Shown here: positions 1 to 64,000 of the stretch, one piece after another | Layout: each line of letters opens with the position of its first letter | How positions within the stretch are numbered: the first letter of the stretch is position 1 | Origin: Schmidtea polychroa | Lineage: Eukaryota | Length of the DNA: 64,000 bases | Direction: 5' to 3' | Assembly (NCBI GenBank): GCA_044892525.1 | Contig: CM097885.1 | Coordinates: 140,058,001 to 140,122,000, forward strand | Made by a program: the position numbers and the translations under genes | The notes under the pieces: generated by a model | The model's database searches: none | Told to the model about the DNA's origin: nothing | What the model saw: the letters and a program-made list of their open reading frames with translations, nothing else

Positions 1-1489
1 CAAACGATTAGATGGCGATTAACTTCTGGCCACAACCCTAACAACATGAAAATTAAGATATTAATTATTGAATTCGTTGTTTTCTGCCTGGAAATACTAA
101 CAGAATATTTTTTAATTCAAAGAATCTTCATTATAAATTTTTGAATTTAAAAAATTAAATTAAGGATATATTAAATTTACAATACATAATATTATAATAT
201 TATAATATTATATAAAATTATATAAAATTATACTATATAATAATATTAATGTTTAAATATGCTTAAATAACTAAAGTGTTTAAATATGTTTAAATAACTA
301 AATTTAAATTATTTAAATATAATTCTGATATAACGTTATTTCTTTCGTTTTAGTATCCATAAAGTAAGTAAATAAAGAATTTACTACAATATTTTAATTA
401 TTTTACTTAGTAATGAAGAAAATGAATTATATAATTATGAAGAAGATGAACAAAATGGTGAAACACTAAATGACTTATGTTCTGGATTTAGAGATTTCTT
501 ATTAAAACATGAATTATAGAAGAAAATGAACCAGACAAAATGGTGAAACATTGCTATGTTCGGGATTTCTTAAATGAATTAGCTGATTGGGGGTGTCCTT
601 CAACATGAATGTTTACTTAAATTATGTAAACTTTCAACGAATGTCAAGAAAAATGGGAAAAAACCGATGTTTTATCAATTAGATATTGTAAAGTACTACC
701 TGAAGAATATTATTATTAATGTAAGACATGAATTAATTCTTTAAAATATATATATTATATTTAGGTATCTGTGTTTTATGGTGGGAAATGACATTGAAAA
801 GTATACCACAAATAACAGTTGCCTAATAGTCAGCCAGAATTTAATTTGTGATGATAAAATGTTAGATAATGTAAGTTAATTGCTTTTAAATCAATATAAA
901 TTTTAGCAATGATAGTTGACGCCGCATCAGAGACTAAGAAATACGTCCAATTTGCAAGATGTATTCCAAATGGCCCGATGGAGAGATTAATTTTGAGATA
1001 GATTACCAGCAGAAGAGCGAGAAAAATTTGTAAATTAAATATAATAGGGTTGGGTGGGTCCTCTTTATCCCTTAATTAATATATATTTACAAGCTGATCG
1101 TCGTGGTGGGCGGTTGTAATCCAACTAGTGGGAGGCCTCTGTAAATATATATTTGTGTTAGTGAAAACATTAATTAATTTGGTTATAGTGCCAATGACGC
1201 ATGTATTTTGAAATTATACGTTTCGAATGTGCTGGTAGTTGACTACCCATGCTAGGCGTAATGTTCCGTACGGAAAGCTATAATGCCCAGGTTCTTTTGA
1301 CCCCACTTGGGGGAGGCACAGACGACCCTTGTGGACGCGAACAAATATCCACCGTGTCTTTCAGGCACAGATATTTGGTCACTGCTCATTAGACCTGGCA
1401 ATACTAAATGCATAAACTTTGCCTTGTCCTCTCTTGTCTTGATTTTTATAGTTTAAATAGTATGTGTGATAGGTTTTATTTACTAACCC

Positions 1490-2293
1490 TAATTAATATA
1501 CCCTTGCGATATGTTGAGTGTGAGTAGTACCTTTGTGAGCAATACCCATAGGGGGACAGAATATTTTGTCGGATAAACTATGAGTATATACACCCATGTT
1601 AAACAAGGTATGTGTATATAGAATGTGTGTGTAAAATTATCGCTCCTTATTGACAACTTCCTGTAAAGGCAGAATACTGCAAACATAATAATACTCTACC
1701 CCATAACTTAGTATGTAAAAATTATTNNNNNNNNNNNNNNNNNNNNNNNNNNNNNNNNNNNNNNNNNNNNNNNNNNNNNNNNNNNNNNNNNNNNNNNNNN
1801 NNNNNNNNNNNNNNNNNNNNNNNNNNNNNNNNNNNNNNNNNNNNNNNNNNNNNNNNNNNNNNNNNNNNNNNNNNNNNNNNNNNNNNNNNNNNNNNNNNNN
1901 NNNNNNNNNNNNNNNNNNNNNAATAATATATCATTAGATAGATCTTACACTAGACTTTAAGATGAGCTATCGATGGGAATACTAACTTGTAGCATGTGTG
2001 GACAGTAATAATATTTTTTATACATTGTGTGTAATAATATGTTAAAGTTTTAGCAGTACCTTTGTGAGCAATACCCATAGGGGGACAGAATATTTTGTCG
2101 GATAAACTAGGAATATATACACCCATGTTAAACAAGGTATGTGTATATAGAATGTGTGTGTGTAAAATTATCGCTCCTTATTGACAACTTCCTGTAAAGG
2201 CAAACACAGAATACTGCAAACATAATAATACTCTACCCCATAACTTAGTGTGTAAAAATTATTTAAGGTTTTTTCACTAATAATAATAATAAT

Positions 2294-2356
<63 letters not shown>

Positions 2357-2592
2357 GTTTAATGGGTTGTATATGTGTGTAAAAAATATTTGAGGTTTTC
2401 ACGAATATTGATAATAATAATGGTTTATGAGTGTTTTTATGTTTTTGACTAATATTTGCAATAATAATAATGGTTAATGGGTTGTGTGTGTGTGTAAAAA
2501 ATATTTTAGGTTTTCACTAATAATGATAATAATAATGGTTAATGGGTTGTGTATGTGTGTAGAAATAATTTATCTTTTTAACTAATATTTGC

Positions 2593-2641
<49 letters not shown>

Positions 2642-2857
2642 TTAATAATAATAATAAAAGTTTAATGGGTTGTATATGTGTGTAGAAAATATTTTAGAAT
2701 TTCACTAATATTGATAATAATAATGGTTAATGAGTTGTGCATGTGTGTGTGTGTGTAGAAAATATTTTAGGTTATTAATATTGATAATAATAATAATGGT
2801 TGAGGGGTTGAGTGTGTAAAAATTATTTAAGGTTTTTTCACTAATAATAATAATAAT

Positions 2858-2932
<75 letters not shown>

Positions 2933-3522
2933 GTTTAATGGGTTGTATATGTGTGTAAAAAATATTTGAGGTTTTCACGAATATTGATAATAATAATGGT
3001 TTATGAGTGTTTTTATGTTTTTGACTAATATTTGCAATAATAATAATGGTTAATGGGTTGTGTGTGTGTAGAAAATATTTTAGGTTTTCACTAATATTGA
3101 TAATAATAATTGTTAANNNNNNNNNNNNNNNNNNNNNNNNNNNNNNNNNNNNNNNNNNNNNNNNNNNNNNNNNNNNNNNNNNNNNNNNNNNNNNNNNNNN
3201 NNNNNNNNNNNNNNNNNNNNNNNNNNNNNNNNNNNNNNNNNNNNNNNNNNNNNNNNNNNNNNNTAAAAAATATTTTAGGTTTTTCACTAATAATGATAAT
3301 AAAGTTTAATGGGTTGTGTATGTGGGTAGAAAATATTTTAAGTTTTTGACTGATATTGATAATAATCATAATATAGATAATAATATTAATAATAAAAGTT
3401 TAATGGGTTGTATATGTGTGTAGAAAATATTTTAGGTTTTCACTAATATTGCTAATAATAATGGTTAATAATAATTGTTAATTGGTTGAGTGTGTGTTTT
3501 TATGTTTTTGACTAATATTTGC

Positions 3523-3576
<54 letters not shown>

Positions 3577-4152
3577 GTTTAATGGGTTGTATATGTGTGT
3601 AGAAGATATTTTAGGTTTTCACTAATATTGATACAAATAATTGTTAATGGGTCGTGTGTGTGTGTGTAAACCANNNNNNNNNNNNNNNNNNNNNNNNNNN
3701 NNNNNNNNNNNNNNNNNNNNNNNNNNNNNNNNNNNNNNNNNNNNNNNNNNNNNNNNNNNNNNNNNNNNNNNNNNNNNNNNNNNNNNNNNNNNNNNNNNNN
3801 NNNNATACTTTAAAAGAAAATATTGAAAATTTAAAAAATAATAATATTTATGCAAAGCATGTGCAATAATTATGTCTTTGTTAATTAAGTAAACTTTAGT
3901 GTCAAAATAAGTTTTTAAAATATTTTTAAATTTAAAATACCGCAACTTAATATATTTTTGTTCTACCCCTTCATTGATTTAAGTTGGTCAGAATTTAATA
4001 ATAATTATATTATACCCTTTGAGACATGTTGAATGTGAGTAGTACACCTTTGACCATTACCCATATGAGCAATACCCATAAAGGGATAGAATATTTTGTC
4101 GGATGGATTAAGAGTATATATGATAATAATATTCCCCGTGCGCGTAATAATA

Positions 4153-4207
<55 letters not shown>

Positions 4208-4358
4208 TGAACTTGTATTTGAAATAATAATAATAATAATTTACGACATATTGAGTGTGAGCAGTACCCTTGTGACTTGTTGAATGTGAGTAGTACATTT
4301 GTGAGCAGTACCCATAGGGGGACAGAATATCTTGTCGGATAGACTCGGTGTATATATG

Positions 4359-4436
<78 letters not shown>

Positions 4437-4480
4437 CTTAGAAAATAATAATATGTAATCAACGATTTAAACAAAATTAT
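1490..4480. repeat. Complex tandem/satellite block: (AAT)n tracts alternating with a ~50-60 bp unit (AATGGTTAATGGGTTGTGTRTGTGTAGAAAATATTTTAGGTTTTCACT) and a ~100 bp TATACCCTTG...CGGATAAACT unit; interrupted by three N gaps
   Basis: Units repeat visibly. 1540-1726 recurs at ~2055-2265 and 2265-2500 recurs at ~2825-3070, some of it across gaps, so part may be assembly redundancy. Confidence 0.9.
1727..1921. other. Assembly gap; other N gaps at ~3117-3263, ~3674-3804, ~20268-20398 and ~27879-28018
   Basis: Runs of N. Confidence 0.97.
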
Positions 4481-4579
4481 ATTATTACGTATTCGATAAT
4501 TAAAACAAAAGAATTATATAATCAATGATTTAAACAAAATTATATAATCATCGATAATTAAAACAAAATTATTAATTCT

Positions 4580-5645
4580 AAAAATATTAGACATCGTTCT
4601 AAAAATATTAGGCATCGTTCTAAAAGTATGAAGTAATCATTCTAAAAATATTAGGCATCATTCTAAAAATATTTTTGAAAATAATAATTTTTTCATCAAT
4701 CAGTGTCGGACTAAAAAATTAATAACTTTTATACCACTAGTGATAAAAATTATTTTGATAGCTCAAAAGATTTGTCTCCGTCTGGTCTTCAAAATGATGT
4801 ATACATATTCAAATAATCTTGAAAACTCAAAAAGTTCTGGGAAGTCAAAAGGTAGGTCACCGCCAGCACAGTTAATAATATTTTTGAAAAATAATAATAT
4901 GGCATCGTTCTAAAAATATTAGGCATCGATTACATAATAGTTCTAAAAATATTAGGTACCATTCTAAAAATAATAGACATCGTTCTAAAAATATTAGGCA
5001 TCGTTCTAAAAATATTAGGCATCGTTCTAAAAATATTAGGCATCGTTCTAAAAGTATGACGTAATCATTCTAAAAATATTAGGCATCGTTCTAAAAATAA
5101 GAGGCATCGTTCTAAAAGTATTAGGCATCGTTCTAAAAGTATTTGGCATCGTTCTAAAAATATTAGGCATCGTTCTAAAAATGTGATGAGTCATCGTATG
5201 ATAAAAATCTATATCTCATTAGAAAGTTCTTGCACAGAGCTTTAAAATAAGCTATCGATCAATATAATATGTTGGTGGGAACAACAATTTTTGGGATGAA
5301 AAAAAGTAGGTCACCGCTGGACCAATTAATAATATTTTGAATAATAATAATAATTTAACGTTGAAAAGATGGTGGTCATCAATTGTTAATAACATTAAAA
5401 CTATTAAATATATATAAGATACCTATAGCTCATTCGAAAGGTCTTGGACTGAGCTTTAAGATGAGGTATCGTTCAATAAAATTTGTTGGCGGGAACATTA
5501 CTTTTGGGAAGAAAAAAAGTAGGTCACCGCTGGACCAATTAATTTAAAAAAATTACGTAATAGTTCTAAAAATATTAGGCATCGTTCTAAAAATATTAGG
5601 CATTGATTACATAATAGTTCTAAAAATATTAGGCATCGTTCTAAA
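4580..5645. repeat. 21-bp minisatellite (AAATATTAGGCATCGTTCTAA)n, interrupted
   Basis: Many direct copies, densest at ~4975-5180 and ~5570-5645. Confidence 0.92.
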
Positions 5646-5734
5646 AAAAAAAATAAAATTTTTCAGACCGGGGGGGGGAGGGGGTATATGTGGTCTGGCG
5701 GGGACCTGATCTGGCGGGGACACATCATACTACT
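4580..5734. mobile_element. Probable Polinton/Maverick terminal inverted-repeat end
   Basis: Ends ...CATCATACTACT at 5734 (reverse complement AGTAGTATGATG, like the AGTAGT termini of Polintons). Preceded by a doubled CTGGCGGGGAC, a G-run and subterminal tandem repeats. No Polinton gene or second TIR seen. Confidence 0.45.
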
Positions 5735-5829
5735 ATTAAGCGACTTCGTTTTCATCCAGAAGTTATGGAGTTTTAGTTAAATTACTTAATAATAGTAAAA
5801 AATAGAAATAAATAGAAAATTTTGAAAAA

Positions 5830-6080
5830 TTAATTAATCTCTTGATATTCAAAACTTACATCACTTTGATCTTTATACGGAACTTTAGCCTACAATAGCC
5901 AATTAAATATATATATTTATTTTATATATTTATTATAACTTACTTCATGCTCATTAACATCCAGATCAGTCCGGTAATTTATTTCCGCCGTAACTTTTCC
6001 AATAATTCTACTGATTTCTTTATTGATCAATGTATACTAAATAGTGAATTATAAATAGTAAATTATAATAAATTTATTAA

Positions 6081-6146
<66 letters not shown>

Positions 6147-9100
6147 TTAAACAAAATTTACTTTATCTAGAAGAGAATTTCGTTCATTTACAACTGTTTC
6201 GCTCTAACAGAATTCATTAAATAAAATTTTGGATAAAATAAAATTTGTCAACTTTTTCCAAGACTCCATTAAAATAATCTCGAAATTTTTGATCCGATTC
6301 AATAACTTTCCTGTATTTTTGTATTTTTTTCTCTTGCTTTCTATCATATACGATACATAATAGATTGATAAAAATAATTAAATTTACATTCCTGTTTGTT
6401 TTAAATTTTCTATTTCTAGTTCTTGCCTTCTTTTATCATTTTTCAATTCTTCAATTAGAGTTTCTTGAAATTTTAATTGGCTCGGATAGATCTAATTAAG
6501 AAAAAGAATGATAATTTATCATTTCCTCTTCAAAATAGAGACATTCAACAATATCCTGTGGTTTTCATTAAAACGATTTATGAAATTTGCTTTCTTAAAT
6601 TGTTACACTTTGTGTCAATTGATTTTTGATATAATTGTTGGCATTTATAGAATTTTAAAAATCTAATTATTTTAATGGTCATTATTTCGAAGGCATTTTT
6701 AATGAAGTGGGACAAATTTTAACGTATAAGATCTTATATTTAGATCAAAAAGATGTTTTAAGATCAACTTCTGAGTTCTTGGAAGTTTACATTAAACAGC
6801 AAAAGTTTAATATATATTTAAATTAAATTTAAGGAAATTATTTATTCAAGCAGAGACGGCCAACCTCCGGCTCGCGAAATTCATCACACTTACAAAATAT
6901 ATTTGATAAATAATTTTCATACTACTGTATAATTATAAGTAGATAAATATTAAAAAAATTATTTTAGTAAAAGATACATCATATGAGGGGCAATTAAAAC
7001 ATTGAAACCATTTACTAAAAATATTGTCATTAAACAGCTTTTCAATTAAATAAGGTGTTTTTATGGTTATGTTTTGAATACAATTTAATATAAATTTTCA
7101 GCCGGGATTTAATATATAGAAAGTAAAAAATTGCTCCGTTACTTTTGACGGTTAACAGCTTGTTATATCAATATACAAACATTTTTTTTCATTGTATTGT
7201 CGGTAATATGAAGTAAACAAGTTATAATGCACTTGCACAAAATTTTTGAAATATATTCATCTCCTTTTTATATTGAAATCGAGTCGGCCCCTAAATATCT
7301 CCAAACGGAACTGATTGACTTACAATACAATATTAAATTAAAACACATTTTGGAAACATCAGAATCAAAAATAAATTTTTATAACACTTGCGTCATAAAA
7401 GAGAAATTATCCAATTTGAGAAATTTGGCACAAAAAAGTTGTTTGCGCTTTTGGTTCAACCTACACCTACAAATAGTCTTTTCGAAAATGAAATTGACCA
7501 GACAAAAAACACGCATAAACATAGTGGACGCTAACTTTCAACACCAATTACGATGTGCAAATACCCAAATTGAGATCGATTTGCAAAAGCTAAGTAAAGG
7601 AGTGGTGGAACAAATATCGCAATAATAAAATAATTATTTTTTAATGATTTTATTTTTTATTTCATTTATATTTATGTATTTTCTATATTTAATTTCTAGT
7701 GTTATATATTTCTTTACTGTATACGTTTAGTATCATTATTACTATATTATCTATGTTTACATGTAAGAATAAACGTAAACACAATAATAATAATAACTAT
7801 GTTTCAATTTTTCACTCCAAAAAATGTCTATAGGGTATCTAATTTTAATATGGGAATTTATAATTTTATGTGTGCCCCGCGGAGTTGTGATGCCTTTCCA
7901 ATGTGGCCCGCAAGATCGTTTGGGTTGGCCTCCCCTATATTAAAGAATAAAGAAGATCAAGATCCTCATACAATTGAATAAGAAATTTATACAATATGCA
8001 ATTTATGGAAATTTTAATAAACTATTTATGTTATTGCAACAAAATAAACTCAAAATATTATTATATTTTCCAAAATAAATGTGTAATATTTTAAAATGAT
8101 TAATTTCAATTCAACTTTGCTTGTTTTTTTACTAAAGAAATTGCGGTTGACACGTGTAATTCTTTCTATTCATTATGTGAAACAAAGACATATTTTAGAC
8201 AGATGGTAAATTAAGTCATATTTTTCAATAAATCAACATTTAAAAACATTTTTAAAAACATTTTTAATGTTATTAATGTTTTATAAAATTTCGTAATTAG
8301 TATGAATGTCAGGTCAATTATGATTTATTAGATTTTTCTTAAAATACTGATTTTTAAAACAATTCTAAAAATAGCTTCATTCAAACAATTTCGGGAATTT
8401 CTTTAATTTGATTGTAGTAATTTTCTCCTTTCAGTGACTTCGAGTATTAATTTTAATCATTTTCTAAATACTTAATAATATTTAACATAAAATTTAATTT
8501 TTCTTTTATAAATGGCATTTTATAATGCTTTTCTTTTATAATTTCCATAAAATCCGGTAATCTATTATTATTTTCTAAATTTCTAAAAAAGTTTTGAATT
8601 CGAATTTTATAAAATAACTTATATTATACATTGCTTCTCTTTCGTTCTATTCAACTTATGAAAAGCTGAAATGTGATAAAGCACTTAGAAATGCTCAAAT
8701 TGTATATAATATATACAATTTGAGCATTTCTAAGTGCTTTATCACATTTCAGCTTTTCATAAGTTGAATAGAACGAAAGAGAAGCAATGTATAATATAAG
8801 TTATTTTATAAAATTCGAATTCAAAACTTTTTTAGAAATTTAGAAAATAATAATAGATTACCGGATTTTATGGAAATTATAAAAGAAAAGCATTATAAAA
8901 TGCCATTTATAAAAGAAAAATTAAATTTTATGTTAAATATTATTAAGTATTTAGAAAATGATTAAAATTAATATATACTATATATTTATGATAAAAATGC
9001 CGTAATAGATGACAGTGCCCTTAATTTTTGTTCGTTATTGTGTATTATTTATTTATTATGCCTAAAATAATATGACTTCTTACAATTAATAATATGCACA

Positions 9101-12100
9101 TCAGGATTGGCATAATTCTAAAATAATAACTTTACGAAAACTGTAATGACTGCCTCGTCTTTTTTGTAGGTAAATGAATTAATCTTGTTGGTTATTATTA
9201 TCGACAAAATGTTCATCAAAATTATTTACAAAAAAATGAAATTTATATTCAATTATACTTAAAAAATATGTTGATAACGATTTTTGTAAGCCAGTATCAA
9301 CAAAATGAATACTTTTATTTTCAATAAGTTATTTAAAGACGCGAAAAGACAAGTCTCTTTCCTACTTGTCTTCCATTATTTTAGCTTACTTTGTTACTAT
9401 CACATATAATCAGCGATGCTTTCTAACCGGTTCGCACCGGTTCGTGTGAACCGTTTGTTGTAAATCTTATAAAATAAATTTACTTTGATAAATTCAAAAA
9501 AGTATACAAATTTTGAAAATTTGATCTAGTTTTCTTAACGTTTGTAATTTATTTTTGTACAATTCTATAAATAATTTGTTGTTTATTCATACACCAACAG
9601 TAGTGTTGCATTTAAATCATTTTTATCAAATTAATGATTCAGTTAAATGAAATAATTTAAATCGTAATTGTGTTGCTATTTTTACTGAAGATTTTTAAAA
9701 AAAATCATAGAAAAATCACAATTAGCTTTTTTCCTAGGTAAGGTTACTAGGTAAAAATCAAATTGACCGGTTGAGAAATTTTGGTAAAGCATCGCTGCAT
9801 ATCATGTATGTAAAAAGCAAAATGCTCATTTTACTTATCATTGTTGTGTAGGTTATTTTTTTCTTAAAAGTTGATCGGAATCCAAATTTTATAAAAATGG
9901 TTTTTACAAAATAAAAGTGCTCAATTTGAACAAATTTATACAAAATATTCTTCATCAAAATATTACATTTTTAGATGATATTTCATTTATTTTCATTTTG
10001 TCAAAAAATCAATATATTGTTTTTATTATGCTCAGCATAAATTTTCGGCTTTGACTTTATTGAGCTAAAAAGTTTTATTGATAAATTTATCAGTAATTAA
10101 ATTATTTCAATAATTTCTATTTACTTACATACTTCAAATAGGTTTAATTTAATATTTAATTATTAATTTATATTTCATAATTACAGTAAAACTTCGATAA
10201 TACAAAATATTGGGATTTCAGAATTAGGTTCTAATTATCAAGGTTTTCAAATTAACAAAGTTTTACTGTATTAAGTAAATGCAAATATATAGAGTTCATT
10301 AATTTTTATAGCAGATGTAAAATGTTCAAATTATTAGGTTTTACAATTAACGAGGTTTCGAATTAACAAAGTTTTACTGTATTTAGAATTAGTACTTATC
10401 TTAAATATAACACTTTTTATATGCTTTTTTGTCACCATTTAATTAATTAATTTAAAATAAATTATATAAAAATGTTCTATAAATTATATAACTCCTAATA
10501 TACATGATTGTTCGCCAACTTCTCTTATACAAACCAAACTAGATGGCAGCACATTTTTTATTTCTAAATTATTTAAAATTTATTATTAAAACGCCACATT
10601 TGCAAAACAGGTTTACGAGTTCGACATATAACATCGGTATATATTGTAGCTATAGTGGGGGACTGTACCTGTATCGTAATATGACTTCTTACCTATATCG
10701 TAAAGATAGAAATGGACCAATATCGTAAAAGTTTAAAATGGAACAATATTGCAAAATTGAAAAATGGACCTATATCGTAATCCATGTTTAATCTGTATAT
10801 TATAAAATAGAGATAGAAAAATATAAAAATATAATTTATTTTTCAAACATTCAATAATTTAAATGACAGGTTTAATGATAAAGTCAATTTTTTCACCACA
10901 AGATGGACAAACAGGGTTGTCTGAATTTCTAACTGATTAATATACCCTTGCGACATGTTGAATGTGACCAGTACCCTTGCTAGCAATACCCATAGGGGGA
11001 CAGAATATTTTGCCGGATAAACTCAGACTATATGGTCTTTATTAATATATCAAAAATTTATTGGATCATTAGTATACTCATTTAATTGGGATTGCAGGAT
11101 ATTATTTTGTTTTTTAATTTACGATATTAATTAATATTTCTTGTTACAATATAAAAGAAGAAATTAAATTACGATATTAATTAACATTGCTTCTTACGAT
11201 ACAGAATTTTCACGATATAATTCCCACATTACGATAAGTTTTTTTACGATACAGGTAGTGGCAATCGCTATAGTTTAATGTAAGTAACAAAGAACTTAAC
11301 AGCCACATATAAATATTTGGAATATATAGTATATTTTTTGGCAAACAATAAAAATATTAAAAATTTCCATCATTTTTGTTAGTAATATGTCACTTTTATG
11401 CAGAATATTGATGTTATAAATATCATAATTCATAATTTTCTTTCACTTGAGATATTTTTTCAATGAATCTTGCAGCAAGGTAGTGACGTTAGTAGTTTAT
11501 AAGTTCTTTATATTTTATAACATTGAAAATCTCTACATTTTCTACAAAAGAAGTAGGTAAATTAAGTTCGAATATTTGTATATATCATTGACATGTCAAG
11601 TGATAAAAAAATACACGAATAATATAAAAATAACTTTAGTTGAAAAGATTTGTTTGAATGCCCCCTAACTCTAAGTCAATAATGAAATTGCAAATAAAGA
11701 TTTTGCTTTATGAAATAAATACAATAAATAATAGATTTACTAACTCTTTCATATGAAGATTCTAGGTGATTATCACCATTTTCTTGATTTAAAGTAGATC
11801 TAAATGAAAAATTAATTAAAAGCGAAAATAAATACAAACAATTCCAGTTTACTCACAATTGCACAGTACTCCCTTTAACACCAGCAAGACGACGCGTTAG
11901 GAGTTGAATTTCGTCATTTAGTGCATCTCGTTCTGATGACACGCTAAGCAAAGACTTTTGAAGTTTTGCCACTGGAAATTTAAGATAACTTCTTTATGGA
12001 CCAATAGATTGTTTTACCTTCCAATAAATTGTTATTTTCACATATCGCAAGTTTTTGTTGTTGTAAGTTTAATTCTTCCAATAATAGATGATTTTCTTCA

Positions 12101-15100
12101 ATGACAAGTTTGGCTTGTTGGACAATAACTTGTCTAGAAAGATTTTATAAATGACTGATAAATTAGTTAAAAGTTTAAATTTCTCAAAAATAAATCTTTA
12201 TAGTTACAACTAAACTTAAAATATGAACCTAATATCAAAAAACTCAAAGTATTTATGTAGGGCCACCCCTAACAGTTGTGGAGCCTAGGTCAATCATAAA
12301 ATATGGAACCCTTTAAAAAAAACATTATGTCCAACGGTACTTATTATTACCATAATTATTTTGTCTGTTTATGTCTATGATGTGATTTAAAAAGAAAAAA
12401 AAACATTTTGTTTTTTACTATAAGGGTACCAAAATGGTGGTCAGATATTAGTATTTCTGTCATATATTTGGTCAACTAAGGGCTAAAATAAAGATATTTC
12501 TTTAATATATGTAAAAAAACATACAACAATAAAACTACATAGATTATATGATTAAAATATTTTAAAGTGGTAAGAAGTTTAAAGACGAAAATTAAGGAAA
12601 ATAATAATTAAAAGGAATTCTATTATTAAATTTATTTTCCTTGATTTGATTTCAGTGAAATACTTTATTACATCATCAAATACTAATTTTTACATATTTT
12701 TTGTTCTATGGATTATAATAACAAAGTTAGACAGTCTCCCATGTAGCATGTCATGCGTAGGTAATTTTCTATTATTTTTAATTTGAAATATCTAGGTTTA
12801 GCTGATTCAATAGAAATAAAGATGGTTAATGGAATTCAGTTAGATTTGGAAAAAAATAATATAAATAAACATTGTAAAATAGTTGCATTTGCATTTTTTA
12901 CATTTTTTTACATTTCTATTACAACTTCTTAAGGACTTCTCGTTTATTGTCTTTAATATAGAAAAATAGTAAATAAAACAAAAAACAACAATATTCAATT
13001 AAATTTGTTTAATTTCTTTTTTTGAAACAATTCCTTGTTCTTTTATTTTTAAATGTTTTATATAAATATATTATTCAGTAATAAAGTGAAATGTGAATGT
13101 TTTAATTAATACACCTGTTTTGGGAAAAGATATTTTACGAAGGTTCGATTTCGTTAGATTTGTTTCACAGTAGAGATTGTCATCATTATTGCAGCCTTGA
13201 AATGCTTGATTTTCCATAGAGCAAACAGAATTCATTTTTTCGGTATCTTTTAACTTCAAATTCGTGAATAACTTTAGATTTTTATCCTTACAAAACTTTT
13301 AAATTCAAATTTCTATCAAATTGAGGTAACGAATTTTTAGATTCTTCCAATAACTTATCTTCTGTGATAAATGAACCACGTCCCAATTTGTAAATGAAAT
13401 CTAAACAGCCCTTTATTCCATCGGTAGAAACTATTTCTTCACTAAGACTCTTATCTCTTTGGCATTTGAGTAAATATCAAGAATTCTTTAATTTATTTTC
13501 ATTGAAAAATCTCCAAATGATTAGTTCTCAACGAATCCAGATTATTAAATTTAACATAATTAAAATAATTAACATATTTCTTTAAGTTAAGTCTTTTAAA
13601 AACTTTATTATTAAAACAAAACTATTTTTTAAGAAAGTTTCACAGAAAACCGAATTAATATTCCTCAACAACACCATCGTTAACGAATGGCTAATAGGAA
13701 ATGCCTTTAAATGGTTTGAGAACTTTAATAAACGAATATTTAAAGCCATTAATAATGTAAACTAAGTGTATAGAATGAACACGTTCGAGAAAATTACTTA
13801 TAAATAAATCGAAATTGAGTATTTTAACTGAAAATTGCGGGCTGCATAATTAACTGCAAAATTAAATTTTATATCCAAATACATATACATTCATCATATT
13901 ATAGAGACTTTTATGCTGAGTTCAACGAGCTATATTTTAAGAAATACTGATTATTTAACAAAATTGAAAACTCTTATAATTAGGGCGGTAACAAAGCATT
14001 ATTGCGCCCTGTGCGGTTCATATATTTGGCGCCCCTAAAACCCGAATTCAAATCAGCCTACTATAATTATTATAATATTCATGTTGAGATTGTTAACTAT
14101 GTATTTATCTCCAGCTATTATATAATAGGTGGTTATGCTTTTAAAATTCTGTTGCTAATTGAAAAAATGACGGGAACCCATTTTGTGACTAACATTTTTC
14201 AAAATACACACCTACGAAGATAGGCTAGTTAGTGTCGTTTTTTCGTGCAGGCCATTTGATAATTTCTTTTATTTATATTTTGTTATTTTTCTGGTAACAT
14301 TAAAAAATGTGACATTCCAATTTGACATTCCCTTTCAGATGTGCGACTGCACCGCTCGCACCACCCTTGTTACGGCCCTGCTTATAATCAATAACTTTTC
14401 AAAACTCTACGTAATTTTTTCAGAAAATTTCATTCCGAAAATAAGTATCCTCATAAACACAAAAATTTGTTGAAAAACATTGAAATTTGAAATGTTGTTT
14501 TTAAAAGTTGCGCCAAAATCTCAAATATATAAACAACATACAAATATCTTTAAAATAATCCAACTATCAATTATCATCAAAAATTTGGTTATTTTCATTA
14601 ATTTTATTAGAATTATTTAAAATGGCATGCCATAAATTTAAGCAACACATTTTACTGTAATCCTAACGATTTTCATTAATTTAAACACAAGCAACTGAAA
14701 TGCAATTTACGGTGAACCGAATGCGTTCTATAAAAACTGTGATTGATTTCAGCTAATCTTTGTAAATAAAAGAAATAAAAAAGTAAAAATCTGAAAACAA
14801 ACAAATCTGCTTGATTTGACAAAGGCCCTCCTTTTTGATTCTCTTGCAGTTTTATATGCAATCTTTCATTTTCTTTGATTACTTGAAGAATTTCTTTTTC
14901 AAAGTTCTCTATTTCATGCTGATAAAAATAAAGCAAAATTCTTGTCGAAATTTAAATTACTTTAATTTTTTGAATTTGATAAGATTGTTGTTGGTATTTC
15001 TTATCGTGAAATACGAAAAGAGGAGCTAAATATTTCGTATTCATTAGCCAATTCGGAACAGGACCTTTGCCAGGGAAAATGGTTTTTCCAATAGGTCGAC

Positions 15101-18100
15101 CGGGTTCATCAGATGGTATTTGGGAGCTGAGTTCCATATTTAAACGATATATAGTATCCTGTAGCAAATGTATTTCAGCTTTCGTCTGTTTGATTGAGGA
15201 CCTAGACTCTGTAATTAATCACGTATATAAAAATTTCAAAATGAATATAATTTTAAAATGAAATCAGGATGTCTGGAAACCTTAATTTAATTAAACAATT
15301 ATTTAATGTATTCTATTTAACAAATTATCATTGTTTTCCCCTTAAATAACAAGTATATCACTGTCACTACTAGGAATACCTTTCATTTCCAGTTCCAAAA
15401 TGCCTTTATATTATATGTATGTAGTATCGATTTCTATATTTGTCCATCAGTGTACTACAATTATTGGGTTCATCAAAGCCTTACTTTGACAGATTTAAAA
15501 TGAATGCATGTAGAAATCTATATTTTTTATATATTCTCGCTTTGATTTTTTTATCGGATTCTGATAAAAGTCACATTAGACTAGAACAGCGTTTCCCAAA
15601 CTTTTTTGACCACGGCCCGGTACGAGATTTTAACATTTTCGAGCCCCAAACTTTGGAAAACGCTGAACTAGAATATGTTCAATTGCACACTTATTGACAC
15701 TAACATAGGATTTTCTTGAACTTTGCTTGCAAAGTTTTTCCTCAAACACTTATACATCTTTCTTGATTACTTGATATAATACTTAGTCTGAATAGATATA
15801 AAAGTCTTTTCTAGAGTTAATAAAACTGTCAATTGCACTGTTGTGTTTTTTGAATATTTAAATAATATGTTATCTTGGTTTTATTTTTACCAATAAAATC
15901 AAATAATTTTCGAATGTTTAAAGTCGTTTCAAAGAAAATTTATTTTATACTCAATTTACCTGTGTTAAAAATTCATTAGCAGTTAAATCTACAAAGTTAT
16001 TATAGGTTTCAAAATAAGACAGAAAAAATAAACGAAATATGCAAATAAAGATAAAATGCACCCGTTAAAGAAAAACAAATACATATAAAGTTTTTAATGC
16101 GCAGTGTTTTCATACTTTTCTACTTTAAGGATAAATCGTAGGTCCCAGACTTTAAATTGGTAAACAATTAAAACATGTTAATATATTTTAAAAATATTAT
16201 TCTCTACATATATAAATAATCAGATTTAGCAATATATTCAAGTTGTTATTTCTATTCTTAAATATTTCTATTCTTGAATCAAATGTAACGGTTGTCACAT
16301 TTCCTTCCAATATCATGTTTTATCACATTTGAGGTAGTTATTTAAATAAAAATTATTTTCTTTCTAAAAATCTTATCTACTGACTATCTAAAGTATTATA
16401 TTATACAAACAAATGACGCGTAATTTTAAATTTTGATATTGATTTGAATTATGTTAAGGAGTTTTATTTTCTTTTTCTATTCTATTTTATTAGTAATGAC
16501 TAGTTAGTCATTTTGAAAAAGTTACAGTTTTGAAACTAGAGTTTACTTGATTTATGATATGTAATAATTTATTATTTCAGTAACTATTTTATTATAAAAT
16601 AAATGTTTATTACCATCGTTGATGAAATTAACCTTTTCAGAAGTAGAAAAATCAACCGTATTATATGAAGGTATATAATGATCTGAAATTTATTACTATA
16701 TTATTGGTAGGAAATTATATATAATATATACTTTGTATGTTATTTGAGGGTTGTTTCATATGATTATGATTTATATCTGGTTTATTTGATTTCGTATTAT
16801 GTCTCTTTTTTAATGATTCTTCCTTTTCCATAGATGCTTCGGGATCCATGTTGACTTGACAATTAGCATAACCATTGCCTAAAACATCTACATTAAAACA
16901 CTGTTTATTAGTTATTTGTTATATTTAAGAATAAATCATTCTTAGGTAAATAAATGAGATATTTCACTTACTTTCATTACGGTTATAAATAAAAATAAAT
17001 TATTTTATTCCTGTGTGACACAAAATTTGGCAATGCCTTTATCAAATGTTATTGAAGAATGCATTAACAAAATTTGTGTTACATGGAAATAAAATTGAAA
17101 AACCTTTGATTTATTGTCGCAACTCAGACAAGTCAAACTTCCAAAGATGTTATTCACAATTCAATTAAAAACAATTCATTAGAAGACCAAAATCAGATGC
17201 GATGTGGGATGTATCTTTCAAAAAACATGATATATACTTCTTCATTAAATTCAAACAAAAAATTTGAATTTAAATTGTTGAGGATATCTTAATAATAAAA
17301 ATTGAATAATTATAGTTAAATTAAACAAAATGATGGGGAATGTATAAAATAAAAGGTGTGGTTCCACAATCCTGGACAGTTGGAGCAAGTTGAAGAAATG
17401 AGAAAACAAAAGAGAAATGATAAAGAATTGAAAAAATCAAACAATCAAATAATGAAACATGGCAAGGTCATTTTTAATTAAAAAGTACAAAAGAAAGAAG
17501 GTAAAAACAAAACAAAATCGAAATTAAATTTTCATATCCCGATAGCCTGGTCGAGATAAGGAAAAGACATCACCTAGAAAGCCGGGAGAGGGTATTTTTA
17601 AAATATTACATATCTCGACTGCGGTCAGAGATATTAGACGAATTGAAGAGAACCAAACGAAATGTGACGGAAAAGATATTTAAATTGAAGTCAATATCAA
17701 TAAGTGCCACTAGATTGTAAAATATAAAAGGAAACACGGCTAGAATTCAAGGAGAGTTGAAAAGTGAAAAAATAGTTTGGGATAAACAAAAATGAGGTAG
17801 AATTTGAGAAGAAGACGAAAACAGAAATTGTAGAGAAAGGAAGATAATAAAATTAAAGCGAAACTAAACGTGAATTACAAAGTTACTGGAGAAGCAATTT
17901 AAAAAGATAAGGTTATTGAATAAATTCGAGTCGAAGCCAAGAAAGCAACTAGATAAAATCTACCGATTATTGAAACCAGAAACAGTAGTCAAGTGGTTAT
18001 GAGTTCCAAATTGTATTGAAACGTACCATTCTTCCCGAAGAGTTGTAATAAGCACTCGGTTGGTCATTGTAATAGATAATTCTTTGTGTCGCTGTGAATT

Positions 18101-20755
18101 GGTATTCACTTGTGTTAATCAATAAATTTTATATTGTCTGGAGATCGTTATTGTTATTAAAAAAGGCACACTTTGGAGGCAGATCAATAATTGATAATAT
18201 TTAATTTAACCGACAACCCCAACAAAATTAAATTACATTAAAGGTTTCATTAATTTTAGAAATTTATGATACGCTTATTATCTTCTAAAGTTTATAACTC
18301 TGTTAATATTTAAGTGCTTAAGAAAACCATAAGAACAAAACATAAGAACAACAATGATCTTTAATTTTTCAATACAAGACCCATTGTGGTTCACATACTT
18401 CCTCCGGTGATGCAAGATTTCCAAAAGAGCATTTTTGAAGAAAATTTGGCTTTGATTTTTCAAGAAAGGTTCCACATACTGTTTTCAATCTGTGGTGTTT
18501 TGGTAGATTTAACCTCTCAAATGATTCTTTATATGCCTGAATAGATAAAAGTAGATTATGCCACTTTGATCCCAAAAATTGTAAACATCAATGATTTTTG
18601 ATAACATGTTCCAGATCTCATCTTCCTGGAATTCACTTTTTTAAGGAATTTCCATTCGCTGAACTTAAGCTTTGTCTCAGGAACATACAGGTATACAGGG
18701 GTTTCATCCATAGAAACAATATTTATGATAAATCTTAGAAGAAAGAAAACATTGGACGAATCGGGATGCCATTTTTTTACGTCAGATCCATTCATAATGA
18801 CTTAAGATATTTATATTCAACCACTACGAGATATCATTGACAGTGATTCCGTGTTCTTCCTTCACAATTTTCAAAAATTCACCTATTTTTTTGGTCTTAA
18901 ATTTCACAAGGACGACCAACTTTCTCATTATTAAATACTGACAGGTACCATGTTTTAATTGGTTAAAATCTAATTATAGATTATGGTACGAGATGTGTAT
19001 ATATTGCCATAAGTTGTCTGCAAGCGATTCCATATTTGCTTAAACTTATCACCACGCAAAACAACAAATTTAATCACACTTCAATACTCGACAGGATGTC
19101 GCGTGATTAGATAATTAAATTGAAAGTGTGCTTTCCCACGCTGCTATGCAGGTGAAAATTAAAACAAACCATAGTTAATATATTATGATTTCACTATATT
19201 TCATTAACCCTTTGACGACGAATTTTAAAAAATGAAATTTCTGTAATTTTAACGATAGAAATCAGCTATATAGCTTGTTTAAAACGTGTATTGTTATTTA
19301 TTATGGGTGTCCGGGTACATTTTGAACACACCATGTACATGATTATGGTAAATTGCTTATGATAATTATTCTTCTGTTCTCTAAGTTAGGGTTAGTTTTA
19401 GCATTCAAGTGAGGGTTGATATTAGATTTATGGCTATATTAGGGATAGGATTTAGGTAGAAATCAGATTGTTAAATAAACCTCTATTCATACATAAAAAT
19501 CCCTAAACTTTATTCGTACTATATTACAATTATTAGATTTTTTACTATTTTATTTTGTACTTTTAATAAGACCTATGTGGTGAACGCAATGTTTAGAAAA
19601 TAAATTAAATTAATTATTTTTGGCGCTACACAAAATTTGAATTAAAAATAATGTATTTAGAAAAATTAATTTTGCAAGTTACGCGTTTTTCGTATTTAAT
19701 TTATTATTTATTTCCAGTTTTTATATCATGACTTCAAATCAGCAACATGTACGTATCCTGAGTGACAGAAATCGGGAACAAAAGTAAGAACAACAACACC
19801 TTATAAAAATCAGTAGCACAAACGTTTGTGATAAAGTAGCGTGACAAATGTAAAAAATAATATAGATAAGTGCAATAAATGTAATGTTAAATGCTTATTT
19901 GACTGTTTCAAAAACTTTCTTAAAGTATTAAAGTATTAATTATTCAATTTTGTTTCAATTATTATGAAAATTGAATGAAACTTTATTGCAAAAATAACCA
20001 AAATGTTAATAACGATTTAGGCTTATTAAATTTATTTTCTCAAATTTTAAAGAATCATATCAAGAGATTACTTTGTCCAGAGTTTTGTTGAATATGGGAC
20101 TCGTATTTTTTTGAGGGATACGAATTGTTGGTTTCTTTCGTAACATATTCAAAGCCAATGGAAACGGATTTTGGTTGAAGGGAACTTTTATTAACGTTAT
20201 AAATTTCTTCATTTGAAACGGCTAAACAAGAAAATAGTAAATTATTTTACTTTGATGTCTTTACAATNNNNNNNNNNNNNNNNNNNNNNNNNNNNNNNNN
20301 NNNNNNNNNNNNNNNNNNNNNNNNNNNNNNNNNNNNNNNNNNNNNNNNNNNNNNNNNNNNNNNNNNNNNNNNNNNNNNNNNNNNNNNNNNNNNNNNNNAT
20401 CAGGAAAATAAAAAATAATAGAAGCTTGTTAAACATGTATCAGAACATAATAATAGATAAATCATACGTATTTGTTCTAAATCAGATATAGAAGGCTTTC
20501 CGTAGATGCTGTTGCCGATTTCATCAATCTGTATATCATCTACCCTATCTGTTATGTATCATATAGATGACTTCTCAGTTGTGAGTGTTAGATTTACTTT
20601 TATTGCTAGCTTCATGTTGATAACCATTCACTGAAGGCTGGAAAAAACTTTCAACGTTATTATCATTTTCCGAAGATATTTCTGAATCAGAAATGACTTT
20701 TGGAATCTCGTCAATTTCATGAGAGGACAGGCCTGCAACAATTTCATAAATAACG

Positions 20756-20812
<57 letters not shown>

Positions 20813-23401
20813 TAATTATTAAAAATAAATTTTGGTTTTTGGATGACTAGCTCCAATGAAAGTTTATAAAATGATATTCAATACAATTTCAAATTTCAGA
20901 TTATTTTCGAGTTCTATTGGCTGTTTTATCACCGAACCCTAGAATTTTATTTTTGAATATATTCAATTTTATCATTAGATTCCATGGATGTTATTACAAA
21001 CTTCAATTTTGTTGACACCTATTTAGTTACACAGGCGTGATATGAGTTGCTTAAACGCCTAGTTTGTAGAATATTAAATGTATTTATATAAGAGCGGCAG
21101 AAAATTTGTGATATTTGATGTGACCTGAATAGTCAATTTCTGAGATTTGGTAACAATGTTACGGAGTACTATTTCAGGTAGGAGTGTTTCTTACACGGTA
21201 TCAATGAAAGCAAAATAAACTCGAAAATAACCTGCTATTATGAATCACATCGAATATTATTTTACAAGTTTAAATTAATCAATTAATTAATTAATGATAA
21301 TAATTATAATAAAAATAATAATTAAAATAATAATAGTTATTACGGGTATAACTTATTTAATTCGATCCTAGTTTAATTCGATGTTCCTCTTTAATTCGAT
21401 TTTTATAAAGGTATCTTGATATTCTCATTTAAAATTACATTGATAATTCGATTACCTTAACAAATCGATCAGTCTTTAATTCGAATTCTTTTTATTAAAA
21501 AAATCAAATCAAAGTACCCATTTAATTCGATCTCATTTTTTAGAATTAATTTAAATTTAAAAAAATCATTAAGATTTCAAAATGGTACGAAATATAAAAT
21601 ACAAAACTTTAACTTTAAATCAAAATCTGTCCGATGGACAAAGCATTAAAAATGTTGCAGAAAAGTACGGTGTTCCAGCAAATACATTATCAGCAATCCA
21701 TAAGAAAAAAGAAAAATTAAAAAATGTGCTAGATGATAATCCATTCTTAATAAAAAGAAAAATAATGAGGACAGGAAAATTTGATATGGTAAATAGTGCT
21801 GTCAGGAGCTTTGTTTCAGAAGCCAGAAATAATAATATTCCTTTAAATGGAAATATGATTAGAGAGAAAGCCAAGCAATATGGATTAGCATTAAATTGTG
21901 ATACGTTTAGAGCTAATAATGAATGGCTCTATGGTTTTAAAAAAAGATGGAATAAAATGGCGTTGTTTGACTGGCGATGCAGCAGGTTGAGACAAAAATG
22001 TAGCAAACAATTGGATTAAAACTATATTGAAACTACTTTTTCAGATCTACAATGAAAATGATATTTTTAATGGGGATGAAACCGGTCTTTTTTTAAATGC
22101 CTTCTGGGTAAATCATTTGTGTTACAAGGAAAGTGTTAAAATGAGAGAACAGTAAGGAAAGAATAACCATAATGCTTTGTGCTAATATGCCAAGGACCGA
22201 AAAAATTAAACCGTTGGTTATTGGTAAGCCGAGACGTCAACATTGTTTTAAAAATGTCAATTCACAGCCAGTGGTTTATGATTATAACAAAAAGGCGTGG
22301 ATGAATTCATCCATTTTTGCTAAATGGTTAATGAATTTGGACGTAGAATTTGGGAAGCAAAATCGAAAAGTTTTGTTTTTCTTCGATAATTGCTCAACCC
22401 ATAGAAAAGATGATATCCAATTGGAATTCTTCCCTCCTAACCTAAGAGCGCTTCCTCAATCAACGGATATGGGTATTATCAGATGCTTAAAAGTACGCTA
22501 CAGAAATGGAGTAATAAAAGAAATCCTTAGGTTTATTGAGAAAAAGGAAAATTGGCCCAAAATTACCTTATTAGATTGCATAAAACGAATTTCGAAAATA
22601 TGGGCAGTAGACATCTCTCCTACAACAATCAAAAACTGTTTTAGGAAGTCTGGATTCTATGATGACGATTTCAATGATGACGATGATAATATTCCGTTAA
22701 TAAATATTATTGAAGCAACGGAAACAAATTATATTTCACATTGGCTAATATCCAATTTCAGAGAAGAATTTACGGATTATCTGGATTGTGATGTTAATGT
22801 TGTGTGTGGAGATATGATGACGGATGAAGATATCATTGAAAACGTACAGAATCAGTCAATGTCTATCAGTAATATACCTGAGGATAGCATTGGCGTGGAA
22901 GTGGATGAAACGAATTTGCTTTTGAATTCTCATTTGTGACAAATTCAGAAATGGTCGACTGTATTCAAAAGTTAAGAAATGGAATGATACAGCGATCTTC
23001 TGTACCACAAAGATTTTTCAATACGCTCAATGAAATGGATGTTTTTTTTAGAATCGAATTAAATGTTCTGTGGCAAATTATTTTTAATTTTGTACTTTTA
23101 ATAAATTTGTTTTAAAAATGTAACATGTTTTTGAAATTTGCCTACTACGGTCTAATAATATTATTAGACTTAGTAGTCACAGATATAAAAATATTTCCCT
23201 GTTTAAGTCGATTAATTTTTAAGGTCTCTTGGAGAATCGAATTAAACAAGTTATACCCGTACTATGTTAATGTGTTAGTGAACTAATATTTTAGCTCATG
23301 CATTAGTTCATTGTTAAAATATTACTTATTTTTTTATCAAATTTAATCAACTTCTTTGAATTCCACGGTTTTGAGAAATCTTTTACAGGTCCTTGTCGAA
23401 A

Positions 23402-23432
<31 letters not shown>

Positions 23433-26400
23433 TAAAATAAAAGAATTTAATAAAATTTATAAAAAAAAATATACAAATAAGTCACCTCTTTCATATTCCT
23501 TAGAAACTATTATTTCGTGATTTGGTTTCACTATCGAATAAACAGGATCGCCTTCATCGCTTGATGTTTCTAATAATTTAAATAAAGAAACCTGAATTAA
23601 GGAATATGTTTAAAGACATAGAGCTAGTAACATAGCATTGTGGATAGTTTTTTATGTTTTCTAGTAAAACCACTTAGTTTTTGTTTATTTTTTCTTATAT
23701 AGAATTTCATCTATAATCATTGTGTCATAGTTGTCAGAGGTCGACAAGCTGTGGTTCCGCAATGAAGATTGTGCAACACCAATATATATTAGAACTATTT
23801 AAATGCTATCCTACCTTATCACAACCAATCGCGACCTTAAAACAATGGAGATGGAAAAGGTTTTTAAAACTTACAATGGATAAGGAAATAGCGATTCCTA
23901 TATAAAAAAATTTGATGCTTGTAACCTAACTCAAAAAGATGGATGATCTGCCATCCGTCTTCTCATTGCTACTTGAAGTCAATGTCTTTATCGTTTTACG
24001 ATCTGCTATTGGAGAAGGAAAAGAATTCGTTGATTCCATCGAAATGGCTTTATTGAATGCGTTCTCATTGGATCCTTTCCAAGCAATTGAGGCCTTTCGT
24101 CAGAGGTCCTGGAATAACGAGACAGTGGATGAGTAACTAGCCGACATCCAACGCTTAGCTACACTAGCAAACATTTTCGAGGAAAAACTAATAAAGAAAG
24201 CGTTTGTTGTTGGATTACCTAATGTTTTCGGACAGCTAAGGGCCTCTACGAAGATGTCTGATCTCGAGTTGTCTGAGATTATGAAGCAAACTCAGGCGTT
24301 AATGGCGGACAATTCAGAGGGCACCGGATTAGTAGCAGTTGGTCGTTATAAACCCCTTAAATGCTTTTACAGCGGAACCCCAGCCACATTTAAAAAGAAT
24401 GCACAAATCTCGGAGGCATAAGATGCTGGAATTGTGATAAATTGGGACGCATGTTAAAACAATGCTCAATCCAGTTCTCGAGAATCGCTATAGGAGAAAC
24501 TGTAGCGCCAGGCAGTGTCTGAAGTCATCAATAACAAGTGTTCTTAAACGATTGTTTCCAGAAGATTTGCTAGTAATGCAGTCGGTTTGATAAATATCCT
24601 TTTGGTAGACATTGGGAAGGGCGATGTACGGGGGAACTGTCGTTCTCTATCCCGATTCGGGGAGATTCCAAGTGATTAAAATATTTAATTCTAGAAAAAC
24701 TTATGAGTGTGGTTATCGGCTTGGATGCGATCAGTCTTTTTGGAGATGTTGCGGTTACGGAAGACTGGGTTCAATTCGTTATCTGATGAATGTTTCAACC
24801 TATCAATTTTTGTTAGGAGAGGATGATTTCCAAGCCGTATTTGACGGAAACCGTTGGACTATTAGTGTGGTGCTGAAAAGACAAGCCAGTCCTTTTAAAA
24901 AATCGCATGTCTTTCTCTTCGTGATGACTACCAAAGAGATCTAAACAGGTAGATCTTAAAAGGTTGGCTCGTTCTAGCGAATCCCTAAGACAAATTTGGC
25001 ATTCTGACTCTTTTTACTGTTGAGCAGGAAAATAATGGTAAGGTTGTACGCACAGTAACAGCTTAAAAGTGTTCCGAAAATCGTGTACATTTGATGGTCG
25101 TGTTGCATGGAGCTATTATCTACCTACTTTTCATTGCTATGGTTTTATTAAAGATTTTTTAATTGTGTGGTAGTTATTGACATGAAGGGTGAAGGATTCA
25201 AAACTGTTAAAGGGTTGTTAATATTTTTATTATCATACATTATAAATATGGTAAAGATTTAAAAATTATATTAGCAATCAAAATCTTCCAACCTTTACTG
25301 TGAGTTACATTAGAAGCAGTTTGTTTTACTTCGTTATATAAACCATTGGCTATTTCAATGTGGCGCTTTGATTCCTGTAAGAACACCATTATGAATTACC
25401 ATTTTCTAATTCGACCATACTTTATTATTGTTTGTTTGAATTGGTGGTTTCTTTAAAGACTTGTCTTTTGTTTTCTTTCGACTCTGAATGATTTTTATTT
25501 AGGAAAAACATAAATAGTTTCAAATTGTTATCCATTCATTTTCATTTGACTATATTCATTAAAAAATTGACTATGAATCACTAAAGATATCGATGTTTAT
25601 TCACGAATTTTAGGCACATTATAATGGTGATTGAAAAAGAATATAATATCGGGTATAAAATCCTGACATGGAAAAGATGTATTGACATTTTGATAGTCTC
25701 CATGGTACCTCTTAATATCATATTATCCCATGCAAACCCCAACAACACAAATATACAAGTCATTCTTGAACTAGCTAACTCTGAAGGAAAATTTCTTTAT
25801 TAGATACCTTGAGATGTTCCTCTGAAGGACCAAAAAACTGATTTATAGTAAATTTTTTAATAAATACAATGTCTATATATACATGTGCGCAAAAAACGAT
25901 TACAGCATACCTTTTTTTTATTTTTGTCAGTTTCCCTTTAATTTATTCCCCATAGCTCATTCGAAATAATAAAAAAAATTATCAAATCTTTAGAAACTAT
26001 AAATAATGCCAAAGCGGATGTTTCAGTTCCAAGAAAACCTCGTTTCATTCACAGAGTCATCTATTGGTTGACATACAAAGTGTTTTCAGCCAATCAAATG
26101 TGATCATGAATTCTATTTGATACAATACATATGTGAATGTAGAAGATGTTGAAGCCTCTACAGTCTGCCCAAGATTCTCACCAAAAGGCGCACAACTGGC
26201 TCAGTATCTCGACTGAAGGAAGTGGAAGAACGCGAAAGACAACTGCCAGAGAGAACCGCATCGTCAAATGTGTGACATTAGGCAATCGAAAAACTAACAC
26301 ATAGGATCCAGCAGCTGCAAAACTGACCACCACAATCACCAGATTTAAATCCCATAGAGCAGGGTTTCTTAAACTTTCGGGGTCGCGAAATTTTTATATA

Positions 26401-26782
26401 AAATATCCAAATACATAAAATTGCATAATTGTCGTATGTTTTCCTACTCATTAGGCAAATGGAAATTTGTCCGTAGTGACCAACTCTGAAACGTCAATTT
26501 TGTCATATGTATTTATATTATTACTTAATTAATAAATCTTCACAAAAAATTTATATATCTTTATTTTAAATTATAAGAGGTCGCAAAAAAGGTTTACAAT
26601 CATTAATGGGGTCGCGAATGAAAAAAGTTTAAGAAGCACTGCCATAGAGAATTTGTGGGATTATTGTGACCGACAGCTCCGGAAGCAACAGTTCAAAAAT
26701 GTGGATGAGATGTGGATGAAACTCAGAGAGATCTGGTACAATTTACCACTCGAATTTCGTCAAAGCTTCGTAAAATCAATCC

Positions 26783-26841
<59 letters not shown>

Positions 26842-29800
26842 ATTGACTATATAGCGCAGAAACTAGTCAGGTGCAATAGGAGCACATGCGCAAAGCCCAG
26901 GAGGTCGGAGGGGCCTGAAATTTTTACGTCCTGACATTTTTACATTAGAACCGTACCAACTGTAACCCTTGAGGGAAAAATATAAAATACTGAAATCAAT
27001 ATTAATTCACACCACCTAATATATATTAGGAAAATAATAGGTTGCTAATTTGCTGTATAAGATGTTCTTATTCAGCAAGATTTTATTGTTATCTGTTATA
27101 CATTGTATTGTCATTATTACATTAAGATTTTGATAAAATGAAAGCCACAAAAATACAATTAAATAATTAATCTTAAATTATGTAACTATTTAATTATTTT
27201 TGTATTCTAAAAGATTTCTTATAAATCTTTAAGTACAATTAAATTATTAATATATATTTCATATCATATTTGTAGTATTATTACTTTTTCACAAAAAAAT
27301 ATTGAACAGGGCACTGGAAAAGCTGGTTACAATTTATACAGAAAAGGCCGCCGAATAAAAGTAAAAGAATCTTTTTTGATTTTTTTATCTTTTCTATCTA
27401 ACAACACAAACTAAACAATAAAATCACTAACAAATACGGTAATATGTTGTTTATTCTTTATCTAATATTCAAAGTATTTGATTTTATACAGGAAACTTAT
27501 AATTTCTAATATATATAACGTATATTACCAAATAGTATCACTACACCTAATAGTATCATTAATACTATATTTAGTGATACTATTTAAATAATATCACCAT
27601 ATTAAAACATTGTATATGGAGTGTATATGGAGTGGAGTTCTGTAAGGCGTGGATTTCTTCAAACACCGAATCCCGATTAAATAACGAGTCTATACTTGAT
27701 GAAAATGATTATTATGAGGACGTTGAGTATTTGGATGATGATGATGAATAAATTTTTGATAATTATCTAAACTTATTTTTTATTAAAATGACCAAAGCAC
27801 TGAATAATATCACTATACTAACTCTAATATCTAATATATTTTTTTTTGGTGATATTATTTTTATAGTATCACTGATACNNNNNNNNNNNNNNNNNNNNNN
27901 NNNNNNNNNNNNNNNNNNNNNNNNNNNNNNNNNNNNNNNNNNNNNNNNNNNNNNNNNNNNNNNNNNNNNNNNNNNNNNNNNNNNNNNNNNNNNNNNNNNN
28001 NNNNNNNNNNNNNNNNNAATTACGAGTATGTCAGTACATGTGCAAATAATTAAGAACTTAAATATTTATACTTTTTATAGTTGATAAATAAAATGCCACC
28101 TAATAGAGCTAAAATTGAAATTTTGCTATTTGTCAGTTAAATATATAAATAGTAATAAATATATTATAAGAACTATATATAATATAAATAGTTAAACATA
28201 CATGGCAATGATTTAATTATAAGATAACGCCAATCAAACATTCTTTTCACGATATATTTCGACAGTTTTCCTGTCATCATCAGGTGGGATATAATAACTA
28301 TATAAATTAATTTACATAGTTATTATATCCCACCTGATGATGACAGGAAAACTGTCTAACTATATCGTGAAAAGAATATATATAATATATTAAATTTTTA
28401 CGCCATAATAATAACAAAACCTTGTACTAGCGGGTAGATCAATCAATTCCAGTGGTGAATATATATATATATATATTATTATTATTATTATTTTCATATA
28501 CAAATTCATTTATTTTCAGAGTTTCATGTTGACTACATTGACAACATTTCAGCGAAAATCACAGCAAAATATTCATAAAACCAATTAAATTACTTCTATC
28601 TTGTTATTAAATAAATTTACCTCTCCCCCTTGACAGAAAAGATATACAAACCGGTCAGTTATTATGGGAAACGTACATACGTATATTGGAAGTTAACCAT
28701 TCACTTAAAACAATCATGTATTTTGCCCTGGGCCAGGAACCGTACGTAGAATAAGTGAGTAATTTTAAATAGAGATTCGAAGCATTTATTACCAAGCTTC
28801 CGAAAAAGCAGAGATCAATTATGGACTTTTTGACAAAAAACAAAAAACAAGTGATTATAACTTAGCGGTTTTATTTTTTTATATTCCTTTATATTATTGA
28901 ATTATGTACCAATCCTCATCTTCTATGTTAGGAAATAAATTGACAACTATCCAGCTATCCAGAATTGGTTAAGTGCCATATAAACTGCTGTCATAACAAT
29001 GAAATGAAATGTTATTCATTTTTATTCTATATTAAATCAGCGATAAACAAATAATACGGCAAAAACAATCTATTTGACATAAATCGTATGAATTGTGGCC
29101 CTCTTATCAAATCCAACTTAAGCGGGCACGACTGTATAAAGGAATTTATGATGAGTATAACGACAGTAAATTTATGCATTCTTATATCATATAATAGTCT
29201 GCATTTTGGGAGATATGAAACCCAGATAAAATAAGGGAAATAAAAGTGAGACGAGAGGAAGGCTGATAGAGTATAAATAATTATACCAAATGCCGAATGA
29301 CCTTAAAATGTTGCCATAGTAATAATTAGAAATAATTACAATAAAATATAATCAAATTAAAAAAATATATATTTTACTCGAATTGACTGGGAATTTTTCA
29401 GATCTATAAATTGAAAAATATCTTTGTAAAACTAAAACGAAAAATGACAATTATCTCACTTGTTTGTAAATCTTCTTGGGATCTGACAAAATTCATTTTA
29501 AATTGTAAAATTAAAATAATTAAAAAATCATAAAAATATTTATTATAAATTAACTGACTTCATAATGGATGTTTTTCGCATGCTGAATAATGTTGAAATA
29601 TTGAATATAGTTATATAATTATAAAACCTTAATTTTGATGATTTTTTCTTGTTTTCTTTTGGGATTTCATTTTTGTCAATACTCTCTTGACTCAAACCTA
29701 ACAAACTGGAATTAAGAGTGCTAGTTAATAAGTTATTCTGTGATTCATCTAGATTTGGAAATTCTGAAGAAGTAGTTGGGTTTATAACAAATGCCGCTGA

Positions 29801-29951
29801 TGGTATGATTGCGGCTGATATGTATTTAGCATCTTTCTATGTTATCAATATTTAAATTAAATCCATATATATTTGTTTGTATATAAATATTAAGTATTAC
29901 TTCTTGACTTTTTGATCTATTAGAACTGCTTTTCCACTTCAGATTTAGCAT
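5830..29951 (-). CDS. CEP89: CEP89 (CCDC123)-like centriolar distal-appendage protein, multi-exon. Exons traced: 29951-29901, 29836-29628, 15208-14961, 14918-14803, 12133-12018, 11971-11857, 11799-11745, 6491-6388, 6340-6253, 6203-6162, 6036-5944, 5889-5830; other internal exons not resolved
   Basis: GT-AG introns with consistent phase between adjacent traced exons. PNWLMNTKYLAPLF, EIENFEKEILQVIKENERLH and QQAKLVIEENHLLLEEL match my recollection of CEP89 PWLLDMKYLSPLL, QEVVKENEELH and QAKLVLEENKLLLEQL. N-terminal KYISAAIIPSAA resembles the CEP89 N-terminus. Confidence 0.75.
6851..7937 (+). mobile_element. Internally deleted hAT (SPIN/Buster, GTF2IRD2-like) transposon with C-terminal transposase remnant at 7227-7625
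   Basis: TIRs CAGAGACGGCCAACC / GGTTGGCCTCCCCTA; 8-bp TSD TATTCAAG/TATTAAAG; peptide LQTELIDLQ...LRNLAQK...FSKMKL...QHQLR typical of the hAT dimerisation region. Confidence 0.85.
8445..8973. repeat. 529-bp palindrome (264-bp arms, 1-nt centre at 8709)
   Basis: The right arm reads as the reverse complement of the left everywhere I checked by eye. Confidence 0.93.
9411..9797. mobile_element. hAT-type MITE (387 bp)
   Basis: TIR CAGCGATGCTTT / AAAGCATCGCTG; TSD CATATAAT/CATATCAT (7/8). Confidence 0.88.
10184..10379. mobile_element. Tiny Tigger/pogo-type MITE with a duplicated right end
   Basis: TA-CAGTAAAACTT at 10184; AAGTTTTACTG-TA ends at both 10268 and 10379. Confidence 0.7.
10653..11270. 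mobile_element. Foldback-like MITE with arrays of TATCGTAA / TTACGATA
   Basis: TA flanks; TAGTG/CGCTA ends; 14-bp inverted TACCTGTATCGTAA/TTACGATACAGGTA; repeated 8-mers in mirror orientation at the two ends. Confidence 0.7.
10940..11033 (+). mobile_element. Isolated copy of the ~95 bp TATACCCTTG...CGGATAAACT unit seen in the 1.5-4.4 kb array
   Basis: Shares GCAATACCCATAGGGGGACAGAATATTTTGYCGGATAAACT with copies near 1540, 2070, 4070 and 4305. Confidence 0.75.
13981..14380. mobile_element. hAT-type MITE (400 bp)
   Basis: TIR TAGGGCGGTAACAA / TTGTTACGGCCCTG; perfect 8-bp TSD CTTATAAT. Confidence 0.92.
15587..15665. mobile_element. 79-bp hAT/Charlie mini-element
   Basis: TIR CAGCGTTTCCCAAA / TTTGGAAAACGCTG; TSD GACTAGAA/AACTAGAA. 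Confidence 0.82.
18260..19110 (-). pseudogene. Decayed mariner transposase
   Basis: IVSMDETPVYLYVPETKLKFSEW matches the mariner IVTxDETWxYxYxPExKxQSxEW motif; N-terminal VIKFVVLRG; multiple stops and frameshifts. Ends approximate. Confidence 0.8.
21343..23259 (+). mobile_element. Full-length Tigger/pogo DNA transposon with frameshifted transposase (21582-22939)
   Basis: TA-flanked TIRs CGGGTATAACTTATTTAATTCGAT / ATCGAATTAAACAAGTTATACCCG; CENP-B HTH (NIPLNGNMIREKA...WLYGFKKR); DDE_1 motifs (FNGDETG, KAWMNS, LFFFDNCSTH, FFPPN). Confidence 0.95.
23930..24950 (+). mobile_element. Decayed Ty3/gypsy gag-protease remnant
   Basis: Gag-like ETVDE*LADIQRLA...KAFVVGLP; degenerate zinc knuckles (CWNCDKLG); many stops. 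Confidence 0.6.
25882..26790 (+). mobile_element. Internally deleted Tc1 transposon
   Basis: HTH-region TGSVSRL..SGRTRKTTARENRI; catalytic-end PQSPDLNPIENLWDY restored when the MITE below is removed; ends in (TA)n. 5' end approximate. Confidence 0.85.
26360..26641. mobile_element. hAT/Charlie MITE inserted in the Tc1 DLNPIE motif
   Basis: TIR CAGGGTTTCTTAAAC / GTTTAAGAAGCACTG; perfect 8-bp TSD CCATAGAG. Confidence 0.93.
28184..28298 (-). mobile_element. Solo 3' pseudo-LTR fragment of the Penelope-like family
   Basis: Near-identical to ~50837-50949, which lies downstream of the GIY-YIG ORF. Confidence 0.85.
28248..28286 (-). ncRNA. Minimal type-I hammerhead ribozyme motif, intact core
   Basis: CAC-CUGAUGA-U-GACAG(GAAAA)CUGUC-GAA-AUAUAU-C^GUG: stem II of 5 bp, palindromic stem III, AUC triplet (cleavage between 28251 and 28250), stem I only 3 bp. 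Confidence 0.8.
28331..28369 (+). ncRNA. Inverted copy of the hammerhead motif with core GAAA changed to UAAC (predicted inactive)
   Basis: CACCTGATGATGACAGGAAAACTGTC-TAAC-TATATCGTG. Confidence 0.75.
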
Positions 29952-30380
29952 GGCTTAAAATATATATGTATAATATTCGAAAATATATTTTTATTAAAGT
30001 GCTAAATTTTAAAAAATAATAATTATAAATATTAAATATAATTAATATAATTAAATATAATTATATAGGAATTATTTACATTATAAAGTTAATGTTGAAT
30101 TTTACTTTGTAATTACAATCATAAAATTTTAAGACTATAATCTCCAATGAGATACAATATTGAAATAATAAAACAAAGAATTTATTACAAAATGTTTTTA
30201 GAAATTTGAATTCTACAAAAGTTTTTATGAATATTAGACTGCAACTGATATTTTAACATTTTATCAAAATTTTTGGAAGAGTAAAATAAATTGCAGTTAC
30301 CAGAAGTTAATCAAGAATATTGCAATTAAATTTTGTGAGTTGTGGAAGTGTTACAAAAATTTTTATGCTGAATTCAAAAA

Positions 30381-30845
30381 TTATTTAAAATTAACAAAAT
30401 ATAAAAGTTGAAATAAGTTAAATTCGTGGGAAATATGGCTCCTGTGATGTGGTTTATTGTACAATTGAACTGTGAAATGAAATTCAATTGTCTTATTTGT
30501 CTTGGGGAAGGGTTTTTTCATTTGTATTGTGTTTGTTAGTAGTTTATGGTCTATAAGGATTTTGAAATTTTGGGCTTCCAGTAAGTTTTGGAAGTGTTTA
30601 ATGGTATCATATATTGGAAGGAGTTCCCAGTCAAAAATTGAATACTCATTGCGAAACCTTTGAAAGTCATCTGCAGAAGAAATTTTTGAATGGTAAGGAA
30701 ATTCAGTGAAGTCTAAAATGATCAAGAGAAAATGGGACTCTATACATTCTATGGTAGCCCATGAACCCAGAGGCTAGTAAGGTCATTAGCAGTTCTTGTG
30801 GTAGAGCTCACTTTTTTTTACCAACAGCCACCCACTAAATTATAG
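30381..30845 (-). mobile_element. Ty3/gypsy remnant (gag fragment joined to RNase H fragment)
   Basis: EYSIFDWELLPIYDTIKHFQNLLEAQNFKILIDHKLL matches the gypsy RNase H YSxFDRELLAIY...DHKPL motif. 30760-30840 is homologous to 35900-35980 and 40610-40680. Confidence 0.8.
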
Positions 30846-30848
30846 TTC

Positions 30849-31732
30849 TGTTGGGTTTTTAATGTAAGTCGGTACTACGGTCTGACTCCTTTGTGTTCTT
30901 TTCCAAATAAATAAATAAATAAATAACCCAACACAAAATCTTTATTGACACTGATGCAGTTACACTTTTACACTTGTATTAGTTTACTCACACTTGATAC
31001 AATCAGGTTTTTTGTGCACTTTTCAATTTGTTACCAAATCTCACGCAGGGGTAGATCTTCCGACGGGAGATATCCCTTTCTGGTACGTTCGATCTTTTTA
31101 AATGGTTTAATTTCTACTAACTTTAATATTTCCTCTTCCGCTCTCGTCAAACTTCTATTTTCTTTTCTTCGACCAACTGGCATTTTGTTTTCTTGCCAGT
31201 TGCTTTTATACTCGCTTGGTAATTGACTTTATTTTTGCCAATTATTTTTGGTTTTATTTCCCCCCGGGCTTCCTCTTGGAGGTCTAATTTAATTGAAGGG
31301 AATTTGTTCATTTTCTTTGACGGCGCTTATTACTTTTTATCCGGCTAAATTAATTGCCTTTCCAAAATTGGGTTTCTCCGGCTAAATTAATTGCCTTCCC
31401 AAAATTGGATTTATCAATTCGCTCGGGTTTCCCATTGTATCGGGTTTCCCATTAGCTCGGGTTTTCCATTAGCTCGGGTTTTCCATTAGTTAATTAATTT
31501 TTAATTAATTTTTGTTTTTTGTAATTTATTCCTTTTAGGGACCCCCCATTGATTTTATTTTATTATAGCTGAACTCGTCTCATTATTTAGCATCCGCCCA
31601 TACCAGTTTCCCCCAGAAAATATTCATTTTTTAAAATTTTGATTTTTAATTAATAATTTGTACTTTAAATTTTATTTGTGTTTTTGTCAATTTTTCCCCT
31701 CATTTTTGTGCCTCTTTTGTTGAACCCCAACA
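30849..31732 (-). mobile_element. Solo LTR, family A (884 bp)
   Basis: TGTTGGG...CCCCAACA termini; 4-bp TSD GTTC on both sides; highly similar to 51457-52355 and 57843-58741. Confidence 0.95.
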
Positions 31733-32099
31733 GTTCCAACGTTGCTTGCGACATGTGTTTAGTGGCCGATTAAAAAAATAATGCGCGATTGCATATGGGA
31801 TTACGGAAATAAGAAAAGTTTTGGTCGAATAAGAGTTTGGAAGTAAAAGATATTCCCCACATTAGAGAATTTTTATGGTTCATAGCTAAACTGGAAAATA
31901 TAGATAGATCCTGGGAAATAATCATATGATGGGAAACTGGAAATTTATAGATATAAATGAGGATGACGGGAAGCTGATAGATTTAGTGAATTTTTCGAAA
32001 ATTTGGAAGAAATAACAAGAACTCACTATTTTTTGTATCGTAAAATAAAATTATTGAATCACGAATTTCAAATTGTGTAGTGATTTGATATGTCGCATC

Positions 32100-34440
32100 A
32101 ACTGTAACAATAAATCAATTTTCTTTTGAAAAATAAAGTAATAGTTTGATCATAGAATGTTAAAACCTTTAATAAAAGCAGATAATTTATTGGAACTTTA
32201 CTGGAAAACTGGATAAAAAATAACTAAAGAGATACTTGCTAGCCTGGAAAAAAACAATATCCATCTCGAAGATTACCGTTCGCAAGGCTATTTTAATGGT
32301 GCAAATATGAAATAAATGGTGTTAAATACCGCATCTTAGAAATGAACAACTGTGCACTGTTCTCTAACTGCACTGACCATTCATAGAACCGCTTAGGAGT
32401 CAGCGCTGCAAAAATAAGTCCATACGTTGTAACGTTTTTCGGGAATATAGAAAGCTTCTAAATTTTGTTCGCTCTCAGTCCTGTGCAGTAGGAAGTACTG
32501 AAAAAACACGTACCGTTATGTCTCCAAAGTATTTCAGAAACAAGGTGGAGTGAAAGAATTCAAGCGGTGCAACCAAGTGTCAAACATTATTCAGGCAAAC
32601 TTGCTTTGTTAAATATCCTTCTCGGAGAAATGGGTACAGTTTTTACTCCTGCAGCACTGAACATAACAAAAGGTCTGAAATGTATTGACAACAAGAACAT
32701 TGCCATACAAAGTAAAAGAATATCCTTTGATTTTGAGACCGCACTTATAAAAGACTTAGTATAAGATATGGAGCACTTCCGTGACACGAGTGAAAGATTT
32801 TTTGAAGAGGCAGTGGGAATACAAACTCAATTTGGAGAAAACCGAAAAACCGCTATAGAATCTGAACAAGTTTTCAAAATTTCCGTGGTTTACCCAGTAT
32901 TGGATTATATTTTCAATGATTTAAAGGTGTTGGGTTTTAGATTACTTTAAGTCGGTTCTCTCTGACTCTTAGTGTTCTTTAAATCAAAACAATGAATGAC
33001 CCAATGTATATTGAAACAACAGGTTCACAATTTATTATCACCACTTTACAATTACTAATCAAAGTTTTATACGATTCTCCGATCGGCGTTGATGCTTTGC
33101 AAACAAATAATATTCACCTTTTATTCCTTTGGATTCTCTTGACCCACGTTTTCCTCGATTTCTGTTTGATTTGATTCCCTTTTCACCTTTCCTTATTCCT
33201 AATTCTATTTCTTCTTTTCCCTACTTTCCCTAATTCGTTTCCGCCTTGTCCTACGCTCTGATTCTTCGAACCTTAGCTGAGGCAAAATGCCGATTTTCTC
33301 TGATTTTCCTTTTCCTTATATACTCCTCGAAATCGGGATGACAAATGGTTATTGCCGAGCCAATCTTTCATTTGACATTTGCTCCTACGTATTTGCTTCG
33401 GCTGTCATCCATAATGGTCCAACGAATCCAGATAATTAATAGCCCTTCCGGTCTTCCTACGTGCGCTATCTTCTCCTTGCTCTTTTCCCATTAATCATTG
33501 TTTCAAGCTAATGGGCCCAAATCTCCCTTCTGTTTGCTTTTCTTCTTGTTTACCCAGCTCGGGTTTCCTTTATCTTTCGGGTTCTCCATTGGCTCGGGTT
33601 TCCCATTAGCTCGGGTTTTCCATTAGCCAATTAATTAATTAATTAACGTTTTCTGTTTTCCTACATTTGAATGTTTTTCCACCCTTCCTAACCATTTTCT
33701 GATAAATCCCTAATCATCATCTTGTTGACCATTAGCTAATCTATATCTGTCTCGTTTTTCCCATTCGATTTCGATGATTTTTCCATTTATTGATTTTTCT
33801 CGGATTTCCGGATTCTTGCCTTTCGTAATTGCTTTTGGCATTTTCTAATACTGTTTCCATCACACTTTCCTTTACTATTGATTCCGTGCGCGATCCCGCT
33901 TTTATTTGTCTTTTTTCATCGTTTACTTTCTATTTGAATTATTATCCTAAATTTTATTTAAATTTTAATTTTAATTTACAGACCTCAACAAAGGCAAGAT
34001 TTGAAGCAGGAGATACCATAAGCGAATTATTCTCACCCATTTTGAATTTCCACAACTTAGACAATAGTTAATTTACCACAAAAGCATCAAAGCTTGTAAA
34101 TACATATGAGATTGATTTATAAGAAGTCTTACCGCACGGAATTCTTCACATTAAGAGTATTTATAAAACAGTTTGGAGAACTGAAAGAAGTCCAATTAGA
34201 CTTCTGAACGCAATTTATGACAAAAACCTACAATGTATATTTGCTAATATCTGCCTCGCAATTAAACTGTTTTGCACAGTACCAGTTATAGTTTCTTCAG
34301 CTGAAAGATCATTCAGCAGGTTGGCAATTTCATTGAAAACATGACAAAGAAACACAACTAGTCAAGATCAAATTATTCATCTAGGAATTTTATGTATTGC
34401 AAATTATTTAGCAAAGCAAGTTGATTTTAACTGATATATA
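32100..34440 (+). pseudogene. Decayed hAT (ZMYM1/DUF4371-type) transposase, central to C-terminal part, split by solo LTR B
   Basis: GANM, SISETRWSERIQAV, VLDYIFNDLK|ARFEAG (continuous across the LTR), VPVIVSSAERSFSRL dimerisation motif. Ends approximate. Confidence 0.85.
32928..33990 (-). mobile_element. Solo LTR, family B (1063 bp)
   Basis: TGTTGGG...CCTCAACA termini; 4-bp TSD AAGG; removal rejoins the hAT reading frame. Confidence 0.92.
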
Positions 34441-34769
34441 CATACATTAGCCTTATGTGATTAAAATTGTTTACACAATAAAAAAGTAACAAAATTTATA
34501 CACCTCTAAAAAATATTATATAAAATAGAGCTCTAGGGAATTTTTTTTGTTTTGTCAAATGTTTTTTATAATAAATATTTAAAGAAATAAAACAATTTTA
34601 TTTTTTTTATAAATTTGTAAGATTTGAACCTTATGGTGGAAATTGAATATTTAATAAGAATTTTTATTATTTTATTTTTAATTAGTGTTTAAATTAATAA
34701 AAGTTTTAACAAAGCAAAATTTCAGGAAATAAACCCAGTGGATTTCAACGTCTTAAAAGACAAAACGTT

Positions 34770-35640
34770 TTGGAGGAAGAGGCAAGAAAATCAAGTCAAC
34801 TGATGAAAAGTTTTCTTAAAAAGACTAATATGAATGATAATAATAATTTTAATACAATTCAAAATGAATCAGATAATGAAATGCTTGATATTAATGAAAA
34901 CGATTCTGACATGAAAAATGAAAAAGATAGTGATATAAATAGTGTGAAAGATATTGAGATAGTCGAGTATATTGAAAGTTCAAAGTCTCAAAATATTGAT
35001 ATACCCAACGTATTAAAACATCATGATATGGGATTTATTAATTTTGATTAAATTCAGCCAAAAATCTGTCACAATGTTTTCAAAGAAATTCTATAGCGTG
35101 TTTCAGAATTATTTCAAAATTCCAATTCTGAATTTAATGTAAGTGGTGGACGATCTATGAATGCTGCATGGTTTAAGCGAATTTTAGCAAATGGAACAAA
35201 AATAAATCGAACTTGGCTTGTCTATTCTCCTCATAAAAAAGCAGCTTTTTGTTTTTGCTGTGTATTATTTTATAACTCCAATTGCAAATCGTCATTTTCA
35301 TCACCAAATGGTTTTAACAGCTGGAGACACACTGAGAGAGTTCAAGATCATGAAAATTGTGCAGTACATCGTAAGATATTTTCAATTTGGAAGGAAACTG
35401 AACGAAGGTTAAATGAATGTGTTGGAATTGATGTGAATTTAGAGCAACAAATTCAGTCAGAACGAAATCGATTGAGAGATATTAAAACGTTTTTTATCGT
35501 GCATTAAATATCTGGAATTTCAAAATTTAGGATTACGAGGGCATATTGAAACATTAAGTGATGCAAACATGCATCATAAAGGAAATATTTTGAGTCTGGT
35601 TGAATTATTGTCTCAATATCATTCAGTTTTATCATCGCAT
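34770..35640 (+). pseudogene. N-terminal part of a second hAT transposase (TTF-type zinc finger)
   Basis: RTWLVYSPHKKAAFCFCCVLF...GFNSWRH...DHENCAVH, then FRITRHIE and GNILSLVELLSQY remnants. Confidence 0.85.
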
Positions 35641-35649
35641 TTAGAGAAT

Positions 35650-35982
35650 TAGAGAATTGTCGGAAGAATCTTGGATCACCATCTTTTTTTGGGCTGCCCA
35701 GTTGATGGTGAAACAGTTTAAGAGAATGCAAGGAACAATCACATAATCTTTAAATGTCTTCTGAGTCTTCGAAATTTGTTTAGGTGAAGGTTCGAATTAC
35801 AGAGGTTTGAAGTACACGGCGACAACTAGGAAATTGGGTACATAGTGAAACAATGTTGGAGCAAGAGAAAATGAGACGCAACACCTTCCACGATTGCCTT
35901 ACAACCCAGCGACGCGTTGAATCAATAGCAGTTCTCGTTAGAGCTCACCTTTTATTGACAGTTATCCGCTAAATTAAAGTAC
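35650..35982 (-). mobile_element. Ty3/gypsy fragment, homologous to 40575-40830 and 30760-30840
   Basis: Shared AAAAGGTGAGCTCT...GAGAACTGCTA...CAACGCGTCGCTGGGT core; PKKDGDPRF peptide. Confidence 0.6.
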
Positions 35983-38941
35983 TGTTGGGTTAGAAGCCAA
36001 TCTTGAATATTTTTCTTATATCTTTTCTATATTTCTTGTTTTAATCCTACGAGTAATGAGGCAATTGAGATGGCCACACAGCATAGAAAACGCAAGTTGA
36101 AAACATAAAATAATCTAGAAACAACAAATAAAACAAAAGTAAAAAACAAAAACAAAAAGTGAGATAATTAAAACAAAAATAATAAATTATCAACCACAAG
36201 CAGTTGCACAAGAGACATTTTTTTAAAGCATAAAAATAACAAAGATCGCCGAAAAAGACACATAAAGATACTAGCTTAGGAAAAATTAAAATAAAAACAG
36301 AAAAATTTAATAGAATAAAGAAATCGACTAATCAAAACGATTAGAATTTCAGATCAAAAAATAGAAAAATAAAATCGATCTGAAACACACACACACACAC
36401 TCGATCCTGATTGGTCGAAGACATGCACAACAGAACTATATAAAGGGCCATCTCAGTAGCTGATTTACCACTTTTTGCATAAAAATCTTTACTTATCGCT
36501 AATTATTTTGGAACTTTACAAACATTCTTTATTACTCAGCAAGCATCTTTTTTTATTTTAATTCATCTTCAACTAAATTATTTCTATCATCATTTGGGGA
36601 GATATTTTCAACTACACCATTTATTCATTCAGGAATTTTTCTTTAAATTTTAGAAAAATGTTATTAGTACACTTTTTCACTCCGAGACAAGCTGACAGTT
36701 TTTGGGGAAATCAATTTTAGCTATAAATCTGTAATTTTCATTGGTTTCGTGTATCATTCACTTGTATTCATATTTTTATCACTTATTCACTTTTATTTGT
36801 AATATCATTAAAAGTTTTTGGTTCAAAGTGTTGTTCTTTCTCGGTAGGTGAGTGTAATGATAATATAAAATTTCTCGCTTAATAGCTTAGGAAACTTCTT
36901 AGGCACTTCTAGATATTGTATTCAGTGGTCATAGACGAATGGAGATACAGACATCAGAATTGCTTTTACAAGAATTATTTTTTTCTTAGGCATAGATCCT
37001 CGCCGTTAGACGGCTATTAATTTTATAGCAACTTAGCCTGTGATTTAGCACTAATTTTATGTTTTTTCTATTTTGTTTCAATCTTAAGTACCCCATAATT
37101 ATTTTGGAGTCTAATTTAGCTGCTTTCTCACTGGCCGGTTCACAAGACATGTTTACCAGCAGCAGGTTGACATCGCCGAGCGCTCTGTAAATCGTTCTCG
37201 TCGTGGTCGCCGTTAGAGGGTATTCTAGTAATATTAGGATAATTTAAAACCAAACTGTATTCACGAAGAAATATAAGAGCTACACCCAATGTAGTTTAGA
37301 ATACATTATTACAAGCTATATCCACGATTGGTTGAAATTCGAGATAGCAGTATAGACATAAGTTTGCGTAGTAATCGATAGCTCCGGTGAAACAGCTCAG
37401 CATCACTAATGGTTCCATCTAGTTGCTTTAAGACATCTCTGACATTCGCACCCTGTAAAATTTTGCTGTGACCCCCTTTGGTTGTTAACTGCACACAATT
37501 CTAGTAGAAGTCGGAAACATTTCAAGTGGAATCAGGCGATGACATTCATGTAGGAGATATGTTTGTAAGTAGGAAATCGCCAAATGAATCCCCGAGCTAG
37601 GGAGCATTAAGTACATAATTCCAGTTTGACACTTGCAAGAAGTTGCAAAGTCAATTCGGTACACAGTTGATTTCAGATTTTCAATATAATTGAAACTAGG
37701 CTGAACTTTTAATAGCTTCACTCCGAGATCGCGCCGAGTAAATTATCTTTTCCAAATGGACATAGATATGAAGATCGATATGATATTACCAATGATTTGT
37801 GCATTACCACTGAGAAGCTGCCATGCATGAAAATGTTCATCTGTATTAGAATCCATCGCGACCATATTAATTCGAAATTCATGACCAAAAACATCTGACG
37901 CGCACAAACAAAGTGCTAGGTAAAGCGAGATTGATCACTTGTATCAAGTCAGGTCACCAATACATAACTCAACAGTTTCTATACGACATACTCATGCTGG
38001 TACATTGATGTTCGGTCAATCACGACGTTAGAGTATTGTCTTTGTCCTGAGTTAGTATAATGTGAGATTATTTTGTGAACGAAGAGAAGTGGTAAATTAT
38101 TCACTGAGGTAGAAGTAGTCGAAAGTCGGAAGTAGGACAATATGGCTAGCATAAATCATATAAATCATAGGTGTAAGTCCTTCTAACGGCAGATCCGTCA
38201 GAAAAGTAAAAGGGGAGCAGTTATAATGCAGTAGCTCTCCTGCCCTTTATTTTTCATCGACAGTGTAAATCTGGAACATGATGTTCGCCATGGACGCATT
38301 GATTGCGATAATTTTAAATCATAAGGCGTTCCAACCCTGAGACCAAAGCGTACTTTAATTCGTTAAAATTTTTGCCAAAACTCCAAAAGTACCAACGTCA
38401 CTTGCAACGGGAATTTAGTGGTCCATTAAAACAATTATGCGTGTTTACAGATGGGAATGTGAAAATAAGAAAGGCAGTGATCAGATAAGAGTCTAGAAGT
38501 GAAAAATCTTCCCCACATCTAACCCACCAATGTGTACAAATTTCTTGAAAGGGAATAAAATTTGTTCTTTGCCTATGGCGCAAGTTTGGATTATCCAACC
38601 CCTGATTGAAACTATTTAGATATAAGATTTTAATAAATATTAGGAGTATAAGAACATGAAAAAATTGGTATATTGTATCATTTAATTCGTAAAATTAAAT
38701 AACAATATAAAAAAATTTCTATTAACTCTAACAATTAAAATTTGATTTTAAAAATTAATTAAATTTTATTGAAAAATGTTTTATATTTTTTATTAAAGAA
38801 AATCAAATTATTTTACAAATTTGAAATAGTACGATCTTTTTATTTAACTTTACCAGAATATTAAAATCGTTTGTTTAATTATTTCAAACATTTATTTACA
38901 GCTGGTTACTTTCAGATCAGTAAAGGAAATTAATTATAAAA

Positions 38942-44598
<5,657 letters not shown>

Positions 44599-45656
44599 TT
44601 GATTCGATTCCGAAATTGTATGGATTTGTGTTTTTGAGACCTGTGTTTAGTAAAAAATAAAAATAATAATTAACAAAAAATGAATCCGGGTCATTGAGTG
44701 ATGTTAATTTTTCAGAATACTAACGATTTGGTATTTCTTTTGTATCACTGTTTATTATTCTTTTTCAATTGGCATATTTGTTATGACTGTCGATTTGAGT
44801 TGATTGTTTGATCTTGTAATATTTGGAAATTTATTCATTTTCAGAAATAATTATGATTGCACTTGAAAACGATACAGAATCGTGAAATGTTGTTCTTCTC
44901 TAATCATGAGTTGCACATACGGTTGATATAATTGTAAATGTTTATGATAATGATGGTCATAATGATGATATTTGGGAGAAAGTAATTTTATAATGCTGTG
45001 ATCGAAATAAAAGTAAATATTAGCGATGGATTCACCTAGTTTATTGTGTTTTTCGTAGATAAATATTCTGTTTTGGATTATTTTTAATCAATACCTAAAT
45101 ATCACTTTTGGTTAGATGGCTTTAGTGTGTATTTTAATTAGCATACGCATCAATCAGTAGAAATCGATATTTCAGAAATTGAAACTGATGTAGATAAATT
45201 TTATACTCTCAAGGATATCTTAGATATTGTTAGCATTGAGATTCACGATTTCACTCATACTCATTTCAAGGCTTATGGATGTTTATGTGAAAAGTAAACT
45301 GATGACTATGCAAATGAATTCACAAACAGATATGATTAGTATTTACTTAGTAGGTTCAATATTAACTTTTTTTAAATATGGATTATTTTTAGAGAAATGT
45401 TATCATAGACATAATAATACAGTGAATCATTTATTCTTTTTACTAAATTACCTTCCTGAATTTTTGCTAATTTTTTCGAGGTAACATGTAATCTAATTGC
45501 TTACATTGGAATGATCGCAGTGGTGTACTCTAAAGAAAAAATTTGAAGGAAAGAATTTTACCAAAGGACAATATTTCTATATTCAGGATTGTATCACAAT
45601 AAAAATTAAATAAATTTCTAAATTTCTTAGACTTCATATAGTCTACATATATTTAA

Positions 45657-46976
45657 CCCTATTATTACCAGGTTGATATACTTACGTAAAACGCCACGAT
45701 GTGACTTTAAGACACATTGAAAATGCATGTAGTTATATTAATAAAATTATATTTTAATAATCCGCATAAGGAGTATTATGTTATTCACAAAAAAAATTTT
45801 TTAACGAAAATATTATATTATATAAGTATTTATATAAAAATAAAATAAAAAAGTAAATGTTTTGTAAACGACGATTTTTTCGCGAATTTACTTTAGTTTT
45901 GTTCCAATCTGGATATAAATTTTTCTAAATAATTTCTGCAGCTATTTCACATACGTCCACAAGATTATAAAACTGTGCAATCGGCCATCTTCTGGTTTTA
46001 CGTTTTACTGAAAAAGCATGACACTTTTGGTCCAACGTATCAACCCCACCTTTTGTACTATTATAATATAAGTTTACTTCAGACTTATTTTTTTTTGTGC
46101 TGTCTACTACATAATTGTGGTGCATTGTGGATAGCAAGACGACAGCACGATTATTTTTGGTACGTAACTGACTAACATCATATTCTTTGTGAAACCAAAA
46201 ATGTTACTTTCAACTTCTCTTCCTCTATTTGGAAGGAAATTTGGTGGTATACATCTTTTGTTCTTTCGTAAAGTACCTACACATGTAAGGTACTTGGATA
46301 ATAAGCAATTTGCAAGTTCGTAACTTGTAAAATAATTGTCTAATGTGATCGTTCAAATGGTTCACACAATTGTTCAACGATGGTTCTACCCAAATTTACT
46401 GCTCGATCAGCTTGTCCTTGGCTAAAGTACGGTATACCAAATAAAGGAAAACTAGTCTTGCTATCATATATCCACCAAATTTTCATTCCGTATTTATCTA
46501 GTTTGGAGGGCATATACTGTCGGAATTGAACTCTGCCTCTAAACGGCACCAACTGCTCATCGATTGTTAAATTTTCACCTGGGATATAATACTTTCTCAA
46601 ACTTTTGTTGATGAGATTCCAAATATTCCTAATTGGTGCAAATTTGTCTTGATTTCTACGTGCCGATCGAGAACAATTGGTCATCAAATAGTAAATGACG
46701 AGATAATGCTACAAATCTGTTTTTTGACATGCATGCACAATAGATTGAGCAGCCAAATAATGAATTTCAGAATTCATCATACTCATATAACCCTTGCTTT
46801 CTTACTCCTGCATCTATCAACAATCCAATATATGCAAGAATTTCTATTTGGTCGGTTTCCTGCCATTTTGCACCAAGGACAGCTCTGCCATGTAAATTCG
46901 TGAATTTAAGGAAAATATTGATAAGATTATCATTGAAAAACAACAAAAATGCAACTAGACAACAATCTATACAAAT
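45657..46976 (-). mobile_element. 5'-truncated piggyBac transposon with broken transposase
   Basis: TTAA-CCC end at 45653-45659; LTIDEQLVPFRGRVQFRQYMPSKLDKYGMKIW; YYNSTKGGVDTLDQ; RRWP. Confidence 0.93.
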
Positions 46977-47465
46977 TATGGGTGACAGCCGGAGCAGATA
47001 TGTGGAAGCGAATGTCAAGTGAGAGATTGGCTCGGAAATAACCATTTGTCATCCGGATTTCAAAGAGTATATAAGGAATGAGAAAATCAGAGCAAATCGG
47101 CATTTTGCCTCAGCTAGGGTTAGAAGAAATCGAGCTTAGGATAAAGTAAAACGAATTTAGGAGATTAGGGAAACGAAGAGATAGAATAAGAATAAAAAGG
47201 GTGAAAGGGGATCAAATCAAAAAGAAATAGGAAAACGTTGGTCAAGAGAACCTAAGGAAATGAAAGGTGAATATTATCTTTATCAAAGCATCAACACCGA
47301 GCGGAGAATCGGTCAAACTCGAACTGTTGGACTATTTATTATTGATTGTGTATTTTTGAGAGAAAATATATTTTGATTTCAATATACGTTGGGTCGTTTA
47401 TTGTTTTGATTTAAAGGACACGAGGAGTCAGAGGTAACCGACTTAAATTAACTGAAAACCCAACA
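46977..47465 (+). mobile_element. 3' portion of a family-B LTR
   Basis: Homologous to the reverse complement of 32928-33420; ends GAAAACCCAACA. Confidence 0.85.
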
Positions 47466-47479
47466 TTATGATTTGTGAA

Positions 47480-48830
47480 GAAATTGTAACTAGCGACCAC
47501 GCAAAAAAATCTAGCCGATTCACGTGGTGACAAGAAATTAGCATAGAAAGATGATTATGGAATCTTTACCTAAACAGGCAAAAGGCATTTTAAATTTTAA
47601 TGTCAAAAGATTCGAGGGTCGAAGCACGATAGAAGCAGAGAAATGTATCAAGGATATTGAAGATCGGATGATACTTAATGATCTAAATTTAGTAAGTATT
47701 TTTGATTTGTTATTGTCTGAAGAGGCATCTATTCTCTGGAAAGAATTTAAAGACATCTCCACAACAAATGTAAAAGCTCGTGAATGGTTTAATGACACAT
47801 TTATAAAAATGAAGTCCATTATGGATAAGATTTGTGACTTATCATCAGTGAAACAAAATCATGATAAAGATTCGTAACATTCGAGATACAAGTGAAGAAA
47901 CTCGCTGACTAGGTTTTCGACTGTGGAATTTCAAAAGAGAATATTGTTGAAATGATTTTGTGCAACAGAGTATGAAATGAACGTTTGAAAGAAAATATAT
48001 CAACGAAGGCCAACATCACGAGAGAAGAAATCAGAAATTCAGAAATTTAGTAAAGATATATGAGCCACGAGAATGTTATGTTGCAAAATGACGATTGGAA
48101 GAAGTCCAGGCAGTAGCTAAATCAACATATATAAACGTTGCTCAAAATAAACAGAAGCTCATAAAAATCATCTTTTGATGACAAAATATATTCAAGTCGT
48201 CAACCAGAAAAAAGTTATCAAAATAGAAATGAAAGAAACAAAGACAAATTAATAAAGTGAAACTTGTGGCAGAACAATATAATGAGAGGACAACTACGGA
48301 TCGTAGATCAGCACTGTTAATTACAATGAAACATATTGCGAAAAAGTTTTACAATAGATGTTGTGGTTTACCAGAAGCAGTAGAAGGAAGGTTAAGACCT
48401 GGTCAATGCATTTGTTGAGTACAAAGTGACCATATGCGGTTTTAGTATCCGTTGAAGGACAAATGCCAAATATGCGGTAAAGAAGGTCATTCATTTAGAA
48501 GTTGTAATTTGTTAGCAAAATCAAGAAGTAATACTCAAAGACCGGAACGAAGAGTGCATTGTATACACGAAAAAGACGCCGAGAAAATGGATATAAGGCT
48601 CATATATCTTATGAAACAATCAGTAGTAGTATTTTCAAGTATTTAAAAATATTACATATACAAGACGACGTATTGATGATTAATACAGATGGAAAAATTG
48701 CAGTTGTAGTACCTGACACTACTACTACGATAAAACAAAAAGCTGTTCGTCTCACGCATTCCACTGGATACTATTTTGACGAACTCTTAGTGTTGTGTGA
48801 TATGATCTTAAGAACAAAATAGCCGTTATA
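47480..48830 (+). mobile_element. Internally deleted gypsy remnant (gag, zinc knuckle)
   Basis: Degenerate PBS-like TAGCGACCACG; gag-like ORF 47551-47877; CQICGKEGHSFRSC knuckle. Confidence 0.7.
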
Positions 48831-50900
48831 TATAAGTTAACCTTTCTGTTTGACGTTCGCGGTTACTAGTCTTACCTATTGCCAATATGGCGCGGAATAC
48901 ACGAGCTTCCCAGTTGTAGGCAACGAGGCGTTACGGCATTCCTTCCCTCACTACCAACATCCACATTAGGCACAAGAAGTTATCTGAAAACGGCGCAGTA
49001 TATCTATTTCACTTCTCGTTGGTGAGACGATGGTTTGAATTTGCTAACTTGCAGCGTGGTGTGGTGGCTGTGTGCCGAAAAACAATACACTATTTTAGAC
49101 ATAGAGAATGATTTCGCCTTTTAGAAAAAAATAGACAGAAAGTCAAAATATATGGCTATATCGTTTAATGAGCATATAATACAATACAAGATTATTACAT
49201 TTCCACAATTATTTGAATTTCACAATTTCAAAAGTTTGATCCTTCCAAAAATATCGGCATAAGTGTACATTGTAACTAAAATGTGCCGGTATATATAGCC
49301 TTATTTTTTGGTGTGCGACTATGTGTGCATGTATTGATTCAGTAAGACAAATTTGAATTATTTTAATTCTACTTAATTTCGAATTCTAATATTTATCGAT
49401 TTTGGTGGCAATTTCTTATAATTTATTTCATTTTCTAATTTTTATATTTTAATTATTGTTAATTAATTTCGCCACCATGAAAGATAAGGGCGTTTTCTAG
49501 AACATTCTATGTTGTTTCAGAGGTTTTATTAAATAATTCTTATTTATTTTAATTATTATGTTATTTAATTTTTGTTTTTTGCTAATTTAATTCTTAAATC
49601 TTTTATTTAATTTCAACTAGCTACTTGGCAGTCATAATAGATTTCGTCATTTTTATACAATATTCTAGATGTTCTTATCAATCCTACTGTAATTTTTATT
49701 CTTAATTTATTTTCTGATGACATTTTGTGGAAATCTTTCTAATTTCGATCCCTACTTTCTCTTATCGCATTTAATTCTGCTGTATGTTTATGTTGTATCA
49801 CACTTCCTGCTTTTGTTTCATTTTTACTTTACTTTTGGGTTTATCATTTTGATGTTGTATAAATTAATTTAATTGTTATTATTAGGTGTTTTGACGTGTT
49901 TTGAGTTTATTTTTACTTACGTTTCGATCAGCCTTCATCTATCTTGGCTTAAAATCAGTTTTTGCCTAACAGTAAGAATAATTAATTAATTTTAAATTAT
50001 TTTATTAATAAAATTAGGTACAATCATTGTACATATATAATGTCGACAAAAATTGACTAGTACAATCATTTAAAGGTAAAAAGAATTGGTAAATTTTAAG
50101 GAAACAGCTGGGTATCCATTGATAGTCATTTAAAATTTATTCAAAATCGGGAATAAAGTTAATATCTAACAGAATTTACACCAGAAATTTATTATACAGT
50201 GCAATATTATGAAAATTTCAATTTTCAAAAAGATTTATGAAAAAGTTTTAATTTTTAAAATTTTATAAATTAAATTTTAAAATATTCCTACAAAATGCAT
50301 GTTTTTATTAGGGTTTGTATAGAGTGATGCAAAAATGATTGAGTGTAAATTGATAAAAATGGCAAAATTTATAAAAATTCAAAAAAATGAGTAAAATAGA
50401 AAAAATTAATTAAAAATTTGAAAAATTAAAAATAGATATGTAGCACATGAAACAAGATCGCAAATTATGAGACTTATTATCAATACAATAATATAAAATC
50501 AATGAAAGGTCCACAGAAAAAGAGATTTAAAAAATACAAATTAACTTTTTAAAAATCTAATTCAATTGGTTTGAAGAAAAACAGCAGTAATTGATAAAAA
50601 ATGAAGCTAGTTTATTTTCTCAAAATCAAATTTGTGAGGTGTTTTCAGCTGAGAGTTAAATATTTCAATGATTTATCAAAATAATTTTAAATTGTAAATA
50701 ATTGACTATTAAAATAACTTTTAAATAATTTTTAAATTGGATTTTTTAAGTTGAAAATTTTGAATTAAAAATTAAAATAGCTTTTTAAAAAAGAAGTTTT
50801 GTTAATGAAATATTTTTAAATAAATATGTTTTATGAATAAATAGTTAAACATATATGGCAATGAATTAATTATAAGATAACGCCAATCAAACATTTTTTT

Positions 50901-50939
50901 CACGATTAATTTCGACAGTTTTCCTGTCATCATCAGGTG
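50901..50939 (-). ncRNA. Minimal type-I hammerhead ribozyme motif in the PLE 3' pseudo-LTR
   Basis: CAC-CUGAUGA-U-GACAG(GAAAA)CUGUC-GAA-AUUAAU-C^GUG, about 190 nt downstream of the GIY-YIG stop; hammerheads are an established feature of PLE pLTRs. Confidence 0.85.
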
Positions 50940-51130
50940 GGATATAATACTCATTAAATAAAGGATTTTAAACAAATCTAATCATATATAAAAAATTTTT
51001 TATTTTATAAAAAATATTATTTTTTAAAACTTTAACATTTAAAATTTAATTTAATAATTTAAAAATTTAAAAAATTTTTTATTAATTATTTAATTTAACA
51101 CAACAATCAATACATACAATACACAAAAGC

Positions 51131-51456
51131 TTATTTAAAAACACTCAACACACAAGTATTTACAGCATTCTGCACATTAATTTTCGGATTCAATGATTTT
51201 ATCAACAACGCCTCACAAATCACACGTTCCCAATAACTATCAAAGTTTTTTAATAAAATTTTAAAATCAGACATACCTATTTTAATCTTACAGCCCTTAT
51301 TGTGCTCACCAATATGGGTCAAAGACTTCGGTCTACAATGTTCTCGAGCTCGAATACAGAGATGACGGGAAGTCTCTCCAATGTATGTGGCATTACACCC
51401 ATTACATGTAAACTGATAAACGAGATCGGAGCACAATTCAACCGGAGTCTTTGACT
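51131..51456 (-). CDS. GIY-YIG endonuclease C-terminus of a Penelope-like element (cut off from its RT by LTR insertion)
   Basis: VYQFTCNGCNATYIGETSRHLCIRAREH...EALLIKSLNPKIN. Confidence 0.93.
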
Positions 51457-52355
51457 TGTTGGGTTTTTAATGCAAGTCGGTACTACGGTCTGACTCCTTT
51501 GTGTTCTTTTCCAAATAAATAAATAAATGAATAACCCAACACAAAATCTTTATTGACACTGATGTAGTTATACTTTTACACTTGTATTAGTTTACTCACA
51601 CTTGATACAATCAGGTTTTGTCTGCACTTTTCAATTTGCCAACAAATCTCACGCAGGGGTAGATCTTCCAACGGGAAATATCCCTTTCTGGTACGTTCGA
51701 TCTTTTTAAATGGTTTAATTTCTACTAACTTTAATATTTCCTCTTCCGCTCTCGTCAAACTTCTATTTTCTTTTCTTCGATCAACTGGCATTTTGTTTTC
51801 TTGCCAGTTGCTTTTATACTCGCTTGGTAATTGACTTTATTTTTGCCAATTATTTTTGGTTTTATTTCCCCCCGGGCTTCCTCTTGGAGGTCTAATTTAA
51901 TTGAAGGGAATTTGTTCATTTTCTTTGACGGCGCTTATTACTTTTTATCAGGCTAATTTAATTGCCTTCCCAAAATTGGATTTCTCCGGCTAAATTAATT
52001 GCCTTCCCGAAATTGGATTTCTCAATTCGCTCGGGTTTTCCATTGTATCGGGTTTCCCATTAGCTCGGGCTCTCCATTAGCTCGGGTTTCCCATTAGCTC
52101 GGGTTTTCCATTAGTTAATTAATTTTTGTTTTTTGTAATTTATTCCTTTTAGGGACCCCCCATTGATTTTATTTTATTATAGCTGAACTCGTCTCATTAT
52201 TTAGCATCCGCCCATACCAGTTTCCCCCAGAAAATATTCATTTTATAAAATTTTTGATTTTTAATTAATATTTTGTACTTTAAATTTTTATTTTGAATTT
52301 GGTGTTTTTGTCAATTTTCACCTCATTTTTGTGCCTCTCTTGTTGAACCCCAACA
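51457..52355 (-). mobile_element. 3' LTR of the family-A element (899 bp)
   Basis: TG...CA termini, same length as and apparently identical to 57843-58741; PPT directly upstream; TSD AGTC downstream (51453-51456). Confidence 0.95.
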
Positions 52356-52369
52356 TATCTCCCCCCTTT
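52356..52369 (-). other. Polypurine tract AAAGGGGGGAGATA
   Basis: Immediately 5' of the 3' LTR on the minus strand. Confidence 0.9.
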
Positions 52370-54854
52370 AATTTAGATTCGACCTCGAATCTGCATATAA
52401 TAAGTCTAATTTACCATACAGTAATAACAATAATAATAATAATAATGGATTGCTATCTACCTATTTTAGCTATTGCATTTGCCAATGATTTTAAATCTGA
52501 GATATTTTATTTTGAAATTTCCTTATTCGACTCCCCCCATCATCCTCACACTACTTAATATAAATAATAATGTTAATACTAATAACAATAATAATGACGA
52601 TAATAATACTACCGATAATAATAACAATACTAATAATAATTAATAATGATGATGATAATAATTGTAATATTGGTGACAGTTGTGTATCGGGCATCATAAT
52701 ATTTATATGTACATGATGAAATGCACTGTGCAGTGTGTACAATATGATATCAAGTTGGGTTCATCACAGATAGTTGCTTAGCTATTTATTTTAAACTATT
52801 ATTTCACAGAATATTTTTTTTCCAAAAGAGAAACAAAAGAAATTAATAAGAAAATCAGTTTAGTTAGAAATCCGGAATTCCAACTATAGATTAAATTCAA
52901 TTATCTAATAATTCAATTTCAAAAATTTTTTTTTTTAATTCATTCTTTAAACTAGGAGTCAGTGGAAAAGTCACAACCAATTCAATCATATTCCAATCCA
53001 CATTCTCAGAGAAATTTCAATAACTGACATAATTGAATTCTCTTTTAGAACGAAGGATTATTGACGGCGAAACATCAATGAGTTTCCCCAAATTGCCTCT
53101 CAGATAGTCAATGATTTTAATGGATTTTAAATGTGTTGGTTACTTAGGGGTGTGTCATTTTAAATTTTTAAATGCATTAGGGGTAATCATATATATTCAC
53201 TCGACTCTTTCCTAAGCACCTCCATGACTATTGCAATTTAAGCATTTGTGTACCCATGGCGACGACCATGTTGGTAATGTACACAAAGGCGAAAAAACAA
53301 TGAGCAGGTGAGCTTTATTGCTAAAACTACTCCCCATTGTATTTTCTATTCGGGTTCTAGACTGCCGATAGAAGGTCTTACGTCATTATTCACTATGTAT
53401 GCTATTTTTGGATCGTTGTTGGTCCTCAATTACGGGTATTTCTAATTGTTCTCTTATAAAATTTTGGTGCAGGGATCCGTTCTTATTTCCCAGCTAGTAA
53501 TTATTGTTCTACACTTCCTACAATATTTAAATTTTCCTTTGAAAAATTTGCGCAGGGATTGGCCATTATTTTCAAGTTAATCCACACTTGCCATAATATT
53601 TAAATTGTTCTTCAAAGATTTTGAGCAGGGATCTGCCTGTGTTTCTAATCCTGAGCTGTTGGAAAAATTACATAAATCTAACTTTATCCATCTTCAACTG
53701 GTTTCAACTATTCCATCTTTACTCCTAACTCACTTATGTCTATAAAACATAAAGGTGACTAAGCCACCTACATTATCTAAATCTAAATAAAATCCTAAAC
53801 GACCTAAAATGACATTACACTCCCTAATCATTCCTATCACTATCACTGTCCTCTAACTCGATGGACTCAACCGGCGAAATATCTGCCGACCAACAGCACG
53901 TAGTGCCGCCCGTCCACAAACTTTTCCCCAGCACAGACCATCGACACAATCAACAAATAATATAATTGAATTCAATAAAACTATGAATTAGAATAAATGA
54001 ATTTAAACCATTAAAAAGGATCACTAAAGAAAATTTAACCGAGACATTTATTAATTAAATTTATTAATTAAAATACTTCATAAAAATTACAGAAAACAAT
54101 AACAAATAAATTACCACATCCACGTTGGCATAAAATCGAAACTGAGAGTTCTGCAAATTAAGTGGCTATGTTGAAAAAGAGAGTTTTTCAATTGAATTTG
54201 TGATCAGTATTTATACTGATTTTGAATGCGTACTCTATCCAATCAGAGTGCGAGAATTATTGAATTGATTTTGCACACATGCATGAATGTGTGTAATTAT
54301 TTATTTGTTTTATTTCATAAATTTAATTAATTTCTTATTTAATTTTTATTAATTTTAATTTTACAAATTTTATAATTTAACTAATTTGAGTTATATTAAT
54401 TTTTATTAATTTAAACATTTTTATTCTTTAAATTTAATAAGTTAAATAACCATTTAATTCTATAAACTTTACAATTTACATAATGCTAATTAATTTTATT
54501 ATTTTTGACGATTTAATTTTTATATTGTTTAAATAATTTTCAACTAATTCCATTTTATATTTTATTATTTTTCTATTTAAATTTTTAAGTGTTGAATTTT
54601 CTGTTAAATTTATTTATCTCTTTATTCTATTATACGGGGTTTATTGATTCTTAATGTGTGATGTAGTTTATTTTAAATTAAACCTTGGTCATAAATTTTT
54701 TTTCAACTTTGCGGTTTTTGTGTTAGGTATTTTCGATCGATTAAAACAAACTCTCAGTTCTCGTTTTCAGCCCAACAAATGGCTTCTGATTGGCTGCTTT
54801 TTCTTTCATTAATAGGTAAGAAATTTTATTTTTTCTTCATATTTTTTAATTCAG

Positions 54855-55940
54855 GAACAAAATGAGAAAAAGATTATTACTGGAAATCAATGTTCTGGGG
54901 GTGCATTCAATTCTAATACGTTTAACAAATTATGCTACTTCTCTGAGAAGCACCCAAAAATTACTTTGGAATCCATTAATCAACTAAGAAAACACGGCGA
55001 ATTATGTGACGTAGCCTTGATTGTTGGTCAAAAAAAATCTTAGCCAATAGAATTGTGTTATCTGCATGTAGTCCTTATTTTAAAGCTATGTTTACTGGCG
55101 AATTATCTGAATCACTACAAAATGAAGTAATTAAATATTTGGTTATCTTTATCAAACGATATTAGGTAACATTAAGGGATATCGATGAAAGTACTGTTGA
55201 AGCATTGGTAGAATTTTGTTATACATCTCAAATTGTTATTGAAGAGTGGAATGTACAGTGTTTACTACCAGCTGCTTGTTTATTACAATTATCAGAAATT
55301 CAAGATGTTTGTTGTGAATTTTTTAAAACAGCAGCTTGATCTATCTAATTGCTTAGGTATCCGAGCCTTTGCTGATACTCATGCTTGTAATGACTTATTA
55401 ACCATTGCTGATAAATTTACACACCATAATTTTCAAGTACACTTTAATTTTGAGTTTTTTGTTAAGTTTTAATCGTAATTAGGAAGTTATGATGAGTGAA
55501 GAATTTTTATTATTACCCGTTAACCAGTTGATTTCAATCATTAGTAGAGATGAGTTAAATGTCAGATCTGAAGAACAAGTCTATAATTCGATTATGAATT
55601 GGGTTAAATATGACATTAATGAACAAAGACAACACTTAGCATGCATTTTACAGCATGTTCGGTTGCCATTTCTTTCTCCAAAATTTTTAGTTGGTACTGT
55701 TATCACTGAATTACTGATAAAATCTGATGATAGATGTAGAGACTTAGTTGATGAAGCACAGAATTATTTATTATTACCTCAAGATCGTCCTCTTATGCAG
55801 GTGGATAAAAAAATTTTTTTTTTTGTTAATATAAACTTTTATTGATTATTTGATGAAGCAAAGAATTATTTATTGTTACCTCAAGATTGTCCTCTTATGC
55901 AGGTGGATAAATTTTTTGTTAATATAAACTTATATTGATT
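54855..55940 (+). pseudogene. KLHL20: KLHL20/diablo BTB-BACK exons; two homopolymer frameshifts, duplicated exon end, no kelch repeats in the window
   Basis: [22 protein letters not shown]...[45 protein letters not shown]...[11 protein letters not shown]...[16 protein letters not shown]...[20 protein letters not shown]; short introns; -1 frameshift in an A run at ~55030-55037 and +1 in a T run at ~55319-55324. Confidence 0.9.
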
Positions 55941-55957
55941 ATTTATCGGATTATATT

Positions 55958-57369
55958 ATCGGAGCACAATTCAACCGGAGTCTTTGACTTATTAATAAAC
56001 ATATTGCGTACTTTCCATGAAGTTGACACTATCCTATAGTTTAAATCCCCTAACTTCTTTCTTATCTTCACTTTATAATCCTTAAAACCTTCTGAGTACG
56101 GCAATATTAACACAAATTTAGGCTTATCGTCCTTGCTCACACTATTTAATTTATTTAACTCATCAGACTCATTCACCTCAACAAAATCACACACAGATTT
56201 TAACTCATCAGACTCACACATCTCAACAAGATCACACCCAGATTTTCTCAAACATGGATCCTTAGGATTTTTAATAAATTTGTCAACAGTCTCTTTCACC
56301 ATAATTACTAAAAAGGATTTTGAATAACCATTCTTCATCAACAGTTCAACCAACACGTCAACACTCTTTACCGAATTTTTAAAAGTAGAAGACAAAGACC
56401 ATGCACGATAAATCAACCCCTTCACCATATTTCTTTTATACTTGAATTCACAGAAACTTTCGGAAGAAGTATAGAGACCAGTATCAGCTGGTTTTCTATA
56501 AATCTCTGTCTCATAGTGTTTCTCTTTGCGTTGTATTAACAAATCCAAGAAAGCAAGCGATGATTTTTTCTCCGTTTCACATGTGAATACAATGTTTTTA
56601 TGTAGACTATTCATATAATGCAAAAACGGGTCAACATGCCTCTGATTTTCAAATATAAGAAATATGTCATCCACATACCGTTTATAAACAATGGGTTTCA
56701 TACCTTGGAAAGATGCAATTTTCTTTTCTAAGCTTGTTAAAAAAATTGAAGCCATCGTTGGTGCTAAAGGAGAACCCATAGCAACCCCATCTATTTGTTG
56801 ATACCATTCATTATTGAAAAGAAAATTGATTTTTGAAGTTGCAAATACAAGAAGTTCACGAAACTGTTCTATCCAAAATATGATGTTCAGAAATATTTTC
56901 ATTCCATAACAAGCAACATAATTCAATTGTTTCAACCAATGGTACATTAGTAAACAGACTACAAACATCAAACGAAACCATAATTTCATCCATACTTTGT
57001 CTATCATATTGTGCAATGCAGGAAACAAATTCAAAACTATCTTTACATTCAAATTCTGAGCGTATCAATGGTTTCAATAATCCATCCAAAAATTTGGCTA
57101 TTTTATACTGGGCAGTGCCAATCATGGATAAAACAGGTCTCATAGGCACGCCATCTTTATGGATTTTTGGAAGCCCATACATTTTTGCTGGTTGTGATCC
57201 CATTGGGCGAATGGACTTAAACAACTCTTCATCAATTTGCTTATTTTTAATTAATTTATTCAGTATTTCTTTCAACAAATTCTCATCCTTAAGAGGAGGC
57301 TGTATTCCATTTTTTCGAGAAATCTCTATTTTCACAAACTGGGGAGCGTTCAAAACATCAGTAAGCTTA
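55958..57369 (-). mobile_element. Penelope-like element reverse transcriptase (one frameshift near 56860), truncated before the GIY-YIG
   Basis: MYGLPKIHKDGVPMRPVLS, SFDVCSLFTNVP, QIDGVAMGSPLAP, YKRYVDDIF, FLDLLI, IYRKP. Confidence 0.95.
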
Positions 57370-57842
57370 AGTTTTTGTGAATTCAAGTATAAAAGAAATA
57401 TGGTGAAGGGGTTGATTTATCGTGCATGGTCTTTGTCTTCTACTTTTAAAAATTCGGTAAAGAGTGTTGACGTGTTGGTTGAACTGTTGATGAAGAATGG
57501 TTATTCAAAATCCTTTTTAGTAATTATGGTGAAAGAGACTGTTGACAAATTTATTAAAAATCCTAAGGATCCATGTTTGAGAAAATCTGGGTGTGATCTT
57601 GTTGAGATGTGTGAGTCTGATGAGTTAAAATCTGTGTGTGATTTTGTTGAGGTGAATGAGTCTGATGAGTTAAATAAATTAAATAGTGTGAGCAAGGACG
57701 ATAAGCCTAAATTTGTGTTAATATTGCCGTACTCAGAAGGTTTTAAGGATTATAAAGTGAAGATAAGAAAGCAGTTAGGGAATTTAAACTATAGGATAGT
57801 GTCAACTTCATGGAAAGTACGCAATATGTTTATTAATAAGTC
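57370..57842 (+). mobile_element. Inverted duplicate of the PLE thumb/linker region, ending at the LTR insertion site
   Basis: FCEFKYKRN...RNMFINKS nearly identical to the reverse complement of ~55986-56460. Confidence 0.93.
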
Positions 57843-58741
57843 TGTTGGGGTTCAACAAGAGAGGCACAAAAATGAGATGAAAATTGACAAAAACACCAAA
57901 TTCAAAATAAAAATTTAAAGTACAAAATATTAATTAAAAATCAAAAATTTTATAAAATGAATATTTTCTGGGGGAAACTGGTATGGGCGGATGCTAAATA
58001 ATGAGACGAGTTCAGCTATAATAAAATAAAATCAATGGGGGGTCCCTAAAAGGAATAAATTACAAAAAACAAAAATTAATTAACTAATGGAAAACCCGAG
58101 CTAATGGGAAACCCGAGCTAATGGAGAGCCCGAGCTAATGGGAAACCCGATACAATGGAAAACCCGAGCGAATTGAGAAATCCAATTTCGGGAAGGCAAT
58201 TAATTTAGCCGGAGAAATCCAATTTTGGGAAGGCAATTAAATTAGCCTGATAAAAAGTAATAAGCGCCGTCAAAGAAAATGAACAAATTCCCTTCAATTA
58301 AATTAGACCTCCAAGAGGAAGCCCGGGGGGAAATAAAACCAAAAATAATTGGCAAAAATAAAGTCAATTACCAAGCGAGTATAAAAGCAACTGGCAAGAA
58401 AACAAAATGCCAGTTGATCGAAGAAAAGAAAATAGAAGTTTGACGAGAGCGGAAGAGGAAATATTAAAGTTAGTAGAAATTAAACCATTTAAAAAGATCG
58501 AACGTACCAGAAAGGGATATTTCCCGTTGGAAGATCTACCCCTGCGTGAGATTTGTTGGCAAATTGAAAAGTGCAGACAAAACCTGATTGTATCAAGTGT
58601 GAGTAAACTAATACAAGTGTAAAAGTATAACTACATCAGTGTCAATAAAGATTTTGTGTTGGGTTATTCATTTATTTATTTATTTGGAAAAGAACACAAA
58701 GGAGTCAGACCGTAGTACCGACTTGCATTAAAAACCCAACA
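57843..58741 (+). mobile_element. 5' LTR of the family-A Ty3/gypsy-type element (899 bp)
   Basis: TGTTGGGG...CCCAACA; AGTC TSD upstream (57839-57842); TATAAAA at 58380; AATAAA near 58645; PBS follows. Confidence 0.95.
58084..58168 (+). promoter_or_regulatory. 5 x 17-bp tandem array (CTAATGGGAAACCCGAG) in the LTR U3 region
   Basis: Directly visible; also present in the other family A and B LTRs. A regulatory role is inferred. Confidence 0.6.
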
Positions 58742-58745
58742 TATT

Positions 58746-58763
58746 TGGTGAGCCCGACGTGAT
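58746..58763 (+). other. Primer-binding site complementary to tRNA-Trp
   Basis: TGGTGAGCCCGACGTGAT, 4 nt after the LTR; one mismatch to the remembered animal tRNA-Trp PBS TGGTGACCCCGACGTGAT. Confidence 0.85.
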
Positions 58764-59137
58764 CAAAAGTCGGTGAAGACTTGTTGAAATTGTGATAATA
58801 TTTGAGTGATACCGAGGAATAAAAAGGTCGGTGAAAATTTGCTGAGATTGGTAAAATATAAATAAAAATTTGGGAAAAAGATAATAATAATTAAATAAAT
58901 AAATATTGAAGTGAAACGTTTATTTGAAAGTGGTGAACATTTATTCGAGAATTATTAAAGTGGTGACTTTATAATTGAAGCAAAGTGGAAAAATTTGTAA
59001 CGATTGATTGTTGAAAAGTCAAAATTAGAACGAAAGGTAAATTTTGTAATTGTAACACTTTGAATTTTAGACGAGTAAAGCCTGTGTTGACCCGATCATT
59101 TTATAAATTGAGAAGCCAAACACTAATAGAGAATTTA

Positions 59138-60043
59138 ATGAGTACCCAAAGACTAACCAATAATACAAATAACAATGACGAAACACCTGTGTCCACGGTG
59201 GGCAACGGCAAGGAAGGCAATGATTATGCGAGTTGTCAAAAACTACCTGTGGATCAGTACGGTGGAGATCCGCTGGAATTTGTCGATTTTATGGCAGATT
59301 ACTATATGTATGCGACAGCCTATGGATGGAGCCAATCGATAATGGTGCAAAGATTACCGCTATACCTGAAAGGAGCAGCCAGGGAAGCGTGGCAACAAAT
59401 TGATAAAAGAATAGTAGCAAATGACTGGACCAAGTTGAAAGACGCGTTAGCCACGAAATTAATCGGAGGGGATATCAAACGGATAATGCGACAGAAATTC
59501 TCTAACCGCGTACAAAAGCCAGAGGAATCGGTAAGTGAGTTTGCTTATCATTTATCAACTCTTGCAGAGAAAGCGTTCGAAGTGAAACCAGAACAGGCCG
59601 AGATGGCAAAGCAGGTAAAAGAATTATTGCAGGATCAATTCTTGTCAGGAGTAAAGAAAGAAATTAAAAAGGCTCTATGCTATGTTGATTTTAATGACTT
59701 TGATGAATTGATCAAAAAGGCAATGAAAATTGAGTTAAATTTAAAAAGCACACAGTCAAAATCAGAGTCGTTTGCAGTCATCTCAGGCGCAAGCGAAAGA
59801 TCAGTAACCCCAATTAGAAACAATCGTTTTCAACAAACAAGTAGTCCATCACCAAAATTTAGATCCAAATTTGAGTCGAACAAGTCAACAGATATTCAAA
59901 CAGATGGAAAGGAAGGTCCCATCCAATGTAGTCATTGCCAAAGGATTGGACACCATGTTAACCAATGCTGGTTTAAAAATAGAATACAGAGAAGCCCAAT
60001 TCCGATTCAGTGTGATAATTGCCAAAGAATGGGACATGACTAG
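59138..60043 (+). CDS. Retrotransposon Gag, N-terminal part (capsid-like domain plus two CCHC knuckles, second one disrupted)
   Basis: YGGDPLEFVDF...LPLYLKGAAREAW...QKPEESVSEFAYHL...QFLSGV; CSHCQRIGHHVNQC at 59927; CDNCQRMGHD at 60011. Confidence 0.92.
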   Translation: MSTQRLTNNTNNNDETPVSTVGNGKEGNDYASCQKLPVDQYGGDPLEFVDFMADYYMYATAYGWSQSIMVQRLPLYLKGAAREAWQQIDKRIVANDWTKLKDALATKLIGGDIKRIMRQKFSNRVQKPEESVSEFAYHLSTLAEKAFEVKPEQAEMAKQVKELLQDQFLSGVKKEIKKALCYVDFNDFDELIKKAMKIELNLKSTQSKSESFAVISGASERSVTPIRNNRFQQTSSPSPKFRSKFESNKSTDIQTDGKEGPIQCSHCQRIGHHVNQCWFKNRIQRSPIPIQCDNCQRMGHD

Positions 60044-60044
60044 A

Positions 60045-61821
60045 CTCTCATAAAGATACCTTCATAAAAGATCGTGTCCCCCAAAAGGGTTTTGACAATA
60101 AGATTAGAAAAATGATAAAAACCTCTCTGGGGGATAAACTCTTACAATTTAACAACAACTTCATATACGCCTCTATAAAAATGGGCGGACTTGGACTTAC
60201 CGCTGCAATAGACGAATATGTAATACAAAGCATTGTACACCTATCGCGTGCTCTAAACTCATCTGACCTCACCTTTCGTAATCTTGTCCTCTCAGAACTT
60301 GCTTTAGCACGGGGCCAAGGTAACCTTGAAGCCGCGATATCCTGGATTAATGGCAACATCTCTAAATCCTTCCCAACTCATTCTATCTTCTCGAAATTCA
60401 AAAAATCTGTTGATCTGCTTCGTAGGAAATATGGCATACACGCTAAAATTGTGCTGATGGAAGACCTTTATCAACTTGAAATCAAATATAAAGATAGAAT
60501 TAATTACTTTAATGAACAAAACATGAAGAACATCTCCTCTGAACTGCACTGCATCATTGGTTTTATACACGCAGAAAAATGGACGATCCTAACTTACCAG
60601 AGCCATATTGCCAAATCCATTACTGACAGTAGCACTACTGACTTCCTCCTGAAATCCGATATACTCAGCGACGCCCAATTCTTCTTTCTTGTTAGGGCTC
60701 GCAACAACCTGCTAAAGCTAAATTTCACACCCCATCGACTTAAAAATAAAAAATCTATTCTCTGTCGGCAATGTAACTCACACCCCGAAACTCAGGCCCA
60801 CATATTTAACCATTGCTCTGCAAAAATTAATGCGCGCAGAAATAAGCACTCCCGTGTCCTTGAAGCGGTCTGCGAATGTCTATCTAATTATAACTTTCAC
60901 TTTATCATCATAAATTTTCTCAACCTCCCCTTGTCTTACTTTCACCCCCCTATGGCTCCTTCTAATACTTACTACTGTTTGTTTTTATTATCATTCATAT
61001 TGCTGTTATTATTTTTGTTATTGTTATTATTATTGATGCTGTTATTATTGTGATTATCACTATTATTATCTCTATTTTTATTATTATTATTATTATTATT
61101 ATACATATCATCATTTATAATTACTGTACTACCGGTTAATCACCGAATGGGTTATTGTAAGAATCCTTGTAGGGGTTCTGCCTATTTGGTGGTCTTTTTA
61201 GTCGTTCTTATTAATACTATAATGATTAGTACTATAATATTACTATTATAATCAATACTACTATTAGCTATTAATATACATATCCCAACCTTCACCAACT
61301 CCTTTCAATAAATACTATAATAAGTAACTATTACCGCTACAAACCTCGCAATGGAGCCTTCCTGCCCCGACATTTTTTATTTTAGATATTACGCCTATGT
61401 CCTCCTCGCAAATGACTGATTCTCACAATGCTCAAAGCCCAATCAACCCAAACAAACAATGACTCCTCTTATGATGACTTCTCCACATTCAGATACTGAA
61501 TTCCGACAAACAATGACTCCTCTTATGATGACTTCTCCACATTCAGATACTGAATTCCGACAAACGATGACTCTACTGATGACTCTTCAACTTCAATGCT
61601 ACGCCAAATGATCAATAATATCCCAATTTCCTCCAATTAAGACAACTCCAACCAATAGACCACCAACATTTTGATACTGGAGTTTCTAACTCTGGTATAC
61701 ACCGACCAAAAAGGATAAATGCTGCAGACCCCATAAGGGCGAGAATCACTCTCCCCTTCTAGGCCATAGGGCCTTCGGATGTATTATAAAATAAAACTTG
61801 ATTTTTTTTTTTTTTTTTTTT
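60045..61821 (+). mobile_element. 5'-truncated restriction-like-endonuclease LINE (R2/NeSL group) inserted in gag
   Basis: FIYASIKMGGLGL post-RT motif; RARNNLL; CRQCNSHPETQAHIFNHC knuckle; RRNKH; PD remnant near 61365; 54-bp tandem duplication 61452-61559; AATAAA at 61790 followed by T20. Confidence 0.88.
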
Positions 61822-61823
61822 AA

Positions 61824-63746
61824 TGCTGGTTCAAAAATAATGTACAACGGAGTCCAAGGCAAATGTGGCCTGATTGGTTAAAAGGAAATGGTGCGAAAAG
61901 TTTCACTAAAGCGAACATTAATGAGCAGAGAACTAATGATAACTTACAATGCTTTAATTGCGGAAGAAAAGGGCATGTGTCACGAAATTGTTTTGCCAGG
62001 TCAAGATCAAGATCAACATCACCATCACCGCAGAGAGATAAAGTAAATCTACAAGGACAAATTCAATGTCATTCATGCAGAAGTTATGGACACATGGCTA
62101 GATCATGTCCAAGAAATATGGATAAATTCCAAAGGCCAATATTAAAGAAATCGATTAGGTTTCAGAGTGACAAACCGCAGATGGATAATGTAGCTTTTAT
62201 TCAGCCAGATAATTTTAATGAAAGAATTGAAAGCGAAGTGAGAGAAATGGGTCGACGTTTGGATCGATTGATGTCAAAGTTTGAATCAGAAGAGGACTAC
62301 AATAATCACATGATGTATGAGTCGCAAGAGGAATTGAATGAAAAAGAGTCGAAAAGGAGAGTTATAAAAGATGATTTAGAAAGTGAAAAAGCAACAATGA
62401 TAATGACCAGAATCGAAAAACTAATTGGAAATAATGAAATAGAGTCGGCTAAAGTGATCAAATCGTTGAGAGAATTAAGTCAAATATCTTTGAGTATGAG
62501 AAAGATAAAAAGTGTAATTAGCTTGTGCGTTAACTACTATAATATGAATCCAAAGTATAAAGAAGAAATTAAAGAATTAATGAAAATATTTGGAAAAACT
62601 TTGAGAGAGAAAACAGGGTTAGATTCCATCTTGGTGGAAGTAGTAAACGAGATTGATAAAAGTGTATTATGTTGTCGTTGTGAGGCAAATGATTGTGTAA
62701 ATGATTTAAAGAATAAAGTAAAAGAAAAAAAGGAAGGATGCATGATAGAGTTGAGATTTAATGAGAGATTGTTAGAAAATGACGAATTTTTGGTAGATTG
62801 TGGATTTATTCCAGGAAGTACAAATGAATTAAAAATGGAAAATGTAATTACTAGTGATGAAATAATGAGTAGTAAAATAATAGACAAAAGGAATTCAAGG
62901 GAGATATTAGAGGAATTAAATGATGCGTTATATATTGGAGATGAAGATGAAATCAATGAGAAGTTACAGATTATTGAGAAATTAGAAATGGAGGACAACG
63001 ATAAACTAAAAATAGTGAATGCAATACGACCATATTTACATGTGAAAACCAGATATGCCAAGTTATTAAGAAGTTTATTGCAAAGATTGGGCAAGGAGCT
63101 CAGAAAGGCAAGAGTAGAGTTAAAGCCATTTTTGATAGCATTAGATTATGAGGGGTATGGAAAAACGGAATATGTAGATGAGCATTGGTGTGCAAAGGTC
63201 CGAAAATTGCGGAAGAGAGCGGCTGAAACGCTGGGAAAAGATGGAATTATTATAGTAATGTACAAAGGTGAAGAACTTGACGATGATGAATACCTATTTG
63301 ATTGTGGGTGTGTACCACAAGAGCTGGATGAAAACGGATATTTGATCCGAGATGGACGAGTGGGATATTTAGTGAACCATATAGTCGTAGTAAAAGGAGT
63401 GAGTTTAGAAGTAAATATTGAGTCTAACAAGCCTGACACAGAGGAACAAGATGAAAAAGTTAAGGGAAATAGAGAAATTGATGAAATCGTTAGTGATAAT
63501 GAGCAAAAAGATCCTGATAACAAAGATCAGTCCACAGAACCAGACGTACAAAGAGAGCCACTTGTACCTGAAGGCGAAATAAATGGTGAAATCAAAAATA
63601 AGAAGGTTAGAACTTTATATGAAATAAAGAAATATTTAGTGAGGCTAGAACAGGACGTCGACGAAACTAAGAAAATGTTGAAACATCTCGTTAAAGCAGT
63701 ATATCCAATGTTTGACATAGAAGTAGAGGTAGATGATGAACTGTAA
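61824..63746 (+). CDS. Continuation of Gag: two more CCHC knuckles, coiled coil, two helical+ubiquitin-like modules, acidic tail
   Basis: Frame resumes at CWFKNNVQRSP, paralleling the earlier CWFKNRIQRSP; CFNCGRKGHVSRNC (61950); CHSCRSYGHMARSC (62067); UBL-pattern segments at ~62628-62837 and ~63129-63400. Confidence 0.85.
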   Translation, partial: CWFKNNVQRSPRQMWPDWLKGNGAKSFTKANINEQRTNDNLQCFNCGRKGHVSRNCFARSRSRSTSPSPQRDKVNLQGQIQCHSCRSYGHMARSCPRNMDKFQRPILKKSIRFQSDKPQMDNVAFIQPDNFNERIESEVREMGRRLDRLMSKFESEEDYNNHMMYESQEELNEKESKRRVIKDDLESEKATMIMTRIEKLIGNNEIESAKVIKSLRELSQISLSMRKIKSVISLCVNYYNMNPKYKEEIKELMKIFGKTLREKTGLDSILVEVVNEIDKSVLCCRCEANDCVNDLKNKVKEKKEGCMIELRFNERLLENDEFLVDCGFIPGSTNELKMENVITSDEIMSSKIIDKRNSREILEELNDALYIGDEDEINEKLQIIEKLEMEDNDKLKIVNAIRPYLHVKTRYAKLLRSLLQRLGKELRKARVELKPFLIALDYEGYGKTEYVDEHWCAKVRKLRKRAAETLGKDGIIIVMYKGEELDDDEYLFDCGCVPQELDENGYLIRDGRVGYLVNHIVVVKGVSLEVNIESNKPDTEEQDEKVKGNREIDEIVSDNEQKDPDNKDQSTEPDVQREPLVPEGEINGEIKNKKVRTLYEIKKYLVRLEQDVDETKKMLKHLVKAVYPMFDIEVEVDDEL

Positions 63747-63761
63747 TAAATAGTTAAAGAG

Positions 63762-64000
63762 ATGCAGAAATTTGGCGAAGAGAATACATTTTGCGAGAGA
63801 TCAGTAATTGAAAATTTGGCAAAAAATGAAATTAATAAGGAGGTTATAATAATAGCTTTAACTTATGTTGTTTTAGAAATTGGAACGCATACGTTCGCAA
63901 GGTCAGACAAGTTAGAAAATTTGATAGACATCGCTGCCCGGCTAGTAAACGAATATTTAATGAGCTGGGTAAACGAAAAAGGTGGTTGGAAAACACTGTG
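63762..64000 (+). CDS. Bcl-2-like ORF (open at window end)
   Basis: MQKFGEENTFCERSVIENLAKNEINKEVIIIALTYVVLEIGTHTFARSDKLENLIDIAARLVNEYLMSWVNEKGGWKTL; LMSWVNEKGGW (63957-63989) fits BH2 LxxWIxxxGGW with BH1-like spacing. Confidence 0.75.
   Translation, partial: MQKFGEENTFCERSVIENLAKNEINKEVIIIALTYVVLEIGTHTFARSDKLENLIDIAARLVNEYLMSWVNEKGGWKTL

Follow-up and report, generated by a model that had tools for sequence, protein, structure and literature searches.

The hairpin at 28240-28377 of the analysed window (64,000 nt of Schmidtea polychroa, assembly GCA_044892525.1, contig CM097885.1, positions 140,058,001 to 140,122,000 of the forward strand) is a very short example of a known insertion type of Penelope-like elements (PLEs), i.e. 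a 5′-truncated copy with its inverted twin. Its origin as a PLE insertion is well supported, and the whole structure was very probably produced by one retrotransposition of an endonuclease-bearing PLE, with the locking of the hammerhead ribozyme in the hairpin as an incidental by-product. The insert is composed of two 5′-truncated copies of the PLE 3′-end, only one of which carries the tail; they meet head to head in a TTAA that belongs to both, and profile searches place the insert within an intron of a CEP89-like gene.

Structure of the insertion

The hairpin makes up the larger part of one 190-bp insert (28187-28376), which lies within a 13-bp target-site duplication and includes the following features.

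28174-28186 (+), target-site duplication, left copy TATATATAATATA, 13 bp, the only exact repeat of at least 8 nt across both junction regions
28377-28389 (+), target-site duplication, right copy, 13 bp, exact repeat across the junction regions
28184-28310 (-), direct 5′-truncated copy of the PLE 3′-end (pLTR with hammerhead, and tail), 108 of 113 nt identical to 50837-50949
28184-28215 (-), optional PLE tail, 32 bp, between the two 3′-ends of the family, the second marked by a loose-end cluster before 28216
28307-28310 (no strand), head-to-head junction, an element-internal TTAA common to both copies, with 4-nt overlap
28307-28377 (+), inverted 5′-truncated twin, which according to the arm comparison is without the last 53-56 nt, tail included, by which the left (direct) copy outruns it

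A repeat like the 13-bp duplication was present at 27 of 8610 background positions, and the last 3 nt of its left copy also match the 3′-end of the element. The borders of the family were read from contigs of four of the 23 listed sequencing runs, which were compared with the window (X1, X3 and X5, DNA-like, and X7, RNA according to the tool's guess). Among the loose ends listed, those at 28184 were without consensus (59/111/90/7 contigs) and mark one family 3′-end, and a second 3′-end, 32 bp from the first, is marked by loose ends before 28216 in 19 (X1) and 26 (X3) contigs. At 28240, the inverted twin stops 24 nt before reaching this usual tail boundary (28216), its end thus not being canonical. 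Loose ends with a consensus were listed behind 28309/28310 and before 28307, i.e. the family continues past the centre of the hairpin, and since its copies do so with one consensus, both arms are 5′-truncated at the shared TTAA. A copying of the hairpin centre from the target flank (85% likeness) was rejected, as other family copies share the centre and run beyond it. No empty-site allele was found among the 15 joints listed for the run contigs.

The inverted repeat itself consists of two arms of 69 nt each (28240-28308 and 28309-28377), 96% complementary and with a spacer of 0 nt, in agreement with the 138-bp near-perfect inverted repeat described in an earlier sequence-only reading. Its longest perfect run is 41 bp, and the hairpin proved to be a strong minus-strand fold (28170-28400, -110.9 kcal/mol, z = -16.8), none of 200 shuffles being as good. 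The arms mismatch at three sites, 28257/28360, 28260/28357 and 28302/28315. The last is located outside the hammerhead core, near the loop, and the earlier statement that the arms differ in core positions only was therefore wrong.

Rfam matches at gathering threshold numbered 0 in the window. When matches to E 10 were included, 24 were obtained in 28020-28600, none at gathering and no hammerhead family among them, presumably reflecting that minimal hammerhead variants escape the Rfam models. A known miRNA or other Rfam family was rejected as the identity of the hairpin, as the miRNA matches were all far below gathering and typical of any long hairpin.

The PLE family

Two further PLE loci in the window bear on the identity of the family.

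50837-51460 (-), 3′-end of a PLE of the same family, with GIY-YIG frame, pLTR with intact hammerhead (50939-50901), and tail
55958-57842 (no single strand), second head-to-head PLE, RT region 55958-57368 (-) abutting the inverted duplicate 57369-57842 (+)

Pfam domains were obtained for GIY-YIG on 51134-51466 (E 6.5e-5) and for RVT_1 on 55946-57064. The intact-core hammerhead at 50939-50901 follows the GIY-YIG stop at 51131 by about 190 nt. In each of the 7 queries, the RT (55958-57368) and then the GIY-YIG frame were spanned, in that order, by a single relative. This order and the near identity of the insert to the DNA behind the GIY-YIG frame assign the family to the endonuclease-bearing PLEs. 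It shares with Penelope-like elements the RT with C-terminal GIY-YIG, the pLTR hammerhead, a tail of 30-40 bp, the inverted 5′-truncated twin and the duplication. The Penelope/Poseidon clade is told from Neptune and Nematis by RT phylogeny and by the lack of a Cys-rich finger between RT and endonuclease; of these characters, the stretch directly before the GIY-YIG motif was inspected by eye, and no CxxC was seen there.

The family is very abundant, in the order of 10^4 copies, summed depth being no copy number. Summed contig depth on 28221-28287 was 301,724 (X1), 6.8 million (X3) and 1.48 million (X5), and depth on clean single-copy pieces was 11-18, 210-231 and 34-52, respectively, giving in all three DNA-like runs a ratio of about 2-4 x 10^4, which is rough and not a true copy number. 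An exact-motif scan found no locus in metagenome contigs and none in viral contigs, and seven metagenome loci from the RT query were discarded as spurious, only 14 residues being matched.

In the second head-to-head PLE, 55986-56459 and 57369-57842 are alike over 474 bp at 99.4%. TTAA is found in both head-to-head PLE junctions of the window (57367-57370 and 28307-28310), an observation made post hoc on two cases.

Host gene

A frame of 88 aa at 15218-14955 had 17 relatives in an HMMER library search, and 8 of the 10 clusters looked up carry the CEP89 name; with the same exon, nothing was found in a word-index search and in the Atlas. A CEP89 profile made from 12 relatives was compared with the window in six-frame translation (1949 segments), and four collinear minus-strand segments were obtained, at 29836-29546 and at the three positions grouped in the second line below. 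The match at 15.2 kb is circular and the other three are not.

29628-29836 (-), N-terminal coding exon of the CEP89-like gene, lying upstream of the insert (profile E 3.6e-6, positions 14-69; piece of an X7 contig)
11983-15218 (-), downstream CEP89-like coding segments 15218-14955, 14951-14679 and 12144-11983 (profile search)

The X7 contig, 2455 nt long and from the run guessed to be RNA, matched 29628-29836 only and was absent from the listed parts of the hairpin. In a separate look-up, no RNA source was listed for the hairpin stretch, which carries no information on expression. Because CEP89-like minus-strand exons are predicted on both sides, the hairpin is most simply placed within an intron with the left hammerhead in sense, which accords with the intron and the orientation claimed in the sequence-only reading. 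No plus-strand gene was seen in the window over the hairpin site.

The same intron contains a second multi-copy repeat at 28556-29158, with depth up to ~70x single copy and 85-90% alike to other copies. A short repeat at 27527-27873, MITE-like by appearance, has 45-bp inverted ends (27573-27617 and 27829-27873, 80%) and adjoins an N gap.

Hammerhead motifs and core changes

Both arms include a hammerhead motif, of which one is intact.

28248-28286 (-), minimal type I hammerhead, core intact, predicted cut after 28251, following the criteria in PMC4209133
28331-28369 (+), mirror hammerhead, G12 and A15.1 changed (28357, 28360), predicted dead

The left hammerhead has a 3-bp stem I, a 5-bp stem II closed by G-C, a palindromic 6-nt stem III, and an extra U between positions 9 and 10.1, before stem II. 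Hammerhead numbering and core consensus were checked against PMC4209133. The characters of the minimal type I motif (core, nucleotide 9/10.1, G10.1-C11.1, palindromic 15.2-16.2) are present in the left copy and in the copy at 50.9 kb, and the right-arm copy departs from them at G12 and A15.1. The intact-core PLE hammerhead claimed for the minus strand of the left arm was thereby recovered (28286-28248, the same motif as behind the GIY-YIG frame), together with the caveat of a stem I of 3 bp, and the claimed opposite-strand copy is likewise predicted to be dead, with G12 and A15.1 changed. The two intact copies (left arm and 50939-50901) differ by a double change which keeps the stem III palindrome, indicating that the family as a whole maintains the ribozyme. 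A non-LTR retrozyme, defined in 10.64898/2026.07.22.740005 by tandem direct units with an intact hammerhead each, was rejected: the two copies here are inverted and one of them is mutated.

The core changes at 28357 and 28360 are derived, as 50939-50901 has the left-arm bases. The probability of at least two of three mismatches falling in the 12 core nt was 0.076, or 0.038 on one arm, or 0.32 if the pair is counted as one event (post hoc). Both core changes are on the host-antisense arm and the sense core is untouched, for which p would be 0.019 had the direction been predicted (post hoc). The placement of the changes is statistically unremarkable. Through the double change, a 9-mer arises that also stands 62 nt upstream (28295-28303); 14 of 576 simulated double changes did likewise, and the pair may represent one templated event, an account as good as selection and no less post hoc.

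Folding and masking

With the mirror included, the computed cost of a hammerhead-compatible ensemble was 58 kcal/mol. In prefix folding with the mirror ahead of the ribozyme, there was hardly a stage at which the 5′ core was unpaired, and no stage at which stem II formed. In the monomer without the mirror, the hammerhead fold is 4.6 kcal/mol above the ensemble, the stem I pair probability is 0.05-0.06, and no intramolecular stem III is formed. The unmasked monomer is thus predicted to be near-inactive, and since it is poorly folded there would be little to be locked. A lock would have little or no job, as hardly any cleavage is to be expected of a solitary minimal hammerhead that lacks stem III and has a stem I of 3 bp. 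Comparable hammerhead monomers gave no in vitro cleavage according to PMC4209133 and PMC11167929. In a cofolded pair of monomers the active dimer was not the lowest-energy fold, which neither supports nor excludes a dimer.

The plus-strand transcript forms the same hairpin at -100.7 kcal/mol and would lock an unmutated mirror as well. In the minus-strand fold, a 4x4 loop at the GAAA of the intact copy results from the core changes, which thereby weaken the pairing; this bubble and the plus-strand hairpin together imply that the core changes are not needed for masking. Of the masking by the antisense arm that had been proposed from the letters, one part stands, i.e. the arm is made first and, judged by folding energy, sequesters the ribozyme fully. 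A purpose-built device with a purposely killed mirror is unsupported, because the mirror is the standard inverted 5′-truncated PLE twin with 13-bp duplication, tail and TTAA junction.

Proposed origin

On the model of the PLE literature, a GIY-YIG endonuclease would have nicked the AT-rich target, and the RT would have copied only ~125 nt of the 3′-end of the element. The twin would then have been formed either by self-priming of the folded-back end at the TTAA or with the second nick providing the primer. The hammerhead would be the ordinary pLTR motif of the family, which the mirror, being transcribed first in the pre-mRNA, is computed to lock. The three mismatches may be RT errors or later decay, the two in the core possibly from the single templated event.

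Alternative explanations

An assembly or amplification artefact, i.e. a fold-back chimera beside the N gap at 27879-28017, is very improbable. The gap is about 170 nt away, the window has another near-perfect palindrome of 529 bp, and the hairpin is spanned in full by none of the contigs listed for the runs matched to the window. Against this, however, the arms have three mismatches, are asymmetric and are bordered by the 13-bp duplication outside both ends, and the right arm with both core changes is present together with unique flank in a contig of run X1 at single-copy depth (28330-28450, depth 17.5, 0 other letters). Run X1 may be the source sample of the window. No variants within 28240-28377 were among the rows listed for the run contigs against the window; contigs of run X5 did not cover the right flank, which proves nothing. 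For a real hairpin, it is highly unlikely that the host keeps the intact ribozyme, together with an arm that masks it and a mirror selected to be dead, as a regulatory or protective unit. Of the three mismatches, two are derived core changes on the antisense arm, as such a unit would have it, but these changes weaken the stem and unpair the GAAA of the intact copy, a plus-strand transcript is locked without them in a place with no plus-strand gene seen, the third mismatch is outside the core, and the pair is explained about equally well by a single templated event. PLE transposition is expected to leave mirror-image hammerheads, for which an adaptive story is unnecessary and caution is called for.

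That the intronic hairpin functions as a precursor of siRNA or miRNA-like small RNAs which silence its own PLE family is quite improbable, although it has a long near-perfect stem with the 41-bp perfect run in a transcribed intron, and antisense small RNAs were reported over Penelope copies of a rotifer (PMC3846280). In a family this abundant one locus should add little, and the miRNA matches among the 24 sub-threshold Rfam hits reflect any long hairpin. It is also conceivable, if unlikely, that the hairpin arose as a by-product but that selection decided which copies are seen: sense-intronic copies with a free hammerhead would be purged, as they would cut the pre-mRNA if dimerised or helped by the PLE protein, and self-locked copies would persist. 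The complete co-transcriptional masking predicted here and the family-level upkeep of the ribozyme speak for such purging, as do the depletion of hammerhead-bearing retrozymes in Xenopus introns (10.64898/2026.07.22.740005), by which intronic copies may carry a cost, and a hammerhead whose cleavage is absent without protein and switched on by the PLE protein (PMC11167929, in which cleavage is unnecessary for insertion). Yet it concerns a single locus, about 43% of the Xenopus retrozyme copies are intronic anyway (same preprint), and the Anolis RNA-seq described in PMC11167929 had no reads ending at the predicted cut site. Only a small probability is likewise given to the head-to-head layout being a built-in safety lock of PLEs, by which the hammerhead would be sequestered whichever strand is transcribed and would escape selection against sense-intronic ribozymes, and which may feed hairpin small RNAs against its own family. 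With copies by the tens of thousands, a genome would allow such locks to be counted and would show whether PLE hammerheads cleave RNA in vivo at all, which PMC4209133, PMC8557442 and PMC11167929 leave undecided. Locked copies being favoured in sense introns genome-wide would be indirect in vivo evidence of cleavage by PLE hammerheads.

Relation to known systems

A single PLE retrotransposition with an incidental lock, the preferred reading, has close counterparts in the cited papers. In the typical Penelope structure, the direct pLTR is overlapped by an inverted one beside it, one of the two carries a tail of 31 bp, and the duplication measures 9 bp; palindromes are abundant at head-to-head junctions, where they were read as self-priming (PMC3846280). 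The same inverted-twin layout is stated for PLEs in general in PMC8557442, and a PLE tail of 30-40 bp is described in PMC3846280, PMC8557442 and PMC11167929, in the last of which it is tied to two RT start sites, with AT-rich targets. Like Pen2a_Av of Adineta vaga (PMC3846280; scheme in Fig. 2 of PMC8557442), the stub has an inverted 5′ copy, a palindromic overlapping junction, a tail on one arm, a short duplication and an AT-rich target; unlike it, the stub is extremely truncated, without ORF and without a second direct pLTR. Its overlap is 4 bp versus 15, its duplication 13 bp versus 8-10, and its twin is shorter by 53-56 nt versus 37 (PMC3846280).

With the minimal hammerheads of metazoan PLEs (PMC4209133), the motif shares type I, the core, the extra nucleotide 9/10.1, G10.1-C11.1 and the palindromic stem III/loop 3, as well as massive dispersed copies and close opposite-strand pairs. 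Stems I/II are of 3/5 bp, compared with 4-5/7-8 in Schistosoma and 2/6 in Drosophila virilis. In the same source, dual minimal hammerheads are ~100-700 bp apart on opposite strands and a single motif is without cleavage, whereas the motif spacing here is 44 nt and one motif is core-mutated. The PLE family of the stub may already be included in the alignments of the PMC4209133 supplement. Poseidon PAc of Anolis (PMC11167929) likewise has two 3′-ends defining a tail, an AT-rich target and a pLTR hammerhead; PAc was assayed (no cleavage without protein), the present hammerhead being a sequence-based prediction. As in CPEB3 (PMC10274809), a self-cleaving motif is in sense within an intron, but the CPEB3 ribozyme is HDV-like, conserved and of measured activity, and the hairpin belongs to a very numerous set of transposon copies and shows no sign of conservation or activity. 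A search by title and abstract start, outside which most subscription journals lie, found no paper on a hammerhead masked by the inverted copy of its own PLE or on self-locked copies surviving preferentially in sense introns, a weak negative.

Other features of the window

The window was assigned to an AT-rich animal. The 529-bp palindrome at 8445-8973 is 99.8% perfect, AT-rich and essentially without spacer, and by eye it has no canonical hammerhead and no clear target duplication; it may be a foldback element, another head-to-head insertion, or an artefact. At 50837-58741, a PLE is apparently interrupted by a Ty3/Gypsy-like element, with the GIY-YIG end beyond the left LTR-like copy. The LTR-like 900-bp copies at 57843-58741 and 51457-52355 are 99.9% identical, in opposite orientation and with a common 4-bp flank, suggesting a local inversion or mis-scaffolding which also encloses KLHL20/diablo exons at ~54.8-55.9 kb. 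A third LTR-like copy (94%) was found at 30849-31733. At 55744-55944, a tandem duplication of ~100 bp (87%) comprises a KLHL20 exon end and donor and adjoins the end of the inverted PLE RT copy at 55958; it was possibly made at PLE insertion.

Remnants that we take, from their motifs, to resemble Tigger/pogo, Tc1, piggyBac and gag/non-LTR frames are located at 21573-23115, 26536-26838, 45925-47048 and 59015-63746. A Rab11-like exon was found at 41472-41852.

Follow-up and report, generated by a model that had tools for sequence, protein, structure and literature searches.

Burro elements fill planarian genomes, and PMC13465017, citing Lee 2026, reports that one of their accessory proteins, the BIR/RING protein of Burro1, protects stem cells from caspase death. 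Burro1 (GYPSM1) has been described as carrying a Gag, a MATH domain and a Ubi2/SUMO-like domain before BCL-2, with an env placed in frame between its gag and its pol, and interference with apoptosis and with ubiquitination has already been proposed for it (PMC6431247); PMC8532177 places BURRO1 under PIWI control. A second point of reference is the TND, which PMC9987994 describes as a five-helix, HEAT-pair-like bundle, adding that lentiviral integrases hijack the TND of LEDGF, by which integration complexes are tethered. A term search of PMC13524379 found no mention of planarians or Burro. In the literature searched, neither a helical or TND partner for the UBL of Burro nor tandem units were found, although Grohme 2018 and Lee 2026 may have them. 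The setting of the module described here and the apoptosis/ubiquitin idea are thus already in print for Burro; what is new, as far as we have searched, is that the UBL and a helical partner form one selected module of variable copy number.

The window, i.e. the whole 64,000-nt stretch of Schmidtea polychroa DNA analysed, contains an element that shares with Burro/GYPSM1 a CCHC Gag, a UBL before a Bcl-2-like domain, and a mononegavirus-type env in frame within one polyprotein. It differs in size (16.4-17.2 kb for the window family, over 30 kb for Burro1) and in its ORF, of 3,396 aa in the window family compared with about 4,873 aa for Burro1 ORF1, which comes with MATH and a BIR accessory gene. 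It also has two helix+UBL units, whereas the Burro section of PMC6431247 gives one UBL and no helical partner. We use 'Burro1' as a label, assigned by architecture, for the BIR/MATH-bearing giant element found in the same genome. The RT-RNase H region of the window family is 51% identical to that of the giant element, and their RTs group together at 100/100 in a 7-row tree with two outgroup RTs that carries a long-branch warning. The window family could be Burro-2, -3 or -4.

The host element and its polyprotein

All features of the element given below lie on the + strand. The 5' LTR (57843..58741; 899 nt, TG...CA) has a 4-bp target duplication in common with the 3' LTR, which lies ~14 kb beyond the window end, and is followed, 4 nt past the LTR, by a primer-binding-site-like sequence with a TGG start (58746..58763). 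The window copy is broken: its gag is split by a non-LTR fragment, a stop precedes the Bcl-2-like part, and there are more breaks past the window. The N-terminal part of Gag, comprising the capsid and first knuckles (59138..60040; Retrotrans_gag E 3e-8), is truncated by the secondary insertion (60041..61820; zf-RVT E 1e-3, T run at its end), which is missing from 9/9 sister copies compared. The terminal T run of this insert is on the strand of its ORF, and the insert is without a target duplication. The window ORF that follows (61824-63746) encodes two CCHC zinc knuckles, the third and fourth of the family (61950..62108), then unit 1 and unit 2.

Sister copies have a single 3,396-aa ORF with the order Gag-[helix+UBL]x2-Bcl-2-like-env-PR-RT-IN. 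Its N-terminal half runs from the capsid, the homology to which begins at most about 75 residues from the first Met, through the four CCHC knuckles, both units, the acidic linker and the Bcl-2-like domain to a hydrophobic segment (residues 1071-1089) ahead of env; its C-terminal half opens with the fusion glycoprotein, which is of the Monjiviricetes type (PF24664, E 2.5e-82), and another hydrophobic segment, after which come protease, RT, RNase H and integrase and, last, a further membrane region. MATH, BIR and dUTPase gave no Pfam match in the polyprotein. The preliminary description had placed the cassette where protease and RT normally follow; in the sense of a replacement of pol this did not hold, because env, protease, RT, RNase H and integrase continue in frame, pol having only been shifted further downstream.

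The Bcl-2-like domain (63750..64000 in the window, with the hydrophobic segment, env and pol beyond it) is in the frame of Gag in sister copies, where it matches Pfam Bcl-2 at E 1e-4 (23.2 bits, under the 31.4 cut-off). Gag-to-Bcl-2-like read-through was observed in 24 of the 25 copies having both junction anchors (26 loci examined), the sole exception being the window copy, with its stop ahead of the Bcl-2-like part. The link between module and Bcl-2 sequence drawn in the preliminary description was therefore right as to connection and wrong as to a separate ORF. The domain keeps the BH2-like W..GGW and lacks NWGR, the BH1 motif of the Bcl-2 family. The acidic linker (33% D+E) and a probable coiled segment, together at 63423..63701, have no RGRP motif in the window family. 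Ahead of unit 1 there is a candidate protease site (62304..62318), a hydrophobic motif that is conserved among families A, B and C and is similar to a border motif that recurs in the giant element. No protease site was found between UBL 2 and the hydrophobic segment past the Bcl-2-like domain, and for this reason the module may stay membrane-tethered.

Further features of the polyprotein and its surroundings were observed in sister copies. The env cytoplasmic tail has a YPx3L late-domain-like motif in families A, B and C (residues ~1778-1790 of the L025 polyprotein), and a PTAP in family A only; these motifs suggest ESCRT-type budding. Past the integrase of one sister copy (L026:1900-3093) are ~400 residues with two hydrophobic segments and without a Pfam match, possibly a second membrane protein at the polyprotein end. 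The same copy has a second ORF of 496 aa (L026:3505-4995), with an ISG20/ISG20L2-like DEDDh exonuclease (PDB 7yw5 E 2e-10; RNase_T E 2e-4) behind an uncharacterised N-terminal domain; its counterpart in the window copy is broken and located past the window end.

Conservation across genomic copies was borne out, the 117 copies scored being 97-100% identical over both units, though these are the best-scoring of 2,010 first-look candidates and hence a biased sample. Six of the 117 have a stop inside the two units and about 22 (hand count) have open frames of > 3,400 codons. Sister copies are 16.4-17.2 kb long (7/7 measured), and the family is young, since the LTR pairs within the 7 copies measured are only 0-5 substitutions apart. 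The host element is a young, high-copy, envelope-carrying retroelement, likely of the Burro group.

The surroundings of the element in the window are complex. An inverted copy of the element's 3' end, 3' LTR and flank lies at 48216-53665 (98.9% over >=5.5 kb, i.e. at least that length), the originals sitting 12.5-18 kb beyond the window end, and there is a 474-nt inverted repeat (55986-56459 / 57369-57842); together these point to local rearrangement or an assembly artefact. A second LTR of the same family, 90% identical, is at 30849-31732. Penelope-like RT and GIY-YIG sequence, identified by eye, surrounds the element (55943-57918, 51131-51466), and kelch/BACK-like exon pieces are at 55212-55845. 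An Rfam scan of the element gave no match, and no splice joints were present in contigs aligned to a sister copy from three guessed-RNA runs, which are uninformative on expression.

Helix and ubiquitin-like units across families

The two similar units of ~150 residues that had been noticed after the knuckles align with each other at 26% identity over 108 columns (E 6e-6, single comparison). Unit 1 comprises helical domain 1 (62391..62612), homologous to helical domain 2 and expected to have its fold, and UBL 1 (62625..62846), which is without di-Gly and has Arg at the Ile44 position. Unit 2 comprises helical domain 2 (62898..63110), a predicted four-helix HEAT-pair / TND-like bundle, and UBL 2 (63126..63398), a predicted beta-grasp without di-Gly and with an insertion ahead of its last strand.

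The AlphaFold2 model of unit 2 (pLDDT 88.7, pTM 0.80) has four helices (residues 2-13, 16-28, 33-46 and 54-70) followed by a beta-grasp, residues 73-151 of which match the UBLs of NEDD8, ISG15, SUMO and parkin in both Foldseek and VIA. The best Foldseek match has E 6e-4, most rows have an rmsd of 1.6-2.7 A, and VIA gives Z up to 8.8 with rmsd 1.6 over 71. These results agree with the assignment of a beta-grasp UBL preceded by a helical segment in the preliminary description, directly for unit 2 and, for unit 1, through alignment, homology and the Pfam ubiquitin match of the window ORF (E 8e-4, under the curated cut-off); unit 1 would have the same fold as unit 2 from their alignment. The previously quoted end of unit 2 does fall in a UBL, but stops short of the probable last strand (63375-63398), which lies after the insertion. 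The unit 2 model itself stopped at 63350, so nearer residues took the last-strand place.

Pfam ubiquitin matched 7/15 unit homologues at E<=1 and gave no match with window unit 2 alone. HMMER over 1.84 billion representatives returned 11 matches at E<=0.001, of which 10 were used, P0014, an 11-stretch repeat match, being omitted from the homologue set. A 15-unit profile matched mouse ISG15 in the PDB at E 2.7e-6 in one stretch, ubiquitin also being matched, and for unit 1 the protein atlas pointed to the ubiquitin family with a score of 0.75. Word-based homologue searching, of low evidential weight, yielded 2 proteins of near length and none that were longer.

Alignment of 19 units to host ubiquitin revealed only 8-18 identical residues and no di-Gly C terminus (0/19), as expected of UBLs that are integral to a Gag fusion and non-conjugated, which is how they had been described. 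Leu is present at position 8 in 2/19 units, Ile at 44 in 3/19 and Val at 70 in 1/19, and no unit of the 19 has all three, the register near residue 8 being uncertain in this sequence alignment; position 44 is Arg or Lys in unit 1 of families A, B and C. What the UBLs conserve instead is a helix with a basic start and an acidic loop of the DDDE type. The loss of Leu8/Ile44/Val70 weakens the earlier idea of a proteasome-type ubiquitin mimic; by this alignment the UBLs are integral and non-conjugatable, and ubiquitin mimicry is unlikely.

Comparisons between families were made within one genome, among family A (that of the window), families B, C and D, and the BIR/MATH-bearing giant element. Both units are present in families A, B and C, where they are 32-55% identical. 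For A versus B, dN/dS amounts to 0.24 in helical domain 1, 0.33 in UBL 1, 0.31 in helical domain 2 and 0.14 in UBL 2, while the Bcl-2-like part has 0.21, the acidic linker 0.47 and env 0.06; these values derive from one copy per family, with dS of 1.0-2.1, near saturation. For helical domain 2, B versus C gives 0.92. Variants within family A comprise 17 non-synonymous, 18 synonymous and 1 stop, the 19 copies affording little power. On the sequence evidence, the helix and UBL are one module under purifying selection.

The number of units is one, two or, probably, three, depending on family. Family D has one (hhalign 98%), as do the distant Gag proteins P0009, P0013 and P0015, with P0005 having two. 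In the giant element one unit is clear, lying after MATH and before the Bcl-2-like part (71.6%, E 3.5e-5; HMM E 5e-6), and there are two weak upstream candidates (24%, 19%); its units a and c gave no BLASTP alignment to each other. The unit tree is mostly unresolved, with unit 2 of A, B and C clustering at 86/89, and a duplication before the A/B/C split is weakly supported. An RGRP AT-hook-like motif occurs downstream of the UBL in five of the eight lineages whose linker is included (family D, the giant element, P0009, P0013 and P0015), before the Bcl-2-like part where that is present, and is absent in families A, B and C; the five share descent and so are not independent. Pfam AT_hook scores no better than E 0.5 in family D. 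At the family D locus (L151:1829-10000), an ORF of ~3,053 aa encodes a single knuckle and a single unit, together with an RGRGRP motif and a Bcl-2-like domain. Another protein, P0008, joins a decayed relative of the window element's Gag region to phosphomevalonate kinase and is probably a mis-predicted gene.

Fold of the helical domain

When the helical part was modelled alone, the four helices were kept in 71 residues (DSSP) with pLDDT 87. Foldseek with this model found no match at E<=0.001, the best rows being PI3K p101/p84 (TM 0.77-0.79), the yeast LW domain (0.70) and the LEDGF IBD (0.68). PI3K p101/p84 also took the top ranks in VIA (Z 9.4-10.4 overall; 9.6 for p101 and 9.4 for p84 over 48,161 chains), where 7 of the 50 best matches listed were TND-family chains, at Z 7.5-8.7 over 69-71 residues, namely MED26, human, plant and yeast TFIIS LW, LEDGF, Elongin A and HRP2. 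MED26 scored Z 8.7 (rmsd 2.3, 71 aligned, 21% identity), TFIIS LW Z 8.3 and the LEDGF IBD Z 8.1; most other matches listed were HEAT or ARM repeats with Z tied with the TNDs, and, as VIA cautions, helical bundles commonly give Z values below about 13.

The sequence comparisons with TNDs did not establish kinship. Aligned by hhalign with 12 host TND fragments, the helical profile gave 1.4% and 2.5%, with reversed controls nearly equal. The best HMM scores against host TNDs were 13.6 bits, for a MED26-like sequence, and 10.9 bits; they beat 60/60 block shuffles each, and reversed profiles gave 10.9 and 13.2. PF08711 run over the genome matched host TND genes and none in a long element-like open frame (36 candidates scored), the helical profile matched no PDB sequence below E 0.25, and the protein atlas returned nothing for the helical part. 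A cluster of many near-identical IWS1-like TND genes, with long open frames, was observed at G000:C2 164-172 Mb.

The preliminary description had likened one helix to that of a CARD. Such a death fold is rejected, since both models have four helices in a HEAT-pair bundle, not a six-helix bundle; the 50 best fold matches listed per search included neither a CARD nor any other death-fold chain, a result without excluding power. The models favour a TND-like HEAT-pair bundle for the helical part, kinship with the TND being unproven.

Possible roles of the module and comparison with known systems

We propose, with a probability of roughly 35%, that the module is a protease-released adaptor that docks on host nuclear proteins. 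The units are copies of a duplicated accessory module, each combining a predicted four-helix bundle with a predicted ubiquitin fold that has no conjugation tail. From hydropathy, the segment before env would insert into the membrane, and Gag, both units and the Bcl-2-like domain would face the cytoplasm; the element's protease would cut upstream of unit 1, and the freed module would act as a protein-binding adaptor on host nuclear proteins. A binding role is the plain reading because there are no catalytic or conjugation features and yet there is selection, and a nuclear partner is placed first on account of the TND-like fold and of the AT-hook-like motif that relatives have. LEDGF, too, has AT-hooks. 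The nuclear partner, proposed by analogy with LEDGF, is the weakest step: the window family has no AT-hook and no downstream cut site, which counts against it; the Bcl-2-like neighbour and the MATH/TRAF/BIR domains of the giant element point to signalling rather than chromatin; and the TND link lacks sequence support, with HEAT-like PI3K p101/p84 outranking TNDs. A bolder version, in which Burro-type elements bring a LEDGF-like tether of their own (a bundle derived from a TND, a UBL and an ancestral AT-hook, in one to three copies per family) that binds the element's integrase or host elongation factors and directs integration or transcription with no need of a cofactor from the host, appears to us improbable.

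The signalling neighbours just mentioned lead to a different possibility, i.e. that the units and the Bcl-2-like domain together form a cassette, anchored in the membrane, that binds proteins of the ubiquitin system or of cell death and sustains the survival of the host stem cell. Fusion to the Bcl-2-like domain in 24/25 copies, the additional MATH, TRAF and BIR of the giant relative and the proposal in PMC6431247 argue for this, as does the shielding of stem cells from caspase death by the BIR/RING protein of Burro1 reported in PMC13465017, but that protective protein is a different, separate ORF. With the Ile44 patch and di-Gly missing, NWGR absent from the Bcl-2-like domain even though the BH2-like W..GGW is kept, and no death fold in the helical models, we regard such a cassette as slightly less probable than the nuclear adaptor. 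Host manipulation by the module, as suggested in the preliminary description, is possible. A purely structural role, as a matrix-like spacer linking capsid to membrane, comes to mind because almost nothing precedes the capsid domain and the hydrophobic segment anchors the C-terminal end of Gag. The start of capsid homology within about 75 residues of the first Met, the segment at 1071-1089, the variation from one to about three units and the YPx3L motifs in the env tails of A, B and C, which suggest budding particles, would all fit a spacer. The module, however, evolves much faster (32-55% identity) than capsid or env (69-84%), and an AT-hook-like motif would be needless in a spacer; we place this role third, not far behind the other two.

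Pestivirus ubiquitin insertions serve as a host-protease cleavage signal, and the Burro UBLs might likewise act as ubiquitin, be it as such a signal, as a built-in degron or as an ESCRT signal. The ubiquitin fold found by Foldseek and VIA and the presence of BVDV polyprotein ubiquitin inserts among the viral fold matches are in keeping with this, but 19/19 units lack LRGG or di-Gly, only 8-18 residues are identical to host ubiquitin and Leu8/Ile44/Val70 are lost; the idea is largely refuted, and we consider it very improbable. Least credible is neutral cargo, i.e. a captured host fragment that is only tolerated. The variants of the young family are without a clear silent skew, in 19 copies with little power, yet dN/dS of 0.14-0.33 between families refutes neutrality unless dS is badly overestimated, and the module is retained, with shared motifs, in five families and distant relatives.

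Overall, what had been loosely annotated as 'Ubi2/SUMO-like' becomes a defined module of two domains that is under selection, varies in copy number and is separately expressible. In HOIL-1L a helical tethering motif precedes the UBL, and HOIL-1L/SHARPIN and the units have in common a helical segment directly ahead of the UBL; the likeness to the tethering motif raised in the preliminary description nevertheless gained no support, the LTM-UBL chain 5y3t_A being at rank 43 with an rmsd of 15.5 A over 135 columns. With type II UBLs, ISG15, NEDD8 and SUMO the beta-grasp is common (rmsd about 1.5-2.5 A), whereas the units are without di-Gly and the Ile44 patch. Compared with the TNDs of MED26, TFIIS LW, Elongin A and the LEDGF/HRP2 IBD, the helical part has four helices rather than five, is fused to a UBL and has no significant sequence or profile match, but a right-handed HEAT-pair bundle of about 75 residues is common to both. 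If the helical part is a working TND, a mobile element would itself encode a domain of the type that lentiviruses take from their host; if it is not, it is still a fast-evolving accessory domain common to an env-bearing gypsy lineage.
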